The translations under genes and the position numbers were made by a program. Of a stretch of 64,000 bases of DNA, positions 1 through 64,000 are shown piece after piece. The DNA is taken from NCBI GenBank assembly GCA_963792965.1, contig CAWBYW010000007.1, positions 128,001-192,000 of the forward strand, read 5' to 3'. The stretch is from an uncultured delta proteobacterium. Its GTDB lineage: Bacteria > Desulfobacterota > Zymogenia > Zymogenales > Zymogenaceae. The number at the start of each line of letters is the position of its first letter. Position 1 is the stretch's first letter. Below the pieces are notes generated by a model that was not told where the DNA came from, searched no databases, and was given only the letters and a program-made list of their open reading frames with translations.

Positions 1-438
1 TTCGTCCATACGAAGATCATCGAGGGAAGTGAGGTCAAGAAAATCGCCGATCGGATGGTGAAATTCGGTGCGCGAAAGGGGAAAGCCAATTTTGACCGTG
101 ATGCCGCGGGAGTTAAGAACTCCGAGGTCATTCTCCTGGTCGGCATAAAGGATGCGACGCCGATACAGCTCAACTGTGGTGCGTGCGGGTACGACACCTG
201 CGGAAAACTTGAAAAACGAGAGGGGCCGGAGTTCGCCGGCCCCCATTGCGCCCTCAGGCTGCTCGATATGGGCATAGCCCTCGGCTCGGCAGTAAAAACC
301 GCCTCGATCCTGAATGTCGACAACCGGATCATGTACCGACTCGGCGCGGTCGCGCGCGACATGGGCATCGTCGACTGGGATTTTGTGATGGGAATCCCCC
401 TGTCTGCAACGGGAAAGAACATTCACTTTGACCGATAG
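1..438 (+). CDS. DUF2148-type ferredoxin-like domain protein (5' truncated by window)
   Basis: Frame open back to base 1; NCGACGYDTC cluster, C..LLDMGIALGSA and VDNRIMY motifs. Confidence 0.8.
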   Translation, partial: FVHTKIIEGSEVKKIADRMVKFGARKGKANFDRDAAGVKNSEVILLVGIKDATPIQLNCGACGYDTCGKLEKREGPEFAGPHCALRLLDMGIALGSAVKTASILNVDNRIMYRLGAVARDMGIVDWDFVMGIPLSATGKNIHFDR

Positions 439-1360
439 CACTCACGATAGCGTCCCGCAGGGAGGATCGGGAAGCGACGGGCGTTTTGCGGCACCGATCG
501 GCGACGGAAGGGACAAGAAGATTGGTTTTCGTCTTCAGCTCGTTCTTTTTCTCGTTACCGTTATCACGACGCTCATCGCGGGAAGCTCTTTTTCGGTTCC
601 GCCGCAGGATTTGATCAAAGATCCGCTCCTCCTAAGAGAAGGGATACCCTTCTCTTTCTCGCTGCTCGCCATCCTTCTGTCCCACGAGATGGGCCACTTC
701 ATTACCTCCCGGCGCTACCGCGTGGACGTGACGCTCCCATACTTCATCCCGGCGCCGCCTATTTTCGGAACGTTCGGCGCGGTCATTAAGATGAAGTCGG
801 CCATCAGGCAGAAGGCGGTGCTCCTCGACATCGGCTCAGCGGGGCCGCTGGCCGGGGTGACGGTCGCTATCCCCCTCGTCGTGGTGGGCCTCCTGAATTC
901 TCACCTGGTCCCGATATCGGGAGCAGGAGGAGACTATCTGATATTCGGCGATTCCCTCCTGTTCAAGTTTCTTTCTTTTCTTGTCTTCGGGAAAATCCCC
1001 GAGGGGTACGACATCATGCTTTCGCCGATTGCCTTTGCCGGTTGGGCGGGTTTCCTGGTCACGGCGCTCAACCTCATGCCGATGGGACAGTTGGACGGAG
1101 GCCATATCTCCTACGCGCTGTTCGGACGGGGTCATCGTTACATATCGCGGGCCTTCGTGGGAGTTTTAATCGTGCTCGGGGTCGTCTATTACGTGGGGTG
1201 GCTCTTGTGGGCGGTCTTGGTGCTTATTATCGGTGTTGACCATCCTCCGGTCTATGACGATGAGTTGAAACTCGATACGAGGAGAATGATCATCGGCTGG
1301 TTTTGTTTTTTTCTCTTTATCGTGACTTTTATCCCAATACCGGTTAAGATAGACTTTTAG
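428..1360 (+). CDS. Site-2 protease (M50 family) membrane zinc metalloprotease
   Basis: HEMGH, AGPLAG and NLMPMGQLDGGH motifs; several TM segments. Confidence 0.92.
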   Translation: MTDSTHDSVPQGGSGSDGRFAAPIGDGRDKKIGFRLQLVLFLVTVITTLIAGSSFSVPPQDLIKDPLLLREGIPFSFSLLAILLSHEMGHFITSRRYRVDVTLPYFIPAPPIFGTFGAVIKMKSAIRQKAVLLDIGSAGPLAGVTVAIPLVVVGLLNSHLVPISGAGGDYLIFGDSLLFKFLSFLVFGKIPEGYDIMLSPIAFAGWAGFLVTALNLMPMGQLDGGHISYALFGRGHRYISRAFVGVLIVLGVVYYVGWLLWAVLVLIIGVDHPPVYDDELKLDTRRMIIGWFCFFLFIVTFIPIPVKIDF

Positions 1361-1446
1361 ATAGAAGCAGGATGAACGGTAGTCCGTCACGCACAGCAGA
1401 GGCCGGAAAAAGAAAACCCGACCTGTTTTGAAGAAAGGGAGGTCTT

Positions 1447-2292
1447 ATGTCTCAGTATATCCATGATGAGGGAAGCTTCGAGAGCGTTCACGCCACGAAG
1501 ATATATTTTCAGTTCTTCAAGCCCAGATCGTACAAAGACGTCATTATCTATATCCACGGGACGGGAGAACACAGCGGGAGATATCTCTTCCCCATCGAGT
1601 ATTTCATCGACAAAAAGGTCGCCTTTTACGGGCTGGATCTCCGCGGTCACGGCAGGTCGGGGGGAAAGTGGGGACACATCGACAGGTTTACCGATTATCT
1701 CAATGATTTAAAGACGTTCTATAACATCGTCAAAAAACGCGAGGGAGACAAGCGACTGTTCTTGATGGGACGCGGACTCGGCGGCCTGATCGCCGTACGC
1801 TACGTCGAGGAGTACCCGAACGACGTGGCCGGCGTTATCCTCTCCTCGCCTGCGCTGAAAGTTCGGCATGAGGTTTCGCCGCTGATGGTGACCATCGGGG
1901 AGAAGCTCTCGAAATACCTCCCGAGGTTTTCGATGACCAACGAGATCGACCCGATATTCCTCACGCACGACAAGGACGTCATCAAGAAATATATGGAAGA
2001 CGAGCTGGTACACAACAAGGTGACGGCACGCTTTTTTACCGAATGCCTATCGGCCATGAAGGTGGCGTTTCAAAAGGCGGAAACGGTAAACCTCCCGTTC
2101 CTGATCCTGCACGCGGGCGCCGACGAAGTAGTATCTCCCGAAGGGAGCCGCGAGTTCTTTGACACGATCCCGTCCGGAGACAAGACGCTCCTCATCTACG
2201 AGGGGATGTATCATGAGATCACCAACGAAGTCGAGCGGGGCCGCGTCTTCAAGGACATCGAAAAGTGGCTGAAACCGAGGATGAGCCAGTAG
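1447..2292 (+). CDS. Alpha/beta hydrolase, lysophospholipase/monoacylglycerol lipase family
   Basis: HGTGEHSGRY, DLRGHGRS, D.VV and YHEI motifs; nucleophile elbow reads GRGLGG instead of GHSxGG. Confidence 0.85.
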   Translation: MSQYIHDEGSFESVHATKIYFQFFKPRSYKDVIIYIHGTGEHSGRYLFPIEYFIDKKVAFYGLDLRGHGRSGGKWGHIDRFTDYLNDLKTFYNIVKKREGDKRLFLMGRGLGGLIAVRYVEEYPNDVAGVILSSPALKVRHEVSPLMVTIGEKLSKYLPRFSMTNEIDPIFLTHDKDVIKKYMEDELVHNKVTARFFTECLSAMKVAFQKAETVNLPFLILHAGADEVVSPEGSREFFDTIPSGDKTLLIYEGMYHEITNEVERGRVFKDIEKWLKPRMSQ

Positions 2293-2443
2293 CGCGGACG
2301 GGTGAACCGGCCGAACCTCCAGAAAGGGACGACGTGCGCCGTGTGAGGACGGGCCCCGCCGTTTTTCAGGAGCTGCCGGAAGGCAGATAGATCGAGGTCT
2401 GCAGGAACTGATGATGCGCAACGCAAACGGCTTCCCTTAGGTT

Positions 2444-3410
2444 TTATCGAAAGAGACACGCGCAGAGTCTGCCGCCGCCCTTGTTTTCGAGGGGCGGCTC
2501 TTTTTTTGAGCAGATCGGGCGCGCCTCGGGGCAGCGCGTGTGAAACCTGCAGCCCGACGGGATGAAGATGGGGCTGGGAATATCACCCTTGAGTATGACG
2601 CGCTTCTTTTTATGGTCACCCCCGACCGTGGGCACCGCCGAGAGGAGGGCGATAGTATAGGGGTGAAGCGGCTTGGCGTAGAGCTCTTCCTTAGGCGAGA
2701 GCTCGACGATCCGGCCGAGATACATGACGCCGACCCGGTCGCTCAGATACCGGACCACGCGAGAGGTCGTGAGAGATAAAGACATACGTAAGATTGAATT
2801 TTTCCTTCAGGGTGGTCAAGATATTGAGGATCTGCGCCTGGATCGAGACGTCGAGGGAAGAGACGGGCTCATCGGCGATGATCAGGTCGGGCCCGACGGC
2901 AAGAGCCCGGGCGATCCCTATGCGCTGACGCTGGCCGCCGGAAAACTCATGGGGATAGCGATAGAGGTGCTCTTCGGAAAGCCCCACCTGGCCGAGTATC
3001 TCCGTGATGCGGGGGCGCATCTCGGATTTCTTGCAGATGTGGTGGATCTCCATCCCCTCGGCGATGATGGAAAAGACGCTCTTTCGCGGGTTGAGCGAGG
3101 AATAGGGATCCTGAAAGATGATCTGGAGCTTCGCGCGGAGGCCCCGGAGGCCGGCGGGCGAAAATGTCGCCAGGTCGCGGCCGTCGTAGAAAACCTTTCC
3201 TTCGGTGGGTTCCTCCAGCCTGAGGACGAGCCTGCCGAGGGTGCTCTTGCCGCATCCGCTCTCCCCAACGATGCCGATTATCTCCCCACGCCGGATGGCG
3301 AGGTCAACTCCGTCCACCGCCTTGACGGTGAAATCCTTCTTCCGCAACAGTCCCCTGCTGACGGGATAATACTTCTTGAGGCCGATCAGAGAAATCAGTG
3401 GTTCCATCAT
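2444..3410 (-). CDS. Oligopeptide/dipeptide ABC transporter ATPase (OppF/DppF type), one frameshift near 2760
   Basis: [24 protein letters not shown]; C-terminal PLHPYT and GCRFHTRCP continue in the second frame (ORF 2444..2785). Confidence 0.88.
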
Positions 3411-3414
3411 ACGC

Positions 3415-4380
<966 letters not shown>

Positions 4381-4455
4381 GCGAATACCTCGTCTTTTTA
4401 TTGTAGACGAAACGTCGGGATAAGACAACGAAAAATCGAGTCCGCTCTTTTTGAC

Positions 4456-4511
4456 TTGACAGGCGGACCCGTAACGGTATAATAGTAACACGAAATACTA
4501 AATAATAACAC
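4456..4511 (+). promoter_or_regulatory. Sigma70 promoter of nikR with an adjacent putative NikR operator
   Basis: TTGACA(4456)-N16-TATAAT(4478), followed by GTAACA-N15-TAACAC (4485-4511) with NikR-like half-site spacing. Confidence 0.65.
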
Positions 4512-4527
4512 TATCGGGTGTTCGTGC

Positions 4528-4953
4528 ATGAGCAATCTCATCAGATTCGGCGTCTCACTTGACCGCGAGCTTTTACAGAAGTTCGACGCCTATCTCACCG
4601 AAAAGGGGTATGAGAACCGGTCGGAGGGTATACGCGACCTCATCCGAGACGCCCTTGTCAAGAAGGAGTGGGAAACCTCGGACAGCGAAGAGGAGCGTAT
4701 GGCCGTCGTATCCATTGTATACGACCACCATGAATCCGACCTCCCCACTAAGCTCACGGAAATTCAGCACGAACATCATGGGGTCGTCCATTCGGCCCTG
4801 CATATACACGTGGACCGCCACAACTGCCTTGAGATCCTCGTGCTGCGGGGATTGCCACGCCATATTATCGATCTCGGCAACAAGCTGATCAGCACGAGGG
4901 GCGTTCGTCACGGCAAGATGATCCTGACGACGACGGGAAGCGGCCTGAAGTAG
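4528..4953 (+). CDS. nikR: Nickel-responsive regulator NikR
   Basis: RHH N-terminus RFGVSL...NRSEGIRDLIR; YDHH and HIHVDRHNCLE nickel site. Confidence 0.96.
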   Translation: MSNLIRFGVSLDRELLQKFDAYLTEKGYENRSEGIRDLIRDALVKKEWETSDSEEERMAVVSIVYDHHESDLPTKLTEIQHEHHGVVHSALHIHVDRHNCLEILVLRGLPRHIIDLGNKLISTRGVRHGKMILTTTGSGLK

Positions 4954-4963
4954 GAGACGCAGC

Positions 4964-5645
4964 ATGCACATTCCGGATGGTTTTCTTTCGCTGTCGGTGA
5001 GCGCGGCAACGTATGCTGTATCGGCCGTAATCGGCGCGATAACGCTCTTTCAGGCAAAGAAGAAATTCGCCGAGCGCTTCGTTCCCCTTGCGGGAATCTC
5101 GGCGGCCTTCATCTTCGCTGCGCAGATGATCAATTTTCCTATTGGCGGCGGCACGAGCGGGCATTTCCTTGGGGCGATGCTGGCGTGTATCCTGTTGGGT
5201 CCATCGGCGGGATTTTGGGTCATGATCCTCGTGCTGACCGTGCAGTGTCTCGTCTTCGCTGACGGCGGCATTACATCCCTCGGGGCTAATGCGCTAAACA
5301 TGGGGATCGTCGGCAGGTATCATATCCTACGGCATCTTTATGCTGGTTGTTGCGATTCTCCCGAGGGGGAAGGGTTCCTTCTTGTCGGCGGCCTTCGGTG
5401 TCTCATGGTTTGCAGTCGTGCTTGCGGCCTTCGTGTGCAGCATGGAGCTCGGCATATCGGGCACAATTCCCTTCAGGGTAGTAGTTCCCGTTATGATCGG
5501 CTCTCATATTCTCATCGGACTGGGCGATTCGATCGTGACAACGGCGGTCCTTTCCTACATGCTCAATGCCAGGCCCGACCTCGTCTATGCATGGGTCGAG
5601 GGCAGGGCCTCGTACATGGAAAAAGAGGTGACGGCAAATGGATGA
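4964..5645 (+). CDS. ECF nickel/cobalt transporter S component NikM/CbiM, one frameshift near 5312
   Basis: MHIPDGFL N-terminus, TSGHFLG and FADGG motifs; C-terminal half in ORF 5340..5645. Confidence 0.88.
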
Positions 5646-5949
5646 GAAGAAGAAGAATATCCGATTCGTCGTCATCGCCCTCTTCGTATGCCTTGCCGTT
5701 GCGTTTTTCCTGTCGCCCTTTGCCTCACCGAACCCCGACGGCCTCGAAAAGGCTGCGGAAAAGCTGGGTTTCGCGCACCTCGGCGAGGCGTCGGTTTGGG
5801 CGCACTCGCTTATGCCCGACTACAGGGTCCTGTTTCTCGGAGGAACGAGGGGCTCGGGGATGGTTGCGGGCCTCATCGGGACGCTGCTGGTATTTGCCCT
5901 CGGATGGGGGGTGGGGGCAATCCTCAAGAGGAAGAAGAAGGATACCTGA
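5638..5949 (+). CDS. PDGLE-domain membrane protein (NikN-like)
   Basis: SPFASPNPDGLE and MPDY motifs, two TM helices. Confidence 0.9.
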   Translation: MDEKKKNIRFVVIALFVCLAVAFFLSPFASPNPDGLEKAAEKLGFAHLGEASVWAHSLMPDYRVLFLGGTRGSGMVAGLIGTLLVFALGWGVGAILKRKKKDT

Positions 5950-5992
5950 GTACCATCGTGGCGCCGTGACGCGTGAAATCGGCACGAAATGA

Positions 5993-6018
5993 GAAACCCG
6001 ACACGTGTCGGGTTTTTT
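5993..6018 (+). terminator. Intrinsic terminator after nikMN
   Basis: AAACCCGACAC-GTGTCGGGTTTTTT hairpin plus U-tract. Confidence 0.7.
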
Positions 6019-6042
6019 CTTTGGACTATCCGGCCGGGATTC

Positions 6043-6711
6043 TCACTCGATCCCGAGGATCTGCATCCCCTTGTCGCGGAGCTCCTCGAAAGAATCCGGT
6101 CCGCCCTTGAAGACGAGACTGATCCCTTCCATGCCCTCGTCGAAGATATCGAGATTCGTAGAGTGAGCGGCGGTAAAGATGATGATGTTGCGCGTGGGAA
6201 CCTGCTTGCGGACGATAGAGATGAACGTAGTCCCTGACATCGTCGGCAACACCATGTCGATGACGAGAAGATCGGGAAGTCCCTTTTTTAATTCGACAAG
6301 GCCCTCCTCGGCCGTTTCCACTAGCACGATGTCCCGTACATCGTCTGAAAAGAGGTCGTGGATCTGTTTGCGGGTCAGCTCGGAATCCTCGACGACGAGG
6401 ACTCTCTTATCGGCCTTCGGCTTGCCCTTAGGAACCTTCTTCATGACGAATTTCTTGACAAGCCTCGTCTTGGGAGACGGGGAATCGGCCGAGGCCTGAT
6501 CGGAGGCGTCGGCCGATTTCTTGTCGGTGCCGTCGTTTTGAGGCGCCGGTTTCTCGGCTACCGGATAGGCATCGGAGTCAAATCCGAATATAAACTCCGT
6601 ACCGCACTGGGAGCATTTTATCGGACGCGTGGCGCTTTCCGAGACCACTTCTTCAAGGTCGAGGAATATTTTTTTCTTGCATTTTGGGCAGTGGGTTTCG
6701 ATCAGGTTCAT
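6043..6711 (-). CDS. Zinc-ribbon plus receiver-domain response regulator
   Basis: CPKC...CSQC, low-complexity linker, then VLVVEDS, LVIDMVLP and IFTA receiver motifs. Confidence 0.8.
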   Translation of the reverse strand: MNLIETHCPKCKKKIFLDLEEVVSESATRPIKCSQCGTEFIFGFDSDAYPVAEKPAPQNDGTDKKSADASDQASADSPSPKTRLVKKFVMKKVPKGKPKADKRVLVVEDSELTRKQIHDLFSDDVRDIVLVETAEEGLVELKKGLPDLLVIDMVLPTMSGTTFISIVRKQVPTRNIIIFTAAHSTNLDIFDEGMEGISLVFKGGPDSFEELRDKGMQILGIE

Positions 6712-6860
6712 GGTAGTTTCATCGTCCTCTTACCTAAAATTATATGTGATTAGTCCCGAATGTGTCAAGGGGATAACTCTTTCTCTCGTTTATGTGCTCC
6801 TGCCGTATCTCCATTGACATTCATCGACGGATATGATACATGGAAAGGAGAGGGGATGTT

Positions 6861-7478
6861 ATGCAGATCATCAGAATCAATCCCAAGAATCCGGAAAATC
6901 GCCTCATCAGAGTGGTTGTCGAAAGACTCAGACAGGGAGGGGTGATCGCCTATCCTACGGATACCATCTACGGTATCGGGTGCGACATCTTCCAAAAAGG
7001 CGCGATAGAGCGCGTCTACAAGATAAAGGAGAAAGACCCGCACAAGCCCCTCAGTTTCCTCTGCCCGAATCTCAATGATATCAGTACATTTGCCCAGGTG
7101 GGAAACCAGGCCTACAAGATCATGAAACGGCTCGTGCCCGGACCTTACACGTTTATCCTCGAGGCGTCCCGGAATGTCCCGAAGATCATGCTCAGCAAGA
7201 GAAAAACCGTGGGCATCAGGATACCGGATAACAGGATCTGCATCGAGCTTGTTCAATCCCTCGGAAACCCGATCATCACGACGAGCGTCAGGGATAAGGA
7301 GAACGAGCTTTTCAACGATGCCGAGGAGATCGCGGAGCGGTTCGGGAAACTTCTCGATATCGTAGTCGACGGGGGGAAGATTGTGCCCTATCATTCCACG
7401 ATCATCGACCTCACGGCAGATACCCCCACGATCGTGCGTGAAGGAAAGGGCGATACGTCGATCGTCTTCGAGGAGTGA
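6861..7478 (+). CDS. L-threonylcarbamoyladenylate synthase (Sua5/YrdC/YciO family)
   Basis: AYPTDTIYGIGC, PGPYTFIL, VGIRIP, STIIDL. Confidence 0.92.
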   Translation: MQIIRINPKNPENRLIRVVVERLRQGGVIAYPTDTIYGIGCDIFQKGAIERVYKIKEKDPHKPLSFLCPNLNDISTFAQVGNQAYKIMKRLVPGPYTFILEASRNVPKIMLSKRKTVGIRIPDNRICIELVQSLGNPIITTSVRDKENELFNDAEEIAERFGKLLDIVVDGGKIVPYHSTIIDLTADTPTIVREGKGDTSIVFEE

Positions 7479-7569
7479 GTGGGCGGTCCGTTATTTTATC
7501 GCCGGGACGGGAATTATATGGAATTTGTCGGAGTTATTTAGTATACTGAATCGGATTTTTGCCGGGAAG

Positions 7570-7819
7570 AATGCGATATCGATAGAGGCTCGGGTCAAGC
7601 TCCATTATGTGCTGAAAACGCATGCACCCAGGAGAAACTCCAAGAAACCGTTTGTTCTGACTCTCGCCGACGGTGCCATTATCGGGGAAGTAATTACCAC
7701 CCTCGGGTTGCTGAATGATCGGACTAAGTACTATTCGTCGGATCCGAACGGCCGGGAAAGACCGACTTCTTATCGACGGGGATACCCGTAGAATCCTCCC
7801 GCCGGTTATCGATGGATGA
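7570..7819 (+). pseudogene. Degenerate MoaD/ThiS sulfur-carrier gene
   Basis: IEARVKLHYVLK...LADGAIIGEVITTLGL in one frame; LIDGDTRRILPPVIDG* in another frame (7769-7819); terminal GG replaced by DG. Confidence 0.5.
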
Positions 7820-7911
7820 ATAAGTTGTCACTGCAGCGTTTTCTTAATGTATCTCGGGCACACGAAGCATACGTGGCGGCAGATGAACTGACGAACGTGA
7901 CGACAGAACAT

Positions 7912-7937
7912 AACCTCCCAAAATGGGAGGTTTTTTT
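7912..7937 (+). terminator. Intrinsic terminator
   Basis: AACCTCCCA-AAA-TGGGAGGTTTTTTT. Confidence 0.7.
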
Positions 7938-7999
7938 GTATCCGCGGAGCAGCCACTGTGAGCGGGATAAGAGAATCCGGGGCAAGAACTAAAATTTCC

Positions 8000-8038
8000 T
8001 TGACATATATAACGTTGTTCCGTACGATAACATCGTTC
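8000..8038 (+). promoter_or_regulatory. Sigma70 promoter of the TetR gene with candidate operator repeats
   Basis: TTGACA(8000)-N17-TACGAT(8023); ATAACGTTGTTC (8009) and ATAACATCGTTC (8027). Confidence 0.55.
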
Positions 8039-8054
8039 ACAAGCCGGCCTTTTG

Positions 8055-8720
8055 ATGAACCCAGTAGAACGTCCTGACATGGAAAACGTCATTGCCCTGC
8101 GGATTGAAGCGGAAAAACAAGAACGGATTGAGCGAATCCTGAACGCAGCACTGAAGCTCTTTCTGGAAAAAGGGTATCTCGGCGCTACTATGCGCGACAT
8201 CGCTCTTGAAGCCGAGCTTTCCACCGGGGCCATCTACGTCTATTTCTCCGGGAAAGACGAGATTTACGAAAAAGTCTGTGAAGAGGCGTTCCTGGTCGTT
8301 ATCGGTCTTATCAAGGAGGCGGCCTCGATAGGGGGCGCACCAAAAGATCGCATACGGGCAATCGCTCACCAATATGTTACCTTCTATACCGACTATGCCG
8401 AGTATTTCGAAATGCTCACGTTCCATGATCTCGGTTTTACTAAACGCGGTCAATCGGAACATCTCAGAGAACGGCTCAAGGATTTGACCGCGCAGGCCGT
8501 GAGTATCATCGAAGCCGTCGTCGTGGACGGAGTAGCCACCGGGGATTTTTCATCAGACCTCGACAGCACCCAGGCAAGTTTCAACCTTTGGGCGGGATTG
8601 GAGGGTGTTCTCATCCTCGATATGATGGGGTATCTCAAGAGCTTTAATCTGGATCTGGAAAAGGTCGTACTGTCTCAGCTGGAAATATTGCTCACGGGCG
8701 TCATTGCAAGAGCCCGGTAA
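8055..8720 (+). CDS. TetR/AcrR family transcriptional regulator
   Basis: ILNAALKLFLEKGY.ATMRDIA.EAELSTGAIYVYFSGKDEI helix-turn-helix. Confidence 0.93.
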   Translation: MNPVERPDMENVIALRIEAEKQERIERILNAALKLFLEKGYLGATMRDIALEAELSTGAIYVYFSGKDEIYEKVCEEAFLVVIGLIKEAASIGGAPKDRIRAIAHQYVTFYTDYAEYFEMLTFHDLGFTKRGQSEHLRERLKDLTAQAVSIIEAVVVDGVATGDFSSDLDSTQASFNLWAGLEGVLILDMMGYLKSFNLDLEKVVLSQLEILLTGVIARAR

Positions 8721-8828
8721 TAAAACAACGCTTCGTCGCGAAGAGCAAACGAAGCGAAAGACGATGATAACAGATCATTATCGGATCGTTTGAAACAGGC
8801 CTTCATATAAAATAAGTAGTATGAGGAG

Positions 8829-10115
8829 ATGACTATGGGCGCCCAACTTACCAAGGATCAGCTGAATGAGATAAAGAAACAAGCGCTGGATGACTATTCC
8901 CGGTATGTCAATCCCCAGAAAGCACGGGTATTAAAGAACGCCGGGCTTGACATTATCGAGGGTAAGCGGGAGGGAGCGGCGGTATGGGATATCACGGGTA
9001 AGAAGTACATCGACTGTATCACGTCGGCCGGATCGTTCAATGTCGGGAGAAGGAACCCCGAGATCATTGCCGCCTTGAAGCAGGCGCTTGACGAATACGA
9101 TCTGGGCGTCTTTCTCCTCTGCAGCAAGCCCAAGGCGGACCTGGCCAAAAGGCTCGCGGAGATCACCCCGGGCGACCTCCAGTACGTCATGTACGGGTCG
9201 GGAGGCGGAGAAGCCAACGACTTCGCCATCAAGCTCGCCCGCGGGTACACGATGAAGAATGAAGTCATCTCAACGATCAAAGCATATCACGGCCATACCG
9301 GATTTTCACTTGCCGCCATCGGTCGGGAGGAATACAGAAAGCCATTCGGCGCGATGGTCCCGGGGTACAAACACGTCCCCTATAACAACCTCTCCGCAAT
9401 GGAAGAGGCGATCACCGAGGATACCGCCTGCGTGATCATTGAGCCGGTTCAGGGGGAGGGGGGCATCTACCCCGCCTCGGACGACTACATGAAGGGGCTC
9501 AGAAAGATTTGCGACGACCACGAAGTACTCCTCATCTTCGACGAGATCCAGACGGGATTCGGACGCACGGGCAAGATGTTCTGTTGCGAATATTCGGGCG
9601 TCGTCCCGGACATCATGACCGTGGCCAAATCGCTGGGCGGCTCCATCTACCCGATATCGGCCACGATATACCGCGGGGAGCTCGGGGACTTCGTGATGAC
9701 GCACGCCTTCACCCACCTGTCCACGTTCGGGGGCTCGGACCTCGGGTGTATCGTGGGGCTTGCCGTTATCGACTATATCACGAAGCACAAGCTGCCCGAG
9801 CACGCGGCAAAGATGGGCGAGCGCTTCCAGAAAGGGTTCGACGAGCTGTTAAAGAAGTATCCCGAGCTGCTCACGGAGGTCCGACGCAAGGGCCTCATGA
9901 TGGGCCTCCAGTATACCAACGACAGCATCGGGCCGCGGATGAGCTATCAGCTGGCCCAGAACGGCGTTATGGCGATCTATACGGGGAACGAGCCGTCGGT
10001 CATGCGCATCATGCCCTCGCTCGTCATAGAGCCCGACGAGGTCGATTTCGTAATCGAGGCCATCGATACGTCGATGGCCGAGATCATGAAACAGGGCGGC
10101 ATAGAGAAATATTAA
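8829..10115 (+). CDS. Class-III PLP aminotransferase (omega-transaminase-like), copy 1
   Basis: [37 protein letters not shown]. Confidence 0.93.
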
Positions 10116-10132
10116 GTCACAGGAGGTTTTTT

Positions 10133-10492
10133 ATGGCGACAGCGGACGAAATCTGGGAGGCCCTTGCCGACTTTACCGAGCAGTGTAACAGTAACAAACG
10201 GCTCAGGAAGATGCAAAGGGATTGGACGAAGGTTATGCACTTTAAGGCCTCGGATACGGGAGACTCCTTTACTATGAAGGTCGTCGAAGGCGAGATCGTC
10301 AAGAATGATCGGGGATCGATCGGGACTCCCGACATCATCGTCGAGACGGAGAGTGAGACGATGTGTGATATGTTCTGGGGAGATATCAATCCCACGCAGA
10401 AGTATCTCCGGGGCGAGATCAAGGTCAAGGGAACCCAGGAGGACGTCATGCGCATCGATGTCATCTCCGCGGTCATCTGGCCGGAGGTGTAG
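10133..10492 (+). CDS. SCP2 sterol/lipid-binding domain protein
   Basis: AGGAGG RBS; PDIIVETESETMCDMFWGDINPTQKYLRGEIKVKG fits the SCP2 pattern. Confidence 0.82.
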   Translation: MATADEIWEALADFTEQCNSNKRLRKMQRDWTKVMHFKASDTGDSFTMKVVEGEIVKNDRGSIGTPDIIVETESETMCDMFWGDINPTQKYLRGEIKVKGTQEDVMRIDVISAVIWPEV

Positions 10493-10493
10493 C

Positions 10494-11780
10494 ATGTCCA
10501 TTATCGATGAGATTCTCGCCCAGACCGACGTGGAAAAGATCAGGAAGGAAGCAGAAGAGAATTACAGAGAGTATGTAAACCCCTTCGCGCTTCGGATGTT
10601 TAAGAACGCGAGCCTCGACATCATCGAGGGAAAGCGAGAAGGGGCCTGTGTGTGGGACATCTCGGGCCAAAAGTACATCGATTGCGTTACGGGCGCGGGA
10701 ATCTTCAACGTCGGCAGACACAACGAGGAGATCGTCGAGGGGTTAAAGAAAGCCCTCAATACATATGATATGGGGGGCTGGATTTCCATCGTGCGCGAGC
10801 GAGGGCTTCTCGCAAAGAAGCTTGCCGAGATCACGCCCGGGGACCTCAAGTTTTCGCTCTTTTGCTGCGGCGGTGGGGAGGCTATCGAGGTGGCAATCAA
10901 GCTCGCGCGCGGCCATACCGACAAGACCGAAATCATCTGCATGGAAAACGGGTACCATGGGGTGACAGGGTTCGCATTGCCTGCAACGGGACGGGATGTC
11001 TACAAAGAGCCCTTCGCCCCCCTGACCCCCGGCTATAAGCACGTCCGATACAACGACATCGGCGCGGTGGAAGAGGCGATCACGGAGGAGACGGCCGCGG
11101 TGATGCTGGAGCCGATCCAGGGAGAGGGAGGCATTATCCCCGCACGCGATGAATACCTCCGTGATCTGAGAAAGCTCTGCACGGACAACGAGATCCTCCT
11201 TATTTTCGATGAAGTCCAGACGGGATTCGGCCGCACCGGGAAGATGTTCTGCGCCGAGCACAGCGGGGTGAATCCCGACATCATGGTGCTGGCGAAATCT
11301 CTCTCCGGGGGCCTCTATCCACTATCGTGCGCGATCTTTACCGAGGAGATCTCCGAATTCCTCATGACGCATCCCTTTATCATCATCAATTCATTCGGCG
11401 GCACGTCACTGGCGTGTTTGGTCGCCCTGGCGACGATCGAGTATATCCAGAAAAACGACCTCCCGGCCCACGCCCAGGCAATGGGACAGCGGTTCATGGC
11501 CGCCCTTGCGTCCCTTAAGGAAAAGTATCCTGAGCTCGTGCTTGACGTGCGGGGCAAGGGACTCATGCTCGGCATGGAGTTTCCCGAGGACAGTATCGGT
11601 CCGCGGATGGCATATCAGTTGAAGCAAAACGGCGTGATTTCGATCTATACGTTCAACAACCCGCGTATCATACGCATCATGCCGACCCTCGTTATCAACG
11701 AGAAGGAGGTCGATTTTGTTATCGAAGCCTTCGATAGATCGCTTGCCGAGATCAGGAGCCAGGAACAGAAGGTCAAATAG
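10494..11780 (+). CDS. Class-III PLP aminotransferase, copy 2
   Basis: [38 protein letters not shown]; clear paralog of 8829..10115. Confidence 0.93.
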   Translation: MSIIDEILAQTDVEKIRKEAEENYREYVNPFALRMFKNASLDIIEGKREGACVWDISGQKYIDCVTGAGIFNVGRHNEEIVEGLKKALNTYDMGGWISIVRERGLLAKKLAEITPGDLKFSLFCCGGGEAIEVAIKLARGHTDKTEIICMENGYHGVTGFALPATGRDVYKEPFAPLTPGYKHVRYNDIGAVEEAITEETAAVMLEPIQGEGGIIPARDEYLRDLRKLCTDNEILLIFDEVQTGFGRTGKMFCAEHSGVNPDIMVLAKSLSGGLYPLSCAIFTEEISEFLMTHPFIIINSFGGTSLACLVALATIEYIQKNDLPAHAQAMGQRFMAALASLKEKYPELVLDVRGKGLMLGMEFPEDSIGPRMAYQLKQNGVISIYTFNNPRIIRIMPTLVINEKEVDFVIEAFDRSLAEIRSQEQKVK

Positions 11781-11873
11781 TCACCGTATGCTCAAGAATG
11801 CCGACATCGGATTTGGTTACGTACATGTAGTTTTCTACCACTATGAAGGGAATACCCCTGCGAGGTGCGAATC

Positions 11874-13508
11874 ATGACAGAGCTCAGACGAGGGATCGGG
11901 CTGCGAACGATTGTCTCCACGGGAGCGGGCATGGCACTTGCCTCGGTTACCTATATATCATTTATCCAGCTGGCGAGTTACCTTACGGGGAATTCCGCCT
12001 GGATCGCCATTCTTACCGCAGGCCTCATGGCGGTCTTGGCGGGGTCATGCTTCTGTGAGCTGAATTCAATGTACCCGACCGCGGCGGGAATCAAGCTCTT
12101 CATCGAGCGTGCGTTCAACGAGCGTACCGCGATCGTCATCTCGGGGGTCTATGTCCTCGGGCAGCTTGCCATTGTCGGCGCCGAGATTTACATACTCTCT
12201 CAGGCGATATCCCAGGGGGTATCGTTTGTCCCGCCGATCGTCTGGGCGGCGGCCTGTGTCCTGGTTCTCCTCTACCTCAATTTCAGAGGAATCACTGTTG
12301 CCGGAATAGCCCAGGATATCCTCGCGTACACGATGTTTGTCGGCCTTATTGCGGTCTCCTTCTACGGGTTCTACACCATCGGTTTTCACATCACAAACCC
12401 GTTTACCATCGGCTCGTTCGACGGCTTTATCCAGGCCGTTGCCATCGGGATATCGACCTATATCGCCTTCGAGTGGGTCATCACCGTCTCGGAAGAAGTG
12501 ACCGACGTGAAGCTCGTGCCGAGAGGGATGATGATGGCCCTCGGTCTTTTGGCGATCACCTATGCCCTCTTTTCCACGGCCATGACCTCGGTCCTCGGCT
12601 GGGGGCTCCTCGCCCCGGTCATCTCTCCCGAGGGGATTCCGACCCCTCACGTCCTTTACGGCAAGTTCCTGCTGGGGAATTTCGGGCTCTACTTCATGAT
12701 CATCATGGGGCTGTTGGCGTCGACGACTTCGCTTAACGCCGGAATCATGACCGCCTCGCGGTTCATTTACGCCATGGCGCGGGATTGGTCGCTGCCGAAG
12801 TTCCTGGCAAGGCTCCATCCACGCTATGCAACCCCGTGGGTCGCCATGCTCGTTATCCTGGCGTATTGCGTGGCCGTGACGGTATATGGATTTCTAACCA
12901 ACTTCGTCCTCTCGTTGATCCTTATCATCGCCGCGTCGGAATGTCTGATCTATGTGGTGATGGCGCTATGCGTCATTCGGCTCCGTTACAAGGAGCCGGA
13001 CAAGGAGCGGAGTTTCAAGATAAAGGGGGGCCTCATCATTCCGATCATCGTCATCGTGATCTACAGCGTGGTGGCCGGATTTATCCTCTTCGGCCCGGTG
13101 AAACCCGAAGACCAGATGGATCAGCGTATCTGTCTCTTCTTCATCGTCGGGCTTTTTATCCTTAACACGGTGTACGTATACACGGCCTGGCCGTGGCTTC
13201 GGGCGAAATATAAGAGGATCGCCGATGAGCGGGTACCGAGACGCCGACGGGCGGCCGCCGCGGATACCGGCGACGCGCAGGGATCAGGAAGCGTCGGCTC
13301 TGAAAGGGGTATGAGCCCCGTACGAGTTGTTCGGGTAGTGTGGCCGCGCCGGCCACCCAAGAGGACCGAGGGCGCAGTCAGAAGAGAGATTGAAGGATAC
13401 TGCGGCGGCCGATTGCGTTCAAGACCGATCGGCCGGCCGGAAGATAAAAACCATCAGCAAAAACGTTTCATGGAGGTATCGTTATGGCACTTTCCGATAC
13501 GGAGCTGA
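11874..13508 (+). CDS. APC-family amino acid/amine permease, copy 1 (C-terminal tail may be artefactually extended)
   Basis: About 12 TM segments; ELNSMYPTAAG, FEW...SEEV, SRFIYAMARD, HPRYATPW. Confidence 0.88.
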   Translation: MTELRRGIGLRTIVSTGAGMALASVTYISFIQLASYLTGNSAWIAILTAGLMAVLAGSCFCELNSMYPTAAGIKLFIERAFNERTAIVISGVYVLGQLAIVGAEIYILSQAISQGVSFVPPIVWAAACVLVLLYLNFRGITVAGIAQDILAYTMFVGLIAVSFYGFYTIGFHITNPFTIGSFDGFIQAVAIGISTYIAFEWVITVSEEVTDVKLVPRGMMMALGLLAITYALFSTAMTSVLGWGLLAPVISPEGIPTPHVLYGKFLLGNFGLYFMIIMGLLASTTSLNAGIMTASRFIYAMARDWSLPKFLARLHPRYATPWVAMLVILAYCVAVTVYGFLTNFVLSLILIIAASECLIYVVMALCVIRLRYKEPDKERSFKIKGGLIIPIIVIVIYSVVAGFILFGPVKPEDQMDQRICLFFIVGLFILNTVYVYTAWPWLRAKYKRIADERVPRRRRAAAADTGDAQGSGSVGSERGMSPVRVVRVVWPRRPPKRTEGAVRREIEGYCGGRLRSRPIGRPEDKNHQQKRFMEVSLWHFPIRS

Positions 13509-14326
13509 AAAGCCTTACGGAGAAAGCCCACCAGATCAGAAGGGACATCATCCAGACCCTCGTCTGGTCCGGCGGCGGACACGCCGGGGGCTCTCTTTCC
13601 CAGGCCGATATTTTGGTGGCCCTCTACTACAAATATCTCAACATCGACCCGAAACGCCCCGACTGGCCCGACCGCGACAGGGTTATCCTCTCCAAAGGAC
13701 ACGGAGGGGTCGGGTTTGCGCCGATCCTTGCCGACAAGGGGTATTTCGACAAAGAGCTTCTCAAGGGGTTCAATCATACCGGATCCCCCTTCGGGATGCA
13801 CCTGGACAGCCTGAAGGTCAAGGGAGTGGATGCCTCGACAGGGTCGCTGGGCCACGGCCTGTCCATCTCGGTCGGGCTTGCCCTCGGCGCAAAGCTCAAG
13901 AAGAAAAAATGGCTCACCTGGTGCATCATGGGCGACGGGGAGCAGGCCGAAGGGAGCGTCTGGGAGGCGGCGATGGCGGCATGCCACTACAAGATCGGCA
14001 ACCTCAAGGCGATCATCGATAACAATAAGTTCTGCATCGATGGGGCCTGCGAAGACATCATGTGCATCGAGCCGCTCAAAAAGAAATGGGAGTCGTTCGG
14101 CTGGAAGGCCTTCGAGGTCGACGGGCACGACTTCAAGGACCTGTGCGGCGGGATCGACAAGGCCATCGCGCACAAGGATGGGCCGTGCGTCATCATCGCC
14201 CACACGATTAAGGGGAAGGGCGTCGACTTCATGGAGGACCAGGCGGCGTGGCACTACGGCGGGCTGGACGCGGATAAGACCAAGAAGGCCCTCGAATCGA
14301 TCGATCGGATGTATGCTAAAAAATAA
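13484..14326 (+). CDS. Transketolase, N-terminal ThDP-binding subunit
   Basis: GHAGGSLS, DRVILSKGH, STGSLGHG, GDGE..EGSVWEA, DGHD, TIKGKG. Confidence 0.93.
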   Translation: MALSDTELKSLTEKAHQIRRDIIQTLVWSGGGHAGGSLSQADILVALYYKYLNIDPKRPDWPDRDRVILSKGHGGVGFAPILADKGYFDKELLKGFNHTGSPFGMHLDSLKVKGVDASTGSLGHGLSISVGLALGAKLKKKKWLTWCIMGDGEQAEGSVWEAAMAACHYKIGNLKAIIDNNKFCIDGACEDIMCIEPLKKKWESFGWKAFEVDGHDFKDLCGGIDKAIAHKDGPCVIIAHTIKGKGVDFMEDQAAWHYGGLDADKTKKALESIDRMYAKK

Positions 14327-14343
14327 AGAAAAGGAGGTACGCC

Positions 14344-15364
14344 ATGGCTGAGCAGGCTGGAGGCTTGACATATACGATTTACGACGCCGACAAGATGACG
14401 GCGGCCGAGATTTATGGCGAGGTATTGACCCAACTGGGAGGTCAACGCCCCGAGATCGTGGGGCTGACGGCCGACCTGGCCAAATCCACCAAGATCGGTG
14501 CGTTCGGGCAGAAGTACCCGGACAGGTTCTTCAACGTGGGCATCGCCGAGCAGAACATGTTCGGTATCGGCGCGGGTCTCGCGCTGGCGGGCTTCACGCC
14601 GTTCATCTCGACGTTTGCGATCTTTGTATGTACACGGGCCTCGGAACAGGTGAGAACCGACATCTGCTACCAGAAGCTCAATTGCAAGATCATCGCAACC
14701 CACTCGGGCATATCCTTCGGGCAGGCCGGGACGACTCACCACTGCACGGAGGATCTGGCGATCATGCGGTCATTTGCGAACATGACCGTCATCGCGCCGT
14801 CCGACGGTCTGGAGACCGCCAAAGCGGTGCAGGCGTGCGTTGACTGGAAGGGTCCCGTCTATATCAGGATCGGACGTGGCTTCGAGCCCCGTGTCAACAA
14901 AGACGATAAGTTCGAGTACAAAATCGGAAAAGCCCGGGAGATGTGTTCCGGCACGGACGTGACGGTTATCGCATGCGGCTCTCCGGTCGTCGCGGCGGTA
15001 GATGCGGCCGACTTCCTCAAGAAGAACGATAAGCTCTCGGTGCGGGTCCTCAACATGCACACCGTGAAGCCGATCGACCGCGACGCCATCGAGAAGGCGG
15101 TCAAGGAGACCAGAAGGATCATCACCTTCGAGGACCACAGCATTATCGGAGGACTCGGCAGCGCGGTCGCCGAAGTCATCGCGGACCTCGGCAAAGGGAT
15201 GCGCCTTCAAGCGCGTGGGACTCCCCGATGAGTTCTCGCCCGTCGGGTATCCGGAGGACCTCTACCATCACTATAAGCTTGACTCCGAGGGGGTCATCGA
15301 GACGGTGAGAGAGGTGCTCGGAAAGGAGTACGAGGAAGACGAAGACTGGCAGGATGAATTTTAA
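14344..15364 (+). CDS. Transketolase, C-terminal subunit, one frameshift near 15197
   Basis: ADLAKST, VGIAEQN, GPVYIRIGR, EDHSIIGGLGSAVAE; the shifted frame continues KRVGLPDEF...EDEDWQDEF* at 15364. Confidence 0.9.
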
Positions 15365-15380
15365 ACGATAAGGAGGCGAT

Positions 15381-16157
15381 ATGCCCGACAAGGATTATGT
15401 CCTGGCAAGGATCATGCTGAGGGCCGCCGTGCCGCTTGCGAAGACCTTGATCGAAGACGACCCGAAGATGCGCGAAAAGTACCGGGGATTCAATAAGGTG
15501 GTCCAGTTCGAGGTGAAGGGGAGCGAAGATCTCGTCACCCAGCTCAAATTCGAGGACGGTATCCCCAAGCCGATCTTCGAACGGGACCCAAACCCCGACC
15601 TTGCCTTCATCTTTAAGAGCGCCAAGCAGCTCAACGCCTTTTTCGGAGGCAAACCCGCCATTCCGAAGATCAAGGGGCTCACGAAGGTCGGCGTCCTCCT
15701 CAAGGTCGTCCCGCTCCTGCTGGGCCTGACGCTGCTGCTCCCCACGAAGATCCCCAAGGATCCTGCGAAACGGAGGCTCAAGGTAAAGCTCCTCTTCTAT
15801 ATGCTCAGCTCGGCGCTGTCGCAGATGAACAAGGCCGGGGACGAGGAGTTCGTCGAGTTCACCAAGAAAATGCCCGACCGTGTCATCCAGTGGTCCTGCC
15901 TTCCCGATGGGCCCTTTGCCTACCTGCGCATCAAATACGGAAAGACAAAAGCCGGCAGAGGCGTCTATACGAGGAGGAGGCCGTTTATCGACATGCAGTT
16001 CAACGGCGTGGATGCCGCCATACAGGTTCTCACCAACCAGGTAGACCTCGTCCAGGCTATTATGGACGGGAAGCTCAACCAGGAAGGATCGCCGGAATAC
16101 GGCAAGGACCTCGGCGCCTTCATGCTCAAGATCGACGCGTGGATGAAGGAAGTGTAG
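15381..16157 (+). CDS. Hypothetical protein, probably two SCP2-like domains
   Basis: AGGAGG RBS; VVQFEV...PDLAFIF and IQWS...DMQFNGVDAAIQVL...AIMDGKLNQEG resemble SCP2 folds. Confidence 0.6.
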   Translation: MPDKDYVLARIMLRAAVPLAKTLIEDDPKMREKYRGFNKVVQFEVKGSEDLVTQLKFEDGIPKPIFERDPNPDLAFIFKSAKQLNAFFGGKPAIPKIKGLTKVGVLLKVVPLLLGLTLLLPTKIPKDPAKRRLKVKLLFYMLSSALSQMNKAGDEEFVEFTKKMPDRVIQWSCLPDGPFAYLRIKYGKTKAGRGVYTRRRPFIDMQFNGVDAAIQVLTNQVDLVQAIMDGKLNQEGSPEYGKDLGAFMLKIDAWMKEV

Positions 16158-16253
16158 CCTCTCGCTCGCAGGTAAGGTCAGTGGCGAGCGGAGCAAGGCG
16201 GTTTCGTCTATTCTTCTGATGGGCCTATCATCGGAAAGGAGAAAGGAACGGGT

Positions 16254-17611
16254 ATGAGCCAACTCAAACGGGTGGTGAAGCTCAGGACGGTGGTAGCCAC
16301 GAGCGCCGGCATGGCAATGGCAACCTCCTGTTATACGGCCGGGGTCAAGGTTGCCATGTTGGTCGCGGGCAACTCCGCGTGGATATCCATCGCCGTCGCG
16401 GGTTTCATGTGCATCCTGTCGGCCATGTGCTTTTCAGAGCTCAACGGGATGTACCCGTCCGCCGCGGGCATTCGGCTCTTCATCGAGCGAGCCTTCGGCG
16501 AGAAGGCGGCCATCTCTATCGGGGCCTTCTACCTCGGCTGCGCAATCGCGATGGTGGGGCCGGAAACGCACATCCTCAGCAGTGTCATCGGCACGATCGC
16601 TCCGGGCGTTCATCCTTTCGTGTGGGTAGTGGTCTTTTTGGGCTTGATCGCCCTCATCAATCTGAGGGGGGTCAAGGTCGCCGGGTGGGCCGAGGATATC
16701 ATGACCTATGTCATGCTCACCTTCATGGTATTCGTGGGCATCTACGCGATCGGTAAGTTCGGGGTTTCATCCAAAGAGCTCTTCAACACCGGCGGGGTGA
16801 CCAACGTCTTTCAGGCGGCGGCGGTCGGCGTATTCCTCTTCGTCGGATTCGAGTGGGTGACACCGCTGGCGGAGGAAGTGCTTGACAGCAAGATGATCGC
16901 CAAAGGGATGATGTGGGCCATCGGGCTGTTATGCCTCACCTACGTCTTGTTCATTACGGGGATGACCGCCGTGGTCCCCAAGGAGACACTTGCGGTGTCG
17001 GCAATCCCGCACATCATCGTGGGGAACGCCCTGTTCGGGAAGGCCGGCATCTATATGTTCGTCGTGATGAGCTGCCTGGCCTCGCTGACCTCGTACAACG
17101 CGGGATTTTTGAATTTTTCGCGCTTCATGTACGCCATGGGACGGGATAACGTGCTGCCGCGGATATTCTCACGCATCAGCGACCGGTACGCCACGCCGTG
17201 GTTTGCGGTCCTCTTTGCTTTTCAGTGTCGCTTCTGATATCGCTCTACATCCACCTCACGGGTAAATACATGACACTGATTATGGTGGCGGCGGCTATTG
17301 AGGTTATTATCTATACGGTGATGGCGCTGTCGGTGATAAAGCTCCGTTTCTCGCTCAAAGACGCCCGAAGACCCTATCGGGTCCCAGGCGGGTTGGTTAT
17401 CCCGATCGTTGCGATCGTCTTTTTCCTGATACTGCTGGTGGGCATCTATTCGGAAGATATTACGGTCCTGTTCATCATGGCCGGGGTTTTTATCGTTTGC
17501 CTCCTCTATACCCTTGTGGTGCCCCCGCGCCTGAGGGCCGCCTATGAAAAAAGGATGTCCGAGCGGGTTCCGCGGAGAAGGAGACCGGGAGGGCCGGAGT
17601 CGGGAAAATAG
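16254..17611 (+). CDS. APC-family permease, copy 2, one frameshift near 17220
   Basis: ELNGMYPSAAG, VGFEW..LAEEV, SRFMYAMGRD; C-terminus in ORF 17198..17611. Confidence 0.86.
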
Positions 17612-17644
17612 CGTAGTATTGAATCGCGATATAAGGAGTGAAAG

Positions 17645-18743
17645 ATGAAAATCGGAGTTCCTAAGGAGATAAAGGCCGAGGAGAATCGGGTGGCGATCAC
17701 CCCCGCGGGCGTATCCGCGCTGACCAGCCACGGCCATACGGTCTTCGTGGAAAAAGGGGCCGGCCTCGGCAGCGGGATAACGGACCAGGAATATATTGCC
17801 GCGGGGGCTCAGAGCCTTCCGACGAAGGAGGACGTTTGGAAACAGGCCGAGATGATCATCAAGGTAAAGGAGCCGCTCGGCCCGGAATTTGACCTGATCC
17901 GGGACCATATCCTCTTCACCTATTTCCACCTGGCGGCGGATATCGAGCTGACCAAAAAACTTCTGGCGACCAATGTTAAGGCCGTCGCCTACGAAACGAT
18001 CCAGCTTGCCGACGGGTCGCTGCCGCTGCTGGCCCCGATGAGTGAGGTCGCGGGACGGCTCTCGATCCAAATGGGCGCGCGCTGTCTCGAGTCGATCGGG
18101 GGAGGGAAGGGGATCCTCCTGTCGGGTGTCTCGGGAGTGCCGCCGGCAAAGGTGGTGGTCCTCGGTGCCGGGATCGCCGGCTCCAACGCCTGTTACGTGG
18201 CCGTGGGCATGGGGGCGAGGGTAAGCATCCTGGATATCAATCCCGCAAAGCTGCGCTACATCCACGACGTCATGGGAGGCCACGTCGTGACCGTCATGTC
18301 GAACCTCGCCAATATCGAAGAAGAGGTATTGTCGGCCGACCTCGTCGTCGGGACGATCCTCATTCCCGGCGCAAAGGCCACAAAGCTGGTCACTCGGGAG
18401 ATGATAAAGAAGATGAAGAGAGGCTCGGCCATCGTGGACATCTCGGTGGACCAGGGCGGGTGCGTGGAGACCACTCACCCGACGACGCATAAAGATCCGA
18501 CGTATATCGTCGACGGCGTTGTCCACTACGCGGTGGCAAACATGCCGGGGGCGGTTCCGCGCACCTCGACCTTTGCGCTGACAAACTCGACGCTCTCCTA
18601 TGCCCTCGATATCGCCAATAAGGGACTGGACCGCGCAATTGCGCGAGAGCCCGTCCTTGAAGAAAGGGGTCAATATCCTGAATAAGAAACTGACGTACAA
18701 GGCGGTCGCCGAGGCCTTCAACATGAGCTGGGTGGAGATTTAG
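17645..18743 (+). CDS. ald: Alanine dehydrogenase, frameshift near 18659
   Basis: [45 protein letters not shown]; true end KKGVNI...WVEI* in the shifted frame. Confidence 0.93.
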
Positions 18744-18813
18744 ATTTAGCTTGATAAAGGGGGCGAAGTTTAGTATAATGTATTTTCTATGACGCTCTCT
18801 TAGAAGGGATGGT

Positions 18814-19758
18814 ATGATGCTCAACGCGGCGGCCAAGATAAAAGGGATCCTTGACGAATACGTAATCGGACACAACGATATCAAGGAGGGAATCCTCCTT
18901 GCTTTGATAGCGCGGGAACACGTCTATATCGAGGGCGCCCCGGGCACGGCAAAGACGATGCTTGCCGAGCTCACCGCCAAGGCCGCCAATCTCAACTTCT
19001 ATTTCTATCAATTCCACCGCGATACGCGGTTGACGGAGCTGATCGGCGACTACATCATCTGCCGCGAGCCGCAGTCGGGAAACGGGGACGCGGAGCTGAT
19101 CAGCCAGCGACTCGTCCCCGGTGGTATCCTTACGGCGCAGCTGGCCGTTCTTGACGACATAACCCGTGCGCCGGGAGAAGCCCTCAATATCCTCCTTCGG
19201 CTTCTCAACGAGCGGGAATATAAAGGGAGCCGCCTCCCGCTGCTCACGGCGATAGCCACCAGTAATCCCACCCAGGATGACTACTACAACGAGCCGCTGG
19301 ATCTGGCTAACCTTGACCGGTTCACGATTCAGCTCCGGTCGTCGGGGCTCATCAACCGGGGCAACTGGGACGAAGCCGTCTCGGTAATGAATTACTACAC
19401 CGACCACACGTTCGACAAGGAGTCGGTCACGGGTTTCGAGAATGCCCTCTTTGCCGATCCGGACCGCTACCTGTTGGATATCACCGTTCCGGCAACGGTC
19501 CGGCAGCGACTCATTGGATTCCTCGAGCATCTGGTTGTCAATTTCCATCTCAACGAGACCAATTCGCTCCTCACCGACCGGACGTTTCTCGTCAAGGCTA
19601 TCCGCATTCTCAAGGCCAAGGCGGTGCTTGAGGGAAGAAAAGAGGTCGTCCCCCAGGACCTTTCCGTCCTCAGCTACCTCACGACGTTCCGGGTCCCTCC
19701 GGAAGTAGGGATGCGCCTGGACGAAATCCTCATGGATCTGGTCGAAAAAAAAAACTAA
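18814..19758 (+). CDS. MoxR/RavA-type AAA+ ATPase
   Basis: Walker A GAPGTAKT, Walker B AVLDDI, ALNILL..LNER, ATSN, LDRF. Confidence 0.88.
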   Translation: MMLNAAAKIKGILDEYVIGHNDIKEGILLALIAREHVYIEGAPGTAKTMLAELTAKAANLNFYFYQFHRDTRLTELIGDYIICREPQSGNGDAELISQRLVPGGILTAQLAVLDDITRAPGEALNILLRLLNEREYKGSRLPLLTAIATSNPTQDDYYNEPLDLANLDRFTIQLRSSGLINRGNWDEAVSVMNYYTDHTFDKESVTGFENALFADPDRYLLDITVPATVRQRLIGFLEHLVVNFHLNETNSLLTDRTFLVKAIRILKAKAVLEGRKEVVPQDLSVLSYLTTFRVPPEVGMRLDEILMDLVEKKN

Positions 19759-20699
19759 ATACGCCCGAGTTCCAAGAGCGTGAGGAACAACCCCAGCCGC
19801 AGGAAGTAGAGGAAGGCGCGGCCGAGCCGTCCGAGCTTTCCGACAAAGACTTCGAGCAATTCCCCGATAAGTCCTTCGTCGTAAAAGACCTGCTTCCCAC
19901 TCGGGAAAAGACCGACGATAACGTCGTCGACAGGGGCGAGGATGAAGTCAATAAGGAAACGCTCAGCGACGTCCGGCCGATACTCAAGGTCATCGAAGGC
20001 AATATCGTTCAAAAGACCGAAGACCTCATGAAGGATTCCGGCGGCTCGCCGCGAAGCTGGTCGCGCCTTGAGGATTTCTCCCACTTTGACGACGTGGACC
20101 CGGTCGACTCGACGGTGTGGCTTTCTCACCTCAATCCGAAAATGCCGATGGCGCTCCTCCGCAAGCGAAAGCTCAAGGGCGGAGCACTGGCTATCGTGCG
20201 CGATATCAGCTCTTCCATGACCGGGAGCCGCGCTCAGTGGTCTTCCATGCTGATCCTTGGGCTTGTCCGTATCGCGCGAAAGAGACGGATGCGGCTTGGC
20301 TATCTCGAGTTCAATCACCAATCGACAAAATTCCTGAGGAACAGGACTTTCTTCAACCGTTCGTATACCCGTATCGGCGATATTGCATCGCGATGTCGAT
20401 GCAGCGGGTTCACCAACTACCAACTCCCGCTTCTGGACGCCATCAAGGAGTTCAAAGACGTGTCCGACAGGATAAAGCACGTCGTGTTTATTACTGACGG
20501 AAGACCCACGGAAGGGGACCGGGAGATCAGCCGCGAGATAAAGATCGCCCAGAAGGATGGAATAGCGGTCCATTCTATCTATATCGGGAAGAAGGAATCC
20601 CCGGAGATCCTCAGGACGCTGTCGAAGAAGACGGGAGGGGCCCATTTTCAGGTAGGGCCGGATGAGAACGGGAGTCTGAAGCTGAAAACATTGACATAA
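19743..20699 (+). CDS. Acidic linker plus vWA domain, open in the -1 frame from the A10 run
   Basis: Stop-free frame from 19743 (LNTPEFQEREEQPQPQEVEE...); MIDAS DISSSM, GFTNY, VFITDGRP. Confidence 0.82.
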   Translation, partial: RKKKLNTPEFQEREEQPQPQEVEEGAAEPSELSDKDFEQFPDKSFVVKDLLPTREKTDDNVVDRGEDEVNKETLSDVRPILKVIEGNIVQKTEDLMKDSGGSPRSWSRLEDFSHFDDVDPVDSTVWLSHLNPKMPMALLRKRKLKGGALAIVRDISSSMTGSRAQWSSMLILGLVRIARKRRMRLGYLEFNHQSTKFLRNRTFFNRSYTRIGDIASRCRCSGFTNYQLPLLDAIKEFKDVSDRIKHVVFITDGRPTEGDREISREIKIAQKDGIAVHSIYIGKKESPEILRTLSKKTGGAHFQVGPDENGSLKLKTLT

Positions 20700-20740
20700 T
20701 GCTGATATTATTATGCATGCCTAATAATTGAGGTTTGCCG

Positions 20741-21883
20741 ATGACACACGACGAGATTCTCAAGGAAATGAAGGCGGTGGCCCAAGACCCCGTCGCTGCG
20801 GCTCGGAAATTCAAGCAGAAATATAACAGGCCGGTCTTCGGTTACTTCTGCACCTACACCCCCGAGGAGATCATTCACGCCGCGGGGGGCATTCCGTTCA
20901 GGATCATCGGACAGAAGAAGGGCGTCGTCTGTTCCGATGCCCACCTCCAGAGCTATTCCTGCTCGCTGGTGAGAACAGGGCTCGATATGGCGCTGACAAA
21001 ACAGCTTGATTTTCTGGAGGGGGCCGTTTTCCCGCATACGTGCGATTCCATACAGCGTCTCTCCGACATCTGGCGAATAAACACGGACTACTCGTTTCAC
21101 GCCGATATCGTGCTGCCCGTTAAACTTCAGACCGAAAGTGCGAGAACCTACCTGATCGAAGAGCTCACGTCCTTTCTCAAGAAACTGGAGGCGTATACAA
21201 AGCATGAGATCAGCGTGCCCTCGCTCAACGAAGCCATCGGGCTCTATAACACCATGAGGACCAACCTCACGCGACTTTACGCGGCCAAGCAAGAGAATCC
21301 CGAAATAATTCATTCCAGCGCCGTCAACGACTGCGTCCAGGCCGCCATGTTCATGCCCGTGGAAGAACACAACTCTCTCATGGGCGAGCTGCTCTCGCTC
21401 ATCGGGAAGAAGAACACCAGCGCACGGCCGACCAGGATATTTCTTGTCGGAAACCTGTGCGTCTTCGACGAGATATACGACTATATCGAGGCGGCAGGGG
21501 GGACCGTCGTCGGCGACGACATGTGCACGGGCTCGCGCTATTTTGCCCTTAACGCCGACGGTAAATCGTCAAAGCCGATCCAGGCCCTTGCGGATCGGAT
21601 CATCAACCGGCCGATATGCGCCGCAAAACACAATCCCCTGCTTGACCGCGGGGTCTACCTGAAAGGGATAGTGCAGGATAGCGGGGCGCAGGGGGTCATC
21701 TTTCTGATGCTTAAATTCTGTGATCCGCACTCCTACGACTATCCGTACCTGAAGGAGTCGATGGACGAATTGAAGGTGCCCCATATGCTGCTCGAGACGG
21801 AGATGGACAATCCCTCACTCGGGCAGATCAAGACCCGTATTGAAGCGTTCATGGAGATGATAGGAGACAGCCGTGGCAGATGA
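20741..21883 (+). CDS. 2-hydroxyacyl-CoA dehydratase / benzoyl-CoA reductase family subunit
   Basis: CTYTPEEIIHAAG, PHTCDS, DDMCTGSR, KFCDPH, TRIEAF. Confidence 0.88.
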   Translation: MTHDEILKEMKAVAQDPVAAARKFKQKYNRPVFGYFCTYTPEEIIHAAGGIPFRIIGQKKGVVCSDAHLQSYSCSLVRTGLDMALTKQLDFLEGAVFPHTCDSIQRLSDIWRINTDYSFHADIVLPVKLQTESARTYLIEELTSFLKKLEAYTKHEISVPSLNEAIGLYNTMRTNLTRLYAAKQENPEIIHSSAVNDCVQAAMFMPVEEHNSLMGELLSLIGKKNTSARPTRIFLVGNLCVFDEIYDYIEAAGGTVVGDDMCTGSRYFALNADGKSSKPIQALADRIINRPICAAKHNPLLDRGVYLKGIVQDSGAQGVIFLMLKFCDPHSYDYPYLKESMDELKVPHMLLETEMDNPSLGQIKTRIEAFMEMIGDSRGR

Positions 21884-23114
21884 AAAGATAAGAGATCCTG
21901 AAAAGGAAAAGAAGAAGTTTCGTTCGGCTAAGGCCATGAGAGAGCTGATGACGCGCTACTACACCGAGTCCAAGATCGCGGAGAGTAGCGGCAACAAGAA
22001 GATCGCCTGGATCACCTCGGGCGGGCCGGTGGAAGTGTTGCACGCCATGGACGTCATCCCTATCTACCCGGAGAACCACGGGGCGATGCTCGGGGCGTCC
22101 AAGATGAGCGTGGAGATGTGCGGCGTCGCCGAGGACATGGGGTACTCCCGTGACCTCTGCTCGTACTTCCGCGGAGATATCGGGAGCGCCGTGACCAAGA
22201 AGAGCCCGATCCCCGGCGGGTTGCCGAAGCCCGATTTCGTCATCGCGTGTAATAACATCTGCGGCACCGTCACGAAGTGGTACGAGGTGCTGGCGCGCTT
22301 CTTTAACGTCCCGATGTTTCTCATAGACACGCCGTTCATCCATCAGCACAAATCGGAAGCCGGTCTGCGATACGTGAAGGCCCAGATGGAGGAGTACATT
22401 CGATTCCTGGAAGAGCAGTGCGGAAGGTCCATGGACAGGGACCGCCTCAAGGAAGTCGGCAAGCTCTCGGTGGAAGGGGTTCGGCTCTGGAATGAAGTGC
22501 TCTCTACCTGCGAGCACAGGCCCGCACCGATGAGCTGTTTTGACGCATTCTTCTTCATCGCCCCGATCGTGACGCTCAGGGGTACGCAGGAGTGCAACGA
22601 TTTCTACGTCGGCCTCCTGGCCGAGCTGAAGCAGAGGATAGCGGATGGGGTGGCGGCGGTCGATAACGAAAAGTATCGTCTCCTCTGGGACAATATACCG
22701 GTCTGGTTTGCGCTTAGGCCCCTCTCGGAGCTTTTTGCGTCAAGTCAGGCGTGTCTCGTCGCCGATACCTACACCAACGCCTGGACCAGGGCGTGCCTCG
22801 ATCCGGATAACCTCATCGAGACGATGTCCCGCTCGTACACCGAGGTTTATCTCAACATCGACATCGAGCTGATGGTCGCCGAGATAGAGGCCCTCATTAA
22901 ACGCTACTCGGCCGACGGCTTTGTCATTCACTCAAATCGCTCGTGCAAACCCTATTCCCTGGGTCAGCTGGACATCGCGCGAATAATTCAGAAAGATCTC
23001 GGGATCCCGACCGTCATCGTCGAGGCGGATATGACCGACGAGCGGTCATACTCCGAGGCGCAGACGAGGACACGCGTCGAGGCTTTCATCGAGAACCTCA
23101 AGCACTCGGCGTGA
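21873..23114 (+). CDS. 2-hydroxyacyl-CoA dehydratase / benzoyl-CoA reductase family subunit
   Basis: YPENH, GYSRDLCSY, PKPD..NNIC, HSNRSCK, TRVEAF. Confidence 0.88.
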   Translation: MADEKIRDPEKEKKKFRSAKAMRELMTRYYTESKIAESSGNKKIAWITSGGPVEVLHAMDVIPIYPENHGAMLGASKMSVEMCGVAEDMGYSRDLCSYFRGDIGSAVTKKSPIPGGLPKPDFVIACNNICGTVTKWYEVLARFFNVPMFLIDTPFIHQHKSEAGLRYVKAQMEEYIRFLEEQCGRSMDRDRLKEVGKLSVEGVRLWNEVLSTCEHRPAPMSCFDAFFFIAPIVTLRGTQECNDFYVGLLAELKQRIADGVAAVDNEKYRLLWDNIPVWFALRPLSELFASSQACLVADTYTNAWTRACLDPDNLIETMSRSYTEVYLNIDIELMVAEIEALIKRYSADGFVIHSNRSCKPYSLGQLDIARIIQKDLGIPTVIVEADMTDERSYSEAQTRTRVEAFIENLKHSA

Positions 23115-23199
23115 GAACCGCCCGGATGTCGCGTGCCCTGATATGTGGGGTGAAAGGCAAGGAGACTACCCGAAAATGGCGCGTGCCCCGTTTCGTGCG

Positions 23200-23430
23200 A
23201 TGGTCGAAGTGAGGCTCTTCGGGTCCTTCAGGCGATACGCGAAGGATAAGAAGGGCCTGAGGATGGAGGCCGCCGATCTGTGCGATGTCTTGAAGGATCT
23301 CCCGGTCGAGCGCGGAGAGGTGGGCCTGGTGCTCATCAACAGGCGTCCCGTGGAGTCGGTGTGGAAGGGCCCACATCAATTGAATGACGGGGATCTGATA
23401 GAGATATACCCCATCGCCACCGGAGGGTAA
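23200..23430 (+). CDS. MoaD/ThiS family sulfur carrier
   Basis: VEVRLFG...LNDGDLIEIYPIATGG with C-terminal GG. Confidence 0.85.
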   Translation: MVEVRLFGSFRRYAKDKKGLRMEAADLCDVLKDLPVERGEVGLVLINRRPVESVWKGPHQLNDGDLIEIYPIATGG

Positions 23431-25335
23431 GTGGCATCCGGCTACTGGAACAAGATCCTGAGGGTCAACCTCTCCGATAAAACCTACCGTGTCGAAGACC
23501 TCGACGAAGGGTTCATGAGAAAGTATCTGGGGGGGAGAGGGCTCGCCCTCCCCTTTTTCCTGAGGGAGACCGCGCCGGGTCTCGACCCCTTTTCACCAGC
23601 CAATCCGATCATCTTTGCCTGCGGAGCCCTGACGGGGGCCGCAGGACCCGCCATTCCACGCTTTACCGCCGTATCGAAATCACCCCTGACCAATGGGCTC
23701 GGGGCATCGGAGGCCGGGGGATTCTGGGGCCCTGAGTTGAAGAACACGGGGTATGACGCCCTCATTGTAGAGGGGAAGGCGCCCAAACCGGTCTATCTTT
23801 TCGTTAGTGAGGAGCGGGTCGAGTTTCACGATGCGGCCGGAGTGTGGGGAAAGGAGACCGGCCCGGCCCAGGAAGGCATCAGGGGGGAGCTTGGAGACGG
23901 ACGGGCGCGTGTCCTTATCATCGGCCCGGCGGGAGAAAGGCTCGTGCGGTTTGCGGGCATCGGAAACGAGCTTGCCCACTATAACGGTCGAAACGGACTT
24001 GGGGCCGTGATGGGGAGCAAAAACCTCAAGGCGGTGGCTGTCCGCGGCACAAAGAAGCTTCCGATTGCAGACGAGGCGGCGCTCAGAGAGATCGCCCGGG
24101 AGTTCGCGCGAACGTTCAAGGACAATAAACAGGGATGGACGCTCTTTGAATACGGCACCCCCGCTACGGTCGATGCCCTCGTCGGCTTCGGTGCCCTCCC
24201 GTCCAGAAACTGGGAGACAGGGGTATCGGAGAATGACAAGGGCCTCTTCTGCGATCGGTATAACGAGGAGATCCTCGTGTCTCGAAAGGGCTGCTTTGCC
24301 TGTCCGATACGATGCAAGCGCGTGGTGAAAGTCTCGGAGGGGGATCTGGCCGTGAACGGGGACTACGGGGGACCCGAATACGAGACGATCGCGGCCCTCG
24401 GCTCCAATTGCGGTATATACGATCACCGGGTCATCGCCAAGGCCAACGAGTCGGCCGACCGGTTTGGGATGGATACGATCTCGCTCGGCATGACGATCGC
24501 GTTTGCCATGAGATGCTACCGGGAACGTCTCCTGACGAAAGCGGATACGGGCGGGATCGATCTCGAATTCGGGAGCCGTGATGCGCTGCTTTCCGTCATC
24601 GAGATGACGGCTCGGCGGGAGGGAGTAGGGGACCTCATCGCCGAGGGTTCGGTCAGGATGGCGCGCATCGTGGGTAAAGGCTCGGAGCGATTTCTTGTCG
24701 AGACAAAGGGCCAGGAGGTGGCGATGCACGACCCCCGCATCAAAACGGGGGTCGGGATAGGCTACGCCGTCTCCGATATCGGGGCCGATCATATGGTCTC
24801 TCCTCACGACCCGTTCTTCACGGACGAAAAGTCGCCGTCGTTTATCGGCTCCCGTATCCTCGGGATCAAAGAACCATCGGGCCTTTTCGAGATGACGAAC
24901 AACAAGGCGGTTAACTTCGGCATCGCCGCGCGCTACTGGAGGATGCAGGACTGCCTCGGCTGCTGTCACTTCGGGTTTATGCCGCGCGGCCCCATGGAAA
25001 TCGACAAGCTCATTGAGATGATAAACGCGGTCACCGGCTGGAACGTCGGCATGGCGGAGCTCCTCACGGCGGGGGAGCGAGCGATCAGCCTGTCACGGAT
25101 ATATAATCATCGGGAAGGTTTTTCCCGGCAGGATGACCGCCTTCCCGCGAAATACCACGAGAATATGGCAGACGGTCCCTACCAGGGAAAACTCGGCATC
25201 GACGGCAAGAAGTTCGAGGATCTCCTCTGTTCATACTACGAGGAATTCGGGTGGGATCCCGAGACCGGCTACCCAACGCTGGAAAAGATACGCGAACTGG
25301 GTCTCGATGGGTTCACTCCTGGGGCCGGCTCGTAG
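23431..25335 (+). CDS. Aldehyde:ferredoxin oxidoreductase (tungstopterin AOR family)
   Basis: KILRVNLS, SKSPLT, GRNGLGAVMGSKNLKA, CFACPIRC, GPEYET, GMDTIS, DDRLP. Confidence 0.93.
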   Translation: MASGYWNKILRVNLSDKTYRVEDLDEGFMRKYLGGRGLALPFFLRETAPGLDPFSPANPIIFACGALTGAAGPAIPRFTAVSKSPLTNGLGASEAGGFWGPELKNTGYDALIVEGKAPKPVYLFVSEERVEFHDAAGVWGKETGPAQEGIRGELGDGRARVLIIGPAGERLVRFAGIGNELAHYNGRNGLGAVMGSKNLKAVAVRGTKKLPIADEAALREIAREFARTFKDNKQGWTLFEYGTPATVDALVGFGALPSRNWETGVSENDKGLFCDRYNEEILVSRKGCFACPIRCKRVVKVSEGDLAVNGDYGGPEYETIAALGSNCGIYDHRVIAKANESADRFGMDTISLGMTIAFAMRCYRERLLTKADTGGIDLEFGSRDALLSVIEMTARREGVGDLIAEGSVRMARIVGKGSERFLVETKGQEVAMHDPRIKTGVGIGYAVSDIGADHMVSPHDPFFTDEKSPSFIGSRILGIKEPSGLFEMTNNKAVNFGIAARYWRMQDCLGCCHFGFMPRGPMEIDKLIEMINAVTGWNVGMAELLTAGERAISLSRIYNHREGFSRQDDRLPAKYHENMADGPYQGKLGIDGKKFEDLLCSYYEEFGWDPETGYPTLEKIRELGLDGFTPGAGS

Positions 25336-25579
25336 CCGGTCGGCGCGTGCCGAGAGGCCTTAGGGGGCGCAGGGAGCAACTGTTGAGATGTTCGCCCCGC
25401 CTCCGTAAGGGGAGAGACGGGGATTATTCCCCATAGGAACCCCGAACGAGACCGGCGGCCGCGGACGGCCGTCTTTCGGATCCTCATGGCTCAGCGTGAG
25501 AAAAAGACTGGGACCTGGACGCCTCCCCGGGTAGACCTTCCCGGCTTACGGGGCCTTTTAGACGAGGATTATCCCGACG

Positions 25580-26314
25580 ATGCGCACCGCAATCGTTTCC
25601 GACATCCATGGAAACCTCGTTGCCTTTCGTTCCTCTTTAGAGGCGTTGGGCGGCATTGGGGCCGATCGAATCCTCTGCCTCGGGGATATCGTCGGTTACA
25701 ACCCGTGGCCCAACGAATGCGTCGATATTATCAGGCAAATGGCGATTCCGGCCGTCATGGGAAATCACGATCGAGTGGCGGCGGGAATAGAAGAGCCGGA
25801 TAGATTCAACAGCAGCGCGCGGGAGGCGATTCTCTGGACAAGGGAACTCCTGACCAGGGAAAACCGCGATTTCCTGGCAAGCCTTCCCGACCGGATGTTC
25901 ATCGGGGATTCGATCGTCCTGGTGCACGGGTCTCCCCGGGAGCCGGATGAGTATATCATCTCGACCGATAGTGCCAGGGAGAACATGCGGTTCATGAGCG
26001 AAAAACTGTCGATCCGGATCGGGTTTTTCGGCCATACTCACATCGCGTCTGCCTTCGTTCAAAAGGGAGATAACGTCGCGGCGCTCAAACCGGAACGGGC
26101 GGTCCTTGAAGGTGGACTCAGCTATCTGATCAATCCCGGGAGTATCGGGCAGCCCCGGGACGGGGACGTACGAGCCTCTCTTCTGATCTACGATTACGAA
26201 GCCAACTCCGTTGAATTCTTTCGCGTCGAGTACGATATCGGTGCCGTCTCTCGGGCGATCTCAGACGCGGGGCTTCCAACGTTTCTGGCCAGGAGACTTT
26301 TTTTAGGGAGGTGA
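25580..26314 (+). CDS. Metallophosphoesterase
   Basis: SDIHGN, LGDIVGY, GNHD, VHGSP, GHTH, NPGSIGQPRDG. Confidence 0.92.
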   Translation: MRTAIVSDIHGNLVAFRSSLEALGGIGADRILCLGDIVGYNPWPNECVDIIRQMAIPAVMGNHDRVAAGIEEPDRFNSSAREAILWTRELLTRENRDFLASLPDRMFIGDSIVLVHGSPREPDEYIISTDSARENMRFMSEKLSIRIGFFGHTHIASAFVQKGDNVAALKPERAVLEGGLSYLINPGSIGQPRDGDVRASLLIYDYEANSVEFFRVEYDIGAVSRAISDAGLPTFLARRLFLGR

Positions 26315-26392
26315 AGAAAAGACTTGAAAAAATAGGGGTTTAATGTTACATAATAGATTGTTTTTTTGTTCCCTTTTTCAGGAGGAATAGAA

Positions 26393-27124
26393 ATGAAGAA
26401 GGTGCTGGTCTTATTCTCGGTTCTGATATTGGCAGGCTTCGTTTGCGCCGTCGCGTTTGCCGAAACTCCGGCCGACGTGATCAAGAAGGCCGATGAACTC
26501 TATAACAAGAAAGACATGGCGTCGGTAAAAGAGGCCATCAAACTCCTTGAAGGCGTTAAGGCGGGAAGTGAAGAGGCCGCATGGAAATACGCCAGGGCCT
26601 CGTATTGGGTGGGGACAAGGACGGACAATAAAGACGCACAGGGGCAGATATTTAATAATGCGTATGAGACCCTGAGGCCCTATTATGACAAGGGCTCCAA
26701 GGATATCAACACAAACTACTGGTTCGCACTGAGCGCCGGCAAATACGGGAAGATTCATGGCATACTCAAAAGCCTTTTCCTCGTAAAGCCCATGAAAAAC
26801 GCGTGTAATATCGTCATCGCTAAAGATCCGGGATACGAGCAGGGCGGCGCCCTGACAATCCTCGGCGCGATCGAATACGAAGTCCCGGGTGGCGATTATG
26901 GTAAGACCATCGAATATTGCACCAAAGCCTTAAAGTATGACCCCGCCGGTATTTCGCCGAACCTCTACCTTGCCAAGGCGTATTACAAGAAAGACGCATA
27001 TCCCAAGGCCAAAGAGAGACTCGACTACCTGATTGCCAACGCCAAGCCTGCGACAAAAGACGATCAGAAAGACATGGCGGAAGCCAAAGAGCTCCTCGCA
27101 AAAGTCATCAAGAAGATGAGTTAG
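26393..27124 (+). CDS. Secreted TPR-repeat protein, paralog A
   Basis: Signal peptide ending AFA; helical repeats WKYARASY, NYWFALSAGKY. Confidence 0.75.
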   Translation: MKKVLVLFSVLILAGFVCAVAFAETPADVIKKADELYNKKDMASVKEAIKLLEGVKAGSEEAAWKYARASYWVGTRTDNKDAQGQIFNNAYETLRPYYDKGSKDINTNYWFALSAGKYGKIHGILKSLFLVKPMKNACNIVIAKDPGYEQGGALTILGAIEYEVPGGDYGKTIEYCTKALKYDPAGISPNLYLAKAYYKKDAYPKAKERLDYLIANAKPATKDDQKDMAEAKELLAKVIKKMS

Positions 27125-27193
27125 TAGGATTATCGTGTTATGGCGGCAGGGAGGGGGTAACTCCCCTCCCTGCGTTACTGAGAGGAAATAAGC

Positions 27194-27889
27194 GTGGAAA
27201 AAACGGGCAAGTCCATACTGAAAGAGGCGCTTAAGAAGGGACAAAAGAATCTGTCCGAGCATCAGTCGAAGCTCTTCCTGGAGGCCCACGGGGTCCCGGT
27301 AACGCGGGAGGAAATGGCGGCAACACCGGACGAGGCGGTCAAGATCGCCAAGAAAATCGGGTTTCCGGTCGTGCTCAAGGGTGAATCGCCGGAGCTTACT
27401 CATAAGACAGAGCTGAATGTCATTGAGCTCAATGTCGTGAGTGACGAGCAGGTGCGGGCGGCTTACGACCGAATCATGGGTACGGGGGTAGTTCCCAAGG
27501 GCGGGATCCTTGTTCAGGAGATGATCAAAGGTCAGAGGGAGCTGGTGGTTGGGCTCTCCCGCGACCCGCAATTCGGCCCCTGTGTCATGTTCGGCCTCGG
27601 CGGCATATATACGGAGCTCCTCAGAGACGTCTCGTTTCGCGTCGCACCGCTGAGCGAATATGATGCGCTCCAGATGATGGAAGAAATCAAGGCGAGGAAG
27701 ATCCTCGACGAATTCCGCGGAAAACCCGCCGTCGATAGGAAAGTGCTGGCAAAGGCCCTGATCGCCGTCGGTCAGATCGGACTCGACTACGAAGAGGTAA
27801 AGGAACTGGACATCAATCCCCTCATCATATCGGGGAACAAACCGGTCGCGGTAGACGCGCTGGTCATACTGTCAAACGGGAAGAAATAG
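27194..27889 (+). CDS. ADP-forming acyl-CoA synthetase beta subunit (ATP-grasp)
   Basis: IGFPVVLK, HKTE, RDPQFGP.VMFGLGG, ELDINPL, VAVDA. Confidence 0.9.
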   Translation: MEKTGKSILKEALKKGQKNLSEHQSKLFLEAHGVPVTREEMAATPDEAVKIAKKIGFPVVLKGESPELTHKTELNVIELNVVSDEQVRAAYDRIMGTGVVPKGGILVQEMIKGQRELVVGLSRDPQFGPCVMFGLGGIYTELLRDVSFRVAPLSEYDALQMMEEIKARKILDEFRGKPAVDRKVLAKALIAVGQIGLDYEEVKELDINPLIISGNKPVAVDALVILSNGKK

Positions 27890-27950
27890 CCCAGGGCGTT
27901 CCTGAGGAAAAAGAAATCAGACGAGCCTTCCGTATGACATACGGGAGAGA

Positions 27951-27980
27951 GAAACCGATCCTTACGTGATCGGTTTTTTG
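27951..27980 (+). terminator. Intrinsic terminator
   Basis: AAACCGATC-loop-GATCGGTTTTTT. Confidence 0.65.
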
Positions 27981-28148
27981 TTTCGGCCCAGCGTTCTTGT
28001 CATTCGTCGTTGACGGTTGTCGCGTGAGTACCTGTGGACACGGATGGAGAACCCCGCTCGGGTCGGAAAATTAAAATATTGTCTTGTAAATTCCAGAGCT
28101 TAATGATAAATTATAATAATTGTTTCATACCATTAGTCAGGAGGGAAT

Positions 28149-28898
28149 ATGAAAAAGTATCTGTTATTTGTGTTGTCCGTTTTCGTTGCTCTTACTTTCG
28201 CGCTGATGGCGTTTGCCGCCACGCCCGAGGAGATCTTCAAACAAGCCGACGATGCGTATGCAAAAAAGGATAATGCGGCCATTAGAGAGAGCATGAAGGC
28301 ACTTGAGGCCCTCATCGCCACCAACGAAGGGGCGGCGTGGCGGTACGCACGCGCTTCGTATCAGTATGGGGTAAACGTCACGGACGAGAAGACCCAGGAT
28401 TCGGTTTTCAAGGCGGGGTACAAGGCCGTGGATCCGTTCTATAAAAAAGGCTCGAAAGACGTCAATACGAACTATTGGTTTGCACTTACCACGGGAAAAT
28501 ACGCGAATTTCCACAAGTTTGACGCCTGGAAGAGCGGACTGGCCGAAGAGATCAAGAAAGCCTGCGGTAAAGTTATCGCGACCGACCCCGGCTATGACGA
28601 TGGAAACGCCTATTCGGTCCTCGGGGCGGTATACTACAAACTATACGTGACACCGCTGGTCAAGGGCGGGGACCTGGATAAGGCGATCGATAACCTGAAA
28701 AAGGCATTGAAGTATCGCCCGGAGAGCATCTTCGTCAACCTGACCCTCGGGCAGTCCTACTATGAAAAGAAGATGTACAAAGAGGCGAAGCCCTATCTTG
28801 AGACCGCGCTGAAGGGTAAGCCGGCAAACAACGACGACAAGAAATACCTGAAAGAGGCCCAGGAAACCCTGGCCAAGGTCAATAAGAAGCTGCAGTAG
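28149..28898 (+). CDS. Secreted TPR-repeat protein, paralog B
   Basis: Signal peptide; WRYARASY, KGSKDVNTNYWFAL and DPGY shared with 26393..27124. Confidence 0.75.
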   Translation: MKKYLLFVLSVFVALTFALMAFAATPEEIFKQADDAYAKKDNAAIRESMKALEALIATNEGAAWRYARASYQYGVNVTDEKTQDSVFKAGYKAVDPFYKKGSKDVNTNYWFALTTGKYANFHKFDAWKSGLAEEIKKACGKVIATDPGYDDGNAYSVLGAVYYKLYVTPLVKGGDLDKAIDNLKKALKYRPESIFVNLTLGQSYYEKKMYKEAKPYLETALKGKPANNDDKKYLKEAQETLAKVNKKLQ

Positions 28899-28976
28899 TG
28901 AAGGTGCGAGAACCGGAAGGGTCGTGCCGACGCCGGCACGGATTCTCTGTTCCAGACGATTGTTGAGGCTTTCTGT

Positions 28977-29017
28977 AAGAAGGGGAAAGGCGCGTAGGCG
29001 CGTTTCCCCTTCTTCTT
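28977..29017. terminator. Hairpin between convergent genes, probable bidirectional terminator
   Basis: AAGAAGGGGAAAGGCGC...GCGCGTTTCCCCTTCTT. Confidence 0.5.
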
Positions 29018-29071
29018 AGTGACCCACAATCGAACGGTCTCGGGCCTTTAGGTGTCTGCGAAGACCTCGGA

Positions 29072-30460
29072 CTATACCCTCCCGCCGACGGTGATCTTGG
29101 GGATGCGGAGGGTCGGCTGGGCGTCGGCGACGGGCACTCCCTGGCCATCTTTCCCGCAGGTACCGATCCCGAAGCCGAGGTCGTTTCCCACCATGTCTAT
29201 CTCCATGAGAACCTGGGGGCCGTTTCCGGTGAGGATCGCGCCCCGCACCGGCCGGCCCACCTTACCTGCCTCTATGAGATATCCCTCGCTCACCTCAAAG
29301 ACAAACTGACCGTTTACCGTGTTGACCTGTCCGCCCCCCATTTTTTTTACCAACAGCCCTCTATCGACGGAAGCGATGATCCGGCCGGGATCCATGGTCC
29401 CCGGTGCTATCATGGTGTTGGTCATGCGTGGGATCGGCTTGTGTCGGTATGATTCCCGCCTGCCGTTTCCGGTGCTTTCCTGCTTTTCCTTGAGGGCGGT
29501 GAGCCGGTCGTACATGAAGCTGACGAGTACCCCCCTGTCAACGAGGACCGTCCTCTGGGACGGCGTTCCCTCGTCGTCGAAGACGAATGAGCCGCGCCTC
29601 GTGGGCAGAGTGGAGTCGTCCAGGACGGTAATAAGCTCGGAGGCGACCGTTTGGCCGAGCTTGCCGGAATAGACGGAGAGGTTCTTGCCGGCGAGATCCG
29701 CCTCCAGGCCGTGCCCGACCGCCTCATGGATCATCGTCCCGCCCGCCTCGGACGACAGCACCACGGGGAACTGACCGCCGGGGGCGGGCGCGGCCTCGAG
29801 CATCAGGTTCGCCTGACGGGCGGCGGTCCGCGCAACATCCTGAGGCGATTTCGTATCGAAGAGCTCAAAGCCCACGGTCCCCCCTACCGGCTCATAGCCC
29901 GTCTGAATGATCCCATCCTTTGCGGCGACGACATAGACCGCAAAGATCGAGCCGATCCGGGTCTCGGATGCGACGGTTCCGCTTGAGTTGGCGATCACCA
30001 CGTCTCTTCTCGTATCCCGGTAGATCACTCTCACCTGGCGTATATTGGGCTCGAGCCGGGCGGTCTCGTCGGCCGTCTTGACGTGCTCGATCTTCTTTCG
30101 GATATCGACGTCGGACGGATCGATCTTTATGGGGAGAATGAACGCGGGCTTGACGAGATTGAGCACGATATCCCCGGTGCGTGTCGAGGATTCGGCGAGC
30201 GACCGGCCCAGTTCATCGGCGACGGCCATCAGGTTCTTCTCGGCCGGGTCGTTCGTAAAGGCATAGGCGGTCTTGAAGTTTCTGATAAGCCTGAGGCCGA
30301 CGCCGGTGTCGATGCCGGAGATGACCTTCTCGATCTTGTTGTCCTCACAGATAATGGAGGTACCCACAGCCCTTTCGAAGAAGAACTCGGCGTATTGGCC
30401 TCCGTGCTTGAGGGTCGCTCCCAGGATCTTCTTATGGTCGATCTGCGCACTATTCGTCAT
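29072..30460 (-). CDS. tldD: TldD family metalloprotease
   Basis: HEAVGHGLEAD, DDEG, TGNGRR, PRMTNT, CGKDGQ..PV. Confidence 0.93.
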   Translation of the reverse strand: MTNSAQIDHKKILGATLKHGGQYAEFFFERAVGTSIICEDNKIEKVISGIDTGVGLRLIRNFKTAYAFTNDPAEKNLMAVADELGRSLAESSTRTGDIVLNLVKPAFILPIKIDPSDVDIRKKIEHVKTADETARLEPNIRQVRVIYRDTRRDVVIANSSGTVASETRIGSIFAVYVVAAKDGIIQTGYEPVGGTVGFELFDTKSPQDVARTAARQANLMLEAAPAPGGQFPVVLSSEAGGTMIHEAVGHGLEADLAGKNLSVYSGKLGQTVASELITVLDDSTLPTRRGSFVFDDEGTPSQRTVLVDRGVLVSFMYDRLTALKEKQESTGNGRRESYRHKPIPRMTNTMIAPGTMDPGRIIASVDRGLLVKKMGGGQVNTVNGQFVFEVSEGYLIEAGKVGRPVRGAILTGNGPQVLMEIDMVGNDLGFGIGTCGKDGQGVPVADAQPTLRIPKITVGGRV

Positions 30461-30462
30461 TG

Positions 30463-30861
30463 TCAGTACTTCCGTAAAAAATAGTCCGTAAGGATCGCGG
30501 CATGGTCAAACGCGAGAGGGGAGGGAAGAGCGCCCTCGGTGAATATCCGGACGACCTTTGCGTCGTCCCGGGCATATGGGGTTCCGTCGGCCCGAGCGAT
30601 ATAGACGGTCGTGATGGTATGATGACGCGGGTCGCGGCTCGGATCCGAATATGTGTGGAACTGTCTGATCAGCTCGATATCCAGAGAGGTTTCCTCCAGC
30701 GCTTCGCGAATGGCAGCCTGCTCCAACGACTCGCCCCAGTCGACGAACCCACCGGGTAGTGCCCATCCGGGAGGAGGATTCTTGCGCTTGATGAGCACGA
30801 CGCCCCCGCCGGTCTCTATGATGATGTCAACGGTGGGGAACGGATTCTTGTATTGCTCCAT
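30463..30861 (-). CDS. NUDIX hydrolase
   Basis: [24 protein letters not shown] Nudix box; RDPR, LAFDH. Confidence 0.92.
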
Positions 30862-30945
30862 CTTTAAATGCTAACACAGGGTGGCGCGCCGTGTCAATTT
30901 TTTATTCCTTGACCCGATATAATAGGCGATGGTATAGTTTATGAC

Positions 30946-31605
30946 ATGGCTCAACTTGTCGGCATCTTTATCACCTCTTTTGTGATCGCACTTTCCGGCG
31001 CCCTCATGCCCGGCCCCCTGCTGACGGTAACGATCAATGAGAGCCTCAGGCGGGGGCCCTGGACGGGTCCGCTCATGATCCTCGGGCACGCGCTGTTGGA
31101 GCTCGTTCTCATCGTCGTTATTCTCTGGGGACTGGGGCCGATAATCAGACACAATCTCGTCCTTGCGGTCATCGCATTTTTCGGAAGCTTTGTCCTGCTC
31201 TGGATGGGTTTTTCGATGATTTCCGGGTTTCGGTCTCTGACGCTCTCGGGGCAGTTTGAGCCGGAGCCGCGAGGCGGCGTTTCGCGGATATTGAATAGCC
31301 CCGTAATCGCCGGCATTGTTGTCAGCCTCTCCAATCCGTACTGGTTCGTCTGGTGGTTCACGATCGGCCTTGCCTATATTTTCATCTCGGCAAAGATAGG
31401 GATGGGAGGAGTAGTCGTCTTTTTCGTCGGCCACATCCTTGCCGATTTGCTCTGGTACAGCATCGTTTCCACATCTGTGAGCCTCGGTAGGAAGTTCTTC
31501 ACCGATTCTCTTTACCGGGGCGTCGTTTTTACCTGCGGGGTATTCCTCATTTTCTTCTCCGTCTATTTTTTTCACGCGGGATTTGACTATTTACTAAAAG
31601 TATAA
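30946..31605 (+). CDS. LysE family transporter
   Basis: SGALMPGPL, GHALLE, SLSNPYW..WW. Confidence 0.88.
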   Translation: MAQLVGIFITSFVIALSGALMPGPLLTVTINESLRRGPWTGPLMILGHALLELVLIVVILWGLGPIIRHNLVLAVIAFFGSFVLLWMGFSMISGFRSLTLSGQFEPEPRGGVSRILNSPVIAGIVVSLSNPYWFVWWFTIGLAYIFISAKIGMGGVVVFFVGHILADLLWYSIVSTSVSLGRKFFTDSLYRGVVFTCGVFLIFFSVYFFHAGFDYLLKV

Positions 31606-31615
31606 GGGCACCGCT

Positions 31616-33037
31616 ATGACCGAGATAAAATTCGGAACATCGGGCTGGCGCGGGATCATCGCCGATGATTTTACCCTCTATAACTTGCGTGCCGCCTCTC
31701 AGGCGATCGCCGATTACGTCAAAGAAAAGGGGGAAGACAAGGGAGGGATTATCGTCGGATACGACTGCCGGTTTATGGGACGACGATTTGCCCAGGAATC
31801 GGCGGAGGTCCTGGCGGGAAACGGGGTAAAGGTCCTGGTCTCAAAGAGGGACGTGCCGACTCCGACGATCAGCTATGCCGTCGTCTCGGGGAAGGGGAGC
31901 GGCGCCGTAAATATTACCGCAAGCCATAACCCGCCGGAATATACCGGCGTGAAGTATTCGTCTAAATGGGGAGGGCCCGCACTTCCCGAGGCAACCGGAT
32001 GGATCGAAAAACGGGCAAATGAGCTGGCGAAATCGGGGAATTTTCAGATCCTGAAAGAGTCGGAGGCCAAATCGAGAGGCCTCTGGGAGGAGGTAGACCT
32101 GGCCGACGACTATCTGATGGGCCTTGAAAAAAAGATCGACTTTTCCATCATCAAAGAAAGGGGGATGACGATCGCGTACGATCCCCTCTACTCTACGGGC
32201 ATGGGGTATCTCGACAGGATCCTCACCCGTCACGGGATAGATGTCGTCATGATCCATGACTGGCACGACCCGCTCTTCGGCGGGGGCGCGCCGGACCCCT
32301 CCGGGTCGCGGCTGGCCGAGCTTTCGCATCTCGTCAAAGAGAAGGATAACGTTATCATCGGCCTTGCGACCGACGGGGACGCCGATCGGTTCGGGATCGT
32401 GGATAAAGACGGCGCCTTTATCGAGCCCAATTACGTCATCGCGCTTCTCCTGGATTACCTTATCGCGGAGAAGGGATATAAGGGGGGCGCGGCGCGGACC
32501 GTCGCGACGACGCACCTGATCGACGCCGTCGCGAAAAGCCACGGCATCACATGCTATGAGACCCCGGTCGGATTCAAGTATATCGGTCAGTATATCGCCG
32601 AGGACAAGATCGCGGCGGGAGGGGAGGAGAGCGCGGGGTTTTCCATCTCCGGCCATGTCCCGGAAAAAGACGGCATCATCGCGTGTCTCTTAACGCTCGA
32701 GATGGTCTGCCGTGAAAAAAAGACGCTCGCCGAGCTGCTGGCTGAGTTATATCGGAAGGTTGGGACCTACCGGACAAGACGGGAGAACCTGAGGCTGACC
32801 GATGATTTGAATAATGAATTTACGAAGAAAATGACCGTATCACCCGTCGAATTTGCCGGTGTCCCCGTAGTGAAAAAGATCACCATAGATGGTAATAAGT
32901 TTGTGCTGAAAGACGGGTCGTGGATACTGTTTCGAAAGTCGGGAACGGAACCCGTTGTGCGGATTTATGCGGAGGCCTCCGACGACACGAAGCTGACGCG
33001 GCTCATGAAATCAGGGGCCGATTTCATCACCACATAG
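31616..33037 (+). CDS. Phosphoglucomutase/phosphomannomutase family protein
   Basis: FGTSGWRG, TASHNP, DGDADR, GGEES, RKSGTEP. Confidence 0.93.
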   Translation: MTEIKFGTSGWRGIIADDFTLYNLRAASQAIADYVKEKGEDKGGIIVGYDCRFMGRRFAQESAEVLAGNGVKVLVSKRDVPTPTISYAVVSGKGSGAVNITASHNPPEYTGVKYSSKWGGPALPEATGWIEKRANELAKSGNFQILKESEAKSRGLWEEVDLADDYLMGLEKKIDFSIIKERGMTIAYDPLYSTGMGYLDRILTRHGIDVVMIHDWHDPLFGGGAPDPSGSRLAELSHLVKEKDNVIIGLATDGDADRFGIVDKDGAFIEPNYVIALLLDYLIAEKGYKGGAARTVATTHLIDAVAKSHGITCYETPVGFKYIGQYIAEDKIAAGGEESAGFSISGHVPEKDGIIACLLTLEMVCREKKTLAELLAELYRKVGTYRTRRENLRLTDDLNNEFTKKMTVSPVEFAGVPVVKKITIDGNKFVLKDGSWILFRKSGTEPVVRIYAEASDDTKLTRLMKSGADFITT

Positions 33038-33051
33038 TAAGGATAGACAAC

Positions 33052-34083
33052 GTGAAAATACGCATCGCGATACTCCTGGCGGTTATGCTCCTGACTTCTA
33101 CGGCGCTCGCCGCAGAACAGGAGCCGGTAACGGCTAAAGACACCCCGAAGATGCGAGAGGCCTACGAGAATTTCGTTCTCGGAGAAAAAAACCCGGCTTC
33201 CGCGAAGAACAACGAGGGGAATTTTTACCTGATCAAGGGGCGATATGATGAGGCAATCAATAAATATCGAGAAGCCCTCGCGACAGACCCTGCGGACACC
33301 CTTATCCTCGACAATCTCTCGTGGGCCCTGATTATGGCCGGGCGCTATCAAGAGGCGCTTGAATCCCTCAAACAATCTATCGCGATTGATCCGAAGAACG
33401 CGTCGACGAACTTTTACGTTGGGGTCGTCTACTGGATGCTTTCCGACGTGACGGACGCAAAGCCGAATCTCGAAAAGGCGGTCGCCCTCAATCCGGGTCA
33501 CCCCTATGCTCACTACTACCTTTCGATGGTCTATGAAAAACAGGGAGACCTCACCAACGCCATTGTACAGGGAGAGCTTGCCGCCTATATCCTCGGCAAA
33601 TCATGGAACCCCGATATCGCCCTCTATCTCGGCGATCTTTACGCCCGTGCAGAGATGTTTCAGAAGGCGTTGCTCCAGTACCAGAAGCTGGTCGACGAAA
33701 AGGACTACGCCTTTAGGGCTAATTATGGGCTCGGGATTGCCTACGGGAGATTCGGTGACGAAAAGATGTGCGAGAAGCATCTGTTGATGGCATATGATCT
33801 CAACCATAAAGATCCGATGGTCTCCTACGCCCTCGGGAAGCTCTACTCACAAAAGAACGATAAGCTAAAGAAGGCGCTCAGTTTTGCCAAGGATGCCCTC
33901 GGAGATGAGCCGACGAATCACCGTTTCCTCTATCTCGTCGGCTGGATCTATTATCGAATGGGGGAGAATGAAGACGCGCTCTCCTACATGAAGAAGGCGC
34001 TTACGGCCGACCCCGAGAATGCAACCTACCGAACTCAGGTGAAGGTGCTTGAAAGCGAACTGTCAAGAAAAGAGGGAAGATGA
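33052..34083 (+). CDS. Secreted TPR-repeat protein
   Basis: GTG start, signal peptide, multiple TPR repeats. Confidence 0.8.
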   Translation: MKIRIAILLAVMLLTSTALAAEQEPVTAKDTPKMREAYENFVLGEKNPASAKNNEGNFYLIKGRYDEAINKYREALATDPADTLILDNLSWALIMAGRYQEALESLKQSIAIDPKNASTNFYVGVVYWMLSDVTDAKPNLEKAVALNPGHPYAHYYLSMVYEKQGDLTNAIVQGELAAYILGKSWNPDIALYLGDLYARAEMFQKALLQYQKLVDEKDYAFRANYGLGIAYGRFGDEKMCEKHLLMAYDLNHKDPMVSYALGKLYSQKNDKLKKALSFAKDALGDEPTNHRFLYLVGWIYYRMGENEDALSYMKKALTADPENATYRTQVKVLESELSRKEGR

Positions 34084-34142
34084 TTCTTTACTGCTTGACA
34101 AAGAAAGAAACATAGTGTTAAATATATCCGTTTTGGACATAA

Positions 34143-34217
34143 GCGGGAATAGCTCAGCGGTAGAGCATCGCCTTGCCAAGGCGAGGGTCGCGGGTTCAAA
34201 TCCCGTTTCCCGCTCCA
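34143..34217 (+). tRNA. tRNA-Gly(GCC)
   Basis: GCGGGAA/TTCCCGC acceptor stem, anticodon loop TTGCCAA, GTTCAAATC, CCA end. Confidence 0.97.
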
Positions 34218-34225
34218 CTTCTTCA

Positions 34226-34299
34226 GGCGGCATCGCCAAGTGGTAAGGCAAAGGTCTGCAAAACCTTCATCCCCGGTTCAAATCCGGGTGCCGCCTCCA
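34226..34299 (+). tRNA. tRNA-Cys(GCA)
   Basis: GGCGGCA/TGCCGCC stem, loop CTGCAAA, GTTCAAATC, CCA end. Confidence 0.97.
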
Positions 34300-34306
34300 A
34301 GTTCTT

Positions 34307-34393
34307 GCCTGGGTGGCGGAATAGGTAGACGCAAGGGACTTAAAATCCCTCGACGGCAACGTCGTGCCGGTTCGATTCCGGCCCCAGGCACCA
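34307..34393 (+). tRNA. tRNA-Leu(TAA)
   Basis: GCCTGGG/CCCAGGC stem, loop CTTAAAA, long variable arm, CCA end. Confidence 0.97.
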
Positions 34394-34445
34394 CGAGTCG
34401 AAAGATCTCCACGGGTTGGCTGACATGCCGACCTTCTTTGTTTTG
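34331..34445 (+). repeat. Left att-like direct repeat (tRNA-Leu 3' part plus ~52 nt downstream)
   Basis: 115 nt, near-identical to 38203..38317. Confidence 0.9.
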
Positions 34446-34469
34446 CATTTGGTTAAGCTTATGGTCTCT

Positions 34470-34625
34470 TCATCTTTTTATGAGCTTCTCCCTTTTTTTG
34501 GTGGGTAGACGCCACCAACAGAAGACATAGTCTATCAACGCCTTCCACGAGTGGCCCGCCCGTTTGTGATAGATGTTTTTCTGCTTTACATTCTTTCCGA
34601 CCTTGGTGAGTTCTTTACCTGCCAT
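34470..34625 (-). CDS. Small basic hypothetical protein (51 aa)
   Basis: AGAGGA RBS then MAGKELTKVGKNVKQKNIYHKRAGHSWKALIDYVFCWWRLPTKKREKLIKR*; below the ORF-track cutoff. Confidence 0.4.
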   Translation of the reverse strand: MAGKELTKVGKNVKQKNIYHKRAGHSWKALIDYVFCWWRLPTKKREKLIKR

Positions 34626-34939
34626 TTATTTATCCTCTTAATTAACCCCTAAATGATCTTCATGTCAATGCTCAATGAGGATAATATTTATTCTTAGCAT
34701 AATACTTATAAGCTTTAATTGTTAAAGTCAAGCGCGTTCCGTACAGTTCGTCCTCTCGGGTCAGCCCTATTAGGCGGCTACCCCTTCAGGGCTAACAGGA
34801 CCACCGCGAGTCGTTACTTATTTACTTGTCACCTGTCAACATTTTAGTGACTAGCGCACATAGGCCTTTACTTGTCCCCTCATCTCGACTGCAAAAAGTT
34901 CGTTAAACTGATACAGCCTCACGATGGGCGGCGGGTCAC

Positions 34940-36226
34940 TTACGGCCGCTTGGACCAGCAACAATGCTTTGCCTTGCGGCCACTGCCGCAGGGACATGGG
35001 TCGTTCCGTCCGACACCTCGCCACCGAGCCAGTGACTCGGCACGCAGTTCGGCCATAATGGCGTCGGGAGTTAACCCGCGTTTCCTGAGCTGCATGACTT
35101 GTCTCAATGGTTGTTCAGCGTGAGCAAAGAACTGCCGAAAACCGCCGCAGAGATAATTAAGTCCGGGCTCACCATTCTCTGCTAAAGCGAACCGGTCTTT
35201 AAGACACCCCCCATTGCATATCGCAAGCCACGAACAAGAGCGACATTGCAAAGGAAGGCGGGCTCGTTTGTCGTTGCCGAAGCGGCGCTGTACCGGTACG
35301 TCAACCAGCGTACTAAGGGGGCAGGTCTCAATGTCACCGATGCGGTGGTCAGGAGTAACAAAGTGATCGCACGAGTACACACCGCCGTCATGCTCAACGA
35401 TGAGCACCCGACCGCATGTCGGGGCCATCCAGCATAAGCTGGCAGTCCCCCCTGACCATACCAGTGCCATTTCGGCGAACAGTTGTATATCCAGCCGTCC
35501 GAGATCGTGGCGGATCCATTCGTCGAAAACTGTACACAAGAAATACCCATATCCCTCGCCTGTCACAGACTCCGATGTCGTCTGTCCGTCCGTTGTGCGC
35601 CGCACGATGGGTATGAACTGGATCCATCCTGTATTAAGGTCTCTAAGCGCCCGGTAAACGGCGATAGGTTCTTTTGCGGTTGCGGATGTTACTGTGCACA
35701 GCAAATCAGGCTGAATACCATGGGCTTGCAGTCGGCGGACAGCCGCGACCGCACGTCCATAAGTGCCGCTGCCGCTGTGGTCTTTTCGGTATTCGTCATG
35801 CAGCCATTGTGTGCCGTCTATACTCAGCCCCACATCAAAGTGGGCATCTGCCAAAAACGAGCACCACTCATCATCAAGAAGAATCCCATTTGTCTGGAGA
35901 TTGTTCCAGCAACTCCATCCTTCCGGGAGGTATCGCTTCTGCAGTTCCACTGCAAGCCGGTAGAAGTCAAGTCCGGCCAGCGTTGGTTCCCCGCCATGCC
36001 ATGTAAACTGCACGATAGGCCCCGGGCTTGCCGCTATGTACTGACGGACATACATTTCAAGCAGACTGTCCGACATTCGGAATTGATGTGAACTTTTATA
36101 AAAACGCTCGGTCTCTAAATAATAACAGTAACTACATTCCAGGTTACAGAGCGGACCGACTGGCTTGGCCATGACAACGAATGGCTCTGAAGCCATAGTA
36201 CCAATCTTGGGGGCTTCGCCTTGCAT
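34940..36226 (-). CDS. Anaerobic sulfatase maturase-type radical SAM/SPASM protein with C-terminal SEC-C motif
   Basis: CNLECSYC, WHGGEP, YSCDHFV, CRSC...CNGGC, GRNDPCPCGSG. Confidence 0.92.
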   Translation of the reverse strand: MQGEAPKIGTMASEPFVVMAKPVGPLCNLECSYCYYLETERFYKSSHQFRMSDSLLEMYVRQYIAASPGPIVQFTWHGGEPTLAGLDFYRLAVELQKRYLPEGWSCWNNLQTNGILLDDEWCSFLADAHFDVGLSIDGTQWLHDEYRKDHSGSGTYGRAVAAVRRLQAHGIQPDLLCTVTSATAKEPIAVYRALRDLNTGWIQFIPIVRRTTDGQTTSESVTGEGYGYFLCTVFDEWIRHDLGRLDIQLFAEMALVWSGGTASLCWMAPTCGRVLIVEHDGGVYSCDHFVTPDHRIGDIETCPLSTLVDVPVQRRFGNDKRARLPLQCRSCSWLAICNGGCLKDRFALAENGEPGLNYLCGGFRQFFAHAEQPLRQVMQLRKRGLTPDAIMAELRAESLARWRGVGRNDPCPCGSGRKAKHCCWSKRP

Positions 36227-36250
36227 TTCAACTACCTTCCTCTTAGGACA

Positions 36251-37018
36251 TCAGCGATGTTCCCCAAAGAAATCAAAGACCTTCTGCCATGCATCCATCG
36301 CCTGTTGCGGCCGGTACATGTCGTTATGATAATACCAAAATCCGTGTCCCGCGCCATCATAGCGATAGAATTTATAATTCTTCCCATATTTCTTAAGCTC
36401 TTCTTCGTGCAAGTCTACCTCTTCCGGTGTAGGGTATTGATCCTCGTTTCCAAACAACCCCAACAGAGGACAACCCAGTTGCTGCGTATAGTCAATTGGA
36501 GCAACAGGCTGGGCAGGCGTCAGATTTTCTTTTGAGACGACCACGCGGCCGCCCCAGCAGTCAACGGCCGCATTAAGGCCATTGATCCTGCACGCAGCGA
36601 GAAATGCATGGCGCCCACCGGAGCACATACCTATTACGCCTACTTTGCCGTTGGAATAAGGCAAAGAGGTCAGGTATTTCAAAGCTCCCTCACAATCTCC
36701 CATCACGCTGTCATCGGCAACGCCACCCGCGGCGCGGGCTTTTGCCGATATTTCCGCAGGAGACCCGTGTCCAAACCGGCAATAAATGTCGGGGCAGACT
36801 GCAAGATACCCATGCTGGGAGAACCGGCGAGAGGTCTCACGGCAGAACTCATCCCACCCAGGCATATGAGGAATCAATATTATCCCCGGGAACGGCCCCT
36901 TCCCAAGCGGTCGTGAAAAGTAGGCGTGTATCTGATCGCCGTTATGTCCGGTCATTGTGATTGTCTCAGCCAGCATCCCTTCATACTCATCAGTTCTTAA
37001 TTGGTCCCACATAATCAT
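36251..37018 (-). CDS. Dienelactone hydrolase family protein
   Basis: GVIGMCSGG nucleophile, YDGAGHGF, AMDAW. Confidence 0.9.
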   Translation of the reverse strand: MIMWDQLRTDEYEGMLAETITMTGHNGDQIHAYFSRPLGKGPFPGIILIPHMPGWDEFCRETSRRFSQHGYLAVCPDIYCRFGHGSPAEISAKARAAGGVADDSVMGDCEGALKYLTSLPYSNGKVGVIGMCSGGRHAFLAACRINGLNAAVDCWGGRVVVSKENLTPAQPVAPIDYTQQLGCPLLGLFGNEDQYPTPEEVDLHEEELKKYGKNYKFYRYDGAGHGFWYYHNDMYRPQQAMDAWQKVFDFFGEHR

Positions 37019-37224
37019 CCTCCTTGCCTTATTGATCTTTTGCCATATCTTAACTTGATTATAAACCTAAGGAACGAATTTGGATACTCTATACAAACCT
37101 GTGGTTAGTATGTTATCTACGCTCAAAGCAATGCAGGTTCTATCTCGCTCTTTATCTTATCAGAATATATGGAAAGTGGCAGGTAATTCCTAAAGGCTTC
37201 AAGATGTTGGGACTGGCTATCCAT

Positions 37225-37271
<47 letters not shown>

Positions 37272-37627
37272 CAAGGTCAATCAGTTAAGGGTCATTCGTG
37301 ACCCCTCTTTATTGCACGATAGCAACCTGCTCCCCGAAAGCGAGTCCATGTCATAAATTAGAGTTTCAAGTAAAACGGACTCAGAAAGGAGGGCAAATCA
37401 GTGGACACGAAATATACGCCTGTGGACTAACTTAAGCGGTGGTATTTTTGATAGGGATATGTCACCGCTTTCTATTACTTGCCCCCATTGGTTTTTATGG
37501 GCACCTGATTTATGATGCCTTTTTTCTTTTTGCTGATTTCAGAGAAGTGTACTATACTCTGAACCACCGAGCGGAAAGCGAGAGGCAGGAAGAAGCGCAT
37601 ATACTATTATAGGGAGGAATATTACCC

Positions 37628-37804
37628 ATGGCAAAGAGTAACCCTGGAGTGTTTGCGAGGATAAAAGAAAAACTATTTGGGAAGAAGGAAACACCCAAAA
37701 AAGCAAGCTCTTCTAAGAGCTCTGCTGCGACAAAAGCGATAGTAAAGAGCACAGGCAAGAAAAAGTCGGGAGAGAAAAGAAAGAAACCTGCAAAAAAGAA
37801 ATAG
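37628..37804 (+). CDS. Small Lys/Ser/Ala-rich basic protein (58 aa)
   Basis: AGGGAGGA RBS; MAKSNPGVFARIKEKLFGKKETPKKASSSKSSAATKAIVKSTGKKKSGEKRKKPAKKK*. Confidence 0.55.
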   Translation: MAKSNPGVFARIKEKLFGKKETPKKASSSKSSAATKAIVKSTGKKKSGEKRKKPAKKK

Positions 37805-38202
37805 TCAGCGGTATTCTCGGCCAGCTCCTCATTGCTTCTCTTGGGACATCCAAATATCTGGATGCCCTTTTCATTTCGGAAGGTGGCATATTACATCTCT
37901 GCTCGGCGTGGGAGTGGAGAGGGGAGGGAACGGGCAAACCGAACGTAGGTCTTTTCGATGACGCTCGAAAATTGGGTTGAGAATACCCCGACTTAGAATT
38001 ATAAGACCAGGTACTAAAAAACTGTTCCACTTTTTCAAAAAAAAGTAGCTTCATTCTGCCTTTTCTGATAATGTAGTAAAAGTAAAACGCATTTGATGTT
38101 TTGGGAGAGAATCCGCAACAGTGCGTAATTAAAAGGAGTTTTGGTTTTTGCCAAGCCCTGCCTTACCTTCAGTCTTTAGGTGTTTTCACTTAATTTACTC
38201 GT

Positions 38203-38317
38203 GCAAGGGAGTTAAAATCCCTCGACGGCAACGTCGTGCCGGTTCGATTCCGGCCCCAGGCACCACGAGTCGAAAGATCTCCACGGGTTGGCTGACACGC
38301 CGACCTTTTTTGTTTTG
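38203..38317 (+). repeat. Right att-like direct repeat (duplicated tRNA-Leu 3' part)
   Basis: Copy of 34331..34445 with about 3 substitutions. Confidence 0.9.
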
Positions 38318-38651
38318 TCCATTTGCCGACAGAGCACGAAGTAACACTTCTTTGTGTGAGCTCACGACGTTCCGGTATAAGAGAATAGACTGGGACAGGC
38401 CGGCGGCATCTCACCGCGTGATACCGACTGAAATCATCGATACCGGCCTTCTATCCCTTTTACCGTTACGCGGGCCGGTGGCCTCACAAGCGCAGGGCGC
38501 AGATACTTCCCATGACACAGGTCGATCGGGAGCGGTGGCCGGACACGGGCGGCATCGAAAGCGCTGACGTCCCGAGGTCGGCAGGAAGACGGATCGGCGA
38601 CGCGCAAAGAAGCACGTCATAAATAATCCGAACAAAAAGTGGAGTTTCGAG

Positions 38652-39641
38652 ATGAAGCGAGTAGTGACATTCGGAGAATCGATGATACGGCTTTCGCCGC
38701 CGGGGTTCGGCCGGCTCGAGCAACCCGGCTCGTTTGACCTCCACGTGGGAGGTGCCGAGCTTAACGTGGCGGCCGGTATCGCGCGGCTCGGGATCAATTC
38801 CGCCTTTGTGACCGCGCTCCCCGAAAACCCCCTCGGAAGGCTCGTCTCCAACGAGATACGGCGTGCCGGCGTCGATACCAAGCACATCCTGTGGCAGCGC
38901 GACGGCAGGGTGGGCCTCTATTTTGTGGAGTACGGGGCAAATCCCCGTCCATCCCGGGTCGTCTACGACAGAGAGGGGTCGGCTATCGGCCGGCTAAAGG
39001 GAAGCGAGATCGATTGGAAGAAGATCTTCTCCGAATATGAGCATTTTCACACTACCGGTATAACGCCGGCGCTCGGCGCGGGGTGTCTCGAGCTGACCAG
39101 GAGCGCGCTGGCGACGGCAAAGAAGATGGGGCTTTCCACGAGTTTCGATCTCAACTATCGTGTCCGACTCTGGAGCGAGGTGAGGGCCCAGGACTCTATT
39201 ATGCCCCTCATGGAGTTGATCGATCACCTGATTACCACCGAGGAAGATATCTTTCGTGTTTTCAAGATCAAGGGAGAAAACTTCGAAACGCTGGCTAAGG
39301 ATCTCGTCGGGCGGTTTTCGCTCCAATCGTGCGCAATAACCCTCAGGGAAGACGTCTCGGTTCTGAGGAACCGCTGGACCGCTGTAGCGTCGGACGGCAG
39401 GAGCATTTTCAAAGATAAGCAGTACGAGGTCGAGGTGGTCGATCGGGTCGGGTCGGGAGACGCCTTTGGCGCCGGATATATCTACGGTGTCATTACGGGA
39501 GACATCGGGATGGGGGTTAAGGTCGGCAACGCCATGGCGTCACTGAAGCATTCGGTTCCCGGCGATATGATCGTCTGCGAAAAGGAAGAGATCATGAGCC
39601 TCGCCCAGGGCAGGGACACATCCCTGCGCATCAAACGGTGA
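38652..39641 (+). CDS. PfkB sugar kinase, 2-keto-3-deoxygluconate kinase-like
   Basis: FGESMIRL, GGAELNVA, FDLNYR, VDRVGSGDAF. Confidence 0.88.
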   Translation: MKRVVTFGESMIRLSPPGFGRLEQPGSFDLHVGGAELNVAAGIARLGINSAFVTALPENPLGRLVSNEIRRAGVDTKHILWQRDGRVGLYFVEYGANPRPSRVVYDREGSAIGRLKGSEIDWKKIFSEYEHFHTTGITPALGAGCLELTRSALATAKKMGLSTSFDLNYRVRLWSEVRAQDSIMPLMELIDHLITTEEDIFRVFKIKGENFETLAKDLVGRFSLQSCAITLREDVSVLRNRWTAVASDGRSIFKDKQYEVEVVDRVGSGDAFGAGYIYGVITGDIGMGVKVGNAMASLKHSVPGDMIVCEKEEIMSLAQGRDTSLRIKR

Positions 39642-39997
39642 TTCGAGGCCGTCGGGGTCCTGGGTGAGAGGTGCACCACGGAGAGCGCTCGGGATAAGAA
39701 AGACACTGAGAAGAGCCGGCGTCCAGCGACTGTTCCTGAGCCTACGTGCCCCATATAACCGCACTTCATCGAAGAGGGTCCTTTCGGACCCGTAAACACC
39801 CGTCCATTTCACCGCACGAGTCATCAAAAACCATCCGAGAGAATCAGAGTCTAAATACAGGCGAGCGGTACGACCGATAAACCCCCGTCGGAAGGGTCTT
39901 TGAGCACATTTTCGACGTAGTGTCTGCAGGAACATCGAAAAATAACTAAGTGGCGACCGGCTTCGCGGGAATTTCCTATTACAATGCAAAATAGTGC

Positions 39998-40060
39998 TTG
40001 ACTGCTTTAAGGGAGGGGAATAGTATACGTTTTAAAGGTCTGATGGTATGATGATATGAT
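39998..40060 (+). promoter_or_regulatory. Sigma70 promoter with GntR/FadR-type operator repeats
   Basis: TTGACT-N17-TAGTAT, then GGTCTGATGGTATGATGATATGAT just upstream of the GntR ATG. Confidence 0.55.
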
Positions 40061-40070
40061 ATTACCTGCT

Positions 40071-40759
40071 ATGAAACCGGTAACCCGCACCAATATCTCC
40101 GAATCGATCGTTCGGCAGATGATCAATCTTATCGGTACAGGCGTCTATTCGCCGGGCCAGAAGCTTCCCCCGAGCGCGAGCTGATGCAGAGCCTCGGCGT
40201 CGGGCGCTCATCGGTCAGGGAAGCGTTCCAGGCCCTTGCGATCATGGGTCTGATCGATATACGTCCGGGCCTGGGGACCTTTGTCAGGGAGATCACCAAC
40301 GAGATGGCGATCCCCAGTAACATATTTGCCCCGCTCATCAACCCCGAGGGGACCGAGGACCTGCTCGAGGCTCGGTTGGCGGTAGAGCCGACCATCGCCT
40401 CGCTGGCGGCCGAGCGCCATACGCCTGAAGAAATCGAGGAAATTGAGCGGGTCCTTTTGGGGAGCCGCGACGCCTTCACGTCGGGAAAGCCGGTCTATCC
40501 CGTGGCGACTAATTTCCACGTCCAGATAGCCCGGGCGTCGCATAACATGGTCTTCATACGGTTTATCGAGACCGTCTCGGGCCTCTTTGCCGTTAGGGGC
40601 GCCTTGATGGAAAAGCACAAGGACTATCTCGCCTGGGAATATGATTCCCACTACTCGGTGCTCAGGGCGGTCGGCTCCGGCGACCCGGAATCGGCACGCC
40701 GCCAGATGCACGAGCATATCCAGGAAGTGACACGCCGCTACGTGACGCGCAACGACTGA
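40071..40759 (+). CDS. GntR/FadR family regulator, frameshift in the C-run near 40170
   Basis: MKPVTR...PGQKLP then ERELMQSLGVGRSSVREA; FCD domain LEARLAVE, FH..IARASHN. Confidence 0.88.
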
Positions 40760-40989
40760 CGGGGCGCTCCGTCAGCCGATCTCCTTCAGGGCGGAGAGGG
40801 GAGGGGCGGAACATCGAACCGGGCGGACGTCGGTGAGGTAACACGCACGGTGCTCCGTCATGGATTTGGCACCCTTCCAAACGCGGCGGCAGGTATAAAC
40901 GACGACAGAAGCCCGACGAAGCGCCTCGCAACGGGCGTTCGGTACAACGTCATACCGTCTTTCATCGGAACAACGATAAGGAGAAACCC

Positions 40990-41697
40990 ATGTCACCAGC
41001 ACAACTTTCCCACGAGGAGATCATCGCGTTGTGCGCGCGCCTCGAAAAGACCTACACGCCGGCCGTGTCCGATACACTCGACGGCATGGGGCTCATGAAC
41101 CAGGCCATGTGCTCGGGTTTTTCCCCCATCATTACGGGGAGCGTCGTGGCGGGCCCCGCCTTTACCCTCGATGAGGCGAAAACCAAAAAGAGCCAGAGAC
41201 TTTCCGAATACAACCCGGAGTTCGTCGCCCAGGCCCTCACCGCCGTATTCGGGACCATGAAGAAGGGGCAGGTGATCGCGGTAAACACGAACGGATTTTC
41301 GGGAGCCGGGGCGTTCGGAGAGCTCATGTCCACGACGAGCAAGTACTACGCAGGCGTAAGGGGGGCGGTGGTCGACGGGCCGATACGTGATATCGGCCGA
41401 ATCAGGGAGATCGATTTCCCCGTCTGGGCCACGGGAAACATACCAACCGATTCGATCGGGAGGGTCGATCTTGTCGGTGTCGGCGGCCCGATCTTCTGCG
41501 GGGGGGTCCGGGTCAACCCGGGAGACATAATCTTTGCGGACTGCGACGGGGTGGTCGTGGTCCCGATGGCCGACGTCGATCTCGAGGAAGTCGTCCGAAA
41601 GGCGGAAGAGGTCGTGGCGGCCGAGCGGCGCTCCCGCCGGGAGATCAAGGGTGGCAGCTCGCTGCTCGATGTCTACAAGAAGTACGGGAAACTCTAA
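40990..41697 (+). CDS. RraA-like / HMG-CHA aldolase family protein
   Basis: VSDTLD, AFGELM, VVDGPIRD, VNPGDIIFADCDGVVVVP. Confidence 0.88.
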   Translation: MSPAQLSHEEIIALCARLEKTYTPAVSDTLDGMGLMNQAMCSGFSPIITGSVVAGPAFTLDEAKTKKSQRLSEYNPEFVAQALTAVFGTMKKGQVIAVNTNGFSGAGAFGELMSTTSKYYAGVRGAVVDGPIRDIGRIREIDFPVWATGNIPTDSIGRVDLVGVGGPIFCGGVRVNPGDIIFADCDGVVVVPMADVDLEEVVRKAEEVVAAERRSRREIKGGSSLLDVYKKYGKL

Positions 41698-42950
41698 TGG
41701 GAATGTATCGGTTCCACTACTTCGATCGCCTCGTCGAGGTGACTCTCCCGGACGCGCGGATAATAAAAAAGGCCGAACCCGCCGCCGTCCCGGCCCTCGA
41801 GGACATCTATCGCGAGACGATACGTGCGATCCGTGCCCCGATCGGCGCTCCGCCGCTGGTGGAGTCTCTCGATGCGCGGGACAGGGTTCTCCTCGTTGTC
41901 CCCGATAAGGGGCGTCATACGGACCTCAGGGACGTCCTCAGGGGCGTTCTGGACGGTATCGCGGAGGCGGGCGTCCCCAAGGGGCAGATCACGATACTCA
42001 TCGCGCTCGGTACTCATCGCCGGATGACACGCGAAGAGATAGAAGAGAAATATTCGGCGGGCATCCTTTCCGGGTACCGCGTCGTTAACCACGCATATGA
42101 CGATCCGTCGGCCCTCATCGATCTCGGAGAGACGGCCGACGGCCTTCCCGTGCAATTCAACAGGCTGATCGATGAGCACGATTTTGTCATCTCCGTTGGA
42201 AACATTAGCCCCCACCCGGTGGGGGGCTATTCGGGAGGGGCAAAGGGCGTCCTGCCGGGTATCGCCGGCAAGCGATCGACGGACTATTTCCACTGGGAAG
42301 CTACGAAGTATCCCCTCTTCGATATATTCGGAAACGCGGATAATCCCGTTCGCGGCGAGATGGAAGCCATCGTGTCCAAGGCGGGGCTCGATTTTATCGT
42401 CAACACCACCGAGAACAGCGACCGAAAGATATCAGGAGTTTTCGCCGGCCACTTCGTGGAGGCGCATCGTGCGGGGGTCGATTTCCTGAAGAAGAGCCCG
42501 CTCATCGCCTTCCCCGTCGAGCTTCCGGACGTTCTCGTCATCGGGCTCGGTGCCGATCGCCCTGATTTCTGGGGAGGGGCCGCGGGGATCTACGCGGCGG
42601 CGGCTTTCCTCAAAGAGGGGGGGACGCTCGTCTTGTTCGCCGCCTGCCCGGAGGGAGTCGCAAAGCAGCACCCGATCGTCCTCGAATACGGATACGGCAG
42701 ATGGCAAGAGGTGAGGGAATCTGTTGATCGAGGCGAAGTCCTCGACAGGACGGGTGCCTCCCATGTCGTCACCGTCGGCAAGATCATCGAGCAGAAGAAG
42801 ATGAAGGTCTTTATTGTCTCGGAAGGGATAACGGCGCCGGACGCCGAAAGGCTCGGATTCGTCTGGTTTCCAGGTCCCAGAGAGGCGGTGGATCGTGCGC
42901 TCGAGGAGGCGGGTAGAGAATCGAGAGTCCTTATCTACGAAAGGATATGA
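41697..42950 (+). CDS. Nickel-pincer-dependent LarA family racemase/epimerase
   Basis: PIGAPPL, VPDKGR, ALGTHR, PH..GYSGGAKGVLPG, AACPEG. Confidence 0.88.
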   Translation: MGMYRFHYFDRLVEVTLPDARIIKKAEPAAVPALEDIYRETIRAIRAPIGAPPLVESLDARDRVLLVVPDKGRHTDLRDVLRGVLDGIAEAGVPKGQITILIALGTHRRMTREEIEEKYSAGILSGYRVVNHAYDDPSALIDLGETADGLPVQFNRLIDEHDFVISVGNISPHPVGGYSGGAKGVLPGIAGKRSTDYFHWEATKYPLFDIFGNADNPVRGEMEAIVSKAGLDFIVNTTENSDRKISGVFAGHFVEAHRAGVDFLKKSPLIAFPVELPDVLVIGLGADRPDFWGGAAGIYAAAAFLKEGGTLVLFAACPEGVAKQHPIVLEYGYGRWQEVRESVDRGEVLDRTGASHVVTVGKIIEQKKMKVFIVSEGITAPDAERLGFVWFPGPREAVDRALEEAGRESRVLIYERI

Positions 42951-42951
42951 C

Positions 42952-44584
42952 ATGGCAAAGAAACCGCGAAGCGCAGCTCTCGTCAAGGATGCCGACAGGC
43001 TCGCGACCGCGCTCATCCGCGTCGAGCTTCTTAAAACGTGTGGAATCGCACGGGAGGAGATCGAAGGACAAGCCCCTCATCGGCATCGTTAACTCGTGGA
43101 CGGATCTTCTCCCGGGCCACCTGCACCTGAGGGAGCTGTCGAGGTCGGTGCGGGACGGCATACTCATGGCCGGAGGCATCCCGCTCGAGTTCAACACGGT
43201 CGCCCCGTGCGACGGGTATTCAAACGGGCTGTTCGGCATGCGCTACGTCCTTCCGATGCGCGACATCATCGCCGACGCGATCGAGTCGATGGTCATGGCC
43301 CACGGCTTCGACGGGCTGGTCTTCCTCTCGGGCTGCGACAAGATCGTTCCGGCCCAGGTCATGGCCGCCGCCCGCCTTGACCTCCCGTCGATCTTCGTAA
43401 CGGGAGGCCCGATGCTTCCGTTCAACGAGTTTGCCCCCAAGGGAACCCCACCGATACTTTCCATGGTCAGCTGTCCGGGGCCGGGTGCATGCAGCGGCAT
43501 GGGGACCGCGGTATCCATGCAGTGCCTCGTGGAGGCCCTCGGCCTGTCGCTGCCCGGCAGCGCGGCGACACATGCGGTCCACAGCGAGAAATACCTCATG
43601 GCCAAGGCCAGCGGAAAGCGGATCGTTGCGCTCGTGGAGGAAGGTCTGAGCGCACGCATGATCCTAACGTCGGACGCGATCCATAACGCCCTGGTCACGA
43701 CCGCCGCCGCCGGTTGCTCGACCAACGTCGTCATCCATCTGTTGGCACTTGCCTCCGAGCTCGGCGTGTGTCTCACCCTTGAGGATTTCGATCGGATCGG
43801 CAGGGAGGTCCCTCATCTTCTGGGCGTCTACCCGTCCGGGCCCTATTTTCTTCTTGACGTCTATCGAGCCGGCGGCATCCCGGCGCTCCTTAACCGGGTA
43901 AAGGAATTCCTCAGAGGTGATGCCCTTACCGTCACCGGGAAGAGCCTGCGTGAGAATAACGCCGGCCTTGAAAGTCGGGACGACGACGTCATACGTGAGC
44001 TCAATAATCCCTATCATCCCGAGGGTGGGATCGCGGTGGTGAAGGGCAACCTCGCGCCGGACGGCGCCGTCGTCAAGACGAGCAGCATCCCGAAAGAGAT
44101 GATGCTCTTCTCCGGGAATGCCCGGGTCTACGAAAGTGAGGCGGAAGCGATAGCAGGGGGACTGCGACACGAATACACCGCGGGTGACGTGATCGTCATA
44201 CGAAACGAGGGGCCGAAAGGCGGACCGGGCATGCCGGAGCTGCTCACCGTGACGGAGCTTCTCTTTCAGCTGGGACTCGCCGAAAAGGTGGCGTTGATTA
44301 CCGACGGCAGATTCTCGGGCTTTTCTCGCGGTCCATGCGTCGGGCACGTTTCGCCGGAGGCGTTTATCGGAGGACCGCTCGGGCTCGTCCGGGACGGGGA
44401 ACGGATTACGGTCGATATCGAAAATCGTCGGCTCACCGTCGATCTGTCGACAGGTGAGCTCGCGCGAAGGCGAAAAGATCGCGTCCCGATCGAACGGTCA
44501 CTTTCGGGCGCGCTGAAGAAATATGCGGCCCTTGTGTCTCAAGCCGATACCGGATGCGTCACCATACCGCAGGAGGAGTCATGA
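42952..44584 (+). CDS. IlvD/EDD family dihydroxy-acid or sugar-acid dehydratase, frameshift near 43065
   Basis: KPLIGIVNS, PCDG, GCDK, CSGMGTA, GNLAPDGAVVK, ITDGRFSG, GHVSPEA; ATG at 42952 lies in another frame. Confidence 0.9.
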
Positions 44585-45546
44585 AGATAGCCATAACCGG
44601 AAGTTCGGGGTACCTCGGGAGGCATGTCGTCTCGCTCGCCCTCAAGAAAGGCTTCGACGTTGTCGGAATCGATCTGGTGCCGTCGGGCGTCCGTCACGAG
44701 AGGCTGACCGAATCTGTCGTCGACATCACGGACAAGGCGTCGGTTCAGGAGGCGGTAAGGGGAGCCCAGGCGGTTTTCCACCTTGCGGCGGCGCTTGCGC
44801 AGTTCGTGCGGGACGAGTCCCGGATGAAGAGGGTTAACGTCGACGGCACCGCGAACCTGCTGGCGGCAGCATACGCGGCTAAAGCGAAAAAGTTCGTATT
44901 CGTCTCGTCAGTGGAGGTCTACGGGATCGATGTCCCCACGCCGTGTCCGGAGGCCGCGCCAGTTTCCCCGGTCTGCCAATATGGGCGCGATAAGGTGGAG
45001 GCCGAGCGATTATGTATGGAGTATCTCAAGAAAGGCCTGGATGTGACAATCTTCCGCCCGCCGACCATCAACGGTCCCGGCCAGAACGAGCCGTTCCTGG
45101 TGTCGCAGATGGAGGCGATCGCGCGCGGGAAGAGCACGCTCTTACCCGGCGGCGGAATGACGCGGCTCCAGATGGTAGATGTGGATGACGTGGTTTGTGC
45201 CCTCTTTGCTGCCCTCGAGACCCCCAGATCCGTGGGAGAGGTGATGAATCTCGGCAGCGACGACGTGCCGACCCTGAGAGAGCTGACGCTGGCACTCTAC
45301 GCTCACGCGGGAAAAAAGCCCCGGTTAATATCGGTGAACGCGGCACTGGCCCGCGCGGCGGTCAAGAGCCTCTCGGCATTAGGGCTTTCGCCGATCGAGC
45401 CGCAGCATCTCGAGATTGCCCTGAGGGACTACGTCTTTGATAACCGGCATGCCAAGGACGTGCTCGGATGGCGGCCGACGAAAAACGACGTCGAATCGGC
45501 AACGGCCGCTTTTGACGATCATATCGGGAGATTGAAAGAGAAGTAG
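44581..45546 (+). CDS. NAD-dependent epimerase/dehydratase (extended SDR)
   Basis: TGSSGYLG, FHLAA, NVDGT, YGRDK. Confidence 0.9.
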   Translation: MKIAITGSSGYLGRHVVSLALKKGFDVVGIDLVPSGVRHERLTESVVDITDKASVQEAVRGAQAVFHLAAALAQFVRDESRMKRVNVDGTANLLAAAYAAKAKKFVFVSSVEVYGIDVPTPCPEAAPVSPVCQYGRDKVEAERLCMEYLKKGLDVTIFRPPTINGPGQNEPFLVSQMEAIARGKSTLLPGGGMTRLQMVDVDDVVCALFAALETPRSVGEVMNLGSDDVPTLRELTLALYAHAGKKPRLISVNAALARAAVKSLSALGLSPIEPQHLEIALRDYVFDNRHAKDVLGWRPTKNDVESATAAFDDHIGRLKEK

Positions 45547-45656
45547 TCGGTGAGGCCTTTCATATACGAAGCAAACCGGGGGGGGCAGAAATGCCAAGAA
45601 GCATTAAGGTGGCGGCGATAACCGGAATCATCGTTCCGTAGGAAAGGGAGGTGTTC

Positions 45657-46343
45657 ATGGAGATCACGCTCATCGGGCAGAGCACGCTCGTAATCAGGAT
45701 GTCGTCCCTCGTGATCATGACCGACCCCTGGTGGGGATCATTCGAGTTCTTACGGGGGGTCCCGTTGTCGATGGACCCCGAATCGGTCGACCCGATCGAC
45801 ATCATGCTCGTCTCGCACAACCACGTCGATCATTGGTGTCGGAACGCGATTCGTCTTGCCGCCGAGCGCTCCATCCATGTTGTCGGCTCCCAAAAGGCCG
45901 CCGCGCGAGCCGCGCGGCACGGGGTGGCAGGGGCCACAGCGCTCAGACCGGGCGAGAGCCACGCGTACCGGGGGATCACCATTCATGCGACGCCGGCCTT
46001 TCACCCGTTTGCCAACGATGCCATCGGGTTTGTCGTAGAGGGTGACGAAACGTTCTATTTTTCCGGAGATACCCGTTACAACCCCGCACTGAGCGATTTT
46101 CTGAGGCGCTTTTCCCTCGATGTTGCTTTCGTGCAGGTCGCCGCGTCGACCTATCCGCTGGTCGGCAAGGACGGCATGGATCTTTCCGATGCGGCCCGCC
46201 TCGTCTCCGAGATACGCCCGAGAACAGTCGTTCCGATACACTTCCAGGTGAAGGGAAAGACTATAGATACCGAGACGCTCAAGAAATGGAAGACCGCGTC
46301 CCGGGTCGCGGTCCCGCATCCAGGGAAACCCGTGGTGCTATGA
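45657..46343 (+). CDS. MBL-fold metallohydrolase (UlaG-like)
   Basis: TDP, SHNHVDH, PAFH, FSGDT, PIHF. Confidence 0.88.
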   Translation: MEITLIGQSTLVIRMSSLVIMTDPWWGSFEFLRGVPLSMDPESVDPIDIMLVSHNHVDHWCRNAIRLAAERSIHVVGSQKAAARAARHGVAGATALRPGESHAYRGITIHATPAFHPFANDAIGFVVEGDETFYFSGDTRYNPALSDFLRRFSLDVAFVQVAASTYPLVGKDGMDLSDAARLVSEIRPRTVVPIHFQVKGKTIDTETLKKWKTASRVAVPHPGKPVVL

Positions 46344-46387
46344 AACAATCGTATCGAGTCGAACTATCATCCATGTAAGGTGTCAAA

Positions 46388-47737
46388 ATGGCCGAGGAAA
46401 GAAAGATGAAGGACAACATGACGATAGGTGAACCCCCGAGGGGGTGGCGTCGTTTGGTGGCATTGGGCCCGGGACTCGTGTGGGCGGCAAGCTCCGTGGG
46501 CGTGGCGGAGCTCGTCTTCGCGACGCGGGCGGGGGCGATCTTCGGGTTTCTGCTGCTCTGGGTTCCGATCGTCTCGTTATTCTTTAAGTACTTTTTTACC
46601 GAGATGATGGGACGCTATACCATCGCGACCGGTGAGGATGTCATATCCGCGTTTGCCCGTATCGAGACGAAGATCGGACCGATTACCCTGCCGAAGGGGT
46701 GGATCATCTGGATATTCTGGGTTTTCTTCATCGCGAGTGTGGCGGGGATGGGCGGGATTGCGCTGACGGTCGGCAGTGCGATCTTCGGCGTCTATTCGGG
46801 CGTTTCGTATGTGGTGTACGCAATTATTTCCCTGATGTCGGTATGGATCATCCTTTTTATCGGGAGTTACCGAGGTCTGGAAAACGTGTCGAGGATTCTA
46901 ATCGCGGCGATGATATTCTTTGTTATCTACGCCGTGGTCAAAGAGTCTCCGCCCGCCTCGCTGGTTGGGTCCGGACTCATCCCGAATATCCCGGACAAAT
47001 CGCTCAGAGAGCTAATCCCGTTGCTCGGCTGGACGGGGGCGGGCGCCATGGGGACGATCTGGTTCTCCCTCTGGACGAAGGCGAGCGGAAGAGGGGTGTC
47101 GGAAAAGCCGGGCAAGATGACGCCGGCCGTTCAGCGGAAGATATCCGGGTGGATTGAGATAAGTCGCATAGACCTGATATTTAATATGGTGCTCACGGGA
47201 ATATTGACGATCGGATTTCTCCTGGCAGGAGCCTCGATCCTCCATCCACTGGGCCTCGTGCCGGAGGGGGAGGGGATCGGGATAATCCTGGCAGGGATCG
47301 CCGGCAAATTCTACGGGAGACAGGGTGAGATCATCTTTCTTGTTGGGGTATTCAGCACCCTCTACAGCACGCTTCTGGCCGATATCGACGGGCTTTGTCG
47401 CGTGGCGTCCGGCGCCGTCGAGTCGCGATGGGGCAAAAAAAGAGACAAGCGCTTCTACTATCTCATATTCCTCGCCGTCTATGTGGTATCTGCCGGGCTC
47501 TTCGCCACGATCATATCGGCACCAGTTATCCTGCTTCAGCTCACGGCGGTTATCGATACGCTCCTGCTTCCGGTCGTCGGACTCATGGGAATATACATCT
47601 GCACAAGGTTCCTCCCGCCGGTCTTTCGGCCGGGACGCTGGTTCGTGATATTCTCGTACGCTTCGGTGCTCTTCTTTGTCTTCTTCATCGTCCTTCTGAT
47701 TATAGCCGTAGTCAGAGGGGTCAGCTTCTCCATATAA
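46388..47737 (+). CDS. Nramp-like (APC superfamily) transporter
   Basis: LGPGLVWAASSVG..EL..ATRAGA.FG, GRYTIATGE; about 11 TM segments. Confidence 0.8.
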   Translation: MAEERKMKDNMTIGEPPRGWRRLVALGPGLVWAASSVGVAELVFATRAGAIFGFLLLWVPIVSLFFKYFFTEMMGRYTIATGEDVISAFARIETKIGPITLPKGWIIWIFWVFFIASVAGMGGIALTVGSAIFGVYSGVSYVVYAIISLMSVWIILFIGSYRGLENVSRILIAAMIFFVIYAVVKESPPASLVGSGLIPNIPDKSLRELIPLLGWTGAGAMGTIWFSLWTKASGRGVSEKPGKMTPAVQRKISGWIEISRIDLIFNMVLTGILTIGFLLAGASILHPLGLVPEGEGIGIILAGIAGKFYGRQGEIIFLVGVFSTLYSTLLADIDGLCRVASGAVESRWGKKRDKRFYYLIFLAVYVVSAGLFATIISAPVILLQLTAVIDTLLLPVVGLMGIYICTRFLPPVFRPGRWFVIFSYASVLFFVFFIVLLIIAVVRGVSFSI

Positions 47738-47850
47738 GGTGATCTTAGAGGAAAAGCTAGAGGGACCGCGGTAATTGCCTCATCACATTAGAAGGACGGG
47801 TTACAGGTGATGAAGATCTCTCGGGATAGCCGAGAGTGACGCAGAAGGGT

Positions 47851-47879
47851 AAAGGTCGGCCGGAATGCCGGCCTTTTTC
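47851..47879 (+). terminator. Intrinsic terminator
   Basis: AAAGGTCGGC-loop-GCCGGCCTTTTT. Confidence 0.6.
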
Positions 47880-48100
47880 TCGCTTCGGAGCGTGAGGTCA
47901 TATCCTTTCCTTGGAGGTATCCGAACCGACAAAGAGCCGACGACGGAATCACCGTATCCGAGAGCACCTGATTTCATCGATTAGTCGGATTGTAGATTGA
48001 AAAAGGAAACGCAATCGGGTATAATAAAAAGATAAATAACGAAAGGTGCGCCGCACTACGCGGCGCGCTCTACAACCGGCACGATAATGAGGAGATCTCA

Positions 48101-49555
48101 ATGCCTCTCATGACCCCACAAGAATACGAAAAGAGTCTCAGAAAGCTTAAATTGGTTGTCTATATGTTCGGAAAACGCCTTGATAACGTCGTAGACGACC
48201 CGATCATACGCCCTTCAATGAATGCGGTGGCCCTCACCTATGAGCTTTCACATCGCCCTGAATACGAACAGCTCCTGACGACCACATCCCATATTTCCGG
48301 CAACAAGATCAGCCGGTTTACCCACGTCCATCAAAGCATGGATGACTTAGTCAAGAAGAGCAAAATGGGAAGACTCCTCGGATCGTTGACCGGGTGCTGT
48401 TTTCAGCGCTGCGTCGGGATGGATGCGCTCAACGCCCTCTCTATCACAACTTACAATATGGATAAGAAAAACGGCACCGAGTACCACGGGCGGTTTCTGA
48501 AATACCTTCGTTACGTCCAGGACAACGACCTCGTATGCGACGGCGCCATGACCGACCCGAAAGGGGACCGCTCCCTTTCGCCGCACGAGCAGAGTGACCC
48601 CGACCTCTACCTGAGGGTGGTCAAGGAAACCAAAGAAGGGATTATCGTGCGGGGGGCCAAGGCACATCAGACGGGCGCGGTCAATTCACATGAGATCATC
48701 GTGATGCCGACGGTCTCGATGCGCCAGGAGGACAAGGCGTGGGCCGTTTCGTTCGCCCTGCCGAGCGACACGGAAGGGATCATCTATATCATGGGCAGGC
48801 AGTCGTGCGACACGCGCAAGGTCGAGGCGGGGACGATCGACCGGGGTAACCAGTGCTTCGGCGGGCACGAGGCGCTCGTCGTCTTTGACGACGTCTTCGT
48901 TCCGTGGGACAGGGTATTCATGTGTGGCGAGTATGATTATTCTGGCGAGCTTGTGGAAAAGTTCGCGTCATACCACCGCCAGAGCTACGCCTGCAAGGTC
49001 GGTGTGGGGGACGTCCTCATCGGTGCAACCCAGACGATCGCCGAACAGAACAACATTGCCAGGGCTTCTCACGTTCGTGATAAGATCATCGAAATGAATC
49101 ACCTCAACGAAACGCTCTACTGCGGCTGCATAGCCTGCGCGGCCGAGGGGCACCGCGAGCCTTCCGGCACCTATGCCGTCGATACCCTCCTTGCCAACGT
49201 GCACAAGCAGAACGTCACACGGTTCCCCTACGAGATCGCGCGGCTGGCGCAGGACATCGCCGGAGGTATACTCGTCACCCTCCCGTCGGAGGAGGACTTC
49301 CGGTCAGAAGAGGCGGGCAAATGGGTAAATAAATACCTCAAGGCCGACTCCTCGGTCCCGACGGAAGATCGAATGCGGATGCTGCGCCTCGTGGAGAACC
49401 TCACGATGGGGTCGGCGGCGGTCGGCTACCTCGTTGAGTCCATGCACGGGGCCGGATCCCCGCAGGCGCAGCGCATCATGATTTCCCGGGAGGTCAACAT
49501 GAAAGAAAAACAGCGCAACGCACGGCGCCTGGCGGGGATTGCTGACGAGTCATGA
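48101..49555 (+). CDS. abfD: 4-hydroxybutyryl-CoA dehydratase / vinylacetyl-CoA isomerase family
   Basis: CFQRCVGMD, GAMTDPKGDR, GAKAHQTG, YHRQSYACK, ESMHGAGSPQAQ. Confidence 0.88.
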   Translation: MPLMTPQEYEKSLRKLKLVVYMFGKRLDNVVDDPIIRPSMNAVALTYELSHRPEYEQLLTTTSHISGNKISRFTHVHQSMDDLVKKSKMGRLLGSLTGCCFQRCVGMDALNALSITTYNMDKKNGTEYHGRFLKYLRYVQDNDLVCDGAMTDPKGDRSLSPHEQSDPDLYLRVVKETKEGIIVRGAKAHQTGAVNSHEIIVMPTVSMRQEDKAWAVSFALPSDTEGIIYIMGRQSCDTRKVEAGTIDRGNQCFGGHEALVVFDDVFVPWDRVFMCGEYDYSGELVEKFASYHRQSYACKVGVGDVLIGATQTIAEQNNIARASHVRDKIIEMNHLNETLYCGCIACAAEGHREPSGTYAVDTLLANVHKQNVTRFPYEIARLAQDIAGGILVTLPSEEDFRSEEAGKWVNKYLKADSSVPTEDRMRMLRLVENLTMGSAAVGYLVESMHGAGSPQAQRIMISREVNMKEKQRNARRLAGIADES

Positions 49556-49645
49556 TCCACATCTACTCGGAATCTTCGGAGGGTGCTTTGATAGGCGAAG
49601 GGTAGGGTATTGTAGGAGCACCTCGCAGGGAGGAAGAGGATAGTG

Positions 49646-49676
49646 AAAAGGGTCAGCCGTAAGGCTGACCCTTTTT
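49646..49676. terminator. Bidirectional terminator between convergent genes
   Basis: AAAAGGGTCAGCC-GTAA-GGCTGACCCTTTT. Confidence 0.75.
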
Positions 49677-49759
49677 AGTTTGAGCCGAGAAATGCTTGTG
49701 CAGTCGCCGCGGATCGAAAATCTCACCTTTTCCGCGAGCCGGCTATGTTGTATGCCTCG

Positions 49760-51511
49760 CTATCGTTGAGGCAGACTTGAACCCCTCTTTACGTAGTGGG
49801 TATGGAGGAGCTCATGAGACTTATGTCCGAGGGGCTCCTTGAGGAACGTGTCATAAATCTCCTTGATTGCCGGGTTCTCGTGCGACTGGCGGTACGTTTG
49901 GACGGATGCGTCGTCTTTATACAGCGCGCCGGAACGTAACGTTCGTATCTCGTTTGTCGTCGGGATCGGCTCGCCGCCGCCGGCGATGCAGCCTCCGGGG
50001 CAGGCCATTATCTCGATGAAGTGGTAGTCGGCCTTTCCTGCGCGGATCTTGTCCATCAGCTTTCGGGCGTTGCCCAAGCCGTGCGCTACGGCGACCTTGA
50101 CGTCTCCGAGCGCGCCGACCGCAACTGTCGCCTCTTTCACCCCTTCAAGGCCGCGGACCGGTGTGATGTTGAGATCCTTCAGATTTTCGCCGGTTACCAC
50201 GGCGTAGACCGTGCGCAGGGCGGCCTCCATGACGCCGCCGGTAGCACCGAAAATGGTGCCTGCGCCGGTGTACTGCCCCATGGGGGCGTCGTACTCGTCG
50301 TCCTTCAGCGCGTTAAAATCGACGCCGGACTCCTTGATCATCCGTGCCAGCTCCCTGGTCGTGAGGACATAGTCGACGTCGCGGTAGCCACTGGCGTTCA
50401 TCTCGGGCCGCTGTGCCTCGAATTTCTTAGCGGTGCAGGGCATAATGGATACCACCACGATATCCTTGGGATCGATCCCTGAGGTCTGGGCATAATAGGT
50501 CTTGGCAAGGGCGCCGAACATCTGCTGGGGCGACTTGCAGCTTGACAGATTGTCCAGGAGATCGGGATAGTTATGTTCGCAGAACTTGATCCATCCGGGG
50601 CTGCAGGAGGTGATCATGGGGAGGGTCCCGCCCGTCTTTACTCGCTTGAGGAGCTCGTTTCCTTCTTCGATAATCGTCAGGTCGGCGGTGAAATTGGTGT
50701 CAAAGACCCGGTCAAATCCGATTCTCCTCAGGGCCGCGATCATCTTACCGGTCACAAGGGTGCCGGGAGGCATGCCGAATTCTTCACCGAGGGCGGCCCG
50801 AATGGCCGGGGCTTCCTGAACGACCACGTGCTTTGTCGGATCCTGAAGGACCTTCCATACTTCCTGTACGTAATCCTTCTCATAAAGGGCGCCGACGGGG
50901 CAGGCCATGACGCACTGACCGCAATTGATGCAGGTGGTTTCGGCCAGAGGGAGGTCGAACGCGGGAACAACGCTTACCTTGCTTCCTCGCCACGCGGGTC
51001 CAAGAACGTTGACGGTCTGAACTGATTGACATACCGTCACGCAGCGGTGACAGTTGATGCACTTGCGGCTGTCGCGGACGATGGAGGGACTCGATTCGTC
51101 CAGCATCCCTTCCTTGGGAACGGAAGAGTTACGGAACCGTACGTCTTTGACCCCCACATGCTCGGCGACCCTCTGGAGCTCGCAATTACCGTTCCTGACG
51201 CAAAAATTGCATTCGGCCGGATGACTCGAAAGCAAAAGCTCGACGACCAGCCTGCGAGCGGTTCGTACGCGTTCGGTATTCGTTTGAATTACCATACCGT
51301 CGGTAACGGGGTGGACGCACGCCGCCACGAGGTTCTTCAGGCCCGAGACTTCGGATACACAGACGCGGCACGCACCGGGAGTATGGCCGATCTCTTGCCA
51401 GGCGCAGAGGGTCGGTATTGTGATACCGGCTTTCTTCGCAGCGTTGAGTATCGTGGTTCCCTTTTCCACTTGGACATCGATGTCGTCAATCGTCACCTGT
51501 ACCAGAGACAT
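49760..51511 (-). CDS. Group A [FeFe]-hydrogenase catalytic subunit (HndD/HydA type)
   Basis: H-cluster motifs TSCSPGW, MPCTAKKFE, EIMACPGGCIAGGGEP; N-terminal 2Fe-2S, His-ligated and 2x4Fe-4S domains. Confidence 0.95.
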   Translation of the reverse strand: MSLVQVTIDDIDVQVEKGTTILNAAKKAGITIPTLCAWQEIGHTPGACRVCVSEVSGLKNLVAACVHPVTDGMVIQTNTERVRTARRLVVELLLSSHPAECNFCVRNGNCELQRVAEHVGVKDVRFRNSSVPKEGMLDESSPSIVRDSRKCINCHRCVTVCQSVQTVNVLGPAWRGSKVSVVPAFDLPLAETTCINCGQCVMACPVGALYEKDYVQEVWKVLQDPTKHVVVQEAPAIRAALGEEFGMPPGTLVTGKMIAALRRIGFDRVFDTNFTADLTIIEEGNELLKRVKTGGTLPMITSCSPGWIKFCEHNYPDLLDNLSSCKSPQQMFGALAKTYYAQTSGIDPKDIVVVSIMPCTAKKFEAQRPEMNASGYRDVDYVLTTRELARMIKESGVDFNALKDDEYDAPMGQYTGAGTIFGATGGVMEAALRTVYAVVTGENLKDLNITPVRGLEGVKEATVAVGALGDVKVAVAHGLGNARKLMDKIRAGKADYHFIEIMACPGGCIAGGGEPIPTTNEIRTLRSGALYKDDASVQTYRQSHENPAIKEIYDTFLKEPLGHKSHELLHTHYVKRGSSLPQR

Positions 51512-51718
51512 CCTTTTCCTCCTTAGGCAAGATGGGCCGCCCGGGGCGCGTGGCGCGGCCGGGCGGTACTCAGCATCCTTCACGCAGTCGCCGCACGGGC
51601 GACACGGGATCGTGATTGGATTAACGTTTCAGTATAGTACGGCTGGTTGCCGCTGTCAATATAATTTACAGTTTCCTCATCCGGTCCCGCATTACGGGAT
51701 AGGCCTCCCGGTTCGGCG

Positions 51719-53329
51719 TCAACTGCCCTTGGTGAAGGTTCTCAAGAAGAGCTTGGTCGTCTTCAGGCTCCCGACGAGCTTTTTCGCGATATTTCGGGAA
51801 TAGAGGAAGTCGATCGTCCCCTTGATCCCGTCGTAGACCGATTTGCTCTGCGGATACCACCACATGTTCTTCTGGACGCCCGGAAGGTAGTCGTGGACGA
51901 TGCAGAGGGGCTCGGTCATCTCGTTGAAGCCGAGCTCTCCGTGGGTTCGGCCGATCCCGGATTCCTTAAAGCCGCCCCAAGGCGTCTCCGCCAGCCCGTT
52001 GCTCATCATGTGGTCGTTGATCATGACGACCCCGGCCTGGATACGCCGCGCGAGCGATTCGGCTTCTTTCCGGTTCTTCGACCAGACCGATGCGGTCAGC
52101 CCAAGGTTCGAGTCGTTGGCAAGCTTGACGGCCTCCTCCATGTCGTTTACCTTCATGACCCCGACCACCGGGCCGAAGGTCTCCTCACGCATGACAAGCA
52201 TGGAATGGTCAACGTTGGTGAGGACCATTGCGGGAAGGAAATTCCCGTTCGATTTCTTCGGACATCCCGACTCGGCGGCGATCTTGGCCCCCTTTTTGAC
52301 GGCGTCGTCAAGGTGCCTCTTGACCGTCTCCACCTGCTGGGTCGTCGTCATCGCGCCGATGTCGACGCAAAAATCGGTATCATGGCCGACCCGAATCGAC
52401 TTGACCTGATCGACCAGGAGCTTGAGAAACGGATCATACACGTCCTTATGCACGTAGATACGCTCGACCGCGGCGCAGGTCTGGCCGGTATTGGAGAGCC
52501 CCGCCCATACTGCGCCCGTCGCCGCCCGGTAGAGGTTGGCGTCGGGACAGACCAGCATCGGGTCGTTCCCCCCGAGCTCCAGCGAGACCGGCGTGAGGGT
52601 CTGGGCCGCCTTCGCCATCAGTTCCTTTCCAACGGCTGTGCTCCCGGTGAAGAAAAGCTTGTCGATGCCGGCGGCAAAGAAGGCCTCGCCCGCCTTCCTG
52701 CCAGGAAGGTTAAGATGGGTAAACAGGCCGTCCGGGAGGTCGGCCGCGGCGACGCAGCGCTCGATGGCGCTCCCCACCAGCTGGGTCTCGGTGGCGACCT
52801 TCAGGATGACGGCGTTTCCCGCCATAAGCGCCATTACGATCTCGGCAAAGGGGATCCCGAAGGGATAGTTCCAGGGGGAGATGATCCCGATGACGCCGAA
52901 CGGGACGCGAATGATCTTGCTCCGCTTATAGGCCATTAACAAGTTTGCCGGCGGGAGCGGCTTGTCCTTGAGGAAGCGGGGCGCTTTCTTCGCGAAAAAA
53001 TCGATGTTCATGGCCGTGCCGAAGACCTCGGACACCAGTGCATCGGTCCGGGTCTTGCCGTTGTCTTGACTGATGATCAACGCCAATTCGTCGGCATGCT
53101 CCACGACGTAGTCTCTGATCTTCAGCATCGCCCGGGTGCGCTCCTTTACCGGGGTGGCGGCCCAAAGGGGTTGGACCTTCCGGGCCTTCTTTACCGCGGC
53201 AACCACGTCCTCGGGACTATTCAGGGTAACGGTACCCAGCTCTTCACCGGTTGCGGGGTTCTTTGAAACGACGTGGCGAGCGTTTTCCTTAGCTTTTTGG
53301 TCTTTCGCAAGAGGTATCTGGCTCATCAT
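51719..53329 (-). CDS. NAD(P)-dependent aldehyde dehydrogenase
   Basis: ISPWNYP, FFTGS, LELGGND, NTGQTC, EETFGP, WGGFKESG. Confidence 0.93.
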   Translation of the reverse strand: MMSQIPLAKDQKAKENARHVVSKNPATGEELGTVTLNSPEDVVAAVKKARKVQPLWAATPVKERTRAMLKIRDYVVEHADELALIISQDNGKTRTDALVSEVFGTAMNIDFFAKKAPRFLKDKPLPPANLLMAYKRSKIIRVPFGVIGIISPWNYPFGIPFAEIVMALMAGNAVILKVATETQLVGSAIERCVAAADLPDGLFTHLNLPGRKAGEAFFAAGIDKLFFTGSTAVGKELMAKAAQTLTPVSLELGGNDPMLVCPDANLYRAATGAVWAGLSNTGQTCAAVERIYVHKDVYDPFLKLLVDQVKSIRVGHDTDFCVDIGAMTTTQQVETVKRHLDDAVKKGAKIAAESGCPKKSNGNFLPAMVLTNVDHSMLVMREETFGPVVGVMKVNDMEEAVKLANDSNLGLTASVWSKNRKEAESLARRIQAGVVMINDHMMSNGLAETPWGGFKESGIGRTHGELGFNEMTEPLCIVHDYLPGVQKNMWWYPQSKSVYDGIKGTIDFLYSRNIAKKLVGSLKTTKLFLRTFTKGS

Positions 53330-53703
53330 ATACTCCTTCTGAATCTTACTTGTTATTCACATTGATAAGGAAGTATGCCGATGTCGTGACCGACACCGAC
53401 ACGACAACAGTAATCCCCGGCTCTTTGAGGTAAGAGAACACCTTTAAAGATTCGTTGGAGCCGTGTATTGGCCTGCGCCGAAGAGGCGCATGCTCTGCTG
53501 TTTCGAGAGTCGGCCCGCAGAAGGACGAACTACTCCACCGAATCTTTCAAACGATCCAGGACCGGAAGACTACCGCGCAGGATCTTTGTTTCACGAAAAT
53601 CTCATGAAAGGTCCCGGTAGTCCGCGGGGAGGCGGAAAGTAGTTTTTGAGTGGACAGTTAAGGCGACAGTTCAGTCGATAGGCAGGCTTCGACACCATGT
53701 GTT

Positions 53704-53826
53704 TCCTCCTTTCCAAACACGGGAGGCGCGGCCGTTTCCAACCGAACCTTATCGGCCGGTCACCATAGACGGGCTCTTCCATTATGGTTCTGGCGCCCAA
53801 TCCACAGGTGATGCGGCTCGGAGGTT
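53704..53826 (-). ncRNA. Moco (molybdenum/tungsten cofactor) riboswitch, copy 2
   Basis: Minus strand CTCCGAGC...CTATGG...GGAAAC...GCCTCCCGTGTTTGGAAAGGAG, with the RBS inside the terminal stem. Confidence 0.85.
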
Positions 53827-54021
53827 GTAAAAATGCCGAATAGAATCCGGCAACCCATTTTATAAGTGCAGCTTCACGCTGCGGCGAGACGACATTCTTC
53901 AAGAAAGGAGGCAATTATCTTTCCGGACTGCCGGCAATGGAGACGAAATAGGAAGCGGGAAGGGGCCGAAGCTCCGGGTGGGACGCACTGCGTCGCTTTT
54001 GGGCGCACAAATACCATCCTA

Positions 54022-54140
54022 TCCTCCTTTCCAAACACGGGAGGCGTGGCCGTTTCCAGCCAAACCCTAACGGCCGGCTGCCATAGACGAGCCCGACTAT
54101 CGGTTGGGCTCCTGTCCACAGGCAGTGAGGCTCGGAGAAT
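54022..54140 (-). ncRNA. Moco riboswitch, copy 1
   Basis: Minus strand CTCCGAGC...CTATGG...GGAAAC...GCCTCCCGTGTTTGGAAAGGAG; lies just downstream of mop. Confidence 0.85.
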
Positions 54141-54276
54141 TCTTCGTAGTATGGGTGATATGCTGAGTTTTGTCAACAGAATTCCAGTTGGCCAGCCGCG
54201 CAGGCGTGGAGTTGAAAAACGGCCGCCCAAAGGACGCGATCTTTGAGGCGGCCGTCCGGTCATAGGATGATGGCAG

Positions 54277-54486
54277 CTATTCCGTCGCGATCATGACATT
54301 TGAGGCTTTGATGACGGCATATACCTCTTTGCCTTCGGACAGTTTCAGGCTCTCGACGGACGTCTTAGTGATTATGGAGACTATCTGAACGCCTCCGGCA
54401 AGCTCGACAACGACTTCGGAGTTTACCGCCCCCTGTACTATCTTCTTTACCTTTCCCTTGAGAACGTTGCGCGCACTGATTTTCAT
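54277..54486 (-). CDS. mop: Molbindin / TOBE-domain molybdate- or tungstate-binding protein
   Basis: MKISARNVLKG...SIITKTS..L.L..GKEVYAVIKAS. Confidence 0.92.
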   Translation of the reverse strand: MKISARNVLKGKVKKIVQGAVNSEVVVELAGGVQIVSIITKTSVESLKLSEGKEVYAVIKASNVMIATE

Positions 54487-54780
54487 TATTTTACTCCTGT
54501 AATCCCGTTATTACTATTGATGCGTCTCGGTACAAAAAGATGCGGGCACCACGCTCGAGCGCGGGCGCAAGTCCGTTGTCTTGCCGCATCCTCCAGGACG
54601 TCAGACGATTTGATTCCACACCTAATCAAGATACCGGCCGGCGAGACCGGAACCTCAAAACACGCACTCTTACCTTGACGACCCACCCCGTGATTGATAT
54701 GGTATTAATATCCATGATAGGTTTAGAGATATTCGTTCGGATGTAGTGGTATTCGCCTTATGCAAAAGGATGACACGATA

Positions 54781-55144
54781 ATGAACGGATTCACGCCCGC
54801 ACCGGTAAAGCAGGCCGCTACCCTCGGAGGATCTCGAGAGACTCGACATCAGGGTGGGAACGATCTCGGAAATCACCGATGTCTCGGGGTCCGACAAGCT
54901 CGTCTCACTAAGCGTCGATTTTGGGGACCATAAGAGGACAGTCCTGGTCGGCATGAAGGGAGAGCGAAAAGATCCGGCCGAGATCAAGGGAAAACAGGCC
55001 CTCTTTGTCGTCAACCTGCCGCCGAGAAAACTCTTCGGCATTATTTCGGAGGGGATGCTCCTGGATATCGGGTATGCGGACGGGATTGTTCCGGTCCTGG
55101 CCCAACCCGAAGAGCCCGTTCCCAACGGAGTCCGTGCGGGGTGA
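54781..55144 (+). CDS. tRNA-binding OB-fold protein (CsaA/Trbp111), frameshift near 54826
   Basis: LDIRVGTI, KLVSLSVDFG, VVNLPPRK..G..SEGM. Confidence 0.82.
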
Positions 55145-55204
55145 AACATTGACTTTTCACCGGAGATGCGATAGACTGATGTCGTTTCTTTTGAACGGGT
55201 ATGT

Positions 55205-56599
55205 ATGAAAGAGTTGATTTCGCTGGACTATAATTACCTCATGAATAGCGTGTTGGGGACGCAATGCGCCGTCGATGACAAAGATATTGCGTCACTTACC
55301 GAGCACGGGCAGGCGGCCCGCAGCCGTATTGAGGATGAAAGAAACGGAGGTGAGCTTGCCTTCATGGACATTGACGGGCTCCGCAAGCATATACCGGCGA
55401 TAAAAGAGGCGGCCGATCGGATAACAAAGCGATTTTCAACCCTTGTCGTCCTCGGGATCGGGGGATCGGCCCTCGGGGCGCGGGCGGTCAAAGAGGCGTT
55501 GGTCAACCCGTTCAAAAGGGATGGGTGCCGGCTTATCATCGCCGATAACATCGACCCGGCGTATACCGCACAGCTCATCGACGGCCTCGATCTAAAGGAA
55601 ACGGCCTTTAACGTCGTCAGCAAGTCCGGGGGCACGGTTGAGACACTCGCGCAGTTCATGATCATCACGGGGCTTCTCAAAAAAATTCTCGGGCAGGACG
55701 GTTTTCGTGAGCGCGTTGTCATCACGACGGACCCCCAAAAGGGGGTGCTCAGGGAAATCGCACGGGAGGAGGGGGTCGTTTCCCTCGAAGTGCCGCCGAA
55801 GATCGGGGGAAGGTTTTCCGTGCTGACGCCGGTGGGTCTTTTTCCGGCCCAGTGCATGGGGGTGGACGCAGAGAAGATTCTCGACGGCGCGGGCGCGTTC
55901 GATGTCTCAACGCGGAAAGGCTTGTGGGAAGGCAATCCCGCCTATCTCTACGGGGCGCTCCTTTTTATCGCTGCCGGGCTGAAGCAACGGAATATCTCCG
56001 TCATGATGCCCTATTCGGCAAGGCTTTTCTCCTTTGCGCTCTGGTACGCACAGCTCTGGGCGGAGAGCCTCGGCAAACCGAAGGTCCTGGGTGGGAAGAA
56101 GGTCGCGTTGGGCCAGACGCCTGTGGCGGCGGTAGGGGTTACCGATCAGCACTCGCAGCTTCAGCTCTTTATGGAGGGGCCGGAAGATAAGGTAATAACC
56201 TTCATCGACGTGAAGGATACCGGGGGCGACGTCGCGATCCCGAAACTGTATGGAGATCGTGAGTCGCTCGGCTACCTCGGTGGCAGGACAATCGGTGAAC
56301 TCTTTGATGCCGAGCGTTCGGCCACGGAATCGGCCCTGGCCATAAAGAAAAAGATGTCGATGACCGTCGCGATCCCGGATATTTCGCCGCAGACCCTCGG
56401 CGTCCTCTTCTCTTTCTTTCAGTCGGCAACGACGTTTGCCGGGTATCTCTATGATATCAATCCATTCGACCAGCCAGGCGTCGAAGACGGCAAGAAATAT
56501 GCGTGGGGAATCATGGGAAGGACCGGATATGAAGAAAAACTGAAAGAGTATCGTGGCCGTCCGAAGAAAATTCCCGGGTATATCAAGGCGGCCACGTGA
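55205..56599 (+). CDS. pgi: Glucose-6-phosphate isomerase
   Basis: GIGGS.LG, SKSGGTVET, GGRFSV, QLWAESLGK, DQHS, FDQPGVE. Confidence 0.95.
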   Translation: MKELISLDYNYLMNSVLGTQCAVDDKDIASLTEHGQAARSRIEDERNGGELAFMDIDGLRKHIPAIKEAADRITKRFSTLVVLGIGGSALGARAVKEALVNPFKRDGCRLIIADNIDPAYTAQLIDGLDLKETAFNVVSKSGGTVETLAQFMIITGLLKKILGQDGFRERVVITTDPQKGVLREIAREEGVVSLEVPPKIGGRFSVLTPVGLFPAQCMGVDAEKILDGAGAFDVSTRKGLWEGNPAYLYGALLFIAAGLKQRNISVMMPYSARLFSFALWYAQLWAESLGKPKVLGGKKVALGQTPVAAVGVTDQHSQLQLFMEGPEDKVITFIDVKDTGGDVAIPKLYGDRESLGYLGGRTIGELFDAERSATESALAIKKKMSMTVAIPDISPQTLGVLFSFFQSATTFAGYLYDINPFDQPGVEDGKKYAWGIMGRTGYEEKLKEYRGRPKKIPGYIKAAT

Positions 56600-56717
56600 G
56601 CCGCTGACGTCGTCCCCCTCACGAGGGGGACCGAGATTTCCCCTTGATACGCGGTAGCGTTGTGATATAATAACGAAAGAACACACGAAACATCGAAAAC
56701 ACCTCTTTTTTTAAGTG

Positions 56718-57080
56718 ATGACGAAGAAGAAGATTTTTATTCCTCAGGAAAAACTTGAGATTTGGGTGCACGAAGGGAAGATATCGATGACGAATAACGT
56801 CATCACTACACTGACGGGCAAGAAGGTAAGCTATAAGTTGATCCCGGCCTTTAAATTTCTGAGACTCACTTCCGGAAACAGCGATACGGAAAGACTGATC
56901 GGTACCGTGAAGACCAAGGACGACATCAAACACCTGAAACCGGATATCTTCATGGATTCCATCATCATCGGCGACAAGGCCTATGAGGTCGAGATGGGGT
57001 ATATCGGATACCTGACGGGCGACGATAAAGAGCTCGACGATATCGCGCTGCTCTCAAAGTATATCCTCGAAAACATTTGA
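56718..57080 (+). CDS. Hypothetical protein
   Basis: Clean ORF overlapping the miaB start; no family recognised. Confidence 0.65.
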   Translation: MTKKKIFIPQEKLEIWVHEGKISMTNNVITTLTGKKVSYKLIPAFKFLRLTSGNSDTERLIGTVKTKDDIKHLKPDIFMDSIIIGDKAYEVEMGYIGYLTGDDKELDDIALLSKYILENI

Positions 57081-58423
57081 TCACACGCATGACCAGACCG
57101 GCAGAAAAGCCCCCGTCGGTGGGGAGCGCCTATATCAGGACGTTCGGCTGTCAGATGAATGAATACGATTCCGAGCGAATTGCCGGACTTTTATCCCTGG
57201 CGGGTTACCGACAGGTCGATGACCCAAATGTCGCGGAGGTCATCATCATCAATACCTGCAGTATCCGCGAAAAGCCCGAGGAAAAAACCTATAGCGAAAT
57301 CGGAACCTATCGGGCAATTAAGGAGACAAAACCGGGGGTAGTCCTGGCGGTGTGCGGATGCGTCGCCCAGCAGCGTGGAGCCGAGATCATAGAGCGTTTC
57401 CCCTACGTCGACCTCGTGGTGGGGACAAACCAGATCGACCGGATCGACGCCCTTATCGCGCGTGTCCGGCAGGGAAGGGGGCCGCAGGTTGCGACGGAGT
57501 TTTCCGAAACTCCGCACATCACGGCGTTTCCCCGCGTCAGCGATCGATATACCGCCTCCGTGACCGTCATGCAGGGGTGCAATAATTTCTGCTCTTACTG
57601 CATTGTGCCCTACGTCCGGGGCAGGGAGATATCGCGTCGGTCCGAAGAGATCATCACCGAGGTGCGGGGGCTGGCGGACGAGGGCTTCATGGAGGTGATG
57701 CTCCTGGGCCAGAACGTCAATTCGTACCGCGACCCGACGAGCCTGCTTCCCTTCCCGATGCTCCTGCATGAGGTCGCGGCGGTCGCCGGCATCAAGAGGA
57801 TCCGCTTTACGACCTCGCATCCGAAAGATCTTTCGCCCGAGCTTATCGCGTGCTATCGAGGGGTCGACTCCCTCTGCTCCCATATACACCTCCCGGTTCA
57901 GTCCGGATCCAGTCGAATTCTTGAGCTGATGAACCGGGGGTATACGAGGGAAGGCTATCTGGAAAAGATACGCGCCCTCAGGGCGGCGCGTCCCGATATT
58001 TCGGTGACGACCGATATCATCGTCGGATTTCCCGGGGAATCGGCGGCGGACTTCGACTATACCCTCGCGTTGATGGAAGAAGTGAAATTTGACGGGGCTT
58101 ATTCCTTCAAGTATTCCCCAAGGCCGGGGACGAAGGCCGCGGCCCTGCGCGATGACGTGGACGAGGTCGAAAAGTCGCGCAGATTGGCCGTCCTTCAAGA
58201 GCTCCAGAAGGGGCATACCCTCTCGGCGAACGAGAAAAGCGTAAACCGTGTCGAGGAGGTCTTAGCCGTCGGTCCGAGCGTACGCGACCCCGGGGAGCTA
58301 ACCGGAAGATCTCGGACGAATAAAGTCGTCAACTTTACGGGCGGGCGCGAAAGTATCGGATCGCTGGTTGGTGTGAGGATAAAGAAGGCCAACAACAACT
58401 CCCTCTGGGGGGAGGCGGTGTAG
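57077..58423 (+). CDS. miaB: tRNA-2-methylthio-N6-dimethylallyladenosine synthase
   Basis: TFGCQMNEYDS, NTCSIREK, GCNNFCSYC, DIIVGFPGE, TRAM domain. Confidence 0.95.
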   Translation: MITRMTRPAEKPPSVGSAYIRTFGCQMNEYDSERIAGLLSLAGYRQVDDPNVAEVIIINTCSIREKPEEKTYSEIGTYRAIKETKPGVVLAVCGCVAQQRGAEIIERFPYVDLVVGTNQIDRIDALIARVRQGRGPQVATEFSETPHITAFPRVSDRYTASVTVMQGCNNFCSYCIVPYVRGREISRRSEEIITEVRGLADEGFMEVMLLGQNVNSYRDPTSLLPFPMLLHEVAAVAGIKRIRFTTSHPKDLSPELIACYRGVDSLCSHIHLPVQSGSSRILELMNRGYTREGYLEKIRALRAARPDISVTTDIIVGFPGESAADFDYTLALMEEVKFDGAYSFKYSPRPGTKAAALRDDVDEVEKSRRLAVLQELQKGHTLSANEKSVNRVEEVLAVGPSVRDPGELTGRSRTNKVVNFTGGRESIGSLVGVRIKKANNNSLWGEAV

Positions 58424-58444
58424 TCACGAGATAAGGAGAAGTCA

Positions 58445-58945
58445 ATGCCGAAAGAAATGAAGATAAGCGGTATGGCGATCGATCCGTTTACGAACGTGCC
58501 GATCGTCATACTCAGGGATATGGAGGAGAAGAGCACCGTGCCGATCTGGATCGGACTTCTTGAGGCCAGCGCAATTGCAACGGTGCTCGAAAACATCCAA
58601 TTTTCTCGTCCCATGACCCATGATCTCTTCAAGCGGGTGATGGATACCCTCAACGTCGTCATAGAGAAGATCGTGGTGAACGATCTGAAGGATAATACCT
58701 ATTACGCTACGATCTACCTCACGTCCAATGGAGTACAGTACCAGATCGACTCCCGTCCGAGCGACGCGATCGCCATCGCGCTCAGGACAGACGCCAAGAT
58801 ATACATGGAGGAATCCGTTATCGAGAAGTCGAAGAAGATCGAGCTTACCAAACCCGATGACATGACTACCGAGGAGGCAAAAAAGAAATGGGCCGAAATC
58901 CTCGAAAACCTCAACCCGGAAGATTTCGGCAAGTATAAGATGTAG
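58445..58945 (+). CDS. Bifunctional nuclease family protein (DUF151)
   Basis: PIWIG..EA, RPMTHDL, DSRPSDAIAIALR. Confidence 0.92.
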   Translation: MPKEMKISGMAIDPFTNVPIVILRDMEEKSTVPIWIGLLEASAIATVLENIQFSRPMTHDLFKRVMDTLNVVIEKIVVNDLKDNTYYATIYLTSNGVQYQIDSRPSDAIAIALRTDAKIYMEESVIEKSKKIELTKPDDMTTEEAKKKWAEILENLNPEDFGKYKM

Positions 58946-58948
58946 GTC

Positions 58949-59350
58949 TTGATGTCTTTTGTCTCTCGTGAAAAGGGAATCTTGGCATGGACGGCGGTCA
59001 TTATCTATTGTATCCTCATATTCATCGGTTCATCTATTCCGGGCGATGAACTCGATACAGGGCCTCCCGGTTTCGATAAAATCCTTCACATACTTCAATA
59101 TTTGATACTGTCCCTTCTGATCTTTACCGCACTCAAATTCAGCCTCCTGTCATTGTCCGTTACGGCTATTTTCTGGCTGACGGTGGCCGCTTCGTCGCTC
59201 TACGGCGCATCCGATGAGATCCACCAGCTCTTTGTGCCGTTTCGGGAATGTGATTTTCTTGATTTCTGTGCGGATCTTCTCGGATCTTTGCTCGGTTCAT
59301 ACTGGTTTTCGAAAAGACTGAATAAGCGGACGCGTCCTTTTAATCCTTGA
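58949..59350 (+). CDS. VanZ family membrane protein
   Basis: DKILH, YGASDEIHQLFVPFR, D..ADLLG. Confidence 0.88.
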   Translation: MMSFVSREKGILAWTAVIIYCILIFIGSSIPGDELDTGPPGFDKILHILQYLILSLLIFTALKFSLLSLSVTAIFWLTVAASSLYGASDEIHQLFVPFRECDFLDFCADLLGSLLGSYWFSKRLNKRTRPFNP

Positions 59351-59426
59351 CAAAGAGAGAGCATTTTGTTATATAAACTTAATTTCTTTACATGTGCCAA
59401 TGTTTTCTTTAAGGTCGGAGTATTCC

Positions 59427-59807
59427 ATGAATAAGAAAGAATTTGAACCGGGCAGGAACGCTGGATTTAACTCCCAGATCGGCGAGAGCACGAAGTTTGT
59501 CGGAAACATCACCGGCTCCGAGGATGTGTTAATTAACGGGGAGATGAATGGTGATGTCGATGTCCGGGCAAGCGTCCACGTCGGCGGGACCGGCAGGGTC
59601 AAGGGCACCATAAAGGCTCAGAATGTCGTTGTTGAGGGCAAGGTAGAGGGAACTCTCAAGGCAGAGGATAAGATCGAGTTGATCAACAGCGCCAATATCA
59701 ACGCGGATATGGAATGTAAGCACTTGGCCGTTGCCGATGGCGCTTTCTTCGAGGGAAAGGTGCATATGGAGGGCATGGATACGGTCAAATCGTCATTCAC
59801 CGGATAG
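59427..59807 (+). CDS. Bactofilin (polymer-forming cytoskeletal protein)
   Basis: IGESTKFVGNI...VVEGKVEG...VADGAFFEG beta-helix repeats. Confidence 0.9.
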   Translation: MNKKEFEPGRNAGFNSQIGESTKFVGNITGSEDVLINGEMNGDVDVRASVHVGGTGRVKGTIKAQNVVVEGKVEGTLKAEDKIELINSANINADMECKHLAVADGAFFEGKVHMEGMDTVKSSFTG

Positions 59808-59830
59808 AGACTTAGAAGGAGTAAACATAG

Positions 59831-60505
59831 TTGGCCAGGCGCATAAGGACATCACGAAAGAAATCGATAAATAAACCGGACGAATTTATCTCGACGTGGG
59901 CCAAGATCATTCAATATTTGTACGAGCATGAGATTCTATTTTATTCGGCCTTCGCGGTGGTGATCGCCCTCTGCGTCGGCATCGTCGCTCTCTCATTTCT
60001 CTTCTTTCATCGGCAGACGGAATCCCAGGAGATTCTATACCGCGGGATAACGGCCTACAACGATGCGGGCACGAGTGAAGAGAATCTCAATAAGGCTCTG
60101 CTTTCATTCACGGCCGTCGCAAAGAAGTATCCTTTCTCCAAGTCAAAGAAGATCGCCATTCTCTATCAGGGTAACGTCCTGTATGACCTCAAAAAGTATG
60201 ACGAAGCCCTCGATAAATATAAAACAGCCGAAAAGCAGTTCTCCGGTCCGCTCAAGGATATCGTGAGGGAGGACGTCGGCTATACGCTGGAACGAATGGG
60301 TAAATATTCCGAGGCGTCGGACATATTCAAGACCCTCATATCTCCAAAGAACGAAGGAGCTTACTTAGATCTCATCAGGAACCTTGAGGAAGCCGGGAAA
60401 AAGGATGAGGTCGTCAAATATGGTAAAGAGTATCTAACCTATTTTGCCGATTCTTCGCACGCCCCGGCGATCAAGGAGAAGCTCGAGACAACCGGGAAAA
60501 AATAA
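59831..60505 (+). CDS. Membrane-anchored TPR protein (YfgM-like)
   Basis: KPDEF motif, one TM helix, TPR helices. Confidence 0.75.
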   Translation: MARRIRTSRKKSINKPDEFISTWAKIIQYLYEHEILFYSAFAVVIALCVGIVALSFLFFHRQTESQEILYRGITAYNDAGTSEENLNKALLSFTAVAKKYPFSKSKKIAILYQGNVLYDLKKYDEALDKYKTAEKQFSGPLKDIVREDVGYTLERMGKYSEASDIFKTLISPKNEGAYLDLIRNLEEAGKKDEVVKYGKEYLTYFADSSHAPAIKEKLETTGKK

Positions 60506-62296
60506 ATGGAACGAAAACTCCTTTCCGGAAACGAAGCGATCGCGCGGGGTGCCTATGAGTGCGGGGTTGTTTTTGCATCCGCCTACCCGGGAACCCCGTC
60601 GACGGAAATCCTCCAGGAAATAAGACACTACCCCGACGTTTACTGCGAGTGGTCCCCTAACGAGAAAGTGGCCCTCGAAGTGGGCGTCGGTGCGTGTTAC
60701 GCGGGGGGGCGGACGCTCGTCGTGATGAAACACGTCGGGGTAAACGTCGCGGCCGACCCGTTCTTCACCCTCTCCTATACCGGCGTCCGAGGAGGATTGG
60801 TCCTGGTCACCGCCGATGACCCGGAGCTTCACAGCTCGCAGAACGAGCAGGACAATCGGAACTACGCGAAGTTCGCAAAGGTTCCCATGCTCGAGCCGAG
60901 CGACAGCCAGGAAGCCAAGGATTTCACCAGGATCGCCTTTTCGCTCTCCGAACAGTTCAATACGCCGGTCATGCTGAGGACGACCACGCGTATCTCTCAT
61001 TCCCAGTCGCCGGTCGTATTGGGCGACGCCGAGCGCGAAAAATACCGCGGCAAGATCGGGATCGAGAAGGATCCCGAGCGGCTCGTGATGCTGCCCAATA
61101 ACGCCCGAAAGCGTCATCGCGTGGTGGAAGAGCGGATGGTTTCGCTCAAGGCATTTGCCGAAACCTTCGCCGAAAATAAGATTGAATGGGGTGACAAGTC
61201 CCTTGGGATCGTCACCTCCGGCATTTCTTACCAGTACGCGCGAGAGGTCTTTCCCAATGCCTCCATCCTCAAGCTCGGGATGGTTTATCCGCTGCCTGAA
61301 AAGACTATCCGGGATTTCGCCTCGGCCGTAAAGGAGCTCATCGTGGTTGAGGAGCTTGATCCTTTCATCGAAGAGCAGATCAGAGCGATGGGGATCATCG
61401 TTCGCGGGAAAGGACATATCCCTCTATACGGAGAGCTTAACCTCGATATCGTGGGCGCCTCCTTCGAGCGATGCCGGCGGAGGAGAAACCCAGCCGGTAT
61501 TTGAGCTGCCTAAGCTCCCCCGAGGCCGCCCAATATGTGTCCGGGATGTCCACACCGAGGCGTTTTCTACACGCTCTCGAAAAAGAAGATCTTCGTGGCA
61601 GGGGATATCGGATGCTACACGCTCGCGTTTCTCCCGCCGTTGCGCGCGATCGATACGTGTCTCTGCATGGGTGCAAGCATCGGGCAGGCCGTCGGGATGG
61701 ATAAGGTACTGGGAGACTCAGGGAAGGGAAAGGTCGCCGCGGTAATCGGCGACTCCACTTTCTTCCATTCCGGGATAACACCGCTGATCGATGCCTCGTA
61801 TAATAAATCAAGCGCCACCATCATCATCCTCAATAACAAGACGACTGCGATGACCGGCGCACAGAACCATCCCGGCACCGGCAAGACCCTCCGGGGAGAA
61901 GAGACTCACGCCGTGGATATCGCGACGCTGGCCACAGCTATCGGCGTAAAAAGGGTCAGGAAAGTCGACCCGTACCGCATCGAAGAGACGCGTGCCGCCA
62001 TCGAGGAAGAGCTCGCCTCAGTCGAGACGTCCGTTATCATCTCGGAAAGCCCCTGCGTGCTTCTGCCGGGAAGCAGAAGGGACGACTGGTATCTGCTGAC
62101 GGTCGACTCAGCGGTTTGTAACGGATGCAAGGCGTGTCTGATGCTCGGCTGTCCCGCACTTGGCTGGGAGCCGAATGAGACCAACGCAAAAGGGAAAAAG
62201 GGAAGATCGTCCATCGACCCGCTGCTCTGCATCGGCTGCGGCATGTGCAGATCACTTTGTAAATTTGACGCCATTGTGAGACGTGCCGGTGACTGA
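60506..62296 (+). CDS. iorA: Indolepyruvate:ferredoxin oxidoreductase alpha subunit, frameshift(s) near 61465-61530
   Basis: GNEAIARG, YPGTPS, MKHVG, CPGCPH, GDIGCY, GDSTF.HSG, C-terminal ferredoxin. Confidence 0.92.
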
Positions 62297-62879
62297 TAAA
62301 ATAACAAATATCATGATGGTGGGGGTAGGGGGCCAGGGTATCATTTTGGCCTCAGATATTTTGTCCGAATCTCTCATGACGGCGGGTTTCGACGTAAAAA
62401 AGAGCGAAGTCCACGGCATGGCTCAGCGAGGCGGCAGCGTTGTCAGCCACGTCAGATTTGGGAAGAAAGTCTATTCCCCGCTGATAAAGAAGGGAGAGAC
62501 CGATATTCTTTACTCCCTGGAGATGCTTGAATCCCTGCGCTATATTGATTTCCTCAACAAGGATTCCGTCGTTATCCTTAACGATTACCGGCTCAATCCC
62601 CCTTCGGTATCACTCGGGGTCGAGCAGTATCCGGAAGGTATCTACGACATATTTAAGAAGTATTTCTCGCGGGTGACCCTGATTCATGGCTTCGAGATGG
62701 CTACCGAGAACGGCAATCCGCGAACGATGGGCATTATTGTCCTCGGCCATCTCTCTCGGTATCTTGATGTGCCGCAGGACATCTGGCACTCCGTCATCAG
62801 GCAGCGTGTGCCTAAGAAGGCCGTGGACGTAAACCTGAAGGCCTTCGAAATGGGAAGCGCCATCCCCACGGTATCATAG
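62289..62879 (+). CDS. iorB: Indolepyruvate oxidoreductase beta subunit
   Basis: [19 protein letters not shown]. Confidence 0.93.
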
Positions 62880-62890
62880 GAGGTTTTTGC

Positions 62891-64000
62891 ATGATTTTTA
62901 ATGAAGAATTTGAAACCCTTCCGAGGCCCGCTCTCGAAGCGCTCCAGTTAAAGCGGCTCCAGGATGTGACGAAACGCGTCTATGAGAGAGTGCCCTTCTA
63001 CAAAAAGAAGTTTGATGAAGCGCATATCAAGCCAGGGGACGTGAAGAGCCTCAAAGACCTCCAAAAGCTTCCCTTTACGGTTAAACAGGACCTGAGGGAC
63101 AACTATCCCTTCGGCCTCTTTACCCTCCCGATGGAAGACATCGTCAGGATTCATGCGTCCTCCGGGACAACCGGCAAGCCGACCGTCGTCGGCTACACGA
63201 AGAAGGATATCGAGCTCTGGGCGGAGCTCATGGCACGAACGCTCTCCGTCGGCCGGGGCCACGAAGAAAGATATCATCCACAATGCCTATGGGTACGGGC
63301 TTTTTACCGGCGGATTGGGCATTCACTACGGCTCGGAGCGGCTGGGCGCTTCCGTCATCCCGATATCCGGCGGCAACACGAAGCGCCAGATCATGATCAT
63401 GCAGGATTTCGGATCCACGATCCTCGCCTGTACCCCCTCGTATGCCTTGTTTATCGCCGAGGTTGCCGAGGAGGTGGGCGTCGACTTTCAAGAACTTAAA
63501 CCTCAAGGCGGGGGTATTCGGGGCCGAGCCCTGGTCCGATAGGATGCGCCGCGAGATCGAGAGAAAGCTCAACCTGGACGCCATCGATATCTACGGACTT
63601 TCGCGAGATTATCGGGCCGGGCGTTGCGACGGAATGCCTTGAAGCGAAAAGCGGCCTCCATATCTTCGAGGATCACTTCATCCCCGAAATCATCAACCCC
63701 CAGACCGGCGAGGTCCTCCCGTACGGAGAGAAGGGAGAGCTGGTTTTCACGACAGTCACCAAGGAGGCGTTTCCCCTCATCCGTTACCGGACCCGGGACA
63801 TCTCGCGGCTCAGCCCGAGCCCTGTAAATGCGGCAGGACCCACGTGCGGATGGATCGCATAAGCGGTCGAAGCGACGATATGCTGATCATCCGCGGGGTC
63901 AACGTCTTCCCGTCACAGATCGAGAGCATCCTGCTGGAGATCGAAGGGGTCGAGCCACATTATCAGCTGATCGTCGACCGCGAGGGACCGCTGGACATTC
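62891..64000 (+). CDS. paaK: Phenylacetate-CoA ligase family protein, several frameshifts, truncated by window end
   Basis: [57 protein letters not shown] spread over different frames. Confidence 0.88.

Follow-up and report, generated by a model that had tools for sequence, protein, structure and literature searches.

A candidate lipid-amine breakdown operon that joins two conserved gene modules in Candidatus Zymogenaceae

Introduction

What substrate would call for class-III aminotransferases, a split transketolase, SCP2 proteins, APC permeases and alanine dehydrogenase (Ald) within a single gene block? The question is raised by a locus of an uncultured anaerobic sediment bacterium, contained in a stretch of 64,000 nucleotides that is here called the window. 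A preliminary description proposed that a sphingoid-like 2-amino-1,3-diol is imported, transaminated at C2, and cleaved by the transketolase to a long-chain aldehyde.

There are precedents for split transketolases that have come to serve the breakdown of unusual ketols: the sulfo-TK pathway of sulfoquinovose and the apulose-4-phosphate transketolase. These systems differ from the present one in that their substrates are water-soluble sugars, and we know of no aminotransferase, SCP2 protein or Ald in either pathway. A second precedent is the catabolism of fumonisin by Sphingopyxis sp. MTA144, which relies on the esterase FumD and on FumI (6hbs). According to the available part of PMC3136697, FumI is a class-III aminotransferase that deaminates a sphinganine-like 2-amino-3-ol lipid, the fumonisin backbone, with a Km of 1.1 µM; it takes the 2-amino group, leaving a 2-keto-3-hydroxy compound, and prefers pyruvate as acceptor, 2-oxoglutarate being unused. 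That part describes no step beyond 2-keto-HFB1 and mentions neither 'thiamine' nor 'acetolactate'.

Results

Layout of the operon

The block comprises ten genes at 8052-18743, all present and all on the + strand, with intergenic gaps of -25 to 150 nt. The co-directional arrangement of the preliminary description is thus borne out for every gene that it named; its gene order, with SCP2 after both aminotransferases, is wrong, as the small SCP2 gene sits between them. The left border is marked by a bidirectional terminator-like hairpin (7912..7932; a stem of 9 bp with a T run after it, also detected as inverted repeat I1). A promoter-like site upstream of TetR (8000..8028, + strand; TTGACA-17-TACGAT, 10/12 matches) is weak, because the region holds 8 such sites versus 6.7 +/- 2.6 in shuffles. 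The first gene encodes a TetR-family regulator (8052..8720; Pfam TetR_N, E 1.4e-15), whose top NCBIfam match, Bacillus-type FadR, scores 59.5 bits, far under the cut-off of 200.

Module 1 begins with AT1, a putrescine-aminotransferase-like class-III enzyme (8829..10115; Aminotran_3, E 1.5e-95), followed by a single-domain SCP2 protein of 119 aa (10133..10492; Pfam SCP2, 27.9 bits, cut-off 21.3) and by a second class-III aminotransferase, AT2 (10494..11780; Aminotran_3, E 1.5e-94). The APC-superfamily permease APC1 (11865..13508; AA_permease_2, E 5.8e-36) precedes module 2, which consists of the ThDP-binding N-terminal transketolase subunit TK-N (13484..14326; Transketolase_N, E 4.5e-42), the C-terminal subunit TK-C (14344..15364; Transket_pyr, E 5.8e-42) and the marker of this module, a double-SCP2 protein of 258 aa (15381..16157) that Pfam SCP2 matches on its C-terminal half only. 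A second permease, APC2 (16254..17611), and Ald (17645..18743; TIGR00518, 472 bits, cut-off 391.85) complete the block.

Comparison with locus L012, where the orthologous operon is intact, shows frameshifts in four genes of this copy, with two proven one-base indels. In APC1 the break lies in the 3' end near 13238, the position up to which the intact orthologue (477 aa) aligns. TK-C carries one extra base near 15191-15225, so that its ORF stops at 15231 and the rest of the coding sequence runs on, in a different frame, to about 15364. One base is missing from APC2 after TTTT near 17220, splitting the ORF in two (16254-17237 and 17198-17611) where the counterpart is an intact 460-aa ORF. The Ald frameshift lies near 18621-18664; its ORF stops at 18685, the remainder can be aligned up to 18740 in a different frame, and the true end is near 18743. 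These frameshifts are either assembly errors or real decay; no sequencing run contained more than 0.07 of the words sampled.

Distribution of the two modules

The ten-gene layout was found only in Candidatus Zymogenaceae. The double-SCP2 gene itself occurs in 343 genome_contigs stretches and, in loci with enough flank, is accompanied by TK-C in 68/72 and by TK-N in 59/63. Record titles place module 2 in Thermodesulfobacteriota, Planctomycetota, Hydrogenedentota, Nitrospirota, Myxococcota, Syntrophomonadaceae and other Bacillota, Spirochaetes and Verrucomicrobia. Of 80 double-SCP2 loci, the genes for PatA-like aminotransferases, the small SCP2 protein and APC permeases are present in 5 to 7, all from Zymogenaceae. 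Conservation of the neighbourhood, which the preliminary description offered as a check, thus holds for the transketolase/double-SCP2 pair and not for the ten-gene cluster, restricted as it is to one family.

Among well-flanked module 2 loci, a FumI-like aminotransferase is present in 27/45, a paralogous double-SCP2 in 27/45 and Ald in 13/36; 13/45 have no aminotransferase, and in some of the latter the pair is accompanied by a zinc alcohol dehydrogenase or an acyl-CoA dehydrogenase. Core loci outside Zymogenaceae are mostly without a transporter. Among 83 same-strand neighbours, of which the commonest family occurs only 4 times, no ceramidase, kinase or lyase is conserved. At the genome level, the co-occurrence with ceramidases that had been suggested is seen: neutral ceramidase family genes are found in 4/10 module-holding genomes versus 9/233 others. 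This count excludes Zymogenaceae; its module-holding genomes are related to one another, and genome size is high (6.3 to 8.0 Mb) in three of the four that have such a gene. In Zymogenaceae loci with the aminotransferase region (L011-L014, L071), APC1 is followed by transketolase and double-SCP2 and then by APC2 and Ald; this interleaving of both modules in one co-directional operon argues for a single pathway.

Module 1 contains aminotransferases related to putrescine aminotransferase

AT1 and AT2 share 58% identity. Judged by sequence, both are putrescine-aminotransferase-like and not FumI-like: FumI is absent from the 60 listed solved relatives of the two enzymes, whose nearest solved relatives are E. 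coli PatA/YgjG, the putrescine aminotransferase (316 bits for AT2), and Serratia PigE (4ppm; 260 bits). They differ from PatA and PigE in falling below the NCBIfam equivalog cut-off (NF008570; 369.5 for AT1 and 399.5 for AT2 versus 612) and in being paired with SCP2, an APC permease and Ald, a pairing that suggests pyruvate as acceptor and a hydrophobic substrate. PatA uses 2-oxoglutarate. The usual substrates of this subfamily are terminal amines rather than amines on a secondary carbon, which counts against a 2-amino lipid substrate. The APC permeases of the window match ethanolamine and amino-acid permeases weakly, and the polar amines and amino acids that APC permeases are known to carry likewise count against a lipid amine.

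Homologues of AT1 (61-71% identity) adjoin small-SCP2 homologues in seven other Desulfobacterota genomes. In all of these (G085, G123, G217, G232, G248, G270, G294) the small-SCP2 homologue (61-73% identity) lies between the aminotransferase and the next gene, making it a fixed member of module 1 (7/7 loci), and in five the next gene encodes an APC permease. Six of the seven have no adjacent transketolase, the contig of the seventh being too short to tell, and in 5/7 no double-SCP2 match reaches E 1e-30. The product of module 1 therefore need not be a transketolase substrate. With neighbours that fit the breakdown of a lipid amine, stand-alone module 1 carries TetR in three loci, Ald in one, an acyl-CoA ligase-type gene nearby in one, and amide-cleaving neighbours (Amidohydro_3, Amidohydro_1, penicillin amidase) in 3/6.

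Module 2 encodes a distinctive transketolase

The window transketolase shares its fold and cofactor site with E. coli TktA, and its division into N and C subunits with the split transketolases described in the available part of PMC13663882. TK-N keeps His26, His66, His100, Asp155, Asn185 and, within a WHYGG motif, His261; TK-C keeps Glu411, His461, His473, Arg520 and Ser385, and has Ala in place of Arg358 and Asp469. In contrast to TktA and the characterised split enzymes, the module 2 transketolase always has a double-SCP2 gene after it, and the linked transketolases have Ala469 in 49/49 and Ala358 in 35/49 and form a separate clade: the 40 full-length linked TK-C sequences group with a support of 0.95, and just 2/130 nearest representatives fall inside. 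Among the 150 nearest representatives, position 469 is Asp in 77 and position 358 is Arg in 113; Ala469 is not unique, since a residue other than Asp at 469 is common in split transketolases (73/150). Three of the four phosphate-site residues are retained (Ser385, His461 and Arg520 in 49/49 linked transketolases), so an ordinary sugar-phosphate role is possible.

Asp469 of transketolase contacts the 2-hydroxyl of the acceptor. In the portion of PMC13663882 at hand, this position is called a hotspot that governs acceptor specificity, and a split transketolase with Leu in its place, the only enzyme there lacking Asp, gave the best pentanal conversion. A full-length transketolase above the TIGR00232 cut-off is encoded elsewhere in 5/5 other module genomes checked, where the linked enzyme is thus a specialised extra copy, not the housekeeping one. 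In the present genome (88.85% complete) no full-length transketolase was found, only two split ones, that of the window and another on contig C13.

The double-SCP2 protein

Over the window and a sister locus described below, three SCP2-type proteins contain five SCP2 domains, a wealth of lipid carriers that speaks for a lipid substrate. The AlphaFold model of the double-SCP2 protein has a pLDDT of 91.6; its C-terminal half matches the SCP2 fold with Z 11.7 and its N-terminal half, folded alone, with Z 9.1, the ten best matches of the latter among 48,161 chains all being SCP2 proteins. Both halves are SCP2-like in these models. A predicted complex of TK-N, TK-C and double-SCP2 scored 0.58 (best of 3 controls, 0.00), with runs sharing at least 45% of contacts and partner pLDDT of at least 86. 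In a benchmark the mark was reached by 58/80 solved complexes and 2/110 mismatched pairs, and scores of 0.60 or under include 7 of those 80 plus both passing mismatches. The prediction hints weakly at such a complex.

The usual partner of module 2 and a sister locus

Outside Zymogenaceae, the usual partner aminotransferase of module 2 has FumI as its nearest solved relative (E 3.8e-98, 332 bits), the next family standing at E 6.5e-46 and 160 bits. By analogy, these partners point to lipid amines, and the pyruvate preference of FumI would explain the presence of Ald. On contig C5 of the present genome, a FumI-like aminotransferase and a paralogous double-SCP2 have as neighbours an enoyl-CoA hydratase and a protein of 880 aa in which an SCP2 domain is fused to an E1 alpha-beta thiamine enzyme. 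In G000, G001, G002, G005, G007 and G009 the SCP2-E1 fusion and the paralogous double-SCP2 share a contig and lie 2 to 3 kb apart. A FumI-like aminotransferase linked with a thiamine enzyme of the E1 alpha-beta kind recalls the acetoin dehydrogenase E1 (AcoAB), whose type cleaves methyl acyloins, the kind of product that FumI makes. Unlike AcoAB, the C5 E1 alpha and beta are fused together and to an N-terminal SCP2, outside the window, and no E2/E3 genes lie beside the fusion on C5. The C5 locus repeats the logic of the window operon.

Discussion

The best reading of this locus, to which we assign a probability of about 0.45, is a lipid-amine breakdown operon in which transamination is followed by thiamine-dependent cleavage of a lipid ketol. 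For the mechanism of the preliminary description, what stands is the conservation of module 2, its FumI-type partner, its specialised transketolase and the co-occurrence with ceramidase-family genes; what speaks against it is that the window's aminotransferases are not FumI-like, that module 1 also occurs alone and that this copy has four frameshifted genes. The resemblance to fumonisin catabolism, which lies in the FumI-like enzyme usual to module 2 and present on C5, has further limits: the hosts of the present modules are anaerobes, and FumI works on a 1-deoxy (methyl) compound, while transketolase requires a hydroxymethyl ketone.

Stereochemistry imposes its own constraint. The D-erythro configuration of natural sphingoid bases would lead to a 3R ketol, and transketolases make and use 3S ketols. 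This caveat of the preliminary description stands, as split transketolases are (S)-selective in the accessible part of PMC13663882.

Module 1 might instead yield a fatty aldehyde directly, by deaminating a hydrophobic terminal amine that is not sphingoid-like, such as a long-chain alkylamine, an amino-polyol lipid or an amine freed from an N-acyl amide. The transketolase/double-SCP2 pair would then use a different lipid ketol or that aldehyde, and the modules would share only carriers, regulator and Ald. The placement of AT1 and AT2 with putrescine aminotransferase and PigE, which acts on a lipophilic aldehyde, fits this account, as do the six genomes with module 1 alone, the amidohydrolase and penicillin-amidase neighbours in 3/6 loci, and the 13/45 module 2 loci that have no aminotransferase and in part carry a zinc alcohol dehydrogenase or acyl-CoA dehydrogenase. 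Such a division of labour nonetheless seems unlikely, given the interleaved Zymogenaceae operons and the joining of the transketolase pair to a FumI-type enzyme in other phyla. An ordinary operon for a polar amine (diamine, polyamine, ethanolamine or similar) is improbable. It would couple pyruvate-linked transamination to Ald, with a pentose-phosphate transketolase merely adjacent and the SCP2 proteins as non-lipid accessories. Putrescine aminotransferase as the top family match, the permease similarities, the want of a full-length transketolase in this 88.85% complete genome, and the retained catalytic and most phosphate-site residues are in its favour. It sits poorly, however, with the co-travel of transketolase and double-SCP2 across phyla in genomes that also have a canonical transketolase (5/5), with the separate clade bearing Ala358 and Ala469, with aminotransferase scores of 369.5 and 399.5 against 612, with a block that has no aminoaldehyde dehydrogenase, with the confident prediction of both SCP2 folds of the double-SCP2 protein, and with a small SCP2 that is fixed in module 1 (7/7 loci).

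The conserved core could also serve biosynthesis: the transketolase would extend a fatty aldehyde by a two-carbon ketol unit and the aminotransferase would aminate C2 with Ald-made alanine, to give a sphingoid-like 2-amino-1,3-diol without serine palmitoyltransferase. Transketolase and transaminase reactions are reversible, and engineered cascades of both make 2-amino-1,3-diols. Ala469 would suit non-hydroxylated aliphatic aldehyde acceptors, to judge from the available part of PMC13663882, and the core loci outside Zymogenaceae are mostly transporter-free. We nevertheless regard this direction as improbable: the window core lies between two uptake permeases, TetR-regulated and beside Ald, as catabolic genes typically do; the 83 neighbours show no recurrent N-acyltransferase or lipid-assembly gene; and FumI, which of the characterised enzymes is closest to the core aminotransferase, acts in breakdown according to the part of PMC3136697 available.

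Under the preferred reading of lipid-amine breakdown, the substrate class would be a hydrophobic amino-alcohol, likely a long-chain lipid with a 2-amino-3-ol or 2-amino-1,3-diol head, as in sphingoids, 1-deoxysphingoids or the fumonisin backbone; to name a sphingoid base is a guess. As we infer the order of steps, module 1 (AT1, small SCP2, AT2, the APC permeases and Ald) would import the amine, keep it on the SCP2 carrier and transfer its amino group onto pyruvate, the presumed acceptor, which Ald would restore from alanine, freeing ammonia and NADH. The module 2 transketolase would use thiamine diphosphate to cut the C2-C3 bond of the resulting alpha-hydroxyketone, yielding a fatty aldehyde and passing the two-carbon unit to a sugar phosphate, while double-SCP2 may present the lipid ketol or remove the aldehyde. 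In the catabolic direction the aldehyde would be oxidised for beta-oxidation by AOR, ALDH or another enzyme; the AOR (23431-25335) and ALDH (51719-53329, minus strand) genes named in the preliminary description are real. The literature searched contains no description of such an amine-to-transketolase route. The block, in which Candidatus Zymogenaceae have two conserved, uncharacterised modules joined, is most likely one TetR-controlled operon.

Gene organization of the operon

In the window (G000:C7:128001-192000), all ten genes named in the preliminary description are present on the + strand, from 8052 to about 18743. They encode a TetR-type protein (8052-8720), a putrescine aminotransferase (PatA)-like class-III aminotransferase, AT1 (8829-10115), a small SCP2 protein of 119 aa (10133-10492), a second such aminotransferase, AT2 (10494-11780), the APC permease APC1 (11865-13508), the N- and C-terminal subunits of a split transketolase, TK-N (13484-14326) and TK-C (14344-15231), a double-SCP2 protein of 258 aa (15381-16157), a second permease, APC2, read as two overlapping ORFs (16254-17237 and 17198-17611), and alanine dehydrogenase, Ald (17645-18685). 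The small SCP2 gene, which had been placed after the aminotransferases, lies between AT1 and AT2. The left border carries a hairpin (7912-7932) and a promoter-like site (8000-8028), and another promoter-like site follows Ald (18751-18779). Promoter-like sites are not enriched in the operon region (8 versus 6.7 ± 2.6 in shuffles), the terminator count is at shuffle level (16 versus 10.6 ± 3.7), and no convincing palindrome for a TetR operator was found within 7750-8900.

Comparison with the intact orthologous operon at locus L012 places frameshifts in APC1, TK-C, APC2 and Ald, those in TK-C and APC2 being single-base indels. Relatives of the operon have breaks in other genes, and assembly error seems the likely source of the frameshifts. 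The last ~25 residues of Ald are displaced by its frameshift, and the protein scores above the cut-off of TIGR00518 (472 bits against 391.85; profile positions 1-339 of 370). Elsewhere in the window, a 342-aa ORF (4964-5992) matches Pfam CbiM over its first 119 residues only (profile 1-117 of 205) and may be another assembly frameshift, or a fusion. On the 3' side of the operon (18814-25335) lie genes for a MoxR AAA ATPase, a VWA protein, two HGD-D subunits of the 2-hydroxyacyl-CoA dehydratase/benzoyl-CoA reductase type and an aldehyde:ferredoxin oxidoreductase. Five Zymogenaceae loci share this order, four of them including the second HGD-D subunit, and it is synteny of close relatives only.

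The transketolase forms a distinct clade with an altered acceptor site

Residue numbers follow E. coli TktA, in which the residue identities were checked. The residues that we take to be those of the ThDP/metal and catalytic site (His26, His66, His100, Asp155, Asn185, His261, Glu411 and His473) are all present in the window enzyme, and each is conserved in 45 to 49 of the 49 linked homologues, with His261 in a WHYGG motif. Among the residues to which we presume a phosphate or acceptor role, Ser385, His461 and Arg520 are kept in the window enzyme and in 49/49 homologues, and the sugar-phosphate/acceptor site departs from the TktA pattern at Arg358 and Asp469. Position 358 is Ala in the window and in 35/49 homologues (Arg in 6, Thr in 3, Lys in 1, a gap in 3, other in 1); position 469 is Ala in all 49, within the motif GQAGTTHH as against GEDGPTHQ in E. 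coli. Of the 150 nearest cluster representatives, 113 have Arg at position 358; at position 469 they show Asp (77), Leu (18), Ala (15) and Gly (11). Asp469 is described as a well-established hotspot for specificity and stereoselectivity, and the sole split enzyme lacking Asp469 in that study (it has Leu) gave the top pentanal conversion (PMC13663882).

A FastTree phylogeny of TK-C was built from 40 linked sequences, 130 representatives, E. coli and a paralogue from contig C13 of the same genome (G000), after nine odd-length family ORFs and 20 representatives outside the range of 280-420 aa had been dropped. All 40 full-length linked TK-C sequences group in a single clade (support 0.95) that takes in just two of the representatives, and the C13 paralogue is placed elsewhere. 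Against NF004559 the two halves score 262 and 249 bits, the cut-off of 488 being set for the full-length protein and out of reach of single split subunits. A full-length transketolase above the TIGR00232 cut-off is found elsewhere in 5/5 other module genomes and in 4/10 Zymogenaceae genomes. In G000 (88.85% complete) there are only the window copy, another split copy on C13 and DXS.

The C13 copy (L093:1978-11240, outside the window) is 52% identical and carries Gly in place of Asp469; the gene for its C-terminal subunit seems to be cut short on the 5' side. Ahead of this copy lie genes for a glycyl-radical enzyme resembling PFL, two zinc alcohol dehydrogenases and a short-chain dehydrogenase, and the locus may represent another transketolase-dependent pathway. 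In three other Zymogenaceae genomes of two genera (G003:C17, G004:C20, G006:C12), the full-length canonical transketolase lies within ~2 to 3 kb of a paralogous double-SCP2 gene, on the opposite strand.

Both halves of the double-SCP2 protein are predicted to adopt the SCP2 fold

Pfam SCP2 recognizes the small SCP2 protein (27.9 bits; cut-off 21.3) and, in the double-SCP2 protein, the C-terminal half only (25.0 bits). Profile searches of the double-SCP2 protein against solved structures returned nothing useful (best E 0.039, to an unrelated protein), and an hhalign comparison of its two halves gave a weak signal of internal duplication (probability 14%, E 0.002, 68 columns in register). With the profile comparison this weak, the question was settled by fold searches. 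The AlphaFold model of the whole protein, from a 15-sequence input, has a pLDDT of 91.6, and its C-terminal half (129-258) matched human and yeast SCP2 with Z of 10.8 to 11.7, including 8af3 (Z 11.7, rmsd 2.5, 112 residues aligned). The N-terminal half, modelled alone (pLDDT 87.4) and searched against 48,161 chains without Foldseek, gave SCP2 proteins as all of its best ten matches (Z 9.1 to 6.9), led by 3bn8 (Z 9.1, rmsd 2.8, 94 residues aligned); later matches were SpnK (Z 6.9), a mycobacterial protein (Z 6.0) and others at 4.5 or below. Since both halves are SCP2-like by fold search, the name double SCP2 is right; the small protein is assigned to SCP2 by Pfam, the double one by Pfam and predicted fold.

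Prediction of a complex of TK-N, TK-C and double-SCP2 from L012, with each protein supplied as an alignment, scored 0.58 against 0.00 for the best of three controls. Of 80 solved complexes 58 passed this mark, as did 2 of 110 mismatched pairs; scores of 0.60 or less account for only 7 of the 80 and for both of those mismatches. The runs share at least 45% of contacts and partner pLDDT is at least 86. This prediction lends weak support to an association of the three proteins, and the reading below does not depend on it. Relatives of the double-SCP2 protein number 343 by protein search and 343 stretches in the species-genome collection; a protein atlas returned only the family's own clusters, unnamed or named SCP2.

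The operon joins two separable modules

The double-SCP2 gene occurs in 9/9 other genomes of Zymogenaceae and was not found in any of the 31 genomes sampled elsewhere in the phylum, all of other families. The neighbourhood was surveyed in the best 80 of the 343 double-SCP2 stretches, taken with their flanks. TK-C stands beside double-SCP2 in 68 of the 72 loci whose upstream flank measures at least 1.1 kb; the other four are Planctomycetes loci. TK-N is present at 59/63. Among 45 well-flanked loci, 27 have an aminotransferase of another subfamily, hereafter AT', and 27 a paralogous double-SCP2 gene (~26% identical); five have a putrescine-aminotransferase-like enzyme and 13 no aminotransferase of any kind. 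Ald is found at 13/36 loci. Outside this five-gene core the neighbours are heterogeneous, the commonest family (NAD-dependent epimerase/3-beta-HSD) appearing four times in 83 same-strand proteins. PatA-like aminotransferases, small SCP2 and APC permeases are confined, among the 80, to Zymogenaceae loci (L011-L016, L071). One core locus (L061; 47% identity), with a bacterial-type aminotransferase, transketolase and double-SCP2, comes from a record titled Candidatus Bathyarchaeia archaeon and may reflect gene transfer or a binning error.

The PatA-like aminotransferase, small SCP2 and permease genes of the window operon also recur apart from this core. In a search of 251 Desulfobacterota genomes, close homologues of the small SCP2 protein (61-73% identity) were found in seven genomes outside Zymogenaceae, preceded in 7/7 by a PatA-like aminotransferase (61-71% identity). 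An APC permease follows the SCP2 gene in five (G085, G123, G217, G270 and G294); in G232 the opposite strand carries an APC gene together with another aminotransferase gene, and the 2.1-kb contig of G248 holds aminotransferase, SCP2 and aminotransferase. None of the six flanked loci has an adjacent transketolase, and G085 alone of the seven genomes has a double-SCP2 match at E ≤1e-30. TetR is a neighbour at three of these loci and Ald at one; other neighbours include Amidohydro_3, Amidohydro_1, penicillin amidase and an AMP-binding ligase. Because this aminotransferase-SCP2-permease module stands alone elsewhere, the window operon is a fusion of two modules, in which the transketolase and double-SCP2 genes are inserted between the two permeases.

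A FumI-like aminotransferase recurs beside thiamine-dependent enzymes

The AT' of the core (L076:6810-8051) matches the structure of FumI, 6hbs, at E 3.8e-98 (332 bits), the next family being glutamate-1-semialdehyde aminomutase at 160 bits. FumI is the aminopentol aminotransferase of Sphingopyxis. It uses pyruvate, but not 2-oxoglutarate, to accept the 2-amino group of hydrolysed fumonisin B1, has a Km of 1.1 uM for the lipid and yields a 2-keto-3-hydroxy compound (PMC3136697). The recurrence of Ald at core loci can be understood from this use of pyruvate as amino acceptor. Only the core AT' and its G000 orthologue, which is 52% identical to the L076 enzyme and lies on contig C5, outside the window and directly after the paralogous double-SCP2 gene, are of the FumI type. 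The best solved relative of AT1 and AT2 is putrescine aminotransferase, and 6hbs is absent among the 60 matches listed; both fall below the PatA equivalogs as well (NF008570: 369.5 and 399.5, cut-off 612; TIGR03372: 304 and 330, cut-off 658.65).

The C5 locus (L092:5153-12008, outside the window) begins with the gene for an 880-aa fusion of an N-terminal SCP2 domain with E1 alpha (E1_dh, E 2e-74) and E1 beta (Transket_pyr, Transketolase_C). Next in order come genes for an enoyl-CoA hydratase, the paralogous double-SCP2, AT' and a V4R-domain protein. The 3' end of the fusion gene also looks frameshifted. In G000, G001, G002, G005, G007 and G009 the SCP2-E1 fusion and the paralogous double-SCP2 gene share a contig and are 2 to 3 kb apart. 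With 2094 proteins at E ≤1e-20 from 8000 candidates scored, the family of the fusion is very large, and sources name it only '2-oxoisovalerate dehydrogenase E1 component' or similar. Together, the core and C5 loci link a FumI-like enzyme twice, independently, to a thiamine-dependent C-C-cleaving enzyme that carries or accompanies SCP2.

Co-occurrence with ceramidase genes

The preliminary description had proposed a check for co-occurrence with ceramidases. Pfam Ceramidase_alk matched in 5/5 module genomes tested, above the cut-off in four, and in 0/14 control genomes. Across the 251 genomes there are 17 with a match, comprising 6 of 12 with double-SCP2 versus 11 of 239 without. With Zymogenaceae, whose matches are weak and partial, dropped, ceramidase is found in 4/10 genomes carrying either module versus 9/233 of the rest (one-sided Fisher p 0.0009, over genomes related to each other and with three of the four positives large, at 6.3 to 8.0 Mb). 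Given this relatedness, the size of the positive genomes and the weak Zymogenaceae hits, the enrichment in module genomes is suggestive only.

A ceramidase within the cluster itself was also considered. Ceramidase_alk (38.3 bits) lies upstream of the core at one locus, L023, and at 0/79 others, and because it does not recur, only the genome-wide co-occurrence was retained. Around the core of L023 (L023:732-15101, a Syntrophomonadaceae MAG) are the ceramidase-like protein, a saccharopine-dehydrogenase-like protein and three large proteins (678 to 725 aa) without a Pfam family, two of them 40% identical to each other; the other 79 loci have none of these. The enzymes of canonical sphingoid-base catabolism, sphingosine kinase and the PLP-dependent S1P lyase, are absent among the ten operon genes and from the 25 commonest Pfam families of the 83 same-strand core neighbours.

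Discussion

The preliminary description read this operon as a transaminase/transketolase/SCP2 route for breaking down a sphingoid-like 2-amino-1,3-diol. That mechanism is the best-supported one in a more general form, namely transamination and thiamine-dependent cleavage of a hydrophobic vicinal amino-alcohol. The amino group would pass to pyruvate, the resulting alpha-hydroxyketone would be cleaved on thiamine diphosphate, and the SCP2 proteins would act as carriers. It is tempered because the window aminotransferases are of the PatA/PigE subfamily, within a module able to function without transketolase, and because the transketolase retains most of its phosphate site. A small polar amino-alcohol, as in the conversion of ethanolamine to glycolaldehyde, was weighed as the substrate and is made less likely by the link to FumI, the five SCP2 domains and the SCP2-E1 fusion.

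The ketol may also have another origin. At some Desulfobacterales loci that have transketolase and double-SCP2 but lack an aminotransferase (noted at L047:11004-12239, L077:10788-12023 and L052:6892-8091), an acyl-CoA dehydrogenase gene follows closely or a zinc alcohol dehydrogenase gene closely precedes, a hint that dehydrogenation of a diol lipid could supply it as well. As for transamination followed by cleavage, the stereochemical caveat raised earlier remains in softened form. The amino terminus of fumonisin is 2S,3S (threo), and the 3S ketol is the form that transketolases handle, so FumI-type enzymes and transketolase are mutually compatible; D-erythro sphingoid bases are not obviously so.

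We put at roughly one in three the chance that anaerobes of many phyla possess a natural cascade in which a pyruvate-linked aminotransferase, a dedicated split-transketolase clade and SCP2 carriers convert long-chain 2-amino-1,3-diols (or 2-amino-3-ols) to and from fatty aldehydes and a two-carbon unit. A search of full-text literature found no description of this gene set or pathway. If true, the cascade would break down sphingoid bases without ATP, kinase or lyase and, if reversed, would make them without serine palmitoyltransferase. It would be an undescribed route by which sphingoid bases and related toxic lipid amines, with fumonisin-type mycotoxin backbones and 1-deoxysphingolipids among them, are mineralised in anoxic sediments, soils and guts. 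It would also give transketolase a role beyond sugar metabolism, the first physiological one for a lipid-handling transketolase and for double-SCP2 proteins, and so a function to the large double-SCP2 family and maybe also to the very common SCP2-E1 thiamine fusion family. Transketolase-transaminase cascades for chiral amino-diols, until now a product of engineering alone, would have an equivalent in nature, one that offers enzymes already suited to long aliphatic substrates. Whatever the substrate, genes linked this tightly across many phyla make up an enzyme system that is open to testing.

What the first reader, a model, noticed from the sequence alone, without database searches (positions are those of the whole stretch)
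14398..14742. Transketolase has lost canonical sugar-phosphate recognition residues
Seen in sequence: the usual THxGxxxGEDGxTHQ motif reads THSGISFGQAGTTHH, so the Asp equivalent to E. coli TktA D469 is Ala. The N-terminal xTRxxYG motif (R358 equivalent) reads TAAEIYG. In the other subunit the typical GHP reads MHL. Established: D469 binds the 2-hydroxyl of acceptor aldehydes, and substitutions there change activity and stereoselectivity toward non-hydroxylated aliphatic aldehydes; R358 binds substrate phosphate. Inference: a natural transketolase adapted to a non-phosphorylated aliphatic substrate. This independently supports the amino-diol hypothesis and could be useful in biocatalysis.
Basis: partly seen in the sequence, partly recalled or inferred. 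Interest (0 to 1): 0.78.

Follow-up and report, generated by a model that had tools for sequence, protein, structure and literature searches.

The report
Lipid-cutting transketolase with tethered carrier
This two-part transketolase really has lost two sugar-gripping residues, though it keeps the rest of its catalytic and phosphate-binding set, and it belongs to a widespread, untested enzyme group that is predicted to dock a fat-carrier protein and likely cuts the backbone of sphingolipids after their nitrogen is removed.

Summary
The three substitutions are real: D469→Ala, R358→Ala and GHP→MHL. They are not errors; D469 is absent in 120 of 120 close homologs. S385, H461, R520, all five catalytic His and E411 are kept, 11 of 120 homologs keep R358, and D469 is also lost in split transketolases of sugar clusters. 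The residues alone therefore do not prove an aliphatic substrate.

The context makes the case. In 80 genomes from about nine phyla the enzyme sits beside a tandem SCP2 lipid-carrier-fold protein (77 of 77 assessable) and a FumI-like amino-alcohol transaminase (57 of 72). The carrier is predicted to dock on an invariant acidic tail of the β chain. In other lineages the cassette's operator recurs upstream of unlinked ceramidases.

Best reading (0.6): it cleaves the 2-keto-1,3-diol made by deaminating a sphingoid base, giving a fatty aldehyde and passing two carbons to an aldose phosphate. In this genome the FumI-like gene lies elsewhere and no canonical transketolase was found, so some sugar-phosphate activity is likely kept. 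Nothing has been assayed. This scan reported the same cassette before on other DNA; I found no paper.

The parts
13484..14326 (+). Split transketolase α chain (diphosphate-binding domain), 280 aa. Keeps H26, H66, H100, D155, N185, H261; clade changes R91N, G99M, P101L, G262Y
   Evidence: (6YAK E 5e-78)
14344..15364 (+). Split transketolase β chain (Pyr and C-terminal domains). One extra base near 15193 shifts the last ~55 codons; relatives are intact at 335-339 aa
   Evidence: (6YAJ E 1.8e-73); fold of relative L002 matches 6YAJ, TM 0.82-0.83, rmsd 2.2-2.9
14404..14406 (+). Ala21, position of E. coli R358
   Evidence: A97 R11 S10 T2 of 120
14725..14727 (+). Ala128, position of E. coli D469
   Evidence: A117 G3 of 120
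13796..13804 (+). MHL motif (E. coli G99-H100-P101); His kept
15335..15361 (+). Acidic C-terminal tail of the β chain, read in the frame after the shift; predicted docking site for the carrier
   Evidence: W335 and D337 invariant in 68 rows; 118 of 119 homologs; 0 of 7 canonical, 0 of 4 paralog B
15381..16157 (+). Tandem SCP2-fold (sterol carrier) protein, 258 aa; predicted third subunit and lipid carrier
   Evidence: pLDDT 94.5; SCP2 8AF2 Z 11.2, rmsd 3.1, 113 aligned
8010..8720 (+). Promoter with a tandem palindrome (8010-8037) and a TetR-family regulator heading the operon
8829..13300 (+). Second module: two putrescine-aminotransferase-like class III enzymes (8829-10115, 10494-11780), a small SCP2 protein (10133-10492) and an APC permease; occurs without the transketolase in other organisms
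16254..18685 (+). Second APC permease (split by a frameshift) and alanine dehydrogenase, which would recycle the amino acceptor pyruvate
   Evidence: (TIGR00518 over cut-off)
23431..25335 (+). Aldehyde:ferredoxin oxidoreductase further down the same strand; candidate sink for the released aldehyde

Best explanation
The genes at 13484-16157 encode a split, transketolase-fold thiamine enzyme that is predicted to carry a tandem SCP2 lipid carrier on its acidic β-chain tail and likely cleaves a long-chain 1,3-dihydroxy-2-ketone, made when a FumI-like transaminase likely removes the 2-amino group of a sphingoid base. Inferred steps: ceramidase frees the base; the transaminase passes its nitrogen to pyruvate, and alanine dehydrogenase recycles the alanine. 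Thiamine attacks the C2 ketone, the kept H100 and H473 hold the C1 hydroxyl, and the C2-C3 bond breaks. This releases hexadecanal or hexadecenal, which has no 2-hydroxyl, so D469 is not needed. The two-carbon unit goes to an aldose phosphate held by the kept S385, H461 and R520, and the aldehyde is oxidised. In this genome the FumI-like gene and the second carrier lie on contig C5, so the link here is inferred from relatives.
For: Shown: intact catalytic set with a conserved, remodelled acceptor side. Cassette in the best 80 of 590 genome loci: tandem SCP2 directly downstream in 77 of 77 assessable, FumI-like gene directly upstream in 57 of 72, second tandem SCP2 upstream in 52 of 64. The transaminase's best solved relative is FumI, 6HBS (E 3.7e-93, and 7.4e-106 for this genome's C5 copy; next best family 3e-46 and 4e-53). 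FumI deaminates C2 of a sphinganine-like chain using pyruvate (PMC3136697, passages). All 10 genomes of this family hold FumI-like genes. Predicted: carrier-tail complex score 0.69 against best control 0.16; that mark was reached by 116 of 157 solved and 2 of 215 mismatched pairs; runs agree in at least 64% of contacts; partner pLDDT at least 85. The interface falls on invariant residues. Regulon: a palindrome lies upstream of 21 of 47 cassettes. A matrix built only from those sites scores 19 or more upstream of 5 of 15 unlinked ceramidase-family loci (0 of 500 shuffles each) and 12-14 at 3 more. The motif has only 1-4 matches per genome; two of the others precede alanine dehydrogenase. Precedent: split TK SqwGH cleaves 4-deoxy-4-sulfoerythrulose with GAP as acceptor (PMC12890257, passages).
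Against: No enzyme was assayed. The window's own transaminases are putrescine-type, not FumI-type, and that module occurs without transketolase in 36 of 36 loci at 62-68% identity, 13 of them with full 8-kb flanks. The ceramidase-linked operator is absent at this operon and at the C5 locus, and this genome has only a weak ceramidase-family hit (E 1.7e-9). Ceramidase was found in only 11 of 30 cassette genomes, none among 111 neighbours scanned, and 7 of 15 ceramidase loci, including all three clostridial ones, lack the site. FumI-like genes also occur in unrelated settings. D-erythro bases (2S,3R; PMC6148460) would give a (3R)-ketodiol, whereas almost all tested split TKs are (S)-selective (PMC13663882), so inverted selectivity or an epimerase is needed. 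The complex was folded with a relative's β chain and my own alignments, outside the tool's calibration.
Confidence: 0.6

Rival explanations
1. Same chemistry, different lipophilic substrate: in this family the enzyme serves the adjacent putrescine-type transaminases and permeases, acting on another amino-alcohol or on aldehydes from primary amines rather than on sphingoid bases.
For: The operon order transaminase-SCP2-transaminase-permease-TK is conserved in the family loci examined. The FumI-like gene is unlinked and shares no operator. It sits two genes from a different thiamine enzyme, an SCP2-E1α/β fusion, which could be its real partner here.
Against: The TK and carrier nest inside the clade whose other members sit with FumI-like genes (SH-aLRT 94, quick tree). 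The second carrier paralog stays with the FumI-like gene on C5.
Confidence: 0.17
2. It works mainly as a sugar-phosphate transketolase with tolerated changes, standing in for the missing housekeeping enzyme.
For: No canonical TK in this 89% complete genome or in four relatives, and its syntenic slot holds a glucokinase-like gene. DAHP synthase-family genes are present, but no 6-phosphogluconate dehydrogenase, hexulose-phosphate synthase or phosphoketolase was found. S385, H461 and R520 are invariant, and Lys or Arg next to S385 in 89 of 120 could replace R358.
Against: The five family genomes that have a canonical TK still keep this enzyme. The five that lack one are those where the second paralog was found, so that paralog is the better stand-in (probably one event). 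A housekeeping role does not explain the carrier linkage or the tail.
Confidence: 0.11
3. The route runs in the building direction: fatty aldehyde plus a two-carbon unit from a ketose phosphate, then amination from alanine, giving sphingoid-like bases without serine palmitoyltransferase.
For: Both reactions are reversible, and alanine dehydrogenase could supply alanine.
Against: Permeases, TetR repressors, aldehyde dehydrogenases (5 of 80), ene-reductases (7 of 80) and co-regulated ceramidases point to uptake and breakdown.
Confidence: 0.08
4. The window's copy is a decaying gene whose substitutions and frameshift reflect loss of function.
For: A frameshift in the β gene.
Against: The same substitutions occur in intact relatives. 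A close contig lacks the extra base. Unrelated genes of this assembly are also broken.
Confidence: 0.04

Closest known systems
Split transketolase of Carboxydothermus hydrogenoformans (PDB 6YAJ/6YAK; PMC7661550)
   Same: Two-gene layout, fold (TM 0.82-0.83, 44% identity), thiamine-binding motif, catalytic His and Glu.
   Different: It keeps TRE, GED and GHP. Ordinary split TKs checked here lack the acidic tail and the SCP2 neighbour.
Thermotoga maritima split TK pQR2809 (PMC13663882)
   Same: Natural loss of D469 (Leu); accepts pentanal and phenylacetaldehyde.
   Different: It has L382A and gives moderate (S)-selectivity; I could not fetch its sequence, so its clade was not tested. The window keeps L382 and has Ala at D469.
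SqwGH, sulfofructose transketolase (PMC12890257)
   Same: Two-subunit TK of anaerobes used for breakdown; cleaves a 1,3-dihydroxy-2-ketone lacking a C4 hydroxyl, with GAP as acceptor.
   Different: Its substrate is a small sulfonate made by isomerases. No sulfoquinovose genes were seen near this cassette.
FumI aminopentol aminotransferase of Sphingopyxis (PDB 6HBS; PMC3136697)
   Same: Closest solved relative of the cassette's transaminase; C2 deamination of a long amino-alcohol with pyruvate.
   Different: Shown on hydrolysed fumonisins, which lack a C1 hydroxyl. No sphingoid-base assay appeared in the passages read, and it is below 50% identical.
Sphingosine-1-phosphate lyase pathway (PMC6148460)
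   Same: Same C2-C3 cut and same fatty aldehyde product.
   Different: It uses a kinase and one PLP lyase and yields phosphoethanolamine. The proposed route needs no kinase and sends two carbons to the pentose phosphate pathway.

Membership tests
Transketolase family (thiamine diphosphate, split form) | Transketolase_N plus Transket_pyr/Transketolase_C domains and fold | tested here: met
Transketolase family (thiamine diphosphate, split form) | GDG...N cofactor motif, E411, H26/H66/H100/H261/H473 | tested here: met
Canonical sugar-phosphate transketolase | Asp469 in the GEDG motif | tested here: not met
   Ala; A117 G3 of 120
Canonical sugar-phosphate transketolase | Complete phosphate set R358, S385, H461, R520 (set recalled) | tested here: not met
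   three of four kept; R358 is Ala
Canonical sugar-phosphate transketolase | Activity on X5P/R5P | not testable with these tools
   needs an assay; NCBIfam TK models score below cut-off, partly because each chain is half-length
[quoted passage not shown] | Phe or Tyr at H100 and a single chain | tested here: not met
   His kept, two chains; a separate DXS lies at C7:481k (PMC13663882)
Sulfo-TK pathway (SqwGH) | Clustering with sulfoquinovosidase, isomerases and sulfonate exporter | tested here: inconclusive
   none recognised in the window or among 111 neighbours scanned; SqwGH sequence not compared
SCP2 lipid-carrier fold (15381-16157) | SCP2 fold | tested here: met
   Z 11.2, rmsd 3.1, 113 aligned; top 11 rows are SCP2-type domains
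SCP2 lipid-carrier fold (15381-16157) | Binds a lipid | not testable with these tools
   fold only
FumI-type aminotransferase (partner, outside the window) | Closer to FumI than to glutamate-semialdehyde aminomutase | tested here: met
FumI-type aminotransferase (partner, outside the window) | Deaminates a long-chain 2-amino-3-ol | not testable with these tools
   needs an assay

The most novel reading that the evidence does not exclude
A three-subunit transketolase (α, β, tail-tethered lipid carrier) with inverted (3R) selectivity is the carbon-cleaving step of a kinase-free, lyase-free route for sphingolipid breakdown spread across about nine phyla of mostly anaerobic bacteria, while also able to serve as a sugar-phosphate transketolase where the canonical enzyme is lost.
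Probability: 0.4. Interest if true: 0.88.

Novelty: new variant of a known kind. Interest (0 to 1): 0.7.

Why it matters
The reviewed route for degrading sphingoid bases is kinase plus PLP lyase. A transaminase-transketolase route would explain how sediment, digester and some gut anaerobes (8 of 301 genomes sampled from one Oscillospiraceae-labelled family) recycle these lipids. It gives a defined function to test for more than a thousand unnamed carrier proteins (1039 hits). If the enzyme is (3R)-selective on long aldehydes, it would be a natural catalyst for the enantiomer that tested transketolases mostly do not make, and with its transaminase it could build D-erythro amino-diols.

Tried and rejected
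Sequencing error as the cause of the substitutions: rejected.
'MHL removes a recognition residue': rejected, H100 is kept.
'D469 loss is diagnostic of lipid substrate': rejected, it is shared with sugar-cluster split TKs.
A compensating Asp or Glu near D469: none in 120 rows. I had no coordinates, so a distant substitute in space was not tested.
Ceramidase next to the cassette: none among 111 scanned proteins (103 of 250 candidate neighbours plus 8 from this genome).
Shared operator between this operon and the C5 FumI-like locus: not found.
Close members on plasmids: none at 60% identity or above among 334 records.
Sequencing runs: no RNA holder listed.
The careful tree did not finish; the quick tree is quoted.
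Literature: no paper describing this cassette or route in searches, nor in 29, 40, 47, 81 and 105. The library misses most subscription papers. Tonoli et al. 2025 on split TK mining was not held and may include members of this clade.

Full report
Observation. The finding covers the first 133 codons' motifs of a split transketolase β gene (14344 onward), directly behind its α gene (13484-14326). All three quoted motifs are present. Against C. hydrogenoformans split TK and human TK they align without gaps. Against E. coli TktA, fetched from the K-12 record, the window reads R358A, L466F, E468Q, D469A and Q474H in β, and R91N, G99M, P101L and G262Y in α. It keeps H26, H66, H100, D155, N185, H261, L382, S385, E411, F434, F437, H461, H473 and R520. 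The ORF stops at 295 aa because of one extra base near 15193. Relatives are 335-339 aa, and one close contig lacks the base, so this is likely an assembly error.

Conservation. Of 6417 homologs at E ≤ 1e-60 I examined the best 120. D469 is Ala in 117 and Gly in 3. R358 is Ala 97, Arg 11, Ser 10, Thr 2. S385, H461, R520, E411, H473, F at 466 and H at 474 are invariant. In 62 α chains N at 91, M at 99 and Y at 262 are invariant. Seven ordinary split TKs from the same phylum all keep R358 and D469. This is a maintained, remodelled pocket. It loses the Asp that binds the aldehyde's 2-hydroxyl and keeps most of the phosphate site (roles of the phosphate set recalled). It also keeps H100 and H473, which hold the donor's terminal hydroxyl (bioRxiv 10.1101/719906, passages).

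How far the residues alone go. Engineered D469 variants do gain activity on aliphatic and aromatic aldehydes (PMC10787763, PMC7661550 and 10.1101/719906, passages). But a natural D469L split TK is already characterised, accepts pentanal and is (S)-selective (PMC13663882: whole main text, two supplement rows). In a quick tree of 54 rows, the window's clade (36 rows, SH-aLRT 94) lies in a wider D469-less branch (87). That branch also holds a paralog of this genome and plasmid enzymes with Tyr at 469 beside SDR and shikimate-dehydrogenase-like genes. A Rhizobium enzyme beside an FGGY kinase and sugar transporter has Leu. So D469 loss means 'not the standard aldose', not 'lipid'.

Context. In the best 80 of 590 genome loci, labelled with about nine phyla, a 258-aa gene follows β in 77 of 77 assessable loci. 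A class III aminotransferase precedes α in 57 of 72 (15 absent, 8 cut off), and a paralog of the 258-aa gene precedes that in 52 of 64. The 258-aa protein models confidently as two SCP2 folds. The aminotransferase's closest solved relative is FumI, which removes the 2-amino group of hydrolysed fumonisin B1, a sphinganine look-alike, using pyruvate (PMC3136697, passages; related enzymes in PMC9858248, passages). Accessory neighbours are VOC proteins (23 of 80), Zn dehydrogenases (8), ene-reductases (7), alanine dehydrogenase (7), aldehyde dehydrogenases (5) and AOR (4).

A third subunit. The β chains end in an acidic tail with invariant Trp and Asp in 118 of 119 homologs; 0 of 7 canonical split TKs and 0 of 4 paralog-B chains have it. 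A three-chain model (window α, intact β of relative L002, window carrier) puts β residues 333-339 into the carrier at its conserved residues 14-21, 144-151 and 185-199. The score was 0.69 against a best control of 0.16; 116 of 157 solved and 2 of 215 mismatched pairs reached that mark; contacts agree at least 64% between runs; partner pLDDT is at least 85. This supports binding and does not show it.

Regulon. Earlier scan notes suggested a shared operator with ceramidase, so I tested it. A palindrome lies upstream of 21 of 47 cassettes. A matrix from those sites alone scores 19-26 upstream of 5 of 15 unlinked ceramidase-family loci (0 of 500 shuffles each), 12-14 at 3 more (2-7 of 500) and nothing at 7, including all three clostridial ones. 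In five genomes chosen for having the site, an exact pattern drawn from these sites gives 15 matches in all, 1-4 per genome, against 1 for the reversed control. The others precede alanine dehydrogenase (twice), the cassette, a TetR with an FGGY kinase, an amidohydrolase, a class IV aminotransferase (twice) and an unknown gene. Ceramidase was found in 11 of 30 cassette genomes and 0 of 14 controls.

This genome differs. Its operon carries two putrescine-type transaminases, a small SCP2 protein and permeases, a module found without TK in 36 of 36 more distant loci. The FumI-like gene and second carrier are on contig C5, as a linked pair also in the five relatives whose region I read. The ceramidase-linked operator is absent from both places. 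No canonical TK was found here or in four relatives; five other relatives have one and still keep this enzyme. With DAHP synthase-family genes present and no bypass found, a D469-less split TK probably does sugar-phosphate chemistry in these cells, most simply the C13 paralog.

Mechanism and verdict. Most likely the enzyme cleaves the 2-keto-1,3-diol from a deaminated sphingoid base into a fatty aldehyde, passing two carbons to an aldose phosphate, as SqwGH does for a 4-deoxy sulfonate (PMC12890257, passages). The product equals that of sphingosine-1-phosphate lyase, without a kinase (PMC6148460, passages). By my stereochemical reasoning a D-erythro base gives the (3R)-ketodiol, so the model predicts inverted selectivity or an epimerase. 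Shown: residues, conservation, linkage, fold, operator sharing in other lineages. Predicted: carrier docking. Inferred: substrate, direction, acceptor. It is a member of the transketolase family but not of the canonical sugar-phosphate type. No paper was found; one relevant paper was not held. The scan has reported this cassette before on other genomes, one report being marked as partly fallen without detail.

Noticed in passing
G000:C13:156978-165111 (L083): Second split TK paralog, also lacking D469 and R358 but without the tail, in a cluster with two Zn dehydrogenases, an SDR and a glycyl radical enzyme with a long N-terminal extension. Found in the five family genomes that lack canonical TK.
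   Followed up: partly
G000:C5:27153-32879 (L081): Fusion of an SCP2-like N-terminus (judged by eye) to E1α/β, then enoyl-CoA hydratase, tandem SCP2 paralog and FumI-like transaminase: a second thiamine enzyme beside the transaminase. The fusion also precedes the putrescine-type transaminase in L200 and L228.
   Followed up: partly
G000:C16:39760-43600 (L082): Citrate synthase, a second FumI-like transaminase, a VOC protein and an enoyl-CoA hydratase in one row, kept in relatives.
   Followed up: partly
L167 (Novosphingobium plasmid) and L169 (Agrobacterium plasmid): FumI-like genes beside a sugar kinase and class II aldolases, or beside an E1α/β fusion and acetoin dehydrogenase E2: possible aerobic alternatives for cleaving the deaminated ketol.
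   Followed up: no
window 8010-8037: Conserved promoter with a tandem palindrome upstream of the TetR gene; the tandem form occurs once in the genome.
   Followed up: partly
window 4964-5992, 16254-17611, 17645-18685; G000 C5 and C13: Several unrelated genes are broken by frameshifts, pointing to indel errors in this assembly.
   Followed up: partly
protein P0081: A β-chain homolog of 338 aa that ends in the C-terminus of the tandem SCP2 protein instead of the acidic tail; a short fusion or an assembly chimera.
   Followed up: no
window 18814-23114: MoxR ATPase, vWA protein and a 2-hydroxyacyl-CoA dehydratase-like pair ride in the same row only in this family; role unexplained.
   Followed up: no
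G000:C25:60494, C10:15776, C16:287817, C12:6980: Strong palindromes resembling the cassette operator, away from the TK and FumI loci; targets not examined.
   Followed up: no
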